From: Schmidtea nova
Lineage: Eukaryota
DNA: 63,824 bases
Assembly: GCA_044892505.1 (NCBI GenBank)
Contig: CM097883.1
Coordinates: forward strand, 105,276,177-105,340,000
Direction of reading: 5' to 3'
Part shown: piece by piece, positions 1 to 63,824 of the stretch
How the letters are laid out: each line of letters starts with the position of its first letter
How positions within the stretch are numbered: position 1 is the stretch's first letter
Notes under the pieces: generated by a model
Databases searched by the model: none
Told to the model about the DNA's origin: nothing
What the model saw: the letters and a program-made list of their open reading frames with translations, nothing else
Position numbers and translations under genes: made by a program

Positions 1-13582: not shown

Positions 13583-14182
13583 ATGACATATACTACCATT
13601 AATGATATATTTACAGACATGACGGAACCCAAGGGCAGAGATTTCAAGCAAGAGGCGCGAGAACACAAGGCGCGCTCACGAGTCCTGGAGAATCGATTAA
13701 GGCAGCTGAATGAGGAGTATCAGCGGGTTAAAACGACATGGTTTAGCCCAGAGCGGGTTAAGTCCATCCTGCAGGCTAGGTACAGGGCAGAACGAGTAGC
13801 TGAGGAACATGCCAGAGAGATTGCCGCCCTGAAATTAGAGTTGGCGAATTATTTGAAGGTATCGACTCGCGACTTCATTACCGAACAACTACGCCCAGTG
13901 ATCAGAGCTAGCACCTTTAATCGATGGATAGACACGATAGCGGTGACCACGAGCACCCAAACAGAGACCGATACCATCGCAACCACGACGATCGAATCAA
14001 CAATGAAAACTCCAGCCGGTTCGAAACGAACAAAGAGGAGGAATCGCTTAGGAGCGAAAAAGCGCAGGGAAAGACGCGCATATGCAGATCGCCTTGGAAT
14101 CGAAGTAGACTTGCTCAGTGGTCTATCCGAGCAAGAACTACTAAATGTAATACGACCCTCGGTATTGTTGAACTATAAATAA
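13583..14182 (+). CDS. LTR-encoded ORF2 (199 aa, coiled coil + basic NLS-like tract)
   Basis: Heptad-like N-half, KRTKRRNRLGAKKRRERR; identical copy at 39690-40289. Confidence 0.55.
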   Translation: MTYTTINDIFTDMTEPKGRDFKQEAREHKARSRVLENRLRQLNEEYQRVKTTWFSPERVKSILQARYRAERVAEEHAREIAALKLELANYLKVSTRDFITEQLRPVIRASTFNRWIDTIAVTTSTQTETDTIATTTIESTMKTPAGSKRTKRRNRLGAKKRRERRAYADRLGIEVDLLSGLSEQELLNVIRPSVLLNYK

Positions 14183-14379
14183 ATGTATAAAACGAATGAG
14201 TTGACTTGTCTTGTTTGTATGTGGAATGTCTGAAAATGGAATGTAGATAAAACCCGGATTCATTTAAAGCTGCAGATGTCTAAAAAGTACATTACCCTAG
14301 GACACTAGAAAGGAGCATAAGTGGGACCGAAAGAAAGCCACAGACACCTTCTATCGGTAGTGGTGGACCCGTGAATAAA
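14174..14379 (+). promoter_or_regulatory. Candidate LTR TATA boxes (14174, 14186) and poly(A) signal (AATAAA 14374)
   Basis: Order and spacing fit U3/R/U5 near the LTR 3' end; positional inference only, other AATAAA occur near the LTR start. Confidence 0.35.
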
Positions 14380-14573
14380 CAAGGGAATAGTAGCCGAAAG
14401 GTTGCTCACCTGCCTTGTCATTTCACAACGTTGACACAGCACCAACATGATGAGTAGTTAGGGATACATCATGGGTGTCAGCGGGGGAATGTTTTTATGT
14501 TGGCGAGATCACCCTAACATATAAAATCATGAGGATCTCAGTTGTCAATCTAACCAACACACCAGCATAAATT

Positions 14574-14591
14574 TGGGGGCTCAGCCGGGAT
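14574..14591 (+). promoter_or_regulatory. Primer-binding site, tRNA-Pro-like
   Basis: TGGGGGCTCAGCCGGGAT, 16/18 to the classical tRNA-Pro PBS TGGGGGCTCGTCCGGGAT; 6 nt after the LTR end. Confidence 0.8.
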
Positions 14592-15126
14592 TAAATCGAT
14601 CTTTGTGGGAAAAATTGAATTCGATATCTGCGGACAGTGTTAGAGCGCCTGAACCGGGATGGAATTGAATTTAGCGAGGAAAAGTAAAGTAAATAATAGA
14701 GGGTTTGAGGGTCCTGAAGCAAGAATGAATCGGGTTGAAAAATAATAAATAAAAGTATGAGTGTAAAATAATGAGATTGATGAACGTGATGAAAGTATGC
14801 ATGAGAATGAAAGTATGAATGATAATGGAATAGAAGTATGAGGATGAATGAAGTATGATGAATAGTATATGGAATAACAGTATGAAAAGTGATGAAAAGT
14901 ATGCATGACGTAAGGTAAAAGTATGCTGGAAAGTGTGCATGAAAATGGTATGAGTGTGAGCAACTAACAATGATCATGTCGGGGCGACATTCAAGAACAC
15001 GGGGGGATACGCAAGTAACGACGTAAAACAGAACAACAGAAAGCGAACAGTAGGGCTACCATAGAATAGGAATAATAAAGGATAAATAAAAATCGATAAC
15101 AAAATTAATGAGAATTCATTCAGGGG

Positions 15127-15585
15127 ATGGAGAACAAAATAAAAGAAATGCAAACGTTTTTCGAAACAAACAACGAAACAGTGGAGACAATAATGAGGAA
15201 GTTAAGACGACTCGAGGTAGAAGGATACCACGAACCGACAAACAACACAGAAAGAGCCGAAATGATGATGAGCATAAGCGAGAATAAGATAACAGTGGAT
15301 ACAACAACGCGATACAAATGGTACAGAGAAAGATTAAACAACCCTGAAATGAATATCGAGTGCCACAGGCTAGAGCAACAGTTAACAACAAAACACGATG
15401 AGTGGATAAGAACGACAACAGAACATACGAGACAATATCTGACGTGTTACATCTGTGAAATAAACAAAATACAGATAATGTTGTTGCCGTGTGGGCATTT
15501 TCGATTCTGTAATGACTGTAAAATAAACGAACGATGTCCTATGTGCAACCTTCCCGTATCCGAGAAAGTAACAGTGTACTTGTAA
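15127..15585 (+). CDS. IAP/MDM2-type C-terminal C3HC4 RING finger protein (accessory gene)
   Basis: CYICEINKIQIMLLPCGHFRFCNDCKINERCPMC...VTVYL at the C-terminus; AATAAA at 15590; no BIR seen. Confidence 0.85.
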   Translation: MENKIKEMQTFFETNNETVETIMRKLRRLEVEGYHEPTNNTERAEMMMSISENKITVDTTTRYKWYRERLNNPEMNIECHRLEQQLTTKHDEWIRTTTEHTRQYLTCYICEINKIQIMLLPCGHFRFCNDCKINERCPMCNLPVSEKVTVYL

Positions 15586-16616
15586 TAGAAATAAAGTTTT
15601 GAACAAGTGCAGTTGTTATTGAAATTATGAGGGTTTAATAATGATTTGGTAAAAATGACCTAAGTAATTATGAGCTACTCACGAGTAGTCCGTTAAGCAC
15701 CCATTGGGGGGAACCAACTGATCAACTTACCCGAGATGTGTAGAAAGGGGCCAATCGCGGATATTGGAAAGCTCTTGTGATGTGACTGATCACCACATCG
15801 TGCATCAGTGGACCAATGCGATCTTTTTATATATTTTGGTTGGGGTGAAAGGTAGGGACAACTCAATGAGGTTTAGGCGCGCGCAGAAAAACTATAAAAA
15901 TAGGATGTTAAACTGATCAGTAAAGAGAGAGATAAAGCAATGAAATGAGTAAGAGGAGTAGAGAAATGTGGTATATGATGAAAGGCACGTAATCAGCTCG
16001 CATAAAGTAAAATCAAGTAGAGAAGTCGACGAATAGATAATAGAATAAAGGGGTATAACAGATGAACCGAGTAAATGGAAAACTCAAGGTTAAAGGAAAT
16101 CCTTGAAAGAAAGGAAATGATAAAAGGGGTCCTAAAGAGAAAGGATTTGCCCATAGTTCTTGAAAGATAGAACTTAACGAAACGCGACAATAGATTCTCC
16201 GAAGAAGCATAAGTGACCACTGGGAGGAACATCCCGAAGCAACACATGCAACCACTGAGAGATGATATTTCGAGTTTCCGTTCGTGAGCATAGGTCTCAT
16301 AGTGAGCATAGGTCTCGTCATAAAACATAACATCCTAGTGAGCGTGGGTCTCGTCATAAAACACAACACCATAGTGAGCATAGTTCTCGTAGTAAGCAGA
16401 GTTCTCATTAATAAACACAAGACCAGCAAACCTAGTCCTCATCAGTGAGCGTAGTTCTCATCAATAAACTTAGCCATCGTAGTGAGCGTAGTTCTCATCA
16501 GGAAACATAATTCCTGTAGTCACCATCAGTGAGCGTAGTTCTCATCGGGGAACATAGTCCCCAGGGCAAAGAGTTTCCATCAGTAAGCAAAACCCTCATA
16601 ACAACCATGTTTTGCC

Positions 16617-16882
16617 AGTGAGCATAGTTCTCGTTAGTGAGCATAGTTCTCGTCAGTGAGCATAGTTCTCGTTAGTGAGCATAGTTCTCGTCAGTGAGCA
16701 TAGTTCTCGTCAGTGAGCATAGTTCTCGTTAGTGAGCATAGTTCTCGTCAGTGAGCATAGTTCTCGTCAGTGAGCATAGTTCTCGTCAGTGAGCATAGTT
16801 CTCGTCATTGAGCATAGTTCTCGTCATTGAGCATAGTTCTCGTTAGTGAGCATAGTTCTCAGCAGTGAGCATAGTTCTCGTT
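16617..16882. repeat. 19-bp tandem repeat, 14 units
   Basis: Unit AGTGAGCATAGTTCTCGT(C/T); degenerate dispersed copies at ~16285-16550. Confidence 0.93.
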
Positions 16883-17206
16883 CGAAATAAAATATTGAGT
16901 AAAAGCCCACGAGAAAGACGACGAAGTGAGGCAGATGAGGACTAAATTACGCATAAAACTATCCGGATAGTGAAGATCAACAAGCGATAATGGAAAGGAA
17001 TAATTGATAATGAGGATAAATGATGAATAGTGAAAATGAATAACGAATAATGAGGAATAAGGGTTGAAAGAAACCGAATTAATAACGAAAGAGTTAAAGG
17101 TGCGCACCTGGGTATTGATAAATGCGAGTAAAGCTGATTATGTGGCCTAATGATGTTAAAGTATGCATACAGAGGAGTAGTAAAGTAAAGTGAGTAAGTG
17201 AAGGGT

Positions 17207-17672
17207 GCCGACTGGAAAACCCAGCAGACCATGAGAATCGATGAGAATAAAATGAAACCGGTTTGTTAAGACAGGTAAAGTGGTAAAGACGCTAGCTGGA
17301 AAACCCAGCAGGTCAATGATAACGATCAAGAAAGATCGAGATAACAAAAGTGAGTAATAATAAAGTGGTGAAATTGAGGACGCTGACTGGAAGACCCAGC
17401 AGGTCAAAAGTGATGATCATCGGAGTAACGAGCAGTTAAAAGTCGGCAGTGAAGAGATAAAGGGTGGATAATAAGAGCGCTGACTGGAAAAACCCAGCAG
17501 GCTAATGAAACGACAATGGAGGTCGAGAATAATGAAGCAGAAGTAAAAGGTGAGATTAAAAGCGCTGACTGGAAAACCCAGCAGGCTAATGAGATAATGA
17601 GTGAAGTTGAGAGAAACAGAGTTCGAGATAAAAGGTGAGATTAAAAGCGCTGACTGGAAAACCCAGCAGGCC
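17207..17672 (+). repeat. Array of six hairpin motifs, period 84-97 nt
   Basis: GCTGACTGGAAAACCCAGCAGG variants at 17207, 17291, 17382, 17479, 17564, 17649. Confidence 0.88.
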
Positions 17673-18546
17673 AACGAGAGATGTCAGTTGAAGTAAAGGT
17701 GAGTAGAGATGAGAATTGAAATGAAGTAGTAAACGTAGTGCGAATAGGAGATAAAGCGAATAGTTGGGAAATAGAGTAGTAGACAGATAAGGGGAGATTT
17801 GAACTCAGAGCCAGAGAAGCCTGAGAAAAGTAAAGGGGATAATAAGAGCGCTGAGCGACAAAGTAATTGGGGAACTGGGGAAAAGTAATTGGTGTATTGG
17901 ATAAAGAATAGATAATTGATACGACTGCATAGATAATTTAAATAGACTTAAAATCAAGGGAAATGGGAAAAATGGGGATCTTCATGAATTATGACTACAC
18001 CCGTGAGAGGGACGAGAAACACGATAACGGGGACGTATCGTGTAAGTGATTATTTGTTTTAAGGAAACAAATCAATCAAGCAATTCAAAGCAATCTAGCA
18101 GTCAGAGCAATCAAAGGAAACAAATCAAAGAAGAAGCAAAGCAAAAGCGGAGTAGAAAATCAGTTGAGAATATAAGCAGTTGAGGAATAGACAAAATTGA
18201 GGGACGAGAAACAAGATCAGGTATAATACCAATCTTAACGGAAGCAGAAAGAAAAGCAGCGAAAAGGACAAGAACAGGTAACAAGCCTAAGCAACAAAAG
18301 AACAAACAAGTAGAGATCAGCGATAATTCGAGTAATAAAGAGAATCAAGAAGAAACCCCAGAAGATCTAGAAGTACAAAACGAAGTAGAGACGATAGACA
18401 GTGAACTAGTCAGGGAAAACAGAACAAGAAGCGAATCAAGAGATAACGAAACAGAGAGTGGTGAAGAAGAAGAGTCGAATTCAGAAACAAGTGGTGAACT
18501 AGAAGTAAAGAAAACTAGTACAGTATTCCAAGATAGTGGAATCGGG

Positions 18547-19600
18547 ATGAGTGATCACAGAGAGGATCTGAGAGAAAAATTCAAGGGCGAACCATTCAAT
18601 GGAGACGCCAGTAGATTGGACACGTTTCTAAAGGAATTTGGCATATTCGTGGATATATGCGGATGGAGTGCAGAAACGTTGGCGAATCGAATCCCGCTAT
18701 ACTTGAAAGATAGCGCATTGGATCTGTATATTGAGAAGAGATCGGGAAGTAATCCACCCAGAACGTGGGAAGCGATCAAGGAGTTCTTCCAACAGACGTT
18801 TGGGATAAACAAAGTGCTGAATGAAGCATTCGATGAGTTCTCAGCAAGAAAACAGAGGAGAAATGAGTCAAATGCGGTGTACGCAAGTGAATTAAGAAAG
18901 TTGGCGAAACTGGCATTCAACAGAGGAAGCCCAGTAGACGAAGAATTGATGACAGCGTTATTCGTACGAGGTCTCAGGAGACCTGACATCAGAGCACAAG
19001 TGGGATGCAAAGGATGTAAAACAGTGGATGAAGCGTTGGAAGCAGCCAACCTATTCGAATTGCATATGGAAATGAACGACATGAGAATTACGGCGGTAAT
19101 GGGAAAAACGACAGAAGATGAAGAACAAGGAAAAAGAAACATGAATCAAAGTATTCCCCATTCGCAGAGATTGTTCAAAGAACCGCCAGCAAGGAAGAAT
19201 AACGGATATATTACGGTGAATACGAATGGAGGAAATAGTTACAATGACAGGCAGAATAGGCAATGTCAGACGTGTGGGAAAAACGGACATTGGCAACAAG
19301 AGTGTTTCCAGAATGTAGCCTGTAAACTGTGTGGACAAAAAGGTCACTCAGAAAATCGATGTTATGGGAAAACGTGTTACACATGTGGAAAAACCGGACA
19401 CATGTCAAGAGACTGTAATCAACAGAGAAGTTGGTCAAACAGTGGAAATAGACAGAATTACGGAAATCGACCAAGCTATGGGAATCAAGGTCAACAACGG
19501 AACAACCCAAATAGCAGTGCAAACGAAGCTAGTATAAAAGAAGCCAAGTTGAGACAGGAGGTATCCAGATTACACGAGATAATCGAAAGCATGGCAAAAG
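18547..19600 (+). other. gag: Gag (capsid + three CCHC zinc knuckles)
   Basis: PFNGDASRLDTFL...F capsid start; CQTCGKNGHWQQEC, CKLCGQKGHSENRC, CYTCGKTGHMSRDC at 19264-19416. Confidence 0.92.
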
Positions 19601-22600
19601 GAAGCCAACAAGCTGCTCAACCAAAGATAAACATGATCCAGCTAATAGAAGCTGAGGCCGAAAGAGAAAATAGAGAAAGCCAACAGAAACATAATCAAGA
19701 ATGGGCTAGAGTACGACGAGAAGAAGAACAAGTCAGGCAACAACGGTTACAACAGTTAAAGAAAGGAAATCCAAGGATCAACATGATGCGAGCAATGATG
19801 GAAGAGAAGCAGCAAGATGAGTCAGACGAATTCGAAGTTAAAGAGAAAAGAAACGAAGAGCAGAGACAAGAAGAAGTGAATCAGGAAGTTCAGGAAGTAG
19901 AAGCCGCAGAGCAGAATCAAAAAGTTGAAGAAATAGAAAAAGAAACGAATCAAGAAGCGGAAGTAAGAATCAAACAAAGAGGAATGTTGGTGATCATGCC
20001 GAATGATCACGTGTGGCGATTCAAATACGATGTAAAAGAAGAAGTGGGAAGATTGTTCAATAAAGTAAATGAGATGATGCCGGGAGTAACGAAACTGCCC
20101 AGAGAAGCATTCCTACAAACAGAGGATTTACCGGAAGTGAAGTTAAAGATGACTGATATATGGGAAGATATGGGAGTAACGGAGACGAAAATAAACGTGA
20201 TGATCATTAGAGAGGTGGAACCGGAGAAAATCCCACCACCAGTGAAACACCAAACTCGGATCAGTCGAATATTCAAAGGGAAAATAAGACGAAGACGGCT
20301 GGAAGAAATAGATGAGTTGGAGAAAAGAATGGGAAAAGCTGAAGTAACAGGAAACGAGAATGAACTAATACAAGAAGTTAGCAAAAACGAAGCGAGACCA
20401 ACCGCGCATATTGGGATGCTGAGACACCCAAGACAAGAGTTGTCAGATGAAGAAGACGACAGCGAAGTTAGCAGTCTGGCAGGAGACATGCTAAAGGAAC
20501 CGGAAAACGAGGATAAAAAGATGGAAGTAGTCGAGACGATAGAAACGATGTCAGTAAAGGAAGAGGAAATTCAGAAGTTGATGGATAATGCGTTAGAAGT
20601 AATCCATAACGAGGAGTATATCGACAAGAAACGATACCGAAAGTTCATACGAGCAGTATGGCAAATGAAGTATAAAGAGTGGTTACAAGAAAGAGAAGTA
20701 AGAGTAATACAGGAGTTCATAGAGAAGTTATTGAAAGAACCACTCAACGAATACGTAATACAAATATGGATAAACGGGTGTTCACCGAGAATCTGGATAA
20801 GGAACCCAATGACGGATGGAATATATCGATGGGTTGAGGACAGATTGGGAAGCTCGTACCAAGACAAATTCATATATTCGGAAAACGGATTGGTGAGAAA
20901 AGGAACGCATATGATAGACACGGGTATCTGGCCAGGAGAAATAACGACGTTATCGATATGCAACACCAAGAAGGAAGAGAACTTACAAGGAATCGTCAAA
21001 GAAGCGAATACGTGTTACGAGATGAGAATAAAACCTCAGTTGCTAGAGGCAAAGGAAAGAATCTTGGCGGAGAATTTGAATACGATGATAGAACAGATCA
21101 TCCAACAAATCAAGAAACATCGAAAGGAATTGACGAAAAGCGAGTATGAGAATTTGAAACAGTGTATCGAGAATATACGAGACACCAGTCAAACGAGACA
21201 CTCAAATTTCAAAACGGATAAGTTAATCGCCAAGATGGGGAAAGAAATGTTTAAACGAGGAGAGGTATCAGATCTGAAGATCACCGTGAGATTACCAAAC
21301 GAAGAGACAAAACAAATTGAGGTAATACCAGATAGTAAAGTGGGAGAAATAGTAGATGTCATCAATGAGACGATATTACAACGAGAACGGGAAGATGAAT
21401 TCGAGGATGACATCGCTATAAAATACAAAGAACATCTACTGAACGAACGTGACGAAAGACGAGCGTATAAAATCGGCATATGGGATAATTATCAGACAAT
21501 ACACGTCATCAGAATGGATGATGTGCCGAGGATAACTACAAAAGATGAAGAAAGGAGAAAGAAACGACAAGAGGACGTTATGCGTAAGTTGAGGCAGATA
21601 GTAGAAATCTATCGGAACTGGCAGATGAAGCCAGAATGGGAGACAATATTGGGAGAATTGGATCTTAACAGACGACGATTGACGCCAGTAGAGAAACAAT
21701 GGGATAACAAAGAGAAATGTTGGAAAGTGAAAAGAGGCGTGTATGAAGAAGATCCGGAAGGAGAAGACAGATATGAACGTAATACGAAACGGATATGTAT
21801 GGTAACAAGGAGGTTATTACCAACGGACTTAGACGGACCAGAAACTGCAGTAATATGGGCAGAATTGGAGAAACAGAAAACGAGTGAATTGATCGAGCTG
21901 ACGAGAGGAAATACTCGGGGAAAAAGACAAACAATAAAAGGCTTAGCACAATTCATAATCTCAAATGGAGAAGACATAACGAACTTGAGAAAAGTAGCTA
22001 AAGCGATAGCAGAATACAAGAGAGTTAACGAGTGGTGTCCAGAGCAACTAGACGATGTAATAAAAAAGTGGAGAAACAAAGAGTTTGCAGAGGAAACGCC
22101 ACAGAAAATACATTTGAGGATAATGTATCCGAATCAGAGAAAAGAAGAGTTTTGGGTGATGCTAACAGAGAAAGTGAAAAGTGTTAAAGAGAAACTGATG
22201 TACGAACTACCATTCCACCTGCAACATCAAGGACGATCGTTGGATAATAATTTAGAAATCTGGCTGACACCAGTACAATTGGATCTAATGAATACGCTAA
22301 CAGTGGCACAAATAGTGGGTCAACCACTGAAGTTTAAAGAGGAAAAGAAAACGAAAGGGAGCCTGAGTACACCAAGTCCGATGAAGTCAACAATGACCCC
22401 AGGAACAAGTTCAGGACAAGCAAGGACAACACCAATAAAAACGAGAGAGAGAACACCGCCAGAAGCGTATGACGTCGATGAGATACTAACAGATAGTGAT
22501 GAGGCGATAGAAGAACTAACGAAGTTAACTCAAAAACCAACGGCGAATATTTTCGACAGAATAATAGAGATGCCAATAACGTCACCAGCAGAAATCGACG

Positions 22601-25600
22601 ATCAAGGAGTGGAACAGGAGGTAGTCATAGAAATGGTAAACGATTCAGAAGACGAGCAAGAACAACCACAGTTTACCCAAGAAATGGAAAGATGGTTAGA
22701 ACAGCGAGCGAACGAAGGAAGAGACGTTACAGAGGAAACCGGAAGAGCAACGAGATTCGTAGAAACCGGAACTGGAATGGAAAAACGACCAAGAGGAAGA
22801 CCAAAGATAGATCCAGCAACAGCAATTCCAAAGACAAGGGAAGAAAGGAGACAAGAGCAATGGGAGATTTGCTTGAAGAAACTGGATAAAATCGCAGAGA
22901 TCAGAGGCAAAGAAGAGAATCAAGTTTGTCAAGGAGAAGAATGGCTCACCAAAACGATAATGGATGTGTTAGCGATAATTGATCCAGAATTAAAGAATCT
23001 GTGGCGGATAAACGAACCCAGTACAAAGGCAAGGATGCTACACAATGCGATAGCACCAATTATGCCGGAATTGATAAAAGCGAAAACAAAATCGAATCAT
23101 CTAGATTGGCAAGGAACCACGATGTTAATAAAAAGGCTACTTAACGGAGCAGAGACGGACAGCAAATATCTAGTAGCAATCTCGTATACGATATACAATT
23201 TGTTAACGCTAAGCCGAGGAAGCCCGAAGTCAAGTCCGATGGGAAGACATATTAAAAATACGGCGATGATTATCGAGAAAGAAATTGAACCATATATCCT
23301 CAGGAAAGGAGGATGGGAAAAGTTCATAAAAGAGAACCAGACAAAAGAAGGGTCTAACGTGATGAGAAAGAAACTTGAAGGAGTATTGAGAGAAATGGAG
23401 AATAGACAAACAATGCAAGGAAACGGAAGATCGACGTTGAATTTAAACTCGATAATCATGATGATGTTAGTATGGTTGTTAAGCACGGAAGGTGTAACAA
23501 CATTTGAGGTATTTGATTGTGATCAAATGAAGTTAGGAGAAAAGTACTCATTGAGAGGTACGGAGCAGTGCAAAGATGCAACTCCAGTAGAGTTGAAAGA
23601 GATTAAAAAAGAACAATGGTACCACGTGTATCAAGAGGCAGAACTAATAAAGACAATGGTGAATGAATGCAAAGTGCAAAAGACGAGATTCGCATTCTAT
23701 TGTGGGAGAGGACATTATTCAGCAATTGTCATGCCAGGAACAGAAAGAGAACCAATCGTGTTGCAAGGGGAAGACTGCGAAGCATTATTTAAACATGGAG
23801 AAGTGACAACGAGAGATAAAATCAAGATAAAAGGAAAGCCAGGAATGATGTTGCAGCAGACGTATTATGTAGCAGGACGGATTACGGGAGGAGAAGGATA
23901 TTGTCAAGGAGAAACCTACCCAATATTCGGAGTACCTGCAACCAACTTAGTAGTGATGGATACGTACATAGTCGAATTGAAAAGCTACGAAGCATTCTTC
24001 GAACCGACCACAGGAGAAATGAAAACGTTATCCATGTGTAAAATTGACAGAAGTATGTGTCAAACGGGAATGTCAACATTGGTGTACAAACCAAAGGTGA
24101 ACGAATGTCAATTACAACTGCTACAAGGAGCAAAGTTCGACGAAATCCAAGGAAATACGTTCCAGGAAGAGGACGATGATGACAAAGCTAGAGCAAAACA
24201 TCTCAAAGAAGCTTTAGAAAACAAAAGACAATTGAGACCAGATCATAGAGAAAAACGAATAGAGATGAGAGCCACACCAACAGTGTTGATAACCACAAAT
24301 CAGGATGTGGGAATGAGATTCATAAAAAGGAAAGCAACCCTTAAGTGCAGTACAACAGTATACGAAACAAACTATCCAGGAATATACGTGTCAAAGCAAG
24401 AAGTGCCGAATGCGAAACCCAAGATCGACACAATGGATATCAAGCTACACTTGTATGTGAATAATAAAATGGATTTCTTATTCCATAGAGGACAAGCCTC
24501 ATTACAAAAAGTGTACTATGATCTGATAAACAACGATTGTATACTGAACCGGGAAATATTGAAGACAAAGTTGGCCGTAGCGATTACGAATCCAGATAGC
24601 GCGATGCCGTTATTACCACTGAGGGAAGGACATTTCGGAAGAGTGGTTGGAGAGGCAATGTACGTATACATTTGCGAAAAGACACACGCATCGCTAGCAG
24701 CAACAACGCAGTTGAAACCTGGACAATGTACAAATGAATTAGAAATCGATTATAAAGGAAAAGTACGATACGTTCAACCGGTGACGAGAATCATCAATCC
24801 ACCAGGGTTCGAACCAAATCCATTCAACTGTAGTAACGCGTACGGACCGCTTTATCAGAAGCCAGATGGCAAATGGGTTATGTTCCCAGGAAGAACCGAA
24901 GTATTAGCACCAAGAGAATTTGAGCTAATGCAGTTGTCAAAAGATAGACAGTTCAGCGACGTAGATGTCTCAAACAACGGAATCTATAGTCCAAAGGATT
25001 TAGAAGCAGCAAGGCAGAATATATTATTCCCGGCAAGAAGAGAAGCATTACTGTCAAATATCGTAACGATAACGGGAGGAACGAATTATCGAGAAGGACC
25101 GAATTACGAACTGTTGTTGTCACCGGCACATTTCAAGAAAGCCACAGAAAATATGATGAAGGCAATGTGGGGAAGATTCCTGATATTTGGACAAATGATG
25201 GCTGGAATACTGGGTGTTATATTGATAATACAAATCGTCAGAGTGATAATAACGCAAATGTTAGCGTGTTTCGACATCTACAAGAGAGAAAAGAAAGTGA
25301 ATTGGAAAATGGTAGTAGGGTTTTTACCATTCCTTGCGAAAACGATGGTGTTGCACGGACACTCAAAAGACATACATCGAATAAAGAGGTTATTGAAGAT
25401 ACTTGCAAAAATGAAAGGAACAAACGAAGATGTCGGAAGGAAATTCAAAAAGATAATGCAAGACGAGCAAGCAAGGCGACAACTCAAGAAAGAAAGGAAA
25501 GGATTATGGGAAAGAGTGAGGGGATACCGAACGCAAGATGATTCAAGTAATGATGATGACGATGACGATCAAGGAGGACAAGCGAATATAAACCAGATTC

Positions 25601-28600
25601 CACAGTATAACGAAAAGAGTGCAGTTGAGAATTGGAGATACAGCGCTCCACCTCAGTCAATGTACAACGAACCGATATACAAAGCGAAGCCGAATATGAT
25701 GCAGATGATGCCGATGACAAGTATATACCCGATAATTCCAGAAGGATGCAAAGTAAAACGAGGTGGAAGTGTAAATTCGTTGGAAGACACGCACACGATA
25801 GCGGTTATGTCCACAAATATGGGACCGATTTTAACAACAACCGTAGAAATAAACGGAAGAGAAATTGAAGCAATGATCGATACAGGCGCGAATATTTCGG
25901 CAATCGACATCAACTATATACCAGAGAAAAACCAAGGAGAAATTGAGAAAACGAATGTACATGTAATCGCGTGCAGTCAAGAGACAGTAGAAGTAGCCGG
26001 AAGATGGTTCGTAAGAATTAAGCATCGAGGTGCAGAGATCAACACGTACATCGCTGTAATACCATCGCTGAGTGTACCATGTATTATTGGAACTGACCTG
26101 ATGCCAGACCTGTTCAAGGAAATCGTAATCGATCTAGGAGCCATGAAGCTAAAAGATAGAACAGGAAAAATCTGCAGAATGAAAGTTAAAGTGGCAAGTG
26201 CGGAACAAATAGTAGTGCCAGCGAGGCACGAAATGATGTGCTATGTCAAGATCGATTCGACAATAAAGGGAGATATGGTATTCGAACCAAGTAAGAAGTT
26301 CGAAGCAAAGAAAGAATTACCAATGGCAAGAGAATTGGTTACGATAAATCAACAAGGAGAAATACCGATCAATCTGGTGAACTTCGACGAAGAGGACAAG
26401 ATAATATATGAGAATGAGAGATTGGGTAAATTGACACCCATGTCCGAAATCGAAATACCAGACAAGAACGAGAAAAGCAAAGACGAATTACCATGGAAAA
26501 TCGACAGTGTGTTGTTAGACGAACGACAAAAAGAACAGTTACAGAAACTGTTGATGGAATATAAAGATATATTCGCAGCATCAGATTTAGATCTGGGAAC
26601 ATGCGATGTAACATTACATACGATACCGTTGACGGACGAAACGCCGATCGCATTAAGACCATACAAACTGGCAGAAGCTCAAAAAGCAGTGGCAGAAGAA
26701 GAGGTACAAAAGATGTTAGATGCAGAGGTCATCGAACCTAGTTGCTCACCCTGGCAATTCCCAGTGGTGATGGTGAAAAAGAAGGATGGAACTCAGAGAT
26801 TCTGTATCGATTACAGACGGTTGAACGCAGTTACGAAAAGAGATACGTACCCACTGCCAGACATAAACGAAATGTTGTTGACGTTACAAGGAGCAGCTTA
26901 TTTCACGTCACTGGATTTAAAAAGTGGATATTGGCAGATCAAAATGAAAGACGAGGATAAAGAGAAGACAGCATTTACAATCGGACGAGATCTGTACCAA
27001 TTCAAGAAAATGCCGTTTGGGTTAACAAACGCGCCAGCATCATTCCAGAGATGCATGAATTTCGTAACACATGGCATAAAACAATGCATGGTGTACATCG
27101 ACGATCTATTGATCTACTCCGCAACATTCGAAGATCACTTACAAGACATCAGAAATGTGTTCGTGAAATTAAGGCAATGGAAACTGAAATTGAAGCCGTC
27201 AAAGTGCGATTGGGCAAAAGAGAAAGTGACTTTTTTAGGTCACATTGTATCGGCAAAAGGAAAAGAACCAGATCCAAGGAATATCGAAAAAGTCAAAGAA
27301 TGTCCACCACCAAAGACAGTGACTCAAATACAAGAATTTTTAGGATTGTGTGGATATTATCGAAAGTTCATCAAGGACTACGCAGGAATATCAAAGCCAA
27401 TGCAAGAATTGGTAAGACAAGATGTGTCGTTTGTATGGGGAGAAGAGCAACAAGCAGCATTTGAAACATTACGAGATAAGCTGATTACAGCACCAATATT
27501 GGTCCATCCAGACTTTAAGAAGCCATTTTTGCTGGCAACAGATGCAAGTGGATACGCAGCAGGAGCAGTACTAGGCCAATTTGACGAAGAAGGCAAGGAA
27601 AGAGTAATTGGGTACTATAGTCGAACGTTCAGAAAACATGAAAGGAATTACTCAGTCACAGAAAGAGAAGCCTATGCGATAATATTGGCAATCAAGCATT
27701 TCAAGTACCTACTGTGGGGTCATGAAATATATATCACGACGGATCATCAACCGCTAGTATGGTTAGGTCAACATAAAGAATCATCAAGTAGATTGATGCG
27801 TTGGGCGATGCAGTTACAAGAATACTCGCCATTCATAAAGTTTAAAGCAGGAAAAGCAAATGCAAATGCGGATTGCATGTCAAGGTTTACATTCCCAGAA
27901 TTGGTGAACCTAAACGCTCTGAAAATATGTGCATTAATAGCGGAGGATTTGGATTTCAGCGAACTAAGGAAAGATCAACTCGAAGACGAGGAGTTGGGAT
28001 TGATCAGCAAGTATTTGAAAGAAAGGGAAATAGAAATATTCGGCAAGAGCCAAACGTTGCGCGAACATATGCAGAAATATCAGCACCGATACGTGATGGA
28101 AAAAGGATGGTTATTGATACAGGATGGAGAACGGAGATTGATGTGCTTACCTGCGAATAGGCGAAAGGAAATCATGACTCAATATCATGACGGAAAATTA
28201 GGCGGACATATGTCAACAAAAAAGACAATCGGGAGACTGAGACAAAAGTACTTTTGGCCAACCATGGAAGATGATGTAAAAGAATGGATAAAGAACTGCT
28301 TAACCTGTGCAACAAGAAAGAACGTCGGAACAAAGTGGAAAACACCACTAAAACCTATGCCAATACCTGCAGAACCAATGGCGACGATAGCAATGGATGT
28401 AGTTGGACCATTGCCGGAAAGTTTAAAGGGGAATCAATATATATTAGTAGTCACGGACTATCTAACAAAGTTCCCAGAAGCATACGCAATACCGGATCAA
28501 AAGGCAAAAACAGTCGCGAGAATATTGGTGGAAGAGATATGCTGCAGATACGGAACACCAAAGAAAATCCTAACGGATCAAGGAACAAATTTCATGAGTG

Positions 28601-31600
28601 AAATATTGGACGAAGTTACGAATTACTTCAGAATTGCGAAATTACGAACATCCCCATACCATCCACAAACGAACGGTCAAACGGAAAGATTCAATGGAAC
28701 ATTAATACGCATGTTGTCAAATTACGTCAGTAAACATCAGACTGACTGGGACGAGTATATCAACTTGTGTTTAATGGCATATAGAATGTCAATACATGCA
28801 GCAACAAAGCTAAGTCCATTCCAACTGATGTACGGAAGAGATTGCAACTTACCGATCGATTTAGAATACCAACCACCATTATCACAGTACATGGAGGTTG
28901 ACGATTACGTTACAAAGTTCAAAGAAAGAATGCAAGAAATCTGGAAAACGGCGGAACTGAACATCAAGTTCTATCAAGAGAGTTACAAGGATCTGCATGA
29001 TCAGAAAAAGAATGTGAAAGCACATGATTTAAAAGTTGGAGATTGGGTGATAATCGAAACACCAGAGATAATACCCGGTACGGTCAAGAAACTCCAACGA
29101 CCAGGCAAAGGGCCATATGAAATCACAACAGTAAACGAAAATAATGTGCGAGTACGATTGGTGAACAATCCATTGGTAAGACCAATATACGTGAATGCAT
29201 GTCGATGCAGGAAAATACCAAAGACAGCAACTCTATCACCAGAGAAACGGGTAATGACAAGATCACAGACGGCGAGAATCAGTATGTTGCGAGTACAACA
29301 AAAGCCGCAAACAAGTCTAGAGGACAACCGAAGGGAGATAATAGACATCAAAGAACTGGCAAGGAAAACCAGAGAAATTATACCGGAATGGAGGTGGTGG
29401 CACGATTTCAATATACTGTCAGAAGTTCGAAAGAATGTAATGGAGTATGCAAAAGACAGAACAGCACATCCAATAACAAGGACGCTGCTAGAGGAGATCC
29501 CTCAGACATTGAATCTACAAGACAAAGACGGTAATACCGCGTTGCACAATGCAATCAAGCACAGTGGAAACGAAAAAGTGAAGGAAATTGTAGGGATGAT
29601 ACTCGAAGGTGGAGGAGAAATTGACAAAGTGAATTGGGAAGGAATTACTCCACTTATGATGATGACGATTCATGGAAGAAAAGATGAAATAATCAAGCTA
29701 TTCGGAAACACCAGATCGAATTGGTTGACAAAAGATAAAGAGGGACGAACATTCTTGAATCATGCAATTGATAGAGCGAATCACCGAATACTGAAGTATA
29801 TCACGGAAAATGCCACGTGGGAAATCGATGAACTAACTAGAGGATCGATCATGAAACAAGCAATCGGAGTAAGAAATAGTAAAACCTGGAGAATATTGCT
29901 AAAGTGGAAACGACCAGAAGGAGATTCGTGGGTCATAGATTGTAATGAAGTGTTCATAAGGGGAGAAAATGCGTTACTGAAACATCTATTAGAAGTAACA
30001 TACGATCCAAAAACACTTGCAGTGTTGATAGCGAGAGATACGCTACGGGTTAGTGAGAACCCAAGAGAATACAAGCTGGAAGACAGAAAGAAAGAATTAT
30101 TCGGATTAATCAAGAAATGGTGTGATAAACAATGGAATCCGGATATGAGCTTCGAACATTTCTATGACATCCAAAAGCAGCACAAAGAAATAAGCAAGCG
30201 ATATAAAGAGCTGGTGGAAGCATTGAAATATGGACAATTCTTCAGACAAGCAGTGTATCAAGACCAACGAATGAAACAGATGCAAACGCGAATAAGAAGC
30301 AAAGCAGTGTTGTTCAATGCAAAAGCGGAATATCAAGAGAGATTAGACGCAATCATAGCAAAAGCACAGGAAAGATTATCGGAATTCAAGGAGAATAAAA
30401 ACTCGTTGGAAATACTAGGAGCAATTACAGAGAAAGTACACAGATACGCACAAGGAGATTATAACGAGAGTGACATAGAAACGATCAAAAATCAAATGCC
30501 AGTGGCATTCCTATTATCAAAGGATGGGAGATTGCCGATACACTGGGCATTACGTCGAAAGAAAGAAAACGAAGTGCTAGAAATAACGAAAGCAATGGTC
30601 AAATGCGAAGCGGACATGAATACGGTTGATGATAACGGAGATACAATCATGATAATCGCAGCAAGAAAGAAGACGAGCCTGAAAGTACTAAACGAGTTAT
30701 ACGAAGCAGGAGCAAAAATCGAAGGGAAAAATGGAAAGAATAATTCCATCATAGATATCGCAATACAGTGGAACAACTTCGAGATGATCAAGTTCATAAA
30801 GTCCATCAAGAGACAAGAGGACATGGAATATCTGGCAAATAACGTAAAGAAGTTCAGTCTGACAGTAATGATACACGACATAGAGAAAACAAGAGCATTA
30901 CTAACATGGGTGAATCCGATCACCAAGGAACCGGCATTCAAGATCAATGACCATATAGAACAGAATCAGAATTGGTGTATCAGAAGCGCGTTGTTAAGAC
31001 ACAAAAAGCCAGAGATAGTAGAAGAATTCTTAAAGAGAAGAGATTTGAAGTTCACGAACAATCCAAAGGAACCCGAACGAACGGGAAGATGGAAAGACTT
31101 GTTCAGAAAATATGTGAATGAATGGACAAATGCCAAAGAAGCGATCAAGCAAAGTAGACTAGAAGACAGGGAACCATCCAAGGAGATGGAAATACGTGAA
31201 TTCGAGTCTAGCACACTCGCGGTTCAAGCGTATGAAAGATTGATTGAAGAAATTAATGTCGAGGACGACATTTTCAAAGGACCAGGGGGTGGTTACAGAG
31301 ATTTCGACGACAAAAGCAACAACGAAGAGAACAACGAAGACAATGACAACAAAAGAACGGAGGATAATGAAAAAGGAAGACAAGAAGAACCGAAGCCAAC
31401 GAGAAACGACAAGAAAAGAGAAGCAGAAGAACAAGAAAACAGTGGAACAAAAGACGAACATGCGAACTATGGAAAACGAACAGGAAGTCTACTTTTGAGA
31501 CCAGAAATGTTGTGTATCGCGATATTGTTAACAATCATCGGACAAGGAGAAGCCAAGAAACAATACGTCACGCTGGAAATAATCAGAGGAAACGAAGTAT

Positions 31601-33429
31601 ACGAAAGAATATGCTGGAAAGAGAACATGAGGAAAAACGATACGCTGAAGTGTATATTGTCAGATCTGAAGCGAGACGTCATCCAAATCAAGGGATTGGA
31701 AAAAGAAAAGTCATACATAATATGCGCAATAAAGCAGAGAGGAGAACCAAAAGCACCTCAAGTAACTGAATGTCAATTATATAAAGCAACAGAAGCGCTG
31801 AAAATACAGAAATGGATTGGAAAAAGAAGCGAAGAGACAACGAGAAGAACAGAAGTGGAACCAGAGAAAGGGAAGAATCAAACGGAAGCAGAAGAGGGAA
31901 TCAGAAACCGAACAGAGAAAGAAAGAATAACCAAAAATTCAGCGGGCAAATTAACATTCCAACCGGAATTGATATGTGTAGCATTAATACTAATCCTCAT
32001 TAAGAGAATCATGGAGGACATAGATATCAGCGTGATGACGTTGGTAAATATCCAAGACCAACGAACAACGAACGGAAGATGTTGGGGACGAAACAATGAA
32101 GTAATTGGAATCAGTGAAACAAGAGAAAGTCGAGAGGCAGAGACAAATGAGGAAATCGAGATAACTGAAATGGAAACAGAGAAAACATGTGAACTATGTC
32201 TCATGGAAAAAGCAACAAACGGAAACAGACCAGGAACAAGCGAGTGTAAAGTGTTCCAAGCAAAGGAGATAATTGAGTTCCCAAAAAGAAAGAAACAAGA
32301 TCAAGAAATGATTGCGAATGAAGTAGTAACCGTGGAGATAAAAAACATTGGTCGGAGAACAATTGGGATGTGTTGGAGAAAATACATCGGAGTATCGACC
32401 AGTCACGTACTACCGCAATGCAGAACGAGAGAACGAGGAATTCCGTTTCAACTAAATGGATTCGAAGTCGGACAAGCTTACGAAATTTGCATAATCCGAA
32501 GAATAAGAGAAATAATACAAAGAAGCCTGGAGTGCAAACTGTACAAGACGCCAGAGCAAATTAACGGAACAAGAACGATTGAAATGGGAAGAAGTCGACG
32601 GAGGAAAAGAAAGTCAAGAAGAACCACGACAACCAACAGTCAAGGAACTCAACAGACAACAGAAGGGACGTCAACAAAAAACGAACCGGAATCAACGACT
32701 CTGATAATATGGAAGATCCATAAAAAGGTCCTAGAAATCTGTTGGACATTAATGCCAAACAGTATGAGAGAGTCTCCACGAAACTGTCAAAAGACATCAA
32801 ATGACAAAAGGGAAATAATCGAGGTAGAAATGAGGAGGTTGAAAACAAACGCAGAATACGAAGTGTGTGCAATCGAAGAAGTAGACGCACAAGGAAATCA
32901 ACAAGAAAGGTGCGAAACCTATTACACGCCAAGGAACATAACGATAAAAGGGGGAACCCGCAAGTTAGAATTCCGAGAATTGAGTCAGAAAAGAGAACAA
33001 ACAGAGACGGAGGAAATACTACAAAATCAACAAGAAAGATGGGAACCCGAGAAAGTGATCGAAGAAGTCAGACAGAGACAACAACAATATGAACAATGGG
33101 AAGCAGAATGGAAAGGTCAATATGGCGTGATGATAAACCAAAGTGAAACTCCGAAGAGGAGCGTTGGGAAAACAATAATGGGATTAATCAGCATGGGAGT
33201 ATTCATAGGGTGTATACCGCTGATAACGATCATGATAGTATGTTGGAGATATGGCATGAGAAATAAGACCATAGCAGTAAAATGGCCAGACGTAAAGGTC
33301 ACGAACTACAACATAAAACTACCAAAAGGAGTACGAGAGGAACTGAAAAGACGATCAAAACACGAAGAGATGTGGGTACAGATCGAGGACGAAGAACTGT
33401 ACGAAGGAAAACCAGTGATAGTTGTATAG
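18547..33429 (+). CDS. 4960-aa Gag-Ubl-Bcl2-Env-Pol-Ank-FN3 polyprotein
   Basis: Single open frame; motifs listed in the sub-features. Confidence 0.96.
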   Translation: MSDHREDLREKFKGEPFNGDASRLDTFLKEFGIFVDICGWSAETLANRIPLYLKDSALDLYIEKRSGSNPPRTWEAIKEFFQQTFGINKVLNEAFDEFSARKQRRNESNAVYASELRKLAKLAFNRGSPVDEELMTALFVRGLRRPDIRAQVGCKGCKTVDEALEAANLFELHMEMNDMRITAVMGKTTEDEEQGKRNMNQSIPHSQRLFKEPPARKNNGYITVNTNGGNSYNDRQNRQCQTCGKNGHWQQECFQNVACKLCGQKGHSENRCYGKTCYTCGKTGHMSRDCNQQRSWSNSGNRQNYGNRPSYGNQGQQRNNPNSSANEASIKEAKLRQEVSRLHEIIESMAKGSQQAAQPKINMIQLIEAEAERENRESQQKHNQEWARVRREEEQVRQQRLQQLKKGNPRINMMRAMMEEKQQDESDEFEVKEKRNEEQRQEEVNQEVQEVEAAEQNQKVEEIEKETNQEAEVRIKQRGMLVIMPNDHVWRFKYDVKEEVGRLFNKVNEMMPGVTKLPREAFLQTEDLPEVKLKMTDIWEDMGVTETKINVMIIREVEPEKIPPPVKHQTRISRIFKGKIRRRRLEEIDELEKRMGKAEVTGNENELIQEVSKNEARPTAHIGMLRHPRQELSDEEDDSEVSSLAGDMLKEPENEDKKMEVVETIETMSVKEEEIQKLMDNALEVIHNEEYIDKKRYRKFIRAVWQMKYKEWLQEREVRVIQEFIEKLLKEPLNEYVIQIWINGCSPRIWIRNPMTDGIYRWVEDRLGSSYQDKFIYSENGLVRKGTHMIDTGIWPGEITTLSICNTKKEENLQGIVKEANTCYEMRIKPQLLEAKERILAENLNTMIEQIIQQIKKHRKELTKSEYENLKQCIENIRDTSQTRHSNFKTDKLIAKMGKEMFKRGEVSDLKITVRLPNEETKQIEVIPDSKVGEIVDVINETILQREREDEFEDDIAIKYKEHLLNERDERRAYKIGIWDNYQTIHVIRMDDVPRITTKDEERRKKRQEDVMRKLRQIVEIYRNWQMKPEWETILGELDLNRRRLTPVEKQWDNKEKCWKVKRGVYEEDPEGEDRYERNTKRICMVTRRLLPTDLDGPETAVIWAELEKQKTSELIELTRGNTRGKRQTIKGLAQFIISNGEDITNLRKVAKAIAEYKRVNEWCPEQLDDVIKKWRNKEFAEETPQKIHLRIMYPNQRKEEFWVMLTEKVKSVKEKLMYELPFHLQHQGRSLDNNLEIWLTPVQLDLMNTLTVAQIVGQPLKFKEEKKTKGSLSTPSPMKSTMTPGTSSGQARTTPIKTRERTPPEAYDVDEILTDSDEAIEELTKLTQKPTANIFDRIIEMPITSPAEIDDQGVEQEVVIEMVNDSEDEQEQPQFTQEMERWLEQRANEGRDVTEETGRATRFVETGTGMEKRPRGRPKIDPATAIPKTREERRQEQWEICLKKLDKIAEIRGKEENQVCQGEEWLTKTIMDVLAIIDPELKNLWRINEPSTKARMLHNAIAPIMPELIKAKTKSNHLDWQGTTMLIKRLLNGAETDSKYLVAISYTIYNLLTLSRGSPKSSPMGRHIKNTAMIIEKEIEPYILRKGGWEKFIKENQTKEGSNVMRKKLEGVLREMENRQTMQGNGRSTLNLNSIIMMMLVWLLSTEGVTTFEVFDCDQMKLGEKYSLRGTEQCKDATPVELKEIKKEQWYHVYQEAELIKTMVNECKVQKTRFAFYCGRGHYSAIVMPGTEREPIVLQGEDCEALFKHGEVTTRDKIKIKGKPGMMLQQTYYVAGRITGGEGYCQGETYPIFGVPATNLVVMDTYIVELKSYEAFFEPTTGEMKTLSMCKIDRSMCQTGMSTLVYKPKVNECQLQLLQGAKFDEIQGNTFQEEDDDDKARAKHLKEALENKRQLRPDHREKRIEMRATPTVLITTNQDVGMRFIKRKATLKCSTTVYETNYPGIYVSKQEVPNAKPKIDTMDIKLHLYVNNKMDFLFHRGQASLQKVYYDLINNDCILNREILKTKLAVAITNPDSAMPLLPLREGHFGRVVGEAMYVYICEKTHASLAATTQLKPGQCTNELEIDYKGKVRYVQPVTRIINPPGFEPNPFNCSNAYGPLYQKPDGKWVMFPGRTEVLAPREFELMQLSKDRQFSDVDVSNNGIYSPKDLEAARQNILFPARREALLSNIVTITGGTNYREGPNYELLLSPAHFKKATENMMKAMWGRFLIFGQMMAGILGVILIIQIVRVIITQMLACFDIYKREKKVNWKMVVGFLPFLAKTMVLHGHSKDIHRIKRLLKILAKMKGTNEDVGRKFKKIMQDEQARRQLKKERKGLWERVRGYRTQDDSSNDDDDDDQGGQANINQIPQYNEKSAVENWRYSAPPQSMYNEPIYKAKPNMMQMMPMTSIYPIIPEGCKVKRGGSVNSLEDTHTIAVMSTNMGPILTTTVEINGREIEAMIDTGANISAIDINYIPEKNQGEIEKTNVHVIACSQETVEVAGRWFVRIKHRGAEINTYIAVIPSLSVPCIIGTDLMPDLFKEIVIDLGAMKLKDRTGKICRMKVKVASAEQIVVPARHEMMCYVKIDSTIKGDMVFEPSKKFEAKKELPMARELVTINQQGEIPINLVNFDEEDKIIYENERLGKLTPMSEIEIPDKNEKSKDELPWKIDSVLLDERQKEQLQKLLMEYKDIFAASDLDLGTCDVTLHTIPLTDETPIALRPYKLAEAQKAVAEEEVQKMLDAEVIEPSCSPWQFPVVMVKKKDGTQRFCIDYRRLNAVTKRDTYPLPDINEMLLTLQGAAYFTSLDLKSGYWQIKMKDEDKEKTAFTIGRDLYQFKKMPFGLTNAPASFQRCMNFVTHGIKQCMVYIDDLLIYSATFEDHLQDIRNVFVKLRQWKLKLKPSKCDWAKEKVTFLGHIVSAKGKEPDPRNIEKVKECPPPKTVTQIQEFLGLCGYYRKFIKDYAGISKPMQELVRQDVSFVWGEEQQAAFETLRDKLITAPILVHPDFKKPFLLATDASGYAAGAVLGQFDEEGKERVIGYYSRTFRKHERNYSVTEREAYAIILAIKHFKYLLWGHEIYITTDHQPLVWLGQHKESSSRLMRWAMQLQEYSPFIKFKAGKANANADCMSRFTFPELVNLNALKICALIAEDLDFSELRKDQLEDEELGLISKYLKEREIEIFGKSQTLREHMQKYQHRYVMEKGWLLIQDGERRLMCLPANRRKEIMTQYHDGKLGGHMSTKKTIGRLRQKYFWPTMEDDVKEWIKNCLTCATRKNVGTKWKTPLKPMPIPAEPMATIAMDVVGPLPESLKGNQYILVVTDYLTKFPEAYAIPDQKAKTVARILVEEICCRYGTPKKILTDQGTNFMSEILDEVTNYFRIAKLRTSPYHPQTNGQTERFNGTLIRMLSNYVSKHQTDWDEYINLCLMAYRMSIHAATKLSPFQLMYGRDCNLPIDLEYQPPLSQYMEVDDYVTKFKERMQEIWKTAELNIKFYQESYKDLHDQKKNVKAHDLKVGDWVIIETPEIIPGTVKKLQRPGKGPYEITTVNENNVRVRLVNNPLVRPIYVNACRCRKIPKTATLSPEKRVMTRSQTARISMLRVQQKPQTSLEDNRREIIDIKELARKTREIIPEWRWWHDFNILSEVRKNVMEYAKDRTAHPITRTLLEEIPQTLNLQDKDGNTALHNAIKHSGNEKVKEIVGMILEGGGEIDKVNWEGITPLMMMTIHGRKDEIIKLFGNTRSNWLTKDKEGRTFLNHAIDRANHRILKYITENATWEIDELTRGSIMKQAIGVRNSKTWRILLKWKRPEGDSWVIDCNEVFIRGENALLKHLLEVTYDPKTLAVLIARDTLRVSENPREYKLEDRKKELFGLIKKWCDKQWNPDMSFEHFYDIQKQHKEISKRYKELVEALKYGQFFRQAVYQDQRMKQMQTRIRSKAVLFNAKAEYQERLDAIIAKAQERLSEFKENKNSLEILGAITEKVHRYAQGDYNESDIETIKNQMPVAFLLSKDGRLPIHWALRRKKENEVLEITKAMVKCEADMNTVDDNGDTIMIIAARKKTSLKVLNELYEAGAKIEGKNGKNNSIIDIAIQWNNFEMIKFIKSIKRQEDMEYLANNVKKFSLTVMIHDIEKTRALLTWVNPITKEPAFKINDHIEQNQNWCIRSALLRHKKPEIVEEFLKRRDLKFTNNPKEPERTGRWKDLFRKYVNEWTNAKEAIKQSRLEDREPSKEMEIREFESSTLAVQAYERLIEEINVEDDIFKGPGGGYRDFDDKSNNEENNEDNDNKRTEDNEKGRQEEPKPTRNDKKREAEEQENSGTKDEHANYGKRTGSLLLRPEMLCIAILLTIIGQGEAKKQYVTLEIIRGNEVYERICWKENMRKNDTLKCILSDLKRDVIQIKGLEKEKSYIICAIKQRGEPKAPQVTECQLYKATEALKIQKWIGKRSEETTRRTEVEPEKGKNQTEAEEGIRNRTEKERITKNSAGKLTFQPELICVALILILIKRIMEDIDISVMTLVNIQDQRTTNGRCWGRNNEVIGISETRESREAETNEEIEITEMETEKTCELCLMEKATNGNRPGTSECKVFQAKEIIEFPKRKKQDQEMIANEVVTVEIKNIGRRTIGMCWRKYIGVSTSHVLPQCRTRERGIPFQLNGFEVGQAYEICIIRRIREIIQRSLECKLYKTPEQINGTRTIEMGRSRRRKRKSRRTTTTNSQGTQQTTEGTSTKNEPESTTLIIWKIHKKVLEICWTLMPNSMRESPRNCQKTSNDKREIIEVEMRRLKTNAEYEVCAIEEVDAQGNQQERCETYYTPRNITIKGGTRKLEFRELSQKREQTETEEILQNQQERWEPEKVIEEVRQRQQQYEQWEAEWKGQYGVMINQSETPKRSVGKTIMGLISMGVFIGCIPLITIMIVCWRYGMRNKTIAVKWPDVKVTNYNIKLPKGVREELKRRSKHEEMWVQIEDEELYEGKPVIVV
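20752..22320 (+). other. Three ubiquitin-like domains (20752-20958, 21271-21516, 22105-22320)
   Basis: By-eye alignment to ubiquitin, e.g. LKITVRLPNEETKQIEVIPDSKVGEIVDVI...YQTIHVI and IHLRIMYPNQRKEEFWV...KVKSVKEKL...HQGRSLDN...NTLTV; none ends in GG; first copy weakest. Confidence 0.6.
22940..23340 (+). other. Bcl-2-like domain
   Basis: EPYILRKGGWEKFIKE resembles BH2 (WIQ.NGGWD.FV); preceding helical pattern and spacing fit BH1-BH2, but NWGR is not conserved. Confidence 0.65.
23443..25400 (+). other. env: Envelope/fusion glycoprotein (chuvirus-glycoprotein-like, class III type)
   Basis: Internal signal peptide IIMMMLVWLLSTEG, Cys-rich ectodomain starting FEVFDC, TM at 25171-25272; collinear homolog at 58900-60790 (-). 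Confidence 0.8.
25820..26170 (+). other. Aspartic protease
   Basis: EAMIDTGANISAI (DTG at 25879); CIIGTDLM. Confidence 0.93.
26590..27880 (+). other. pol: Reverse transcriptase and RNase H
   Basis: SPWQFPVVMVKKKDG..RFCIDYRRLN, MPFGLTNAPASFQ, VYIDD (27094); LATDASG, TERE, TDHQPL, NADCMSR. Confidence 0.97.
28000..29220 (+). other. Integrase (HHCC, DDE, GPY)
   Basis: HDGKLGGH...CLTC; AMDVVGP; LTDQGTNF; NGQTERFN; GKGPYEI. Confidence 0.96.
29500..30810 (+). other. Ankyrin repeats, two blocks (~29500-29880, ~30510-30810)
   Basis: QDKDGNTALHNAI, VNWEGITPLMM, DKEGRTFLNHAI; KDGRLPIHWAL, DDNGDTIMIIAA, GKNNSIIDIAI. Confidence 0.9.
31483..33429 (+). other. C-terminal membrane module: internal signal-like segments, four FN3-like repeats, TM (33175-33246), cytoplasmic tail
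   Basis: Repeated CW...L....Y(E/I)(I/V)C...EC..Y.T at ~31560-31790, 32020-32260, 32320-32550, 32690-32930; hydrophobic EMLCIAILLTIIGQGEA and ELICVALILILIK. Confidence 0.65.
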
Positions 33430-33552
33430 AGGGTGGAATATGAGTGTAAATAATAGTGTAAAAACCAATGCATAACCGTATACGTATGGGTATAAATATT
33501 ATAAAGCATAAAAACAGAAAAAAGAGAATGATGTATATAATCTAGAAAAACG

Positions 33553-33903
33553 ATGAACCAAGAAAATATCGAGATGTCAATGATGACGAGATGGAAAGTA
33601 CAATGCGACCTGCTAGCCAGAACAGTAAATGAATTACAGAGCCAGTTGACGGCAAAAACGCAATTATTAACCGAGAGCTATAACTGTAATTTCGAAGCAA
33701 TGAACAAAATCGAGATTCAACAACTACAGATAAACGAATTACAGAACGAGAATCGAACATTAAATGAAGTGAACAACTGGCAAGCAGAGGAAATTGACCG
33801 ATTAACGAGACATGAAGAGGAGGAGATACCGGATAGTTGGACGAGCTGGATTATAAATGAGATAGACGTGTATCCAGAGCCGGATTCAACTGAGGATGTA
33901 TAG
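33553..33903 (+). CDS. Coiled-coil accessory protein (116 aa)
   Basis: Sense ORF, heptad pattern, acidic tail, same codon style as the polyprotein. Confidence 0.6.
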   Translation: MNQENIEMSMMTRWKVQCDLLARTVNELQSQLTAKTQLLTESYNCNFEAMNKIEIQQLQINELQNENRTLNEVNNWQAEEIDRLTRHEEEEIPDSWTSWIINEIDVYPEPDSTEDV

Positions 33904-33992
33904 TGAATAAGCGGAAAATTGTGTAAATACGTGTAAATAAAGAACCAGAAAAAATCAAAATATGGGGAAATTGATGTAAATATTGTTAAAGA

Positions 33993-35405
33993 ATGAGAGC
34001 GGAAAGTGAAGCAGACTACCAAACAATCGAAATTCTGAGAGGAGAAAATCGACAATGGGGAGTAAATGTGACGTGTGTAAAGTGTAAAAATTTACTGTTA
34101 AAACCGAGACAAACGGAATGTGGATGCAGGATGTGCACCAAGTGTATATTACAGATAATCAGTGAAAGTGAGACAAGAAAGTGTCCAGAGTGTGACGATA
34201 AACTACTGATCAACGAGACAAAACCAGATAAAGCAATACAAAAGGAGATCTGGAAGATAAAAACAGAGTGTATAAACCAACCATGCGAATGGAAAGGACA
34301 AATAATCGAGCTAAGACAACATCTGGAAAAATGCGAAAACAAGAAAGCGACATGTGAAAAGTGTCAACAGACAATAACCATCAAGCAGTCGAAAGGTCAC
34401 AAGAATGAGTGCAAATCAGAGATAATAGAGTGTCAATACTGTGAACAAAGAGAGACGAGAGAAGTAATCGAAACAGAACATCTCAACGTAGCAGAAGAGA
34501 AAGTGTGCGGAAAATTCAGAGGAATTTGTCCAAGTAATTGTGGAACCGGAGAAGAAGTGATGTTGAGAGAACATTGGGAACAATGCGAATCAAGACCAAG
34601 AAAGTGCGTATGGAGTAAACAAGGATGCGTAGTAAAGAAAACGAGCAAAGAAATGAAAGAGCATTTAGAAACAGAGACGGTACAACACGCAGAGATGTTA
34701 ACAGAAAATTTGAACGGAATGGAACAAACCATACAGAAACTGGGAAAGGAAATCGAATCTCAGAGGATAATGACGGAGTTATTACTGGAAACGAGAGAGC
34801 AATTCGAGCTCACCAGAGAGAAAATGATGGAGAAAATCAAAGTCATAGAGACATTGGTAAAAGAAGTAAACGTGCGACATCAAATGTGGATACGAGATAC
34901 AGAGGATATCGAGAATTTACCTGTTGCACCATATGTATAGAAAATCAAGAACTTCAACGACAAGTTCGCAGCAGCAAAAGCAGGAAGTCAAGTGTCGGTA
35001 ACAAGTCCACCATTCTATCTGTGGAAAAATGGATACAAAGTTCGAATGAGAATTTATCCAAATGGAGATGGATCAGGAAAGGAAACGCATGTGTCATTAT
35101 TCTTTGCGTTGTGTAAAGGTGGTTACGACGACATATTAGAATGGCCACTAGAAACAAAGGCTATAATGAGAGTGAAAAACTCGAAAGAAACAATAGCGAG
35201 AGTATTCAAAATTGATGGTAAGCACGAAGCTTACAAAAGACCAACCACAGAATGTTCATTAGCGACTGGAGAACCAAAATTCATACCACACCAAACAATG
35301 TGGGAGATGTTGTACGACGACAACTTGTATGTAGAGTTGAAGATCGAAAAGAAAGCAAGTACAACAGTGATGAACACGAAGTCAACGAAAGGATGGTTAG
35401 AGTAG
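33993..35405 (+). pseudogene. TRAF-family protein (RING, TRAF zinc fingers, coiled coil, MATH) with one in-frame TAG at 34938-34940
   Basis: CVKCKNLLLKPRQTECGCRMCTKC...CPEC; PYV*KIKNF; SPPFY...GYKVRMRIYPNGDGSGKETHVSLFF...YDDILEWP; both listed ORFs share one frame. Confidence 0.92.
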
Positions 35406-35494
35406 TCAGAGTGAACGACCCTGTAAATAAAGTGTAAAAATCGACGACAACAATAAACGTATAGTATAACAAGTGTAAATTTGTAAATTACAGA

Positions 35495-36655
35495 ATGGAA
35501 AACGCAAATGAATATGTAATCGAAGAGGAAACGAGAAACGAGATGTCAAACGAACAAGAAGCAATCGAAAGAGAAATCGAAAAGAGATGTAAAGTGGAAG
35601 TAGAACAAAGAACCAGGGAATTACACGAAGTGATGACAAACAATTTCTACGAGAAACTAAAATGCGAGAGACGAATGGAGTTATACCAACTAGAACTCGA
35701 GGAAGTGAATAAAGAGATGATACAACTGACAACACAAATAGAGAAGCTAAAAGGAACGAATGTACGAAGTCGACAGAAGATAGAAGAGGTATATCAGTTG
35801 ATGAGGAAACAAGCAGAACATTATAAAAATATGATGAAAACGCGAAGAGAAGAGAGTGAGAAACAAGAGGAAAAGATGGAGGTAAAAATACTAGCAATCA
35901 AGGCTCAAGCGAGACATTGGAAAATGGAGTCGAAACGAGTGTATAAAGAAGCCAAAGAGATAATCAGAAAGACAGCATACAGCGAAGATTGGAAACTGTA
36001 TCAAGAGATAGACGAATTGAAAGAGGAATTGGAACAGAGAAAGCGACAAGAACAAGCAAACAAAGAATGGAGTCGAAAACGACAGCGATTTATTCGAGAA
36101 CAAGCAAAGGAACTAAAGAAAACGCAATGGCAAATACAGATGATAAATGGAGAAATGCGAGGTATCAGACAGAAAGAGGAAGCGGAAAGACAAAAGTTGA
36201 TCAGGGAAAAAGAAAGTCTGGAAAGAGATGTAAATGGTTATCAAGGGGTGGTGACCCAAAAGAAAATGGAGTTGAAAGCAGTGAAAGAAAGACATGCGGA
36301 ATCAAACCGAGCTTACGAGGAAAACATAACGAACTTGACGAAAGAAAACGAGGAGCTGAAACAACAAATAATAACCCTGAAAGCAGAGAAAGAAACCATA
36401 GAAGTAGAAACCGAACCTACAGAAGTAGAAGCCCTGAAGAGAAAAGTGGAAGAGATGGAAAGACAAATTGAAACTCTAAGCGAACAATCAGATTACATGG
36501 AGTATCTGTTAGATGAAGAGATACAAATCTCTCGAACGTATCAAGATGAAATTGCAATGTGGAGAAGCAGAGTGGTGTGGTTACCGTTTATACCACCACC
36601 ACCAATGGAACTCCAAGATGAAGGGTTCCATGAACCAGAGGAGACGGATGTGTAA
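35495..36655 (+). CDS. Long coiled-coil (SMC-like composition) accessory protein, 386 aa
   Basis: E/K/R-rich heptads throughout; C-terminal PFIPPPPME. Confidence 0.75.
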   Translation: MENANEYVIEEETRNEMSNEQEAIEREIEKRCKVEVEQRTRELHEVMTNNFYEKLKCERRMELYQLELEEVNKEMIQLTTQIEKLKGTNVRSRQKIEEVYQLMRKQAEHYKNMMKTRREESEKQEEKMEVKILAIKAQARHWKMESKRVYKEAKEIIRKTAYSEDWKLYQEIDELKEELEQRKRQEQANKEWSRKRQRFIREQAKELKKTQWQIQMINGEMRGIRQKEEAERQKLIREKESLERDVNGYQGVVTQKKMELKAVKERHAESNRAYEENITNLTKENEELKQQIITLKAEKETIEVETEPTEVEALKRKVEEMERQIETLSEQSDYMEYLLDEEIQISRTYQDEIAMWRSRVVWLPFIPPPPMELQDEGFHEPEETDV

Positions 36656-36674
36656 AAAGAGGCGAAAAATCCAA

Positions 36675-37199
36675 ATGAGCTGGCTCAAATCCCTACCAAT
36701 CCTAACGATTATGTTAGCTACAACAATAATGAACTGCTCAACAACCGAAATCCAAAGAACCCTGTCAAACGAGATATCCCAAGAGATTGAAAAACAACTA
36801 AACGAAGTCAGAGGAGACTTGAAACAATTAATACGACAAATGCGAATCAGTCATGATCATCGCAAACCCTTACAAACCCTATTCAATCAAATCGAGAAGA
36901 TCCGAGAAATCCATAAAACCTTTCAAGATCACCTAAAGCCAATCAAAAGTCAAACCCAAATCGAATCCGAAATCCGAAACAGATGGATCATCGTTGGAAT
37001 AGTCACAATGACAATATTGACAATCATCCTGATCATCGTGATCACGTATACCCTATATCGAATCAGAAGCCTCAAACAACAACAAACGATAATGTGTAAA
37101 TGCGCCAAAAGAGAAGCAAAAACCCAACAAAGGATGAGAAGTCATCTACGACAAATTCAAGCCCGATACGAAATGCAGTCAACCAGTGAAAGGACCTGA
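36675..37199 (+). CDS. Small type-I membrane protein (174 aa)
   Basis: MSWLKSLPILTIMLATT signal-like start, coiled-coil ectodomain, TM WIIVGIVTMTILTIILIIVITYTLY, basic tail; real start inferred at ATG 36675. Confidence 0.7.
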   Translation: MSWLKSLPILTIMLATTIMNCSTTEIQRTLSNEISQEIEKQLNEVRGDLKQLIRQMRISHDHRKPLQTLFNQIEKIREIHKTFQDHLKPIKSQTQIESEIRNRWIIVGIVTMTILTIILIIVITYTLYRIRSLKQQQTIMCKCAKREAKTQQRMRSHLRQIQARYEMQSTSERT

Positions 37200-37366
37200 A
37201 AATCAACCCCTATGAGCCAGAAACATTGAACTGTGTGACAATATAAACATGACAATGACAATGTGTGACTTTGTATGAATGTGTATAAAAGCTACCACCT
37301 TATGTGGTTTTGCATGTAAGTTCTGTCACGAACTTTTTATGTATGTTGATGTAGGTATATGCATGT

Positions 37367-37401
37367 AATTGCGGGACGCAATTTTAGGGGACCCCGAGTG
37401 A
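37367..37401 (+). promoter_or_regulatory. Stem-loop plus short/atypical polypurine tract before the 3' LTR
   Basis: AATTGCG-GGA-CGCAATT then TTAGGGGACCCCGAGTGA|TGTTGG. Confidence 0.55.
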
Positions 37402-38858
37402 TGTTGGGCCAGCCAAATCGAGCAGCATCTGAAAATAATATACAATCAATAAAATAAATTAAATACAGAATAACAACAAAATAAATTACCAACACCAAAG
37501 CGTAACAAAATAGGCGGCAACATCTAAAAGAAATAAAATATTAATCAAAACAACAAAATCTTCAAAACTTACTCATGCGAAGCAGATAAAATCTGAATAT
37601 GACAGCGCGTGGGCGGATGTCACCAAAGACCTATAAACAAAAATAAAATAAAATAAATCGATGACTAAGAAAAACTTACCGCATGATTAACCAAACAAAT
37701 CGGCAAGTTAAGTTAGGCAGCAAAAAGCCGACAACACAAAATAATGAAGCAAACATACACACATACTCGATGCTGATTGGCTAACCAACAACACCGGTGG
37801 AGTATAAATACTGAAGTCAAATCAGTATTTGACAATGTTATCTTTACCAAGTGTGAACTGTTTGTGACTACTGAAATCATTGTGAAACGAATTTGGAAAA
37901 GAAATAAAGGTAATTCATGTTGCATTAGTCTTTTAAACCCTCATAATTATTTATAACCATACGAAAATCCATAAGGTTTTCCGGAGGCCTAACAGCCTGA
38001 CGGATTCTCGGGCCTCTCAGCGCAACACAATCTTTCGGTTGTGAGGTGCTGATGCGGCGGGACTATAGGTGTTCTAAATATTTAACAAGCGGAAGGGGGA
38101 AGGGCACATCGGATATCTCATGCCATCGTAACCTCAGTAGGGGGAGAAGCAATTGAAGGACGTATCATCTGTCACGACAACATCGAGTACCTTGGTTTAC
38201 GTCAGAGACGCGTTGTTAGACACAAAGTGTCCAGCGGTCGCAAAGTCAAGTAGAGTAGCGACAACTTTGTGCAGAGGGTAAGTGTCATGATAAATTGGGC
38301 ACTGACGACGATAGGGATATATAACGCATGAGCTATGTGAGTCAACGACCGATAGTGCTAGGGTCAGAGTAAAACCATGAATCCACAGAATATCCCAACA
38401 CATATCTACGCCTAACGAAGGGTACGAAGGGTAGACCCACGAAATGTAATGCAAGTACAATCTGTACCCAATTAACCTGAATAAGGGGTCGATCCTGTTC
38501 CCCGGATGATGTGATTCTTGATGGTTGAACCTGAGGTATGGAGGTAACACCTGAGGAATGATTGAGCATGATTGTTGTAAAAAATAAACCAAAATGGTCT
38601 ATGAAATGATGATATTCTAACATAATAAATGATCAAGTGATCATCATAAATGAATACAGATTGTCATAAACTGCACTAAGTTTTTGCGTGGCCAAATCAG
38701 TTAAGCACCTTGACATAGTGAATACACTCAACCACATGACGATAACATACAACCTACCTACTATCTTGAACATCGAACCGATCTAACACTGAAACACCAA
38801 CGGCAACCTACAGAGTTTTACTCTTGAGTCGAGTAGGTCGCCGATTATAAATAATTGC

Positions 38859-39542
38859 ATGCACCTAACAAATTCATCACAATCACATCTTCTTGTCTTC
38901 AGAAAAATGATAAAGACCGAAGAATATCAAAGAAGTCCGAGCACCTATCGACAGATGAAAATGGAAGATTATGTCGTCCGGAAACCACGACGCATCCGTT
39001 CCGTCGTCTGGCCAAGGAGGATCCCTACCATCGAGGGAGAAATGGAAGCCCCACGCAGAATTAGCGAAACTGCGCGTCGCTACCTACGGCGGTGGACGAG
39101 ACACCATATGAGTGCAGCCGCAGATGTTCCGGCTTGCGCCTTCACGATACAATTACGATGGGAAGGAGACCCCGATTGGATGTCCACCATGGACCCTGCC
39201 GAACCAAGGACCGATAGATGGTTCTTCCAATTTCTCGACGAGCAGAGACGACCCCGCTGGGTATTGAGCAATGGAATGATGACCGGAAGGGCTCTTTTCC
39301 AATTAGGATACCTGCTGTTAGACAGGCCTCGGTGTCGCTACACTGAGGAAGTCTTCACTTATTCCAATGCACCAGGAAGTGTTTCCGTGGAACAACACCC
39401 CGAGCCCAAGGAGCTTCGCCTCTGGGAGGTGTTTATCTACAAAGATAAGCTGAGTTGGAACCCAGCCCCAGAAATGTATTGGGAGAATGGAATCCGTCGC
39501 GACGAACATCCTGCCGATCAGGAATTGAGGACATTCAATTGA
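38859..39542 (+). CDS. LTR ORF1, 3' LTR copy
   Basis: Same as 12752-13435 except one R>W change. Confidence 0.5.
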   Translation: MHLTNSSQSHLLVFRKMIKTEEYQRSPSTYRQMKMEDYVVRKPRRIRSVVWPRRIPTIEGEMEAPRRISETARRYLRRWTRHHMSAAADVPACAFTIQLRWEGDPDWMSTMDPAEPRTDRWFFQFLDEQRRPRWVLSNGMMTGRALFQLGYLLLDRPRCRYTEEVFTYSNAPGSVSVEQHPEPKELRLWEVFIYKDKLSWNPAPEMYWENGIRRDEHPADQELRTFN

Positions 39543-39689
39543 TTGATACCGAGAAAGAATGATTGTCTTAGATATTGAAATATATGTATTGGCGTGTGAC
39601 GGTCTTGTTTTGTTTTTGGGTGCATGAGAACAACCTAAGGATAGGGTAGAGTTGTGTAATGACGATAGGGTGACCGAAAGATCAGACAC

Positions 39690-40289
39690 ATGACATATAC
39701 TACCATTAATGATATATTTACAGACATGACGGAACCCAAGGGCAGAGATTTCAAGCAAGAGGCGCGAGAACACAAGGCGCGCTCACGAGTCCTGGAGAAT
39801 CGATTAAGGCAGCTGAATGAGGAGTATCAGCGGGTTAAAACGACATGGTTTAGCCCAGAGCGGGTTAAGTCCATCCTGCAGGCTAGGTACAGGGCAGAAC
39901 GAGTAGCTGAGGAACATGCCAGAGAGATTGCCGCCCTGAAATTAGAGTTGGCGAATTATTTGAAGGTATCGACTCGCGACTTCATTACCGAACAACTACG
40001 CCCAGTGATCAGAGCTAGCACCTTTAATCGATGGATAGACACGATAGCGGTGACCACGAGCACCCAAACAGAGACCGATACCATCGCAACCACGACGATC
40101 GAATCAACAATGAAAACTCCAGCCGGTTCGAAACGAACAAAGAGGAGGAATCGCTTAGGAGCGAAAAAGCGCAGGGAAAGACGCGCATATGCAGATCGCC
40201 TTGGAATCGAAGTAGACTTGCTCAGTGGTCTATCCGAGCAAGAACTACTAAATGTAATACGACCCTCGGTATTGTTGAACTATAAATAA
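39690..40289 (+). CDS. LTR ORF2, 3' LTR copy
   Basis: Identical translation to 13583-14182. Confidence 0.55.
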   Translation: MTYTTINDIFTDMTEPKGRDFKQEAREHKARSRVLENRLRQLNEEYQRVKTTWFSPERVKSILQARYRAERVAEEHAREIAALKLELANYLKVSTRDFITEQLRPVIRASTFNRWIDTIAVTTSTQTETDTIATTTIESTMKTPAGSKRTKRRNRLGAKKRRERRAYADRLGIEVDLLSGLSEQELLNVIRPSVLLNYK

Positions 40290-40672
40290 ATGTATAAAAC
40301 GAATGAGTTGACTTGTCTTGTTTGTATGTGGAATGTCTGAAAATGGAATGTAGATAAAACCCGGATTCATTTAAAGCTGCAGATGTCTAAAAAGTACATT
40401 ACCCTAGGACACTAGAAAGGAGCATAAGTGGGACCGAAAGAAAGCCACAGACACCTTCTATCGGTAGTGGTGGACCCGTGAATAAACAAGGGAATAGTAG
40501 CCGAAAGGTTGCTCACCTGCCTTGTCATTTCACAACGTTGACACAGCACCAACATGATGAGTAGTTAGGGATACATCATGGGTGTCAGCGGGGGAATGTT
40601 TTTATGTTGGCGAGATCACCCTAACATATAAAATCATGAGGATCTCAGTTGTCAATCTAACCAACACACCAG

Positions 40673-40674
<2 letters not shown>

Positions 40675-40706
<32 letters not shown>
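40675..40706. repeat. (AT)n right flank of giant element
   Basis: pure AT run abutting the LTR end CCAGCA. Confidence 0.95.
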
Positions 40707-40711
<5 letters not shown>

Positions 40712-42033
40712 TAAAATAATTATTTATATATACAAATAAAAAGGGATTGTTTAAATCACCAAAAAAAGTACTTTTCTCTCTGATTCAAAAAATACCAAGC
40801 AAGAAGAAAATATCAATCAAAAAAATATGTAATTCATAGCAGCAAACATTTTCCCCTCTATTTAAAAAACGAAGAATCATCAATTTCAAAAGCAAAATAA
40901 TGAATCATCAATTTACGAAGCAAAATAACAGATCATCAGTTTCCAGACAACAACTACATAAGAATTTGAATAAAATGTTTAATTATTTTCTAGTCTTATC
41001 TTGTCTTATTTCAGCAGCTTAAATATTTAAATCGGAAAATTATTTATAAAAATTTTTACTTTTGACTCATAATTTTAAGTGTTCGAAATTTCCAAATGAA
41101 TTATCTCGGAAATTTTATTTGTAAAATTTTTAGAAAATTTGCATTCAATTGAAATTGTTTTTACTCGAAAATTAAAAGTTTAAATATAAAAATTTCGCTA
41201 TCGTAAAATTATATATTACAGAAAGTCTCTAAAGAAACTTTTAATCCAAAACTTAAAATAAGTTAATGGTGTTACAGAAATTCTAAATTTAATTTTCCGA
41301 TTATTATATAAAAATTCTTGAATTTCAAATTAAATTTCATTTTAATCCTTTCGTGAAAATTATAAATTATAAATTTGACATTTGATTATTATTTTTTAAA
41401 ATTCCCAAAATTTTTTTTATATCTTTATATTTTATAAAATACCGCTCCTGATATCAAGAAATAACTCATACACTTATGTTTACAAATTAATACATCATTC
41501 CAATCAATAACATCATCGATATCTAATACAACACTTATATAAAATTAATATAAATATCTATTCATTTAGAGTTATATTGATCATTTCAGTCAATAACGTC
41601 CTATATACTTGGGTGATGCACTTAGAAGAAGAATTAGTGAATCTATAGATTGATTTTATTAATTAAAGTATTCTTAAAATACTTACAAAAATCAAAAATT
41701 GGAAAATGATACCATAATCAAACTCTATTAATATTCCATTAAAAACACAAGTCATGAAAATCGAATATTTTAGCAGAAAAATGAAATGAAACTAGAGTAG
41801 GGTCATGTTGGAGGAGTTCACCATCGGATTGGGAAGTAAATAGATTCCGAATTGACAATTTACTGTGGAGATTTCCAATTCGAGATTGCTCCTAGGAAAT
41901 TGAAATGCTACTCAATAAAACTAAAATGTAGCGTTAATAAAATCTCCAAACGATATTGCACTTGCCATTGCAATAAAATTGGAGCTTAAAGGGATATTTA
42001 GAACTTCTCGGAGATCAATTCAGCAAATTAAAA

Positions 42034-44967
42034 GGGCTTGTATTTATTGGGTCAGTATTTTTTTACATTTTTGGTCAGTATTTTAAATAAATGGTTAGTA
42101 TTTATATTAAAATGTCAGTACGTAATACAAATGGTCAGTATTACAGCGATCAGTATAAAAACGATCAGTATTTTAATTAAAATGCAGATAGATATATTAA
42201 TTGGTCAGTATTATAAATAAATGGTCAGAAATTAAAATTATGTATCAGTATCTGCAAATATAAATGTCAGTAACAATAATTTTAAATAAAATTTAAAAAA
42301 ACCTCATTTGGAATTTTATACTTATGTCTTATTTTTATTATTATAATTAATTTTTATAAAAAGCTATATTGTCTCATTGATAGTTTAAATTAAAATATAT
42401 TTTATAAGAAATTTATTGAAAATTCTAGTAATGTGGTTTAATGTATAGGAGTCATTATTTTTCTTGTTGCAAATTTCAGAATTTTGTAAATTTAAATAAT
42501 TTCTTTTTTATATGCACTAAGAATATTATTTTAATGAAGTAGCCAGTTTTGATTGCTATATTCTGAAAATAATCGCAGACTTTTGTCAAAATTACGCATT
42601 TTATAACAAAATCAGTGAATTGACATTAGTCAATTTGTCCGCTGTGTTACTCGAATGTGTAATGTTATTTAAATATTAAATCATCTCCGTTTAAGATAAA
42701 ATTAAAAAAAATAACATAATTAAAATATATATTATAAATTCAAGTCTCCAACTTATTTTATACTAATATATTTGTTGTTCTTGATTATTAATGATGATTG
42801 TTTTATTTGTTTATTTCTGAAAAACCATTTTTGTTTATTATTTGTTTGTTTGAAATTTAAAATAATTGAAGGTTCAAAATGGCATCAAATATAGACGAAT
42901 ATCTATCATCAGATGATGAAGAAATAAATGAGATTTTAACTATTAAAACTCGTAGGACAAAAATACAACACAAATGGAATATGGTTTCAACATTTAATAG
43001 CAAAGAAGATGCTATGATTGTTATAAATTCAGAAGAAATTTGGAGTTTCCATTATCGGAATAATACGGCTGATGGAGGTAAAGCTTATTATCGATGTAAC
43101 ATGGTAAAAAGACGCGGACAACAATGCGAGGCTGGAATATATTTGCTGTTTAATAATAACAACGATAGTGTAACAATGTTTAGAGCAGAAAACAAGCATA
43201 CGCATGGAAACTCACAGCAACAAACTTTAAAGCTTTCAAATCAGATGAAAGAAGAAATTAAAAAGCTTTTTAAACTAAAAATAAAACCAAAAAAATTTTT
43301 AGAAATATTAAATGATAAAGGTTTAAAGCTTAAAAACAAGACACAAGTTTCTAATTACTTAGTGCAATTAAGAAAAGAAGCATATGGGCCAGCCGCAATA
43401 AGCCTTGGAGAATTTGAGCAGTGGTGTATTGATCATAGTGAAATTCCAGATTCTGATGAATTACCTTTTGTGGTGTCACATCAAGTGAAATATTGTGATG
43501 AATTAGATGATGCAGAGGATGAATACAATGAGGGTTCGCACTTCAGAGTTTTAATTTCAACAAAACGTTTGCTTAAAAACTGTAGCATGTCGAACAAAAT
43601 TCATATTGATGCCACTTATAAACTGGTATGGGAAGGTATGCCAGTTATAATTGTTGGAACTACAGATCTTGATCGTCATTTTCATCCGATTGGTATTGCT
43701 GTATGTACGAATGAAAAAAAAGCAGATTTTCAATTTATTTTTGAAACAATTAAGAAAATAAATGAAGAAATTGAATATTTAATATCAGATGCATCAAATG
43801 CCATTCGTAATGCATTCATCGCAGTATTTGGTGTGAATAAACGTTTAATTATGTGTTGGGCTCATATGCGACGCAATGTTACGAAAAAAGTTGAGTCTCT
43901 TGTTGAAAAAAGCATGAGAAAGGAAATAATAGATGACATCGATACATTACAGTTAGCTTCAAGCAAGCAAATATTTGATAAAGCATTACCATTGTTTATC
44001 AAGAAATGGCTTCAGAAAAGCCAAACTGAGTTTATTAACTACATGAAACTTCAATGGTTTACAACACATCAATATTGGTACGAAGGTGCTGCACAATACA
44101 CGCCTTCTACGAACAACTCATTGGAATCTTTCAATTTAGTGGTAAAAAAAGAAGAAACATTTCGTGAACGACTACCACTCTCAAGATTTCTTGAATTAAT
44201 CAATAAATCTGTAGCAAAGTGGTCAAACGAATATTCATCCAACAGTCGAATATTCAATACTTCAACTACAATTGAATTGTCCCAATGGACAAAAGGATAT
44301 CAATGGGCAAAAACTAATGTAAACGTCTCATCAGCAATTTCTAACGATTCAATACAATATTTTTGTCCATCAAATCAGCAATGTAAGGCATCAGAAGAGG
44401 AAGCAGCATATGTATTGGAAATGCGTTGGAAAACATTTGATCAATTCAAACGTAAAGGTTTCAAAGTTTGGATTATAAATCTGCCAAAAGAAGCAGAAAA
44501 CTGGATGCATGGTTGCTGTACTTGTCCAGAATTCTTAAAGAAATTTATATGTTTTCATATAATAGGTTTAGCTATTCGCTTAAAATATATTAAACCTCCT
44601 CCAGCAGCTAAACAAATACCAATAGGGCAAAAACGTTCGAGGGGAAGGCCAAAATTAGCAACGCGTGCGCTTTTAATTGATTAAAAAAATTTATTTATAT
44701 TATAAAAATAAATACTATCATATTTTTTTATGTTATATTTTAAGGTATTAAATTTTTTCTAAAAAAAAATAACTGCTCTTTTATTGTTTATACAGACCAA
44801 AAATTTTAAATTAACTTACCAAAAAAGAAAATTATACTGTCCAATACACAAAAATATACTGACACTTAATTATTTATACCGACCAAAATATTATTTTATA
44901 CTGATATTTTATTTAATAAAATACCGACCAATTATTAAAAAAAATACTGACCAAATAAATAAACCCC
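42034..44967 (+). mobile_element. Complete Mutator-like (MULE) DNA transposon
   Basis: Imperfect TIRs GGGCTTGTATTTATTGGGTCAGTA / TACTGACCAAATAAATAAACCCC with repeated GGTCAGTA motifs; AATTAAAA duplicated on both flanks. Confidence 0.88.
42879..44684 (+). CDS. MULE transposase with SWIM finger and AT-hook (601 aa)
   Basis: HIDATYKL, ISDAS, CWAHMRR, NNSLESFN; CTCPEFLKKFICFH; KRSRGRPK. Confidence 0.93.
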   Translation: MASNIDEYLSSDDEEINEILTIKTRRTKIQHKWNMVSTFNSKEDAMIVINSEEIWSFHYRNNTADGGKAYYRCNMVKRRGQQCEAGIYLLFNNNNDSVTMFRAENKHTHGNSQQQTLKLSNQMKEEIKKLFKLKIKPKKFLEILNDKGLKLKNKTQVSNYLVQLRKEAYGPAAISLGEFEQWCIDHSEIPDSDELPFVVSHQVKYCDELDDAEDEYNEGSHFRVLISTKRLLKNCSMSNKIHIDATYKLVWEGMPVIIVGTTDLDRHFHPIGIAVCTNEKKADFQFIFETIKKINEEIEYLISDASNAIRNAFIAVFGVNKRLIMCWAHMRRNVTKKVESLVEKSMRKEIIDDIDTLQLASSKQIFDKALPLFIKKWLQKSQTEFINYMKLQWFTTHQYWYEGAAQYTPSTNNSLESFNLVVKKEETFRERLPLSRFLELINKSVAKWSNEYSSNSRIFNTSTTIELSQWTKGYQWAKTNVNVSSAISNDSIQYFCPSNQQCKASEEEAAYVLEMRWKTFDQFKRKGFKVWIINLPKEAENWMHGCCTCPEFLKKFICFHIIGLAIRLKYIKPPPAAKQIPIGQKRSRGRPKLATRALLID

Positions 44968-45370
44968 AATTAAAAGCAATTTCATAAAATCAATAAAGCA
45001 TACACCAAAAGTCATAAATTAAGGGCCAGACTTAACTTAGTCAAATAAATTTTTCGATAAATTTATCCAGATGAAAATCCAAAATTTCTTTTCAAGGTAT
45101 TTTAAATAAAAATTCTTTACAGTTTTATTATATACAATCATGACAATTTAAAGGGGGGTTTATCGGATATTATAAACTTCGTAAATTTTATTTACTTTTA
45201 ATATATAAATAATAGATAAATTACGGAGGCACTACAATATTTTTTAAACTAAGATAAAATGAAAATAACTGTAAAATTCCATGTTCTATAGTCGTTGCCG
45301 TTTTCTAATGCCTCGGTGGCGATTTGAAACTTTAAAATTAAATTTTTAGCTAAAGTTTTAATACAATTTT

Positions 45371-45600
45371 GTGGGTTGTTGACCGTCAATATGACCTTGA
45401 CGTTGTTATGGCTCACATCAACAACTCAACATACAAAACATTAGTTTAACCATCTTGTTGTCCGTCACAATGTTACGTTGGTAATGCAACAAATGGGTGG
45501 ATATTCGCAATCAGTGAGCGTCGAAAAATTCGAAACTATGATTGACCAAATATCTCCTGGGTCCAAGGGCTACCGATAGAAGGTTTAATGCCAATTTGTC
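45371..45600 (+). repeat. Dispersed repeat family, copy B
   Basis: Similar to 8016-8250. Confidence 0.8.
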
Positions 45601-46234
45601 CCTTATTCAACATTAACCTTGTGATTTACTGTGAAAATTTAAACGATGATTACAAGAAAAGAGAATCATGTCACTGTAATTTGTTTCAAAATTCTATGGC
45701 GAGTTATTATTGAGCGGTTCAATTGAAGTTAACTGATATAAAATGTTTTTATTATTTACTAGAATTTCGTAATTTATTTATTTTCATTTAATATTCTCAA
45801 ACAAACATGACATCAGTCATCACATTTGGTCGCCATTTCTTTGGGCGAACAATGGATGGTTCGGCGAACTCCATTTTAGATTGCACCGCCACTACGATTC
45901 CAGCGTCTATTTTTAATTTGGCTATTTCGGTGTCCCGCTGCCTGACTACCATCTTTACCGCGCGCAATTGGAGCGCATATTCGGAGCGCATATTGCTCCT
46001 GCAAGATGCGATTCTGTTCGTTCCGTCATCACGCGGAGTTCTGCATAAACGAGTTTCTTCTCCTCCTCCATTTCGCATTCGCGGGCTGTCAGATGACGCA
46101 TACTACTGTGTATCCCCGTCACTTGCACCATCATCTGATCGATTTTTTATTCCATTTTTATAAACAAACAGGCACAAATTATTAATAATTATCCCTTCAA
46201 TTTCTCATCACATGCGTATTCATTTTTATCAAAC

Positions 46235-46370
46235 ATTAACCATTTGTTCAACATCACCACTCATTGTGAGTGGCAACAAGATGGTTAAGCTAATGTTTTG
46301 TGTTGAGTTGTTAATGTGAGCCATAGCAAAGTCAAGGTCCTATTGACGATCAACAACTCACCATGACCTA
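46235..46370 (-). repeat. Dispersed repeat family, partial inverted copy C
   Basis: Reverse complement of the 5' half of copy A/B. Confidence 0.7.
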
Positions 46371-47497
46371 TATATGATATATACACGTACAGTTTATTTT
46401 ATATAAAATATGACCTTAATATTTAATTTCATGGTCACCATAGAAACTATAATACACCAACAGTCTGTAATTAAGGGCCAGAAGACACTTAATACAAGCA
46501 GTTGGTATTTATTATTACTTATTATTTAATTATTTTTTGAAATTTAATTTTTTAGCTGCATTTAAGTTATTTTAGCATATTTTAAATTTATTTAATATTT
46601 TAAGTTAAATACCAATTTATTTTATCTAGATATTTTTTAGATATTTATGAATTACAGAAAAAAGTAAGTCTTTATAATTTTATTAGCTTATCTTTTAAAC
46701 ATTTGGATATTGTTTTGTGTATACATTGCAGCTAATTGTATCCAAGAAGTTTTTCATTTCTTCCAAAGTAATCCAATAATTGTGGTCCACACAATCAATT
46801 CATTGTATTCCATTTTCTTCAATTATTAGGCTAACATTTTATCTGCCTCTTTTCCCTGCTGTAAGAATGCCAGTTTTTTCTACCTCGACCCTATGTCTAA
46901 TAATTTTAGGTTCAAAACCCATTTGCCTGCCGAATTCTTTATAATTTTCACGCCGTTTCATTACTTCTTTTAGTAATCTTTTGTCATGTTCAGATTATCT
47001 ATAAAACTTTAAGTTAAAAATTCAAATTTGTTTTACGTTTTTCGATGTTTTTTTGATTCGATTTTTTGACCTAGTTTATTTTTATTATTTTCTATAGTAT
47101 AGGCCCGTAATTTATGACCATGCTTTTTTCTTTGTCCTAATCTGCAGTATGTATGTATACTTTTTCTATATATAAAATAATTTGTTATTATAGATACTTT
47201 AAATTTTGCCAGTCTGGACCTTAATTTATGCGCTTTGGTGTATTACCTTGGAAAACAATGACTTAACAAAAATTGACCTACTTTTTCTAGACTGCGTATT
47301 GTTCTGGACCTAGCATAACTACCTACTCACAAATAAACCATGTTACATATAACACAGATCCGAGAACCATTTTATTTTTTTAAATTCAATTAAAAGCACA
47401 AAACAAATCAATGATTTTATTTAAAAAATTAAAAATATATTTTTTAATATTAATTAAAAAGATATTCCATTTGAAAAATCAAACTGTTATTATAAAT

Positions 47498-48235
47498 TTA
47501 AAATCGCCCTGGATTACTGAGAGCTTTGTCGAGGAATTTCTTTTTCGAAAAGCACATCCACCACTAAATCGATAACATTAATGCGGAATATCACAATTTA
47601 CTCGATTTACTTTACTAGGTGGCTCACTAGCCGAGCCTGGAAATATTTTCTCAATGATTCGTGCCGACATTTCCTGCCGTAATTGCTGCATATATGATTT
47701 CAATTTCTCTCGTTCATTGTTATCTTTGGGTTTTAGATAGAAATTGGAGAGTTCCTGGGGGAATCCCGGATCTCCGGGCATGCTGAAATTAGCAATGCCT
47801 AATGAATTTAGTTCTTTTTCTCCCTGCGAGCGGTTGCTACACTTTTGAATGAGCTTCAAGCATTCGATAATATAGAGAACGAGATACATTAACACTCGAT
47901 CAGCATCTGACTAAAATATAAACAATCAATCAGATGAATATAATCAATATTAATAATATTTTCATTACCTGAATTTCGAAATTTTTAAAAAATACTAGAG
48001 ATTTAAATAAATAAATAGCTTCGTCAATAATGTCTTGTGCATTTTGGTCTAATATTGAAGTAAAACTTGTAGATAAATAATAATATATTTACCCATCTGA
48101 GTTGGTGCAGGACCTCTAAATTTAGTTTTTAATGGTAGTAGAGCCATACTGCATATTGATGTGCCAAATTCCGTAAACTCAGAATGATAGGCCTAAAATT
48201 AAGTAAAAATCATAAATTATAACAAATAATACCAT
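47498..48235 (-). CDS. ARPC3: Actin-related protein 2/3 complex subunit 3 (p21-Arc); exons 48235-48233, 48192-48093, 48048-47969, 47910-47611, 47563-47498
   Basis: Spliced product M|AYHSEF...MALLPLKTKFRGPAP...DIIDEAIYLFK..VFFKNFEIQ|SDADRVL...PGDPGFP...YMQQLRQE...PSK|WWMCFSKKKF; GT-AG introns 40-58 nt; first exon is the least certain. Confidence 0.95.
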
Positions 48236-48804
48236 TGAAATTTAAAAATTCAGGAAATGATTGATAATTTAAATCGTTCTTAAATTAATTGTATAACATT
48301 AAAACACAGAATTTAAAGTAAAATAATAATAAAAATAATTCATATTAATTTACAATAGTTATTATGTTTTCGTTTTTCGATAAAAATATATGAATTTTTT
48401 TAAAGAAAACCAATTTTTTTTGGCTTGGCCTGTCAAGTGTTGATGATGTGTTTTAATATTTTAATTATCCAAATTAGTGAAATTAAAATTTCTTATTTGT
48501 GATAATCTGGGAAAAAACAAGAAATAACACGAGGGGTAGTCTGAATGAAGGTACTAGTTTCTTATCTTAAAAACAAGAAGCAATTTAATTTTCAGAATAA
48601 CTGATTTTATGCTGGGATTATGACGGACTTAACGTTGATGGGTTACTAGTTTGTAAAAATTTGTCATAGGGTTACCCTAGCTTCCACACAATTATTTTTA
48701 CTAATGACTAACCGTCACTAATCAACTTGGGAATGTAGTCTAGTGGGTGGATTTTCGCAAAAAAGGAGTGTCATTTCCAGAACTATAATTATCGAATATC
48801 ACGT

Positions 48805-49040
48805 GGTGTGTTGTTGATAGTCAATATCACCTTGACTGTTACTATGGCTAAAAATATCAACTACTCAATATATAAAACATTAGTTAACCATCTTGCTACC
48901 CGCTACAGTGTAACGTTGGTACTATAACAAATGGACGGACATTCGCAAAAAGTGAGCGTCAAATGAATCAAAACTATATATGACTGAATATCGAGAGTGG
49001 GTTCAAGGGTGACCGATATAAGTTGCTTTACCCATTTAAT
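48805..49040 (+). repeat. Dispersed repeat family, copy D (more diverged)
   Basis: Similar to 8016-8250. Confidence 0.7.
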
Positions 49041-50849
49041 TCCTATACTCAATCTGAATTCTCAAACTATTTACTAAGATTCTTATAAAGGCTAAGATGA
49101 AACGAACTTTATAAAGGTATTATTAATTGTGATGTTCGCTATTTTGTGTGATTTTTTTGTTTACTTGTAACTTATATCCCCCTGTGATGTTCGCTTTTTT
49201 GTGTGATTTTTTTGTTTACTTGTAACTTATATCCCCCTTTTTTGTTGTTAATTTTTAAGTTAAATTTTGCATTAGAAATTTGAATTTGGCTTGCTATAGC
49301 AAATTGCTATCGTAAGCCAAATTAAAAATAAAAAAATCGATTTCTAACAAAAAAAATTAATTACAAGATTATGCTAATAAATGAAGGTTTCTGTCAATTT
49401 CTTTTGGGATAACTTTATAGAGTAAAAAAATATTTTCTAGTCCTGGAATTTGAGGAAATAAATTTTCTTACTGGGCTCCTGTCGTACAACCAATTATCAA
49501 TTGTTTTCCATTCTGAAATTTCGAATTACCCTATCACTATAAGCGACGGGGGTGGATTCTGTCATAGCCTACGAATCAGTTATTCACCAAGTCAATTCCC
49601 AAAGAAATATTTCCACCGATAATAAAGATTCAATTAAAGATTTGTTACTTATCCAAGAGGATTGAAAAGTAAATTACAAAGACAATTAAAGTAACTTTTC
49701 AAGGTTTGGTGCTCATTTAAAAACATTTTTTTCTGAATATAACTTTTTAAAATAATTAATTTGTTATATTATTTTGTTGTTATTTGGTTACAGCATTCAC
49801 AAATACACACACACCCAGGCACACAAAAATATAAAAACTCACCCCAAGTGTCTCCACATAACTTTCGGAAGACTCTCTTGAGCTCTGCCACTTCTTTCAT
49901 ACAATACACTATATCTCAACCTAAATAAATACATAAATACCAATAGAAAAATATTGTATACCATCATTAATTAATAAATAATTAATCAACAAAATAATTG
50001 CTTAAAGATTTATTAAATATTTCATACAACTAGACGTCATTACAAATTGTTAACACATCGAATTCGATCATGATGAACATATAAAAACGTCAATAAAACA
50101 TTCGTAATTATTTCCATGTATATACAGTACACCCATAAACAAAACAGAAGTATTAAAATCATTGTCTGACAACTGTTGAACTTTTCAGGATTCTCGAAAA
50201 ATTTAGTTCCTACTTTTTGTCTTACGAACCCTCGTTTAAATTGTGAATCGAGTTGGCTTATCTGATGTGCCTGAAAACAAAACAAATTCTATTACTATGT
50301 TTGACCCCCATGCTCCGCAATGTTCGGCAAATTACAGAAAACACAAACAGGTTTCAGATATTTATTCCGCTTGAGGATTATTCCCAGACAACCTTTGTTA
50401 CAACTGAATTTGGAACATTTTTCGACAATAGACAACATTCGCTAAATCATTGCAAATCAACACCTGAAATTACCAAATTGATATATCGATTTATTCCTGT
50501 TGTTTCTATGCTTCACTTTTCAGTGAGTTTTCTCCCAAAAATTTTGTTTGCCCTTTCATAGTTGAAAAATCACTAAAACAAATTAAATTTTTCTATTTAT
50601 CCCGCGCCTCTGGGTATCGTTGCGTTCGTATTGGGATTTTACTATTGATCCACTTATTATTAATTTCTATCTGGGTCAAGAATATGTAAACAATAATTAT
50701 TAACGAAATTTGAAAGTATTGTGTATTTCTATTTTAAAAAGATTTATTTAAATTTGAACCATATCGAGGTAAAATAAAAAGTTACTGAAATTATTACAAA
50801 AGGATATAAGACAAACTGCGGGGCCAGAGGCTGTAAGACGTTTGAAGAG

Positions 50850-51350
50850 ACAATTGAAGTAAAAATTTATGCGAAAGTTTTAGAAAATCAATGAAGCCAA
50901 CAGCAGTAATTAGAGAGAAAGTAGTAAACTCTAACATTATTAATCAATAGCAACCTCTCAAAAGGGGAAGGGATTTCAATTATTTGGATAATAGCGACAA
51001 TTACAGCATAACAGACAGTCAACGTACAAATCCCGAATAATAAATTAATATTGTGAAGATTGCCAATGACTGGGACACTATCCAAACAATTGTTACAGAC
51101 AACGCGAATGTTGAAACTGCAAAGTTAAATGACACATCGCAAGTGTATGCAAGGTTCCGAAGAAATGCTATATATGTAGACGAGAATGAAATGTTAAAAG
51201 TAACTGCCAAGAAGGAGGAAGCACCAAAAATTCAATAATAGAACAATTTCAGGTTGGGAGAGACGATATACAAAAAACATTTGCTACCTTAACAGAAGCG
51301 ATATAGCAAATAAGTATAATTCAACAGCAACCAAAAATAAACAAACTTAC
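50850..51350 (+). pseudogene. Possible hAT transposase relic
   Basis: IANDWDTIQTIVTDNANV resembles the hAT W...IVTDNA.N block; nothing else firm. Confidence 0.35.
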
Positions 51351-54300
51351 ATCTGTAGAAAGTGTCGAGGTTCCAAGAATCTCAACTTGATGAACTTATA
51401 TAAATAAATAAGTTAAAGACTGGTTCTTTTCTAAACTTTATTTAAATTATAACAATTTACAAATTTGATAAAANNNNNNNNNNNNNNNNNNNNNNNNNNN
51501 NNNNNNNNNNNNNNNNNNNNNNNNNNNNNNNNNNNNNNNNNNNNNNNNNNNNNNNNNNNNNNNNNNNNNNNNNNNNNNNNNNNNNNNNNNNNNNNNNNNN
51601 NNNNNATATATGTATAGATGCGTGTGTGTGTGTGAATATTTGCAGCTTCCTGAGCTCGGATGTGTAAATAGGTATGCTCAAATTATGTTGTAATATCAAT
51701 TTATTGAATTTACAAGTCTTCTTTAAAGCTTTTGATTTTTGGGTGGCTTGACTGAGAAATCAGTCCGTATATATAGTAAAATCTTTAATCTCTCTGTCAA
51801 AACATTTTATTTGCCCATTATGCGGTTTACTCAGCGAAATTTCCCTTATTTTAAAGTACAATACGTAATTCCTATTTTTAGTATCATCCCTTTTCCCAGA
51901 ATCCCTGAGGTTAATAATTTGGTTTTCTATATTTAGTCGATATTTATGTATCGCCAGTTACATTAATTTTTATATCTATTGCCTCTAATTATCTTTTATC
52001 AATATTATATAATTTTTTGTTTTAATTGTCATATTATATACTTTATAATTCAATCTGTATTATTTTATTATTTATTTATATAAATGAAAGATATGAAATT
52101 TATCATATTTTACGAATAATGTAATTTTTTGTCATACGTGGAATATTAAAAATTCAAATTTTCAAAAAGCCAAAAGATTTGATTGCAAGACAAAATTGAA
52201 TTCACAAAAGATAAAATTAAATTAACAAAGTTTTTTAATTCAAGAATTTTATTTGAAATCATTAGTTGATGAAATTTTTGAAATATTAAGGAATGCATTA
52301 AGAAATTTATCCACTGCATTGCAGTTTGCTTTTAATTGGGTTTTACCCACATCTTCATTTGGGGGTTAAAAATTATTTAAATAAAATCGAAATTTATATT
52401 TTTAATTAAAAAAATGTATATTTTATATTTTGCACTTTTTAGTGCATTTTTGTTAATAAGCACTTAGTGCTTTTGTTTATTTTTGTTCAAATAAAAATTT
52501 GAACATTTGGTTAATGGGTTTTTTCTTGAGCACTAAGTGCTCGCTTTGTTTACTTTCCTTTTTAGGAAAAAATGAGNNNNNNNNNNNNNNNNNNNNNNNN
52601 NNNNNNNNNNNNNNNNNNNNNNNNNNNNNNNNNNNNNNNNNNNNNNNNNNNNNNNNNNNNNNNNNNNNNNNNNNNNNNNNNNNNNNNNNNNNNNNNNNNN
52701 NNNNNNNNNNNNNNNNNNNNNNNNNNNNNNNNNNNNNNNNNNNNNNNNNNNNNNNNNNNNNNNNNNNNNNNNNNNNNNNNNNNNNNNNNNNNNNNNNNNN
52801 NNNNNNNNNNNNNNNNNNNNNNNNNNNNNNNNNNNNNNNNNNNNNNNNNNNNNNNNNNNNNNNNNNNNNNNNNNNNNNNNNNNNNNNNNNNNNNNNNNNN
52901 NNNNNNNNNNNNNNNNNNNNNNNNNNNNNNNNNNNNNAAAAAAAATTTAATTTATTTTATTTGCAAATATTTTATTAAAATTAATATAACTAATAAAATT
53001 AGTTTATTTAATCAGATTGATTGAATTTATATTTATCTATTTAGTGATGAATTCTTTTTTAATATTATTTGTTATTTCCCTTGTCTATCTATTTAAAAAA
53101 AATACATCAACAAATAAAATCAATTAATCATATAACTATATCATCAATTATCAAAACCAATAAAGTAAAAGAAAATGTTATCACAATCAAATGTAGTTCA
53201 TCAAGTCAAATTATTATCATTGTTGGCCTGGGTTCTGATTGTTGTTATCCACATACACATTTAGTCTGCACTTAGTTGCCCCTATTGTATAATTTTCATC
53301 TATCTCAAAATTTTCGACTATCTTCCCTGTATCTAACACTACTCCCTGGGGCGTCAAGGTTTTGTCCTCATAACCTTTTTTAACATAAAATATGTTTATT
53401 TCATTCCCATCTAAAATCACTGTTATTTTCTTTACATCGCTATTATATGTGACAGTGATTTCTGACATGGGTTCTTCTATTGTGATTTGAGGTTCTGGTC
53501 CTAATTCATGTTCTTCCATTGGCTCAATTTCTTCTACTTCCGAATTAGAGTTATCTTCCTCTATTGTTATGATTTCAAATGTTGGTTTCGTATTTCCGTC
53601 CGATGTGGAACAATTTTCTTTATATGTTTTCTTCGTTATTGTTTTCATCCCATTGTCAACAGCTTTTTCCCATTCAGTTTCTGTGAGTAAGTATAGTAGA
53701 CGAACTATTAAGCAAGTTTCACCAACATTAAAAGGTTCTGGTTTTAATCATATATCATTAAGTTTTTTGTTTCTCTTCAGATCATTTGTATTCTTAATAA
53801 TCTGAAATGCTAAATTTGATAATTTAATCCTGTCTTCCGGAACATTATTGACGAATGTTTTCATATATTCGGTGTTCGAGAGTTCTCTTACTCCCATAAT
53901 ATCATCCAGATCTATTGTGACACTTTTCAGTTTTTTCATAATGTCGAAACCTACTATTATTTTTCCATAGAGGTGTTTCTTGATTTCTAACAATGCTATA
54001 AATTTGTCCATATTGCCTATAATATTTTCTCTGGTAGCCATTGTGATTTCTTGAAAGAATCTTTGTATTTTTTCTCTTGGGGTAATTTTACTTTGAAATA
54101 GTGTGTCTCCTTTGTAGTTTCTAATACATACATCTACTGGTCTGTACTCTTTATTAAAATCTTGTACCGCTTTTATGTCTACAAAGGTTATTTTTCCTTG
54201 TCTTTCTTCGGGTGTTAGTGTTTGCTTCGTGAAAGGTATTTTTTTTCTACGAATATGTTATCCATTCTAATGTCTGACCAAATGGGTTCTAATTTTTTAA

Positions 54301-54873
54301 AGGGATTTTCTATTGTGGGTACATATAATATTTCAATTGCAATTACACATGGCATATTGTGTAATTGTATAATGATATTGTTGAATGCTGCAGACATTTT
54401 ACGTTCTCTAAGAGTTTTAAATATTATTGATGTATTGTTTGCAGTTCCTAATACTTTATCGTTGTGTTTTACTGATATTGTTGTTTTGGTAGTATGAATT
54501 ACTATTCTATGGGGAATTTTGATGCCTTCTCTTGCATCTCTATCGGCATCTTTTGACTTTCTTCAAAACTACCTATAATTTCTTTTAATTTAAATCTTCT
54601 TGATGAGTTGAATTTTACGATGATCATTTATCTTCTATATCTACTTTTAATGCAGTTGGTATGCATACCTGATTCGGTAACTTTCTTAGTGTAATTTCTT
54701 CATCATCTGTGTGAATGCAATTTTGAATGGTCTTATAAAATGCTGTGTGGTGTTTGTATGTGGTGCATGTGTATGTGCATGTGGATATTTTTGAGCTTGA
54801 CTGATTGTTTGAGGCTAATTGGTTCATTGATTGGATTGTTGGTTGATCTATTCTAAAAATAAAATATGACATG

Positions 54874-55200
54874 TTATGATTTTGTTTTTATTATTTCACA
54901 TTGGGTCTTTTTCAAATGCCATATCGGTGTTTCTACACAGATATAATAGTTAGTGTCGGGTTTTAAATTTGTGTATCTGTCGATATATTTATTTTCGTTA
55001 TTTTTCGTCTTTTGTATAACTTTTGAATTATTAATAAATTTTAAGTATGATTGAATCCTTGGGTTCCTATTTAGATTAATAATTGTGATTTTATCATGTT
55101 CTCTTATTATTTTTATATCCTTGTTATTAATTGTATTTGCATTAGCTATATTAAATATAATGAGGGTGATTATTGATATCATTAATATACTTTGTGGTTG
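54874..55200 (-). pseudogene. Signal-like segment + FN3 domain after integrase (second element)
   Basis: ILMISIITLIIFNIANA; YTNLKPDTNYYICVE...CEIIKT. Confidence 0.65.
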
Positions 55201-55294
55201 TGATCTTAAGTTGTATTTATGTGGTTTTATTATTGGTAGTTCATCTTCTGCAAGTTTACATCGATTGACGTGCACAACAATTGGATCCTCGTTC

Positions 55295-56667
55295 TTATTT
55301 TTTTGTATATGTAAATTTTCGTTGATCACTTTTAATGACTTCGAATGGGCCTTTAAATGGTCTTGCCAATTTTGTCGTCTTTCCTTTGCATACTTGTGGT
55401 GACATTATTCTAACTTTATCCCCTATTTTAAAATTATAGGGTTTAGCTGTTTTGTCATATTCATCTTTGTATTGTTCTTGACGGAATTTGACTTTTAGAT
55501 TAGTTATTTTATATACTTCTTGTAACCTTTCTTGCATTAGCGTAACATAATCTGGTGTATCTAAATATTGTGATATTTTTGGTTCAAAGACCGTGTTAAT
55601 TGGCATTATTGGTTCCCTTAAATACATCAAATAGTATGGTGAATATCCAGTTGTTTCATTTGGTGTGATGTTGTGGATATAAGTACATTGGTTTATATAT
55701 TCATCCCAGTTGTTTTGATTTTTATTTACAAAAACTGATAGTCTATTCAATAATGTACCATTGAATCTTTCTACTAGTCCATCTGTTTGAGGGTGGTATG
55801 CTGTTGTATTTATTTTTTGTATATTAGAAATATTAGCTATTCTAGAGATTGTTTCGCTCATAAAATTTCTTCCTTTATCGGTGAGTAATTTTCTTGGTGT
55901 GCCTAACTTAAATATATTTTTTCCCGTTAATAGCTTAGCTACTGTTTCCACTGTTTCATCTTTTGTTGGAAAAGCTTCTGCCCACTTTGTGAAATAATCA
56001 CTAAAAACCAATATGTGTTTATTACCGTTTATTGTAGTGGGTAATTTGCATAGAAAGTTCCATAGGAAAGTTCCATAGGAAAGTTCCATAGGAGCTGTTG
56101 TTACGGGTATTGGACGAAGTGGTGCTCTTGTTTTAGTACCTGTATTTCTTCTAGTAGTACATATAGTGCATGCTTTACCATCATTTTTTAAGTTTTCCCA
56201 GTAATATTTTTGTAATTGTCTATTTGCTGTTTTTCTGGCTGATAAGTGACCTCCTAGTGCTCCATCATGATATTGCAATAAAAGTATTTGTCTTAATTTT
56301 TGAGGGACTATAATGAGTTTATTCCCTGTCGTATTTTCTATTATTAGTAAATTTTTATCGATTTTATATTTCTGGTTTTTTCCCTTTTTAACTTCATCTC
56401 TTATTTTTGATAAATCAGGATCGTTCATTTGTTCTTCATATATATGTATAGGGTTTTCTGCAACTATTGAGAATACTTCTAGAGCACTTAATTCTGGTAT
56501 ACGAGATAATGCATCTGCATTCTTATTTATTCTGCCAGGTTTATAGATAATTTTAATTTGCATATCTTGAATCTTCATTGCCCATTTTAATAATCTACTT
56601 GAAGTATCTTTATGCTTCCATAACCCTTCTAATGGTTTGTGATCGGTTCTTATTATTACTTCTGATC

Positions 56668-56746
<79 letters not shown>

Positions 56747-57760
56747 CTTGAACTGTTTTAACGCAAACATAATAGCAAAACATTCTTTTTCTATCGTCGA
56801 ATATCTGATTTCAGCATTCTTTAACGTTTTGCTTGCATATGCGATGACGTAGTCTTTTCCCTTTTCCTCTTCTTGGCCTAAGACTGCTCCTACGGCTTTC
56901 CCGCTGGCATCTGTCATAATGATAAATTGTTTAGTAAAATCAGGGTATCTAAGTATTGGTGCAGTCACTAATCTTTCTTTCATTTGTTCAAAGGAACTTT
57001 GTTGTCTTTGAGTCCACAATTTTTGTGGTTTTTCGTTAATTTTATTTAATTTTTGGACTATCTGTGTTTTTCTCCCATCTTCATTTGTTTTTACTCCTTT
57101 TGTTAATTTAATTAATGGAGCTGCTATTTTAGCATAATTTTCGATAAATTTTCGATAATAGCTTGTTAGGCCTAAAAATCCTTGTACTTCCTTAACTGAT
57201 TTTGGTATTGGAAATTGTTGTACTGTTTTTATTTTGTCTGGATTTGGGATTATGCCTTCTACTGAGACAATATGTCCCCATTTACACTTTGTAGGTTTTA
57301 TTTTTATTTTTGATTTTCTAAATCTTTCTAATACATTCTTTATATTTTCTAGATGTTCTTCGAATGTTTTTGATGCTATCAGTACATCATCCATATATAC
57401 TGCGCAATGTTGTACATCTATCAATATCGTATTCATTAGCCTTTGAAATGTTGCGGGTGCATTTACCATTCCAAATGGTAGTCTTAAAAATTCATATAGC
57501 TCGTTTTCGATCACAAATGCTGATTTTTCGATATCTCCTTCTTCTATTTGGATTTGCATATATCCTTTGTTAGCATCTATGACCGTAAAATATTTAGCGC
57601 CTCTTAGTTTATCGTATTGTTCTTGTGCCTTTGGAAATGGATATAAGTCTTTTGTTGTTACTTCGTTTAATTTTCTATAATCGATACACATTCTAATTTC
57701 GCCATCTTTCTTTCTAACTGGTACTATTGGTGAAGCCTATTGTGAGAAACTTTGTCTAAT
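55295..57760 (-). pseudogene. pol: RT-RNase H-integrase of second element
   Basis: 798-aa ORF with canonical motifs, internal deletions, (TA)n expansion, upstream SQ*ASPIV stop. Confidence 0.92.
56670..56744. repeat. (TA)n inside RNase H coding region
   Basis: Translates as KQY(IY)nRSEVIIRTDHKPL, frame preserved. Confidence 0.95.
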
Positions 57761-58899
57761 TACTCCTGCCCCTTTTAGTTCATTTATTTGTCTCTTTATT
57801 TCTTCTCGAAGTTTATATGGTGTTACATAGAGTCGTTGTTATATTGGTCTAGCGTTCCTTGTATCAATTACATGTTTAATGATATCCGTGTCTCCTAGAT
57901 CAAATTCGTGCTTTGCAAAAACATCATTATATCTATCAATTAATATCTGCAATAATTTTTGTTGAACCTTGTCCAGATATTCGTTATTTATTGTAATCTT
58001 TTCGTAAAATTTAATGTCATTCGGTTTAATTGTATCTTCAAGGTTGTTACTTTCTATACTTATCTCGCCAATATCATATTTATATTTTGATAATTGACCT
58101 AATTTTGTACCTTTATGAATTTTTATTTTTCTGTTTTCGAAATTGGCAATTCGAATTGAGATTATACCCTTTTTGGGTATTACACATTCGTCTGTTAGCA
58201 TTATCTTTCTATTTTCTGTAATCGTTGTGTTGGGTTCGAAAATAAATATGTCATCCCTTTGAATATTAACTTTTAAAGGTATAATATTATCGCTTTCATA
58301 TTCTAGTTCAAATTCTTCTATCGCGCTTACTTCTATCGGCTTTTTTAAAACTTTTGTTTATCTTTCTTTTTATTTTGTTATCTGATAAATCTATGATTCT
58401 TTAATTTTTTCAGAATATCTATGCCAAGAATAAATTTCCTTTGACATATATCTGCTACTCGGAACACATGATCTATGGTCTGATTTTCAAAGTATACTGT
58501 AAGTTTTACGTTTCCTTTAAATAGGTATAGTGTGTGAAGAAAGTGACAATAATTCATCATTTGTTGATGTGATATTTTGAAGTTGTTTTTCTGTTAGTAG
58601 ATCTTCTTCTATCAATGATGCAGCGGCACCGGTATCTACTAGCGCATTTAGTATTTGATTGTTTATCGTTATTTGGGTTCTTGGCCTCATGTCGTTCGCT
58701 TCTTCTCTTTCTTCTAGTCCATAACATCCGTATACTTTATTATGTTTTCGTATCAGCGTGTGGGTGTAATAATCTCTTAAAGGTATATTAGTTTCGATTT
58801 CATTGCCTAGATTTCTTAATTGATCCATGTGTATAGTATATGGTCCTCCTTGCGTTGGTTCCGTGTGATCGAATTCTTCCGTATGATTATTTTCTTGAT

Positions 58900-60790
58900 T
58901 GGTATTGTCATCTATTAGTCTTTCTTCTGTTGTCTTTCTTATTATTCTTTTGATATATTTATCATGTTTTGCAGTTATTAAATATTTTGCAATAAATGGA
59001 CATAAACAAGCTAACATCTTGTATGAATTACCAAATACTTGTCTCAACTGTCTTAATGATACTAATGATGAACATATCATTTTTAGTAGTGCAATAGAAT
59101 AATAGATGCCGACTATGGTTGAGAAGGTATTTCCTAGAATTGCAAAGTATCCCCGTATACTATATAGAACTCGATAAACTACCTTTTTTGAAGTGTTCTT
59201 TCGATAACAAGATGTCGAAATTGTATTGGCCATCGTGACTATTCTCGATAACTTTGCTTGCTTTTATTGTTAGTACTTTCTCCTTTTCGTTCGGAAATAA
59301 TAAATGTTTTCTTGCGCTTTCTATGTTTTCCTTTGTATAAAGTCCATTGTTATCAACTTCATTTACTTCCATGAATTCTAGTTTCTTGTCTAGTTCTGTC
59401 ATTTCCAGAGTTAGTGGCCTTATTGCTACCTTCTTGTCTGACATCGTTATCCATGTTTCCTCATCTAATTTATATAGAGGGTCTAATAAGTTTGTACATT
59501 TATCTATCCTCTTAGGTATGTAGTTTTTATCTGTTAGTATCCTTTTTATGGGTTGTAAGTAGACTTTCTCTCCCTTATAGATAACTGGTAATTCGTTTGT
59601 ACATTGTTTGTTCGTAGCTAATGATACACTGACTGGTTTACATTGAAATGTTTGAATTACTTCGCCAACAACTCTAGCAAATGCGCTTCTTTCTGAAAAG
59701 AGCACTGGAGCCATTAGATCCGGATTTGTAATTGCTAATACCATTTTTGTCCTTAAAATTTCTCGGTTAAGCTTACAATCATTGTTTCTTGATATACTCT
59801 ATCTAATTGCATTAATTGATGGTGATAAAAATAGTCGATCTTAATATTGAAATATGATGAAAGTTTAATATCGTATTTGTTTACTTTTATTTTCGCATCT
59901 TTTATTTCATCTTTACTCAAGTATAGACCTTTATAATTGGTTTGTATTAATGATTTTCCACATTTTATAATTTCTCCTTTACTGAGAAATTTCAATGCTT
60001 CCCCTGCAGATTCTGTCATATATATTGTGGGTGTATCTTTTTCTTGGATTACAATTGTTTTTCGTTTTCTATCTCTTACTTTAGTTGATTCTGTATTTGT
60101 AAACTGTTTGCCTTTAATTGCTGAATTTTAGCGATTTCAATATTGTTAGAGGACAATCATATGGATCAACTTTATATATTACTATTGATTCACCAGTGTC
60201 ATAGCTTACTTCTTTTGATGTACAGAAAGATTGTGTCATCAGTTTTTGTATTATGCAATCAAATGATGCTTTAAACTGTCTAAGTTCGACAATGTATTCT
60301 CGTCTTACAACGGCGTTTTTTATAATGTGCCCCCATATTCTATATTCCCCACCTTGACAATATCCACCTTGTGAAGACCATCCAATTACATCTACTCGTT
60401 GTTTCACTCGTGCATCTACCTGTGCCTTCAATTCAATTTCATGTATTTTTATCTTCTTTGATTGAAATGCATTTTCACACTCTTGTGGTGTTATTAAAAC
60501 TGTGTCTGGTGTAAATGACGGTCGGAGTATCGTCTTTGCTATATTATTACATACAAATACTTCTTCAGAATATTTTATTACACATTCTTTTGCTTCTGTA
60601 TGTATAAAATCAGATTCATGATAGACATGGAATATTTTAGGTTCTGTGGTAATTAAAGTGGTTGGATTAGCTTCTGGACAATTTTCTACATCTAATAGTG
60701 AATATTTTTGTCCCCATTTTGGATTCTGAAAATTATAAGCAATCATACCTGTACTACCCTTTATTAAGTTAAGCAATATTGTTATCATCA
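58900..60790 (-). pseudogene. env: Fusion glycoprotein of second element, frameshifted
   Basis: KWGQKYSLLDVENCPEANP, GGYCQGGEY, LAITNPD...FARVVGE, NNGLYTKENIESARKHLLFP match element 1 KLGEKYSLRGTEQCKDATP, EGYCQGETY, VAITNPD...FGRVVGE, NNGIYSPKDLEAARQNILFP. Confidence 0.88.
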
Positions 60791-60897
60791 TTATTATAAT
60801 AGGTATTGATAATCCATGATTACTTTTTCCTGATTTCATTATTGTTTTATCTATTATTTTCTTTAGTCGTCTTTCAACTTCTTTTTCTTGATTATCT

Positions 60898-61402
60898 AAG
60901 TATTTGGGTTGATGCATGAAATCTAGTTGCAACGATAAACACATTGAAAACAATCTTGATCTTGCAATCCATTGTTTTCGAAAGTCTTTAGTTCCATAAC
61001 CCATTGCTGCAAGCGAAACACTCTTTTTATCTCCATTATAGTTTAAAATAGTTTCAATCAAAGCTTTCTGTGCATATGTATTGTTTTCTCCTTCAATCTT
61101 GATGTTATTAAATCCAAGTATGACATCTTTAAATAGTATATGAAACATAAAGTTACTCGGTACCACATCAACACCAGAAGCCAAATCCTCCTTGTCTTTA
61201 TCCACAACTTTCAATTGAATGGATAAAAGAGTGTCGTTCAAATCCAAATACTCTGTTTGTGATCCATTAATATAGAATTCTACATCATTTCGTGAATAAG
61301 TAATCGAGTTCATAGGAAATACATCTTCAAATGTACCATGTTCAATTACTACTTGAAGAGATGGACGATCAAAAGTGACAATTCAGTTTTGCCGCAAATC
61401 AT
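60898..61402 (-). pseudogene. Polinton major capsid (hexon-like) N-terminal part, truncated
   Basis: VEFYINGSQTEYLDLNDTLLSIQLKV...PSNFMFHILF...YAQKALIETILNY...DFMHQPKYL; frameshift near 61380. Confidence 0.8.
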
Positions 61403-61765
61403 TTTCAAATATTGTTCCACGACCTTTCCATCTTTTGTTTATAAGAAACTTTTTTCGTTTACTACGAGGAGCAACTGGTTTTGGTATAAGTTTTTCTGGT
61501 TCACTTGGTTTCAAAATCTTTTTTTGCACTAGTCATTATTTTTCCAATTTCGTCCATTGCATGTCTTAATAAAGTTGGTAAAATCTTCTGATTTTTGACT
61601 AACACATCCTTTGCTGTTTTCATTCCAAAAGAACCAATCTTTTTAAGAATTGGAAGTGCATATCTACCTATTGTGCGCAACCAACCAGAACCATATTGTT
61701 TACCAACAAAATATGGTAATTCACCACCTGATTGACTACCATTATAAAGCGAAACAATATCAGGA
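61391..61765 (-). pseudogene. Small basic core-like (pVII/pX-type) Polinton protein
   Basis: SQSGGELPYFVGKQYGSGWLRTIGRYALPILKKIG; basic C-terminus KRKK...KGRG; internal stops. Confidence 0.55.
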
Positions 61766-62764
61766 TTAGAAATCTACCTTTTTGAAATGCAAAGTCAAAT
61801 GAGTTTTTGAATATTTTGAAAAATTTATTGATTTTCCAGAATCATCACGTATATTAATTTCTATTTGTTTATACATGATGTTGACACAGATAGATACATT
61901 GGATTTTCTAATACAATTTGCACTACTTCATCTTGTTCGTATTTTTCAATCCACACCGTCTTTAACAGAAGAACAAGAGAATCACCAACAATAATCGGTT
62001 CAACAATGTTGCTATAAATGAACATTTATTAATGAAGTTTAATTATTTTTGGATTTGTTGTTCCCTCATTAACTTGGCCATTTTGTAACCATGTTTGTTT
62101 TGATAATCCTAATGATTTTACCAAATTTGAGTCAAATTTAACTTGACTAATCTTTGAATTAATTTGGAATTTAAAAAACTTGTCTTTTACTAATTCAACT
62201 ATAGTGAAAATATTTGCACAATTTTGTGTTAAATAAACTTGTAGTCGATTAAGGTCCGTAATATATAATTCATTTTTAAAGGTAAACACATGTTCAGATA
62301 TCTCATTGTACAGTAATTGAAATTTAAATTCAACCAAGGTTTTAGTTTGCAGCGGAAGAGTATCAAGTTATATTTTCAGTTTCATCAAAAAGGTTACGTA
62401 ACAGTGTGAATACAAGATATTTTGCATCTGTTAACGTTTCAAATAAAATTTGAAATGGCTTCTTCAAACATTTTATGTGTAAATATTTACCTTTTATATA
62501 TATTATTGCATTTGTATGTTCATGATTTGTCATTTCAATTTGATCTTTAATAAGTTTTACTTTAATTTCTTCTGATATCATCTGTTTTTGAATATATTCT
62601 ATCTTACATTTGCTGTAAAACGGAAAGAGATTATATACAAATGTAAAGTCCAACAACGCTACCTTCCAATTAAATTCAACAATAAAATTACTGGCTTCAT
62701 TATTTGGATGAATTATTGGGCAACGATTACTCGGTAAAATCATATAGAAATTACTTTTATTCAT
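61766..62764 (-). pseudogene. Polinton minor capsid (penton-like), disrupted
   Basis: MNKSNFYMILPSN...NWKVAL; C-terminal NIVEPIIVGDSLVLLL...IEINIRDDSG. Confidence 0.7.
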
Positions 62765-63791
62765 TGTAACTGAGATTCTGATATCCAAGTAGGGTTTTGA
62801 TAACCATGTCATTTGGCGTGATATTGTTTATTTTTCCCTTTTCCTTTAGTCTTTAGAATCTTTTCTATTCTAAATACTGTAGGTGGTGGAATAACCTGTA
62901 ATTCTTGTTCATAGAATTTCCCTTCAATTTCAATGTTGTCATAATGTTTAATGATATACATGACAGGACTCTGTTTTGTATTAATTTTTGAAATTTGAAA
63001 GACTTCATCACTCCAATTCGAGTCAAAGTTTTTAATGAATGGTGAAGCACAAACTTTTGATATTCGCACATATTCTCCGATTTTATACTTTGGTTTCTTT
63101 ACTTTGGGGTTTTTACGAGACAACCACAACTCTACTTGATTATCTGATGAAACATCAATTGGTCTCAATCTATTCAATCCACGGTGTGGTGAATGATTAT
63201 ATGAATGTACAAGTTTTTGTAAAACATATATCCATGTTTTATTACCTTGATGTACAAAATACTTTTTCAATTTATCACGTAATGTACAATTAAAACGTTC
63301 AACATGTGCTGCCTTGTACTGTGAATGAACAGTATAATGATTTACACGATTTTCCTTTAGAATTTGTTTCACTTTATTGTTATAGAACTCTTTACCCAAA
63401 TCTGTTTGTATATTATCAGGGTGACCATCAACAAATAACTTGCTGATTGCTAATGACATTTCATTTGCAGATTTTGATTTTACTGGAATGGCTCTTGCAA
63501 ACTGACTAAAAACATCAATGCATGTTAGAATATACTTGAAACCTTTGTTCATTTTTGAGTATGGAATCATTTCCATCAAATCTAATTGCCACAAATCATC
63601 AATTCCGAATGTTTTATAGGCTCTTGTAGGAAATCTTTTCAACATTGGTTTTTTAGACTGTATGCCAATTGGTTTGACAACCATGTTTGAGTCTCTTTCT
63701 TTGAGTTCAGAACTGCCTTCTTTAACTTTTTTACTCCGCCGAAAGAGGCTGGATCTTTCTGATTTGCCCAAATTTTCTCCACTGCAACCAT
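62761..63791 (-). pseudogene. Polinton retroviral-type integrase with chromodomain; one frameshift, one nonsense codon
   Basis: DPASFGGV; LWQLDL...KYILTCIDVFS, IQTDLGKEFYN, HVERFN; YHAK*HGYQNPTWI. Confidence 0.9.
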
Positions 63792-63824
63792 TTTATTTAA
63801 AATCAACCTTGAAATTAGTTAATG

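What the first reader, a model, noticed from the sequence alone, without database searches (positions are those of the whole stretch)
23443..25900. Envelope glycoprotein located between gag and pol in one reading frame
Retroviruses and errantiviruses place env after pol as a separate spliced ORF. Here signal peptide, ~570-aa Cys-rich ectodomain and TM sit in frame upstream of the protease. The polyprotein must thread cytosol (Gag), lumen (Env), cytosol (Pol), lumen (FN3), like a flavivirus polyprotein, and would yield Gag, Env and Pol in equal amounts. The ectodomain resembles chuvirus-type glycoproteins, which are known to have been captured by some BEL/Pao elements.
Basis: partly seen in the sequence, partly recalled or inferred. 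Interest (0 to 1): 0.9.

Follow-up and report, generated by a model that had tools for sequence, protein, structure and literature searches.

The report
Planarian Burro retroelement with internal envelope
This is a young copy of a giant flatworm retrotransposon of the Burro kind, whose single huge protein carries a herpes-gB/chuvirus-like fusion protein between Gag and Pol; that order is already published, but here the envelope is strongly conserved, looks swapped as a block between sister families, and is joined by a second predicted surface protein.

Summary
The window holds a 29.4-kb Ty3/gypsy element (3,273-bp LTRs, 99.94% identical) with one 5,081-codon ORF: Gag, Bcl-2-like domain, internal signal, Env, TM, PR-RT-RH-IN, ankyrin, second signal, FN3-like repeats, TM. 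Env matches Pfam Monjiviricetes_fusion (E 9e-74). Its model (pLDDT 89) matches herpes gB and chu-like virus G, so it is class III. In-frame env between gag and pol was reported for planarian Burro (PMC6431247), and gB-type GAG-ENV-POL elements in flatworms, nematodes and bryozoans (PMC13524379). Not found in the texts I could read: (1) Env is as constrained as RT/IN (pN/pS 0.02). (2) Env through TM is 93-94% identical to a sister family that is 72-76% identical on both sides, in 10 of 10 copies, which points to a cassette swap. (3) A second signal + ectodomain + TM ends the ORF in the four families whose C-terminus I read. Inferred: four membrane crossings, Gag cut from Pol by signal peptidase, Pol tethered to Env's tail. 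Translocation, fusion, particles and equal amounts are untested.

The parts
11295..14567 (+). 5' LTR, 3,273 bp, TG...CA, inserted in a (TA)n tract
14574..14591 (+). Putative primer-binding site; resembles a tRNA-Pro PBS (recalled, not tested)
15112..15585 (+). Upstream accessory ORF with a C-terminal RING finger (IAP-like position); no BIR hit in this ORF
18184..33429 (+). Single polyprotein ORF, 5,081 codons stop to stop, first Met 18547
18694..19422 (+). Gag: Retrotrans_gag domain and three CCHC knuckles
22951..23331 (+). Bcl-2-like domain (weak: family profile hits Bcl-xL at E 0.003; a relative hits Pfam Bcl-2 at E 0.0018, below the cut-off)
23437..23502 (+). S1, internal signal sequence; predicted signal-peptidase cut just before Phe at 23503 (inferred from small residues at -1/-3 in relatives)
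23503..25191 (+). Class III fusogen ectodomain (chuvirus-G/gB-like), 14 Cys, one sequon, one furin-like site that is not conserved
25192..25260 (+). TM1, stop-transfer segment of Env
25312..25350 (+). Conserved short amphipathic segment after TM1; too weak for a second TM on the scales used
25351..25836 (+). Env cytoplasmic tail and linker to the protease
25837..26118 (+). Aspartyl protease (DTG at 25879)
26773..28665 (+). RT, RNase H, integrase zinc finger and core, in Ty3/gypsy order
29527..30798 (+). Ankyrin repeats
31489..31554 (+). S2a, second internal signal-like segment
31558..32937 (+). FN3-like repeats (three clear, one degenerate), each clear repeat with four conserved Cys; polybasic furin-like site near 32590-32610
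31951..32004 (+). S2b, duplicated signal-like segment inside the FN3 region; topology unresolved
33172..33243 (+). TM2, followed by a 61-aa tail
33990..35405 (+). TRAF-like accessory gene (RING, zinc fingers, MATH), interrupted by an in-frame stop in this copy
35465..36655 (+). Coiled-coil accessory ORF
36513..37199 (+). Small ORF with signal-like and TM-like segments (by eye)
37402..40674 (+). 3' LTR, 2 mismatches to the 5' LTR

Best explanation
A recently inserted member of the planarian Burro group of giant env-bearing Ty3/gypsy elements. One mRNA is translated into one polyprotein that crosses the ER membrane four times. (1) Gag and the Bcl-2-like domain are made in the cytosol. (2) S1, the captured glycoprotein's own signal peptide kept in frame, opens translocation; signal peptidase cuts after it, so the Gag precursor is left anchored by the S1 stub. 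(3) The class III ectodomain folds in the lumen with seven disulfides. (4) TM1 stops transfer, so PR-RT-RH-IN-ankyrin are made in the cytosol as the tail of Env. (5) S2 opens translocation again for an FN3-like type I membrane protein anchored by TM2. Gag and Pol thus end on different chains, and Pol would reach particles through Env's tail or by sharing the membrane patch, then be freed by the protease. Env is kept functional, most likely for membrane fusion in cell-to-cell spread. Shown: ORF, domains, fold, conservation of signals and cysteines, purifying selection, Env-limited identity between sister families. Inferred: translocation, cleavage sites, disulfides, Pol packaging route, fusion, particles.
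For: Fold: AF2 model pLDDT 89.2. All listed Foldseek PDB hits are herpesvirus gB (best E 3.7e-14). Best viral hits are chu-like virus G (E 5.8e-37, TM up to 0.72). The wide search ranks gB first (Z 9.3, rmsd 12.2, 437 aligned), then thogotovirus GP and rhabdovirus G. 36 of 37 PDB hits of the family profile are gB (best E 0.003). Signal: in 19 of 23 proteins with 60 or more residues before the Env start motif, the preceding 30 residues reach KD 2.3 or more; so do 46 of 75 stand-alone relatives at their N-terminus, and 0 of 120 cytosolic control windows (52 of 154 sequences lacked the motif, 4 were too short). 14 Cys in 10 of 10 full-length ectodomains. Selection among 20 RT-chosen copies, shared variants: Env pN/pS 0.02 (139.5 S, 11.5 N), IN 0.01, RT 0.00, TM1 0.00, S1 0.04, S2a 0.05, FN3 0.09-0.19. 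Env, TM, protease order recurs in database polyproteins. A second signal + ectodomain + TM is present in four genome families and in P0003 and P0006, less clearly in P0013. Burro features match.
Against: No experimental or RNA evidence for any step. SignalP and DeepTMHMM were not available; I used hydropathy scales only. S2b (31951-32004) is present in at least 18 of 20 copies and constrained (pN/pS 0.06); if it stops transfer, the downstream FN3 repeats would be cytosolic, which conflicts with the simple four-crossing model for this family. A conserved hydrophobic segment follows TM1; if it crossed the membrane, Pol would be luminal (it scored 7.6 against 0.1 for TM1). Counts for short segments are small (1-6 changes), and 'shared' variants include changes on the window copy's own branch. 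The Bcl-2 call is weak. A 1:1 Gag:Pol output is a poor fit to capsid assembly unless Pol is turned over (recalled for single-ORF elements such as Tf1).
Confidence: 0.72

Rival explanations
1. The ORF is continuous on DNA, but splicing or another RNA step yields separate Gag-Pol and Env messages, so the polyprotein need not thread the membrane and the amounts are unequal.
For: Errantiviruses use a spliced env message (established knowledge). S1 would also work as an N-terminal signal: it aligns with the N-terminal signal peptides of stand-alone relatives and has Met codons close by.
Against: The frame is kept across both junctions in many copies and in several families that are 37-97% identical in Env, which splicing would not require. 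The tail between TM1 and PR is under purifying selection (pN/pS 0.06).
Confidence: 0.13
2. The topology is as proposed, but Env is not used for free infectious particles: it serves budding into and exit from internal membranes within one cell, or fusion between neighbouring cells, and the FN3 protein is a host-modulating surface decoy, in line with the Bcl-2, TRAF, RING and ankyrin cargo.
For: The element carries much apoptosis and ubiquitin cargo. A Burro1 IAP-like region is reported second-hand to protect stem cells (PMC13465017 citing Lee et al. 2026). No particle data were found in 10 searches.
Against: Constraint on Env as tight as on RT/IN and an Env-limited exchange between sister families are what selection on entry would give; they do not exclude this reading.
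Confidence: 0.25
3. The high Env identity between the window's family and its sister family reflects constraint on the RNA (structure or an overlapping frame), not recombination.
For: An alternative-frame ORF (24990-25541) overlaps the end of Env.
Against: Within the family, synonymous variation in Env is not reduced (139.5 shared changes on 344 sites, against 45 on 147 in RT and 91 on 202 in IN). The edges are sharp, at about 23480-23530 and 25390-25550. Against family 2, Env pS is 0.61-0.73, near saturation like the flanks.
Confidence: 0.08
4. Env is a non-functional passenger that only stays open because it lies inside the Gag-Pol frame.
For: Any in-frame passenger would be kept free of stops.
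Against: An open frame does not explain pN/pS 0.02, 14 conserved cysteines, a conserved signal and TM, or dN/dS near 0.03 against the sister family.
Confidence: 0.02

Closest known systems
Burro / GYPSM1 giant gypsy-like elements of planarians (PMC6431247, section 7, citing Jurka 2007 and Grohme 2018)
   Same: About 30 kb with long LTRs; one ORF of about 5,000 aa; Gag with CCHC knuckles; BCL2-like motif; env in frame between BCL2 and PR; ankyrin; MATH/TRAF in the ORF or in an accessory ORF.
   Different: The review ties the env to gypsy Env and to mononegavirus glycoproteins; here it is class III by fold. MATH lies in a downstream accessory gene. The text read names no internal signals, no second membrane protein and no FN3 (its Fig. 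2A could not be seen).
HSV/gB-type GAG-ENV-POL 'errantiviruses' Smed_errantivirus_1-6 and relatives in Macrostomum, Prostheceraeus, nematodes and bryozoans (PMC13524379)
   Same: gB-type Env; GAG-ENV-POL order; many near-identical copies; by eye the same eight-cysteine pattern over domains I/II as category Platyhelminthes_C1a, nearest to Smed_errantivirus_5.
   Different: The main text has no hit for 'polyprotein', 'in-frame', 'fibronectin' or 'ankyrin'. It notes ectodomains flanked by two TM segments but gives no model of polyprotein threading in the passages read.
Nematode non-canonical ERVs (Sacco et al. 2022, seen only as a title and citation in PMC13524379)
   Same: Env before Pol; RNA-virus glycoprotein captured by a metavirus.
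   Different: Different host phylum; GAG-ENV-POL elements are not one clade according to PMC13524379. Paper not read.
Chuvirus-type (Monjiviricetes) glycoproteins and mosquito BEL/Pao elements carrying them (Dezordi 2020, as cited in PMC13524379)
   Same: Same Pfam family and fold; same signal-peptide position before the YDC motif.
   Different: In the viruses it is a stand-alone ORF of about 650 aa; in the BEL/Pao-like hit P0060 it follows the DUF5641 domain. The window's Pol is Ty3/gypsy.
Flavivirus, hepacivirus and alphavirus polyproteins (recalled; works-like comparison only)
   Same: Capsid, internal signal, luminal glycoprotein, stop-transfer, cytosolic enzymes, cut by signal peptidase.
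   Different: Unrelated enzymes and fusogen class; here the first signal comes about 1,630 residues after the first Met, and translocation reopens after about 2,000 cytosolic residues.

Membership tests
Burro giant LTR elements | Total length about 30 kb with long LTRs | tested here: met
   29,380 bp with 3,273-bp LTRs; slightly under the '>30 kb' of PMC6431247
Burro giant LTR elements | Single ORF1 of about 4,900-5,100 aa | tested here: met
   5,081 codons stop to stop, 4,960 from the first Met
Burro giant LTR elements | Retrotrans_gag followed by 2-3 CCHC knuckles | tested here: met
   PF03732 27.7 bits over cut-off 24.1; three CCHC
Burro giant LTR elements | env in frame between BCL2-like motif and protease | tested here: met
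Burro giant LTR elements | BCL2-like motif | tested here: inconclusive
   Profile of four family members hits Bcl-xL at E 0.003 over 24 positions; no direct hit for the window copy
Burro giant LTR elements | Ankyrin repeats; MATH/TRAF domain | tested here: met
   Ank_2 E 3e-17; MATH E 4e-26 in an accessory gene, inside ORF1 in family 2
Burro giant LTR elements | Ubiquitin/SUMO-like, dUTPase-like and BIR motifs | tested here: inconclusive
   No significant Pfam hit; the review found the first two with HHpred, which is not on hand
Burro giant LTR elements | Direct sequence or tree placement with Burro1-4/GYPSM1 | not testable with these tools
   Reference sequences are not held; by-eye match to Smed Env rows in a supplement only
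Metaviridae (Ty3/gypsy) | PR-RT-RH-IN order with gypsy-type RNase H and H2C2 integrase | tested here: met
Belpaoviridae (BEL/Pao) | BEL/Pao-type domains (Peptidase_A17, DUF1759, DUF5641; markers recalled) | tested here: not met
   None among the Pfam hits at E <= 0.05 over the whole ORF
Class III viral fusogens | gB/G/GP64-like fold with a long central helix | tested here: met
Class III viral fusogens | Trimer | not tested
   Three ectodomains exceed the size limit of the complex tool
Class III viral fusogens | Membrane-fusion activity | not testable with these tools
   needs an assay
Classical insect errantiviruses | gag-pol-env order with a separate F-type env | tested here: not met
   Env lies before Pol, in frame, and is gB-type

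The most novel reading that the evidence does not exclude
Burro-type elements are active two-glycoprotein retrovirus-like agents with an assembly logic unlike that of retroviruses. Signal peptidase separates Gag from Pol, Pol is packaged as the cytoplasmic tail of a trimeric class III Env (which also brings protease domains together), and a second FN3 surface protein cut from the same polyprotein serves attachment or immune decoy. Env cassettes, bounded by the signal cut and the membrane anchor, move between families under selection for entry.
Probability: 0.3. Interest if true: 0.75.

Novelty: new member of a known kind. Interest (0 to 1): 0.4.

Why it matters
The gene order is known, so it is not a discovery. 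What remains open is how such an element can assemble at all: an Env between Gag and Pol breaks the Gag-Pol fusion by which retroelements normally package their enzymes. This genome offers several young, high-copy families with predicted cut sites, strong selection on Env, an Env-limited exchange between sister families and a conserved second membrane protein. That makes the questions 'are Burro elements infectious?' and 'how does Pol enter the particle?' testable in a planarian, where Burro1 is expressed upon loss of SMEDWI-2 (PMC8532177, passages).

Tried and rejected
Single-sequence fold of Env failed (pLDDT 30); the alignment-based fold replaced it. Direct phmmer of Env against PDB found nothing. 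Two word-index protein searches found nothing (Env; C-terminal module); weak evidence. Sequencing runs: no RNA holder listed. Four runs of unknown kind, kept as contigs, showed no GT..AG joint among the 15 joints displayed (11 more not shown); this says nothing on expression or splicing. Idea of env-only, non-autonomous copies: prompted by roughly double contig depth over Env and 296 Env probe hits against 141, 139 and 132 for Bcl-2, PR and FN3 probes. First-look candidate counts (759 Env, 766 RT, 387 pre-Env) were not informative. Rejected for the sample taken: 10 of 10 extra loci fetched, of about 155, are gag-env-pol elements of a sister family. Complex prediction of Env with one FN3 repeat: no answer. 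Furin cleavage of Env as a family feature: the REKR site is in 1 of 12 ectodomains examined, so not conserved. Slippery-site scan near the junctions gave three heptamers; no frameshift is needed, so not pursued. Atlas search of the Bcl-2 region gave no usable hit. Ubiquitin-like and dUTPase-like regions were not confirmed by Pfam. No tRNA gene in the window. Earlier scan findings: three look-ups, all empty. Grohme 2018, Sacco 2022 and Lee 2026 were not held.
Full report
Observation. The finding lies inside one reading frame, 18184-33429 on the + strand, 5,081 codons from stop to stop, with the first Met at 18547. Two 3,273-bp LTRs (11295-14567, 37402-40674) differ at 2 positions and bound a 29,380-bp element inserted in a (TA)n tract, so the insertion is very recent. 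Pfam gives, in order: Retrotrans_gag, CCHC knuckles, Monjiviricetes_fusion (E 8.9e-74), aspartyl protease, RT, RNase H, integrase, ankyrin. The frame is shared: 22 of 71 scored copies have stop-free frames of 5,076-5,091 aa (counted by eye; these were chosen by best Env match out of 3,773 candidates). Of 20 copies chosen by RT likeness (every second row of the 40), 15 carry Env start, PR and RT in one ORF. Probe counts suggest about 130-140 copies of this family.

What Env is. An alignment of 98 relatives gave a model of mean pLDDT 89.2. All Foldseek PDB rows listed are herpesvirus gB (best E 3.7e-14). The best viral models are chu-like virus glycoproteins (E 5.8e-37; TM up to 0.72). The search that does not lean on Foldseek ranks gB first (Z 9.3, rmsd 12.2, 437 aligned), then thogotovirus GP and rhabdovirus G; these Z values alone are middling, and the case rests on the agreement of the methods. 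The sequence profile also finds gB in 36 of 37 PDB hits (best E 0.003). Env is a class III fusogen of the chuvirus-G kind. Fusion activity and trimer were not tested.

What is already known. [quoted passage not shown] PMC13524379 (passages, second part of section 6, and supplement rows) reports HSV/gB-type GAG-ENV-POL elements in Nematoda, Bryozoa and Platyhelminthes, six of them in Schmidtea mediterranea with up to 215 copies; it cites Sacco 2022 for nematodes and Dezordi 2020 for chuvirus-like env in mosquito BEL/Pao. By eye, the window's Env has the eight-cysteine pattern of their Platyhelminthes_C1a rows and is nearest to Smed_errantivirus_5. The host is therefore most likely a planarian (inference from homology). 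Also read as passages: PMC8532177, PMC11410931, PMC13238120, PMC13465017; PMC10187017 gave no passage. Not held and not read: Grohme 2018, Sacco 2022, Lee 2026; Jurka 2007 was not looked up. Their figures and supplements may already show the TM segments, the FN3 module or a topology model. My statements that something is not in print rest on ten searches and term counts in the two key papers.

Topology, first crossing. In 19 of 23 proteins with 60 or more residues before the Env start motif, the 30 residues before it reach KD 2.3 or more. So do 46 of 75 stand-alone relatives at their N-terminus, against 0 of 120 control windows from the cytosolic parts of the window's ORF (of 154 sequences, 52 lacked the motif and 4 were too short; five of the 23 are BEL/Pao-like or merely long N-termini, not gag-env-pol). 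Small residues sit at -1/-3 of a cut just before the motif, as A-x-A in family 2 and in the sister family. S1 is thus the captured glycoprotein's own signal peptide, kept in frame (inference). All 10 full-length ectodomains examined have 14 Cys, which fits an oxidising compartment. TM1 is 23 residues long, with more basic residues on its C-side. The conserved segment after it scores far worse as a TM (7.6 against 0.1 on a recalled biological scale), so Pol is read as cytosolic.

Topology, second module. After integrase (and ankyrin where present) a second signal-like segment, an ectodomain and a final TM close the ORF in the window's family, in family 2 (L022), in two shorter families of 3,401 and 3,393 aa (L046, L048), and in database proteins P0003 and P0006, less clearly in P0013. 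The sister family's C-terminus was not fetched. Family 2 passes Pfam fn3 (29.3 bits, cut-off 25). Seven repeats from the two long families share four invariant Cys and weakly hit Tie2 and fibronectin FN3 structures (E 0.01-0.1). The atlas lead is FN3 at 0.89. In the two shorter families the ectodomain has no FN3 hit. The window's family has a duplicated signal-like segment, S2b, inside this module, found in at least 18 of 20 copies; whether it is translocated, cut or stops transfer is unresolved and is the main weakness of the four-crossing model for this family.

Selection. Among the 20 RT-chosen copies compared pairwise with the window copy, variants seen in two or more copies give pN/pS 0.02 for Env (139.5 synonymous, 11.5 non-synonymous), 0.00 for RT, 0.01 for IN, 0.00 for TM1, 0.04-0.06 for S1, S2a and S2b (1 non-synonymous change each), 0.09-0.19 for FN3 and 0.27-0.33 for linkers. 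No copy has a stop in the ectodomain; one has a frameshift there and two lack part or all of it in the fetched stretch. Env is not a passenger.

Env exchange. An Env probe hit 296 places, about twice the 132-141 of three other probes. Ten of ten extra loci fetched are gag-env-pol elements of a sister family. They are 72% identical in DNA before Env, 93-94% across Env, TM1 and the amphipathic segment, and 75-76% after it. Synonymous divergence is 0.25-0.47 in this block and 1.2 or more, mostly saturated, outside it; dN/dS inside is about 0.03 (two copies). The edges lie near the predicted signal cut (about 23480-23530) and just after the membrane anchor (about 25390-25550). The simplest reading is an in-frame exchange of the Env cassette between families, followed by spread of both; its direction was not determined, and no tree test was run.

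Mechanism. Best reading (0.72): one polyprotein, four crossings, signal-peptidase cuts after S1 and S2, protease cuts in the cytosol. Two consequences are inferred. Gag is parted from Pol during translation and is left on the membrane by the S1 stub, which also gives the Bcl-2-like domain a tail anchor. Pol hangs on Env's cytoplasmic tail, 131-391 residues from the conserved motif before the TM in 12 relatives, so Env could carry it into particles and Env trimers could bring protease domains together. Several database relatives have two or three protease domains, which may bear on this. 'Equal amounts' holds only for primary translation. Rivals: spliced messages (0.13), Env used inside cells or between neighbours rather than on free particles (0.25, compatible with the topology), passenger (0.02).

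Verdict. A real feature, correctly read, but a new member of a described kind: the order and the gB-type fold are both published for planarian elements. The additions are the signal and topology evidence, the conserved second membrane protein, the measured constraint and the Env-limited exchange. Interest 0.4; the bold case (Pol packaged through Env in a two-glycoprotein infectious agent) has probability 0.3 and would deserve 0.75.

Noticed in passing
L049-L058 (G000) against window 23503-25350: A sister family of about 155 loci shares Env at 93-94% DNA identity but only 72-76% in the flanks: apparent Env cassette exchange with edges at the signal cut and after the membrane anchor.
   Followed up: yes
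L021-L024, L045-L048 (G000): At least three further gag-env-pol families in the same genome (one with MATH inside ORF1; two shorter ones of about 3,400 aa without ankyrin), all ending in signal + ectodomain + TM.
   Followed up: partly
C-termini of L022, L046, L048 ORFs: End in ETLV or ETFV, like class I PDZ-binding motifs (motif recalled); the window copy ends in VIVV.
   Followed up: no
P0001, P0002, P0003, P0014 (and Pfam hints in P0004, P0008): Two or three aspartyl-protease domains in relatives, in tandem after Env; in P0003 one more after integrase.
   Followed up: partly
window 33990-35405: TRAF-like accessory gene (RING, zinc fingers, coiled coil, MATH) interrupted by an in-frame stop in this copy; its state in other copies was not checked.
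   Followed up: partly
window 15112-15585: Upstream RING ORF, where an IAP-like Burro region might be expected; no BIR hit in it.
   Followed up: partly
window 36513-37199 and 35465-36655: A small ORF with signal-like and TM-like segments, and a coiled-coil ORF, before the 3' LTR.
   Followed up: no
window 12686-14182 and 38793-40289: ORFs of 249 and 206 aa inside each LTR, with no Pfam hit in those scanned.
   Followed up: partly
window 16433-16938 and 17187-17679: Tandem repeats of 19 nt and of about 85-90 nt in the long leader before gag.
   Followed up: no
window 21271-21513 and about 22110-22340: Two ubiquitin-like-looking segments in the Gag-to-Env linker (by eye); not confirmed by Pfam.
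   Followed up: partly
window 42870-44684 (+): MULE transposase ORF with FLYWCH and SWIM fingers, outside the element.
   Followed up: partly
window about 55295-63792 (-): A second, fragmented Ty3/gypsy element (RT, RNase H, integrase in 55295-57736).
   Followed up: partly
window 62-930: Long inverted repeat with arms 95-97% complementary.
   Followed up: no

Follow-up and report, generated by a model that had tools for sequence, protein, structure and literature searches.

Giant gypsy elements of planarians, named Burro or GYPSM1 (Jurka 2007 and Grohme 2018, as cited in PMC6431247), are the described systems closest to the locus reported here. In a 2019 review they are >30 kb long, with ORFs of 4,873 and 5,140 aa, and carry ankyrin, MATH_TRAF and BIR domains (PMC6431247, Arkhipova and Yushenova 2019). 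A BCL2-like motif in Burro was noted by Grohme et al. 2018, and env lies in frame between BCL2 and PR; in other gypsy elements the env genes are separate ORFs (PMC6431247). For Burro elements, the combination of a Bcl-2-like motif and an in-frame env after it is thus already known. The same review called experimental confirmation of the apoptosis-related cargo worthwhile (PMC6431247), and we found no functional test of this cargo in the literature searched. BURRO1 is transcribed on loss of PIWI silencing (PMC8532177). RNAi against BURRO1 brought no improvement of the smedwi-2 phenotype (PMC8532177), a result with little bearing on the Bcl-2-like domain.

Three other groups of proteins are relevant. 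Cellular Bcl-2 proteins have the motif order BH4-BH3-BH1-BH2, a GGW in BH2 and a mitochondrial transmembrane region, and for Trichoplax Bcl-2L4, which has lost the BH1 Gly, a functional groove has been argued to be unlikely (PMC8998228). Viral Bcl-2 proteins without recognisable BH motifs still bind BH3 peptides and block apoptosis (PMC11209288); F1L inhibits apoptosis despite having no obvious BH domains (PMC2836074), and adintoviruses carry Bcl2 (PMC8502044). Lastly, the flavivirus capsid and the HCV and pestivirus core are polyprotein products that are tethered to a membrane by the following signal, and the anchor is then removed by a viral protease or by signal peptide peptidase (PMC7601889).

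A Burro-type element and its cargo

The window, i.e. the whole 63,824-nt stretch of Schmidtea nova DNA that was analysed, contains a Ty3/gypsy LTR element of 29,380 bp (29.4 kb; 11295-40674) whose layout is that of Burro elements in planarians. It is inserted in a (TA)n tract, and its GC content of ~40% contrasts with 27-33% in most of the flanking DNA. Comparison of the LTRs places the 5ʹ LTR at 11295-14567 and the 3ʹ LTR at 37402-40674 (both + strand; 3,273 bp), with 3271 of 3273 bases the same (99.9%). Each 3.3-kb LTR also includes two ORFs (227 and 199 aa; 12752-14182 and 38859-40289, + strand) that matched nothing in a Pfam scan. Adjoining the LTR end is a putative primer-binding site (14574-14591, + strand), which we take to be tRNA-Pro-like. 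The leader that precedes gag is long, with a 19-bp tandem array (16559-16938, + strand) and longer repeated units (~17200-17680, + strand).

An open frame at 18184-33429, with its first ATG at 18547, encodes a single polyprotein of 4,960 aa (18547-33429, + strand; ORF list and Pfam). Its parts are Gag, three CCHC knuckles, a spacer with ubiquitin-like segments, the Bcl-2-like domain, Env, PR, RT, RNase H, IN, ankyrins and a C-terminal membrane-protein region. Pfam gives the order Retrotrans_gag (E 3e-6), zf-CCHC, a Monjiviricetes-type fusion glycoprotein (PF24664 Monjiviricetes_fusion, E 4.4e-74), aspartic protease, RT (RVT_1, E 6e-37), RNase H, integrase (rve, E 1e-11) and ankyrins (Ank_2, E 5e-19). 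The two ubiquitin-like-looking segments lie upstream of the Bcl-2-like domain (21244-21500 and 22069-22320, + strand); Pfam matched the first weakly (RA_2, E 0.08) and the second not at all, and they are consistent with the SUMO-like motif of published Burro elements. After the ankyrins (31495-33240, + strand) come two similar signal-like stretches (aa 4317 and 4475), repeated Cys-containing beta-type modules that look FN3-like by eye and are blank in Pfam, and a final transmembrane segment. This C-terminal region is apparently released from the polyprotein as a second membrane protein.

Outside the polyprotein, an accessory ORF upstream of gag (15127-15585, + strand) ends in a RING finger (Pfam zf-C3HC4_3, E 5e-9). 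Downstream lies a TRAF-like gene (33993-35405, + strand), in which a RING and zf-TRAF part (33993-34940; zf-TRAF, E 4e-5) is separated by an in-frame stop from a MATH part (34941-35405; TRAF-mep_MATH, E 4e-26). The LTRs are nonetheless 99.9% identical; this stop is possibly a fresh lesion or a site of read-through. Two more accessory ORFs at 35495-37199 (+ strand), one of 386 aa that is charged and coiled-coil-like, the other of 228 aa with signal-like and transmembrane-like stretches, had no convincing family in the Pfam scan.

The element resembles Burro in its size of ~30 kb, its long LTRs, its one ORF of ~5,000 aa, its AT-rich host (the planarian genome is >70% A/T; PMC11410931) and its ankyrin and MATH_TRAF cargo. 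It also shares the retrotrans_gag with three CCHC motifs, the BCL2-like motif and an in-frame env akin to mononegaviral fusion proteins, followed by PR-RT-RH-IN. This likeness rests on architecture, rather than on sequence identity or an RT phylogeny with Burro-1 to -4. One difference concerns MATH/TRAF, which in this element belongs to an accessory gene that lies downstream and is interrupted by an in-frame stop; it is published as part of the polyprotein in Burro1 and as lying upstream in D. tigrina. A Pfam scan of 17 proteins gave no BIR family match, only the RING ORF, although a diverged BIR could escape such a scan and the published Burro elements differ in their cargo.

A second, decayed element occupies ~54900-60900 (− strand) of the window. 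It has the same Env-PR-RT-IN order, with 31-38% protein identity to the intact element, but is interrupted by frameshifts and stops. Ankyrins are absent from the part seen, and the integrase is followed by a signal and one Cys-containing beta-type module (54877-55404, − strand). The linker, signal and Env of this element share a reading frame with an adjoining sequence that we presume to be Maverick/Polinton capsid-like and for which Pfam is blank (60117-61382 and 62812-63792, − strand), beside an rve integrase ORF. The junction corresponds to the end of the Bcl-2-like domain of the intact element, and the second element starts just past it. The window contains no second copy of the Bcl-2-like domain.

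Sequence motifs and fold of the Bcl-2-like domain

The Bcl-2-like domain (aa 1463-1598; 22933-23340, + strand) lies in frame between the Gag/spacer region and Env, at the position of the published Burro BCL2 motif. As the initial annotation had proposed, a BH2-like motif ends an all-helical region just before the Env signal: a pattern search placed a BH2-type motif with GGW at 23293-23328 (+ strand), within YILRKGGWEKFIKE (23293-23334; aa 1583-1596 of ORF 18547-33429). The pattern is PROSITE-style. Its relaxed form has one match in the polyprotein, with 0.0006 expected and none in 2000 shuffles, figures to be read with the fact that the first position was widened from W to W/Y/F only after the sequence had been inspected; that position is Y here, and the strict W form has no match in the polyprotein. 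Plain GGWxxF occurred in 8 of 2000 shuffles.

The other hallmarks of the family have changed. At the presumed BH1 position (23158-23184, + strand; model residues 87-90, by the structural offset of 49-50 to Bcl-xL), DSKY stands in place of NWGR and is followed by LVAI. No NWGR-like motif occurs anywhere in the 4,960-aa ORF, and the BH3 consensus LxxxGD is absent from aa 1441-1620. Because the BH1 NWGR reads DSKY and there is no BH3 consensus, the sequence makes a canonical BH3 groove doubtful.

Sequence searches did not recover the family. The HMM check suggested in the initial annotation came back negative, with no Bcl-2 family match by Pfam for 2 + 5 constructs covering the domain, and queries with the domain gave no Bcl-2 match in NCBIfam or PDB sequences either; a 5.8-billion-protein database returned no match at all. 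Two matches in a 1.84-billion representative database were both to repeat proteins and were dropped as artefacts. Since no usable relatives, and thus no alignment, were found, both AlphaFold2 models are single-sequence folds. Both are essentially all-helical (model 1, 9 helices in 167 aa, pLDDT 50; model 2, 7 helices in 138 aa, pLDDT 59).

We compared these models with 350,542 PDB chains using Foldseek, having named the Bcl-2 family before the search. For model 1, the family took the first 16 places and 34 of the 42 matches listed (33 assigned by title and one, with a partial title, presumably of the family), with a best E of 0.27 and a TM-score of ~0.39. For model 2, it accounted for 24 of the 46 matches listed, with a best rank of 2 (E 1.4), behind Fis1. 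The top family match was Bcl-xL in both cases (rank 1 and rank 2, respectively); most of the family rows are redundant Bcl-xL structures and so count as one observation. No match for either model reached an E of 0.001, and TM-scores were 0.25-0.40.

VIA superposed model 1 residues 66-148 on Bcl-xL 116-197 (Z 6.8, rmsd 3.4, 80 aligned, 19% identity), with unrelated helical folds tied or higher. The offset of 49-50 puts the GGW of model 1 (137-139) on what we take to be the GGW of Bcl-xL. For model 2, Bcl-w gave Z 5.5, and the Bcl-2-family rows had 4-11% identity. Wide VIA searches with both models returned no Bcl-2 entry among the best 50, a cut-off below which the family may still lie. In BFVD no match was significant, with an adintovirus Bcl2 at rank 44 (E 4.4), and ESM Atlas gave no Bcl-2 match (best 0.75 and 0.88, low recognition, with a lead to DUF6532).

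By itself, the fold evidence from these models is suggestive only. Nonetheless, the BH2 motif, the helix order, the Foldseek ranking and the published Burro annotation together make it very probable that the domain is a Bcl-2 homologue; this much of the initial annotation stands, although the consensus residues of BH1 and BH3 are missing. The domain shares with cellular Bcl-xL, Bcl-w and BAX the helix order, the BH2 GGW, a hydrophobic segment downstream and, in a low-confidence model, the superposition of helices 4-8. It differs from cellular Bcl-2-fold proteins in having no NWGR, no BH3 consensus and a longer linker.

The Env signal peptide as a possible tether

The hydrophobic stretch of the Env signal starts at aa 1631 (nt 23437), 35 aa past the BH2-like motif, which is the spacing initially described. 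The predicted signal peptide (23437-23502, + strand) consists of an h-region (23437-23481) with a strong core of 10 aa and a 7-aa c-region. Small residues at −3 and −1, and the register with the second, decayed element, point to aa 1653 (nt 23503) as the first residue after signal-peptidase cleavage, which would leave a 7-aa luminal stub. The Env ectodomain that follows (23503-25251, + strand) has 14 Cys and one REKR furin-type motif, and ends in a transmembrane helix (25195-25251). Between the domain and the signal, an amphipathic linker helix (23362-23403, + strand) has a hydrophobic moment greater than that of 98% of 14-aa windows in the ORF; a similar helix is present in the second element.

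Excision of Env from the polyprotein would yield a product with the order domain, linker and signal tail, and tethering of the Bcl-2-like domain to the membrane by the Env signal peptide, the dual use proposed in the initial annotation, is plausible by analogy with the viral systems above. Moreover, the presence of two other signal-like stretches, at aa 4317 and 4475, suggests repeated use of internal signals in this polyprotein; if such signals are routine, whatever precedes one inherits it. A protease-site-like motif, which was fitted after the sites had been seen, occurs 9 times in the polyprotein compared with 0.8 expected, several times at domain junctions. None of the nine lies between BH2 and the Env signal, and two weaker candidates are found at the N-terminal edge of the domain (aa 1449 and 1460).

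What kind of anchor would this be? Judged by its sequence, the hydrophobic segment looks like a signal peptide rather than a typical tail anchor, and its predicted destination is the ER, not mitochondria. Its best 19-aa mean hydropathy is 1.52, compared with 2.55 for the Env transmembrane helix and 2.54 for the C-terminal transmembrane segment. With a hydrophobic core of only ~10 aa and entry into the ER, a weak or transient ER tether seems likelier than a true Bcl-2 tail anchor: the tail anchor of cellular Bcl-2 is mitochondrial, whereas the segment here is the predicted cleavable ER signal of another protein. Signal peptide peptidase could then release the tethered domain, as it does the HCV core. 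The parallel with the HCV/pestivirus core and the flavivirus capsid is that a cytosolic polyprotein product ends in the signal of the next envelope protein. In those viruses, however, the tethered product is the capsid, freed by signal peptide peptidase or a viral protease, and no homology is implied. We did not find the idea that the Env signal anchors the Bcl-2-like domain in the literature searched; the supplements of Grohme 2018, which may hold domain boundaries or transmembrane predictions, were outside its scope.

Possible functions and their significance

Our preferred explanation, held tentatively at a little under an even chance, is that the element encodes a diverged Bcl-2-fold domain that modulates host cell death and that the Env signal tethers to the ER as it is made, in a way that is probably weak or transient. 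The Bcl-2-like module of a Burro-type element would have originated as a Bcl-2-fold domain of an animal host, since diverged. The internal Env signal would target the ribosome to the ER, such that everything upstream, including the Bcl-2-like domain, stays cytosolic, and signal peptidase would free Env at ~aa 1652/1653. The upstream product would retain the linker and signal, and thus an ER tether like that of the HCV core or flavivirus capsid. A core of 10 aa would probably make this a weak or transient tether, perhaps cleaved by signal peptide peptidase and perhaps held in part by the amphipathic linker helix. On its N-terminal side, the product would be trimmed by the protease of the element. 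By analogy with viral Bcl-2 proteins, the domain probably works like a divergent member of that group, although the two motifs sought as marks of a canonical member, NWGR and the BH3 consensus, were not found in it. It would damp host cell death at the ER, the site of Env synthesis, through a surface that we propose to be non-canonical because NWGR is lost. The TRAF-like, RING and ankyrin modules of the element may be its partners in host control.

An alternative, which we consider unlikely, is that the Bcl-2 fold has been reused outside apoptosis, e.g. for an adaptor that acts with the TRAF-like, RING and ankyrin modules to inhibit signalling of the innate or NF-kB type. Poxvirus A46, A52, B14 and K7 are Bcl-2 folds that block signalling of this kind. 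Loss of the BH1 and BH3 consensus and the presence of TRAF/MATH, RING and ankyrin co-cargo are consistent with such a role. BH2, however, is retained, and in the structure comparisons it is cellular Bcl-xL, Bcl-w and BAX that come closest, not poxviral proteins.

It is less likely still that the domain is a stably tail-anchored, canonical pro-survival Bcl-2 protein that binds BH3 peptides in its groove. The BH2 GGW, the order of domain, linker and hydrophobic tail, and a linker free of protease-like sites are all as this would predict or allow. Against it, the tail is short and weakly hydrophobic, and lies 41 aa from the GGW; in human Bcl-2 proteins this distance is ~16-25 aa. Furthermore, the Gly and Arg positions of BH1 are changed (DSKY), a loss comparable to that on which the Trichoplax Bcl-2L4 groove argument rests, and insertion here would be into the ER, whereas the transmembrane regions of cellular members target mitochondria (PMC8998228).

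There is a small chance that Env is made mainly from its own RNA or start codon, with an ordinary N-terminal signal whose adjacency to the Bcl-2-like domain has little to do with anchoring. In each of the two elements, a Met precedes the h-region by 8-9 aa, and that of the intact element, at 23413, begins a textbook n-h-c signal from which a separately started Env may arise; env is also a separate ORF in other gypsy elements (PMC6431247). Yet no strong plus-strand splice acceptor was found at 19167-24488, compared with 4 in the whole element, and Pol lies downstream of Env within the same ORF, so that full-length translation must cross the signal anyway. Equally improbable is a vestigial or unrelated helical spacer with a chance GGW motif. 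The blank sequence searches, the lack of a significant fold match and the absence of Bcl-2 from the best 50 of either wide VIA search speak for it; the rarity of the relaxed motif in shuffles, the Foldseek ranking of a family named beforehand and the independent published annotation of Burro at the same position (PMC6431247) speak against it.

With the Bcl-2-like domain and its position before env already in print, there is little new in the observation as such; our additions are concrete domain boundaries, the loss of NWGR, and the prediction of ER tethering and release by signal peptide peptidase. Viral Bcl-2 proteins (F1L, DPV022 and KsBcl-2) and the Bcl2 of adintoviruses or Polintons are likewise Bcl-2-like genes in mobile parasites, some without recognisable BH motifs. 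Those of dsDNA viruses are stand-alone genes, whereas the domain described here is part of a retroelement polyprotein. We regard as doubtful the full proposal of a working death inhibitor encoded by a retroelement, with a left-over Env signal peptide as its sole membrane anchor, a non-NWGR surface, and a place in a TRAF/RING/ankyrin/Bcl-2 kit. If the left-over signal does serve as the anchor, production of each Env molecule from the polyprotein would leave one Bcl-2-fold protein behind on the ER, and the making of the envelope would be coupled to host-cell protection. A working, signal-tethered retroelement Bcl-2 would carry viral Bcl-2 mimicry beyond DNA viruses into retroelements, and would help to account for the success of a 30-kb element in its host.

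Follow-up and report, generated by a model that had tools for sequence, protein, structure and literature searches.

A Burro-type giant gypsy LTR retroelement of 29,380 bp (29.4 kb), recognized by self-comparison of the window (the whole 63,824-nucleotide stretch of Schmidtea nova DNA analysed here), houses a TRAF gene. Its features lie on the forward strand. The long terminal repeats (LTRs) are direct repeats of 3,273 bp each, at 11295-14567 and 37402-40674, which are 99.94% identical with two mismatches. The 5' LTR has the form TG...CA, and an (AT)n run lies on both sides of the element, before the 5' LTR and after the 3' LTR. A putative primer-binding site, read from the sequence, begins 6 nt past the 5' LTR (14574-14591) and may resemble proline-tRNA sites; no tRNA was found in the window. 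Each LTR also carries two ORFs of 227 and 199 aa without a Pfam match (12752-13435 and 13583-14182, plus their 3' LTR copies). Homologs of these, at 33-43% identity, occur in an LTR fragment at locus L072, and the N-terminus of a public protein, P0043, resembles the second LTR ORF in an apparent gene-model fusion to a host TRAF.

Inward of the 5' LTR, an accessory ORF of 152 aa (15127-15585) ends in an IAP-type RING (zf-C3HC4_3, Pfam E 5e-9) that matches the RING of a BIR-RING ORF in a second element family (family 2, below). Tandem arrays with 19-, 36- and 85-nt units, at 16298-16881 and 17276-17679, occupy the long leader between this ORF and a polyprotein of 4,960 aa without internal stop (18547-33429). 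The polyprotein comprises Gag with CCHC knuckles, a mononegavirus-like fusion glycoprotein, protease, RT, RNase H, integrase and ankyrin repeats, and the Pfam matches of its retroelement core run in the order Retrotrans_gag, zf-CCHC, RVP, RVT_1, RT_RNaseH, Integrase_H2C2 and rve. The envelope-like domain separates gag from pol without a change of frame (Monjiviricetes_fusion, E 7e-71, best stretch 1906-2246, ahead of the protease at 2431), and the ankyrin match (Ank_2, E 5e-17) is C-terminal to the integrase. The window element is thus a Burro-type giant gypsy: about 30 kb, long LTRs, a single polyprotein near 5,000 aa, and ankyrin and MATH_TRAF_C cargo. This setting, which the earlier note did not name, explains the presence of a TRAF gene here.

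Four ORFs follow the polyprotein, and the TRAF gene is the second. The first (116 aa, 33553-33903) is open in 30/30 copies with a pN/pS of 0.07, and its family 2 homolog likewise sits upstream of TRAF. The third (386 aa, 35495-36655; pN/pS 0.13) has a family 2 homolog and no Pfam match. The fourth (228 aa, 36513-37199) contains hydrophobic stretches and has a putative splice acceptor directly before its ATG, which is absent in 10/30 copies.

The remainder of the window is a mixed neighborhood. A host-like exon with an SH3 domain (6488-7267, reverse strand) lies 4 kb from the 5' LTR, and an ORF for a MULE transposase of 601 aa occupies 42879-44684 on the forward strand. On the reverse strand, a decayed relative (55295-61313) is spread over several frames, with pieces of a fusion glycoprotein, protease, RT, RNase H and integrase and a (TA)n run interrupting it. 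Also on that strand, 62363-63684 contains a separate ORF for an integrase core (291 aa) and one of 149 aa that weakly matches poxvirus rpo30; the two are possibly part of a Polinton-like element.

The TRAF frame (33993-35405) comprises 471 codon steps with one internal TAG at codon 316 and a terminal TAG. The earlier note had described RING, zinc fingers, coiled coil and MATH in a single intronless frame, broken once, with Cys in place of the usual RING His; translation, Pfam and a structural model agree with that description, and translation runs uninterrupted by any intron. The N-terminal part (33993-34937), which is the predicted 315-aa product of this copy, contains an all-Cys RING (codons 28-67), TRAF zinc fingers and a coiled coil (229-304). 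The premature TAG (34938-34940) falls in the first strand of MATH, and the MATH (TRAF-C) domain continues in frame to the terminal stop (34941-35405). Ahead of the internal stop, Pfam reports TRAF3_RING (E 8e-5) and zf-TRAF (E 4e-5), both slightly below the curated cut-offs; beyond it, TRAF-mep_MATH (PF21355) scores E 4e-26. An AlphaFold model of the 315-aa part has a mean pLDDT of 93.3 and a long helix at 229-304. Foldseek ranks the N-terminal domains of TRAF6 and TRAF5 first for this model, the best being TRAF6 (rmsd 1.9 A over 140 columns, E 8e-12), so that the sub-cut-off RING and zinc finger matches are joined by a fold match. The solved structures closest to the window MATH are the MATH domains of TRAF5, 3, 1 and 2. 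As for the defining features of the family, the gene has both coiled coil and MATH, while the product of the window copy would lack MATH. The fourth RING ligand is not the His of C3HC4: the eight ligands are Cys 28, 31, 43, 45, 48, 51, 64 and 67, with Cys45 at the usual His place.

A stop codon private to one copy

Other copies of the gene were collected by a DNA search of the same genome, which returned 30 loci after scoring 40 of 599 candidates; the ranking prefers window-like copies and is hence biased toward finding a shared stop. Nevertheless, codon 316 is open in 29/29 other fetched copies. The whole 470-aa frame is open in 26/30, and none of the 30 has an indel. Private stops occur in four of them: the window copy at 316 and three others at codons 44, 143 and 280, the pattern that random decay predicts. 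A genome-wide pattern with TAG or TAA at codon 316 has one match, the window. With codon 316 left free and the flanks kept identical there are 82 matches, of which 80 have the same sense codon, one has TAG (the window) and one has TGA; the TGA copy is older, about 87% identical, with a frameshift near codon 84. The earlier note had offered either a fresh mutation in this copy or a read-through switch, and genotyping of the codon in the other copies supports the former and refutes the latter. The TAG at codon 316 is a nonsense change private to the window copy, an ordinary broken copy of an interesting cargo gene.

A programmed switch giving both a RING-only and a full-length TRAF would be in keeping with a frame that runs cleanly on into a conserved MATH, with a stop near a domain boundary and with the second stop (TGA) at the same codon. 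We nevertheless consider it extremely improbable. A stop conserved among functional copies is not what the 82 matches contain, the TAG being unique and the TGA copy old and frameshifted; the family 2 TRAF has no internal stop in 12/12 loci; and the stop takes away MATH only, leaving zinc fingers and coiled coil in place. The next 70 nt fold weakly (-8.3 kcal/mol, a value without a shuffle control). The base that follows the TAG is A.

A single-base assembly error, with the copy intact in the animal, is very unlikely, even though the window base at 34939 appears in no contig of four public runs. The same four runs also lack the window bases at 33717 and 33724, which are common to 7 and 12 of the 29 other copies, so these runs are blind to rare alleles. 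Further arguments against an error are the agreement of the LTRs at 3,271/3,273 bases, the open 14.9-kb ORF and the presence of some private stop in 4/30 copies. Over 3,471 positions compared, six bases are peculiar to the window copy, and two of these fall at the putative acceptor ahead of TRAF. Whether the stop arose at reverse transcription or after insertion was assessed by setting five private events in 3,471 nt against the two LTR mismatches (p=0.053). Strand-biased G-to-A hypermutation was considered and is not supported, since private changes across the copies (G>A 40, A>G 38, C>T 25, T>C 19) are approximately symmetric per base. The window copy would yield a 315-aa product without MATH, which, with more than 130 copies in the genome, probably makes no difference.

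Strong purifying selection acts on the intact gene. At least 132 copies have the TRAF start region, as counted by genome-wide matches, and pairwise comparison of the 30 fetched copies gives a pN/pS of 0.111 at a pS of 0.14, with a bootstrap interval of 0.083-0.149 that is approximate in that copy pairs are non-independent. By domain, pN/pS is 0.053 for RING, 0.117 for zinc fingers, 0.073 for coiled coil and 0.111 for MATH, and neighboring ORFs range from 0.07 to 0.14. All 28 Cys/His residues within positions 1-240 are invariant in 30/30 copies. Private changes amount to 99 nonsynonymous, 73 synonymous and 4 stops, where 119, 46 and 11 would be expected without selection. These figures describe the best matches (30 of 599 candidates, and 12 of 91 matches for family 2), which biases them to young, intact copies. 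The low pN/pS, the invariant ligands and the deficit of stops and replacements together indicate that the TRAF serves the element; selection demonstrates usefulness to the element without saying which use. Along the gene (33993-35402), the nearest neighbors of the window copy among L002-L030 shift, with L002/L003 closest mid-gene and others at both ends, which suggests inter-copy recombination.

Accessory genes, spacers and related families

The spacers between the accessory ORFs measure 89-123 nt, and two of three contain AATAAA. The 89-nt spacer before TRAF (33904-33992) combines AATAAA with three TGTAAA repeats, and a putative splice acceptor immediately precedes the TRAF start; in the 89-nt spacer after it (35406-35494), AATAAA is joined by four TGTAAA repeats, and a putative acceptor lies a single base ahead of the following ATG. 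This latter acceptor is pyrimidine-AG in 30/30 copies. The acceptor before TRAF is common to 99 of the 100 copies listed (132 matches in all), the window alone departing from it, at 33988-33989. Repeats of TGTAAA(T) cluster in these two spacers and at 33430-33552, with 9 in 301 nt out of 25 in the 22.8-kb internal region; we take them to resemble Pumilio or Forkhead sites.

An acceptor was scored as a pyrimidine-AG preceded by at least four T and within 6 nt of the start, a definition set after the sequences had been viewed. Four of five accessory starts pass in the window's family (family 1) and 6/7 in family 2, against 12/564 and 13/371 background ATGs; in these counts the family 1 TRAF is judged by its other copies, and the second ATG is used for two family 2 ORFs. 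Acceptors near most accessory starts fit separate mRNAs, and the accessory ORFs are likely expressed from separate spliced or trans-spliced messages, as judged from sequence. Short spacers, poly(A) signals in 2/3 of them and acceptors at 4/5 and 6/7 starts are the combination that marks a trans-spliced operon. Macrostomum operons have a modal spacing of about 100 bp (PMC8629364). No splice-like joint was seen in the four public contig runs.

A second multicopy TRAF, 34-38% identical to that of the window, was obtained with the public protein P0004 as query (91 matches scored of 3,016 candidates) and defines family 2. It is 467 aa long and open in 12/12 loci, with a pN/pS of about 0.13. An internal TAG that at first appeared family-wide (90/91 matches) was dismissed as the normal terminal stop in 12/12 loci, the query being a few residues longer. 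The one family 2 copy examined has LTRs of 4,251 bp, 99.95% identical, and the gene order of the window element; its shortened polyprotein of 1,036 aa has no RT or integrase matches. Directly after TRAF in family 2 comes a BIR-RING ORF (IAP). The pairing of TRAF with IAP rests on family 2, as the window's family has the RING ORF only, with no BIR found. Word-index protein searches gave two matches for the window TRAF and none for the family 2 IAP. The family 2 copy examined, at L091/L092 (contig 1, 30094728-30119653), has intact accessory ORFs, TRAF and the BIR-RING IAP among them, and so has the look of a young element that is non-autonomous but has retained its cargo; an inverted partial copy adjoins it directly.

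In a third family, MATH lies within the polyprotein and groups with the accessory MATH (support 97/96), in a tree of 33 rows from which 18 rows, including family 2, had dropped out where the cutting motif was missed, and in which the rows share a residue bias. One old capture likely lies behind both the polyprotein MATH and the accessory MATH, to judge by this grouping. At L068 (4431-4448; contig 2 near 167493430), an internal deletion has fused the polyprotein frame, near the RT start, to MATH via short homology, leaving an open frame of 1,304 aa; this may illustrate how MATH can move into the polyprotein frame.

Host relatives and the source of the gene

A protein search against 1.84 billion representatives found best single-stretch full-length matches of 31-35% identity to the TRAF, and three named Dendrocoelum lacteum TRAFs are among the ten matches looked up. 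A MATH family search of the same genome (150 of 2,419 candidates scored) identified eight host loci with RING to MATH in one open frame (L032, L036, L037, L038, L040, L051, L064 and L066). All eight are intronless with a Cys-for-His RING. Cys occupies the RING His place in 30/30 element copies, in family 2 and, of 158 relatives fetched, in 24 of the 105 whose motif could be read (53 could not). The substitution is a clade trait, no defect of the window copy. A host TRAF4-like gene (L039/L076) has introns and His, and falls outside the planarian-type clade. Host MATH-containing genes (L032-L038, and L042-L061 in part) form a large cluster near the end of contig 2 (405-455 Mb), where many have MATH exons of 160-210 aa arranged in tandem.

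A TRAF tree was built from 38 of the 77 rows collected, with MATH-only, partial and redundant rows excluded. Element-type TRAFs group together (99/97) inside a planarian-type clade of 22 rows (100/100), the base of which the tree leaves unresolved; the element rows, with which P0004 and P0039 group, have an unusual residue make-up that could draw them together. Constraining the 16 host-type rows to a single clade is not rejected by an AU test (p-AU 0.272), so that the tree establishes placement within the planarian-type TRAF clade but not nesting inside the host clade. The earlier note had proposed capture of a host mRNA from the lack of introns. The grouping with planarian host TRAFs agrees with capture; the intron argument fails, the closest host relatives being themselves intronless, and intron loss was discarded as proof of mRNA capture. 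The intron-bearing parent that would mark a retrocopy is not among the close relatives, L039/L076 falling outside the clade. Intronlessness and the Cys RING are uninformative on the element, because they are common to the host paralogs. An intronless host TRAF is the likely ancient source of the gene, with capture from the host clade as the simplest reading of the sequences, and the direction of transfer would be from host to element.

Transfer in the opposite direction, such that the intronless Cys-RING TRAF clade of the host came from an element-borne or element-processed TRAF, appears unlikely. It would suit the uniform state of the eight one-frame host paralogs beside a TRAF4-like gene with introns and His, and both the unresolved base of the 22-row clade and the unrejected host-only sister clade leave room for it. 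TRAFs occur as host genes throughout the animals, however, so the original source was a host gene. Dendrocoelum, represented in the clade, lies outside Dugesiidae, the family with reported Burro elements (PMC6431247), and at eight loci checked over 8-9.5 kb no host member is arranged in tandem with accessory ORFs of Burro. One old retroposition by any RT would account for the intron loss. Among those eight loci, L072 has an opposite-strand LTR fragment, and remnants of decayed pol lie close to L073 and L074. At L065 (3491-4664), an intronless TRAF4-type frame of 391 aa, which groups with the intron-bearing L039, adjoins an opposite-strand frameshifted gypsy pol and is possibly a true retrocopy.

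D. japonica TRAF2-like A groups with host L035/L036. According to PMC7586133, Smed-TRAF-2A/B is the co-ortholog of that protein, and its RNAi is lethal and raises cell death in planarians. PMC6109357 reports TRAF/MATH expansion and, in the passages that do so, draws no link to elements. A broader proposal would make Burro elements endogenous viruses with a TRAF-IAP ubiquitin-ligase cassette organized as a host-style trans-spliced operon, and would have the planarian intronless Cys-RING TRAF clade, including a relative of the essential TRAF-2A/B, domesticated from the element-borne TRAF; we put it forward as a decidedly improbable extension.

Predicted role and comparison with known systems

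TRAFs act as trimers in which MATH binds receptor tails or adaptors and RING ubiquitinates partners, and TRAF2-cIAP is a survival module. The element TRAF would be expressed from its own spliced mRNA via the acceptor before its ATG, by cis-splicing or spliced-leader trans-splicing. By analogy with TRAF2/3/6, the intact protein would trimerize through coiled coil and MATH; its MATH would bind receptors or adaptors, and its RING would transfer ubiquitin in an E2-dependent manner. The effect would be anti-death or immune-dampening, as suggested by the IAP-type cargo that adjoins TRAF, and would favor survival of element-expressing cells. Keeping such cells alive or damping their defense is the likeliest benefit to the element on this analogy. 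Burro1 is expressed in differentiated cells upon PIWI loss (PMC8532177). Our best explanation of the locus, to which we assign a probability of roughly 0.7, is a private TAG in a Burro TRAF whose intact form was likely captured, is conserved, and is predicted to be a survival-favoring ubiquitin-ligase adaptor.

A possible but doubtful alternative is that selection maintains the TRAF for a cis or structural role within the element's own cycle, such as ubiquitin-dependent budding, polyprotein turnover or action as a dominant-negative decoy for host TRAFs. Purifying selection on each copy lineage suits a product that serves its own template, and a related family with MATH only, inside the polyprotein, indicates that MATH binding can suffice. 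Against this, RING, all zinc ligands and MATH are conserved together, and family 2 joins TRAF to a BIR-RING IAP, recalling TRAF2-cIAP.

The stop itself is unimportant, and the cargo is what matters: a complete, strongly selected TRAF in at least two families of retrovirus-like elements, once beside an IAP. With it, the conjecture in print that Burro interferes with apoptosis and ubiquitination becomes a testable claim with named proteins. Planarian TRAF/MATH gene counts, and RNAi against these genes, may include element copies. The acceptor-fronted layout suggests a way for a 30-kb RNA genome to express many accessory genes. MATH domains in Burro are already published (PMC6431247), the only description of Burro cargo in the literature we found. 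Neither a complete, selected TRAF within an operon-like cassette nor accessory genes preceded by acceptors are described in that literature; Grohme et al. 2018, Jurka 2007 or supplements may describe full TRAF accessory ORFs.

With vertebrate TRAF2/3/5/6, the element protein shares a RING-zinc finger fold like that of TRAF6 and a MATH most like TRAF5/3/1/2, but its RING His ligand is replaced by Cys and there is no one-to-one orthology. Planarian-type TRAFs (Dendrocoelum lacteum TRAF-2, -4 and -5, Dugesia japonica TRAF2-like A and L032-L064) have in common with it the clade, the domain order, a length of about 440-490 aa and the Cys RING, and those of this genome are likewise intronless. The element TRAF differs in being only about 30-34% identical to them, in existing as more than 130 mobile copies, and in having the base make-up of the element (GC 0.39, A 0.42), whereas six host genes have GC 0.30-0.38.

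For expression, the precedent is Cer1, a gypsy element of C. elegans, whose subgenomic mRNA undergoes both cis-splicing and SL1 trans-splicing, the splice sites being passed over in full-length RNA (PMC3315495). Cer1 is thus an LTR-element precedent for a spliced subgenomic mRNA; it makes one such mRNA, whereas the window element appears, from its sequence alone, to have a series of accessory genes, every one preceded by an acceptor of its own.

The closest known system is Burro/GYPSM1, the giant gypsy-like LTR retrotransposons of dugesiid planarians described in PMC6431247. Shared features are a length of about 30 kb, long LTRs, one polyprotein near 4,900-5,100 aa with Gag CCHC knuckles, a mononegavirus-like env in frame between gag and pol, PR-RT-RH-IN, ankyrin repeats, MATH_TRAF_C and accessory ORFs. 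BIR, BCL2-like, SUMO-like and dUTPase domains gave no Pfam match in the window's polyprotein (searched whole at E<=0.01 and, apart from the PR-IN part, as six segments at E<=0.1), whereas PMC6431247 used HHpred for Burro. In those elements ORF1 contains the MATH domain in S. mediterranea, and in D. tigrina the domain sits in an accessory ORF upstream, whereas the window element carries a complete RING-zinc finger-coiled coil-MATH gene, downstream of the polyprotein.
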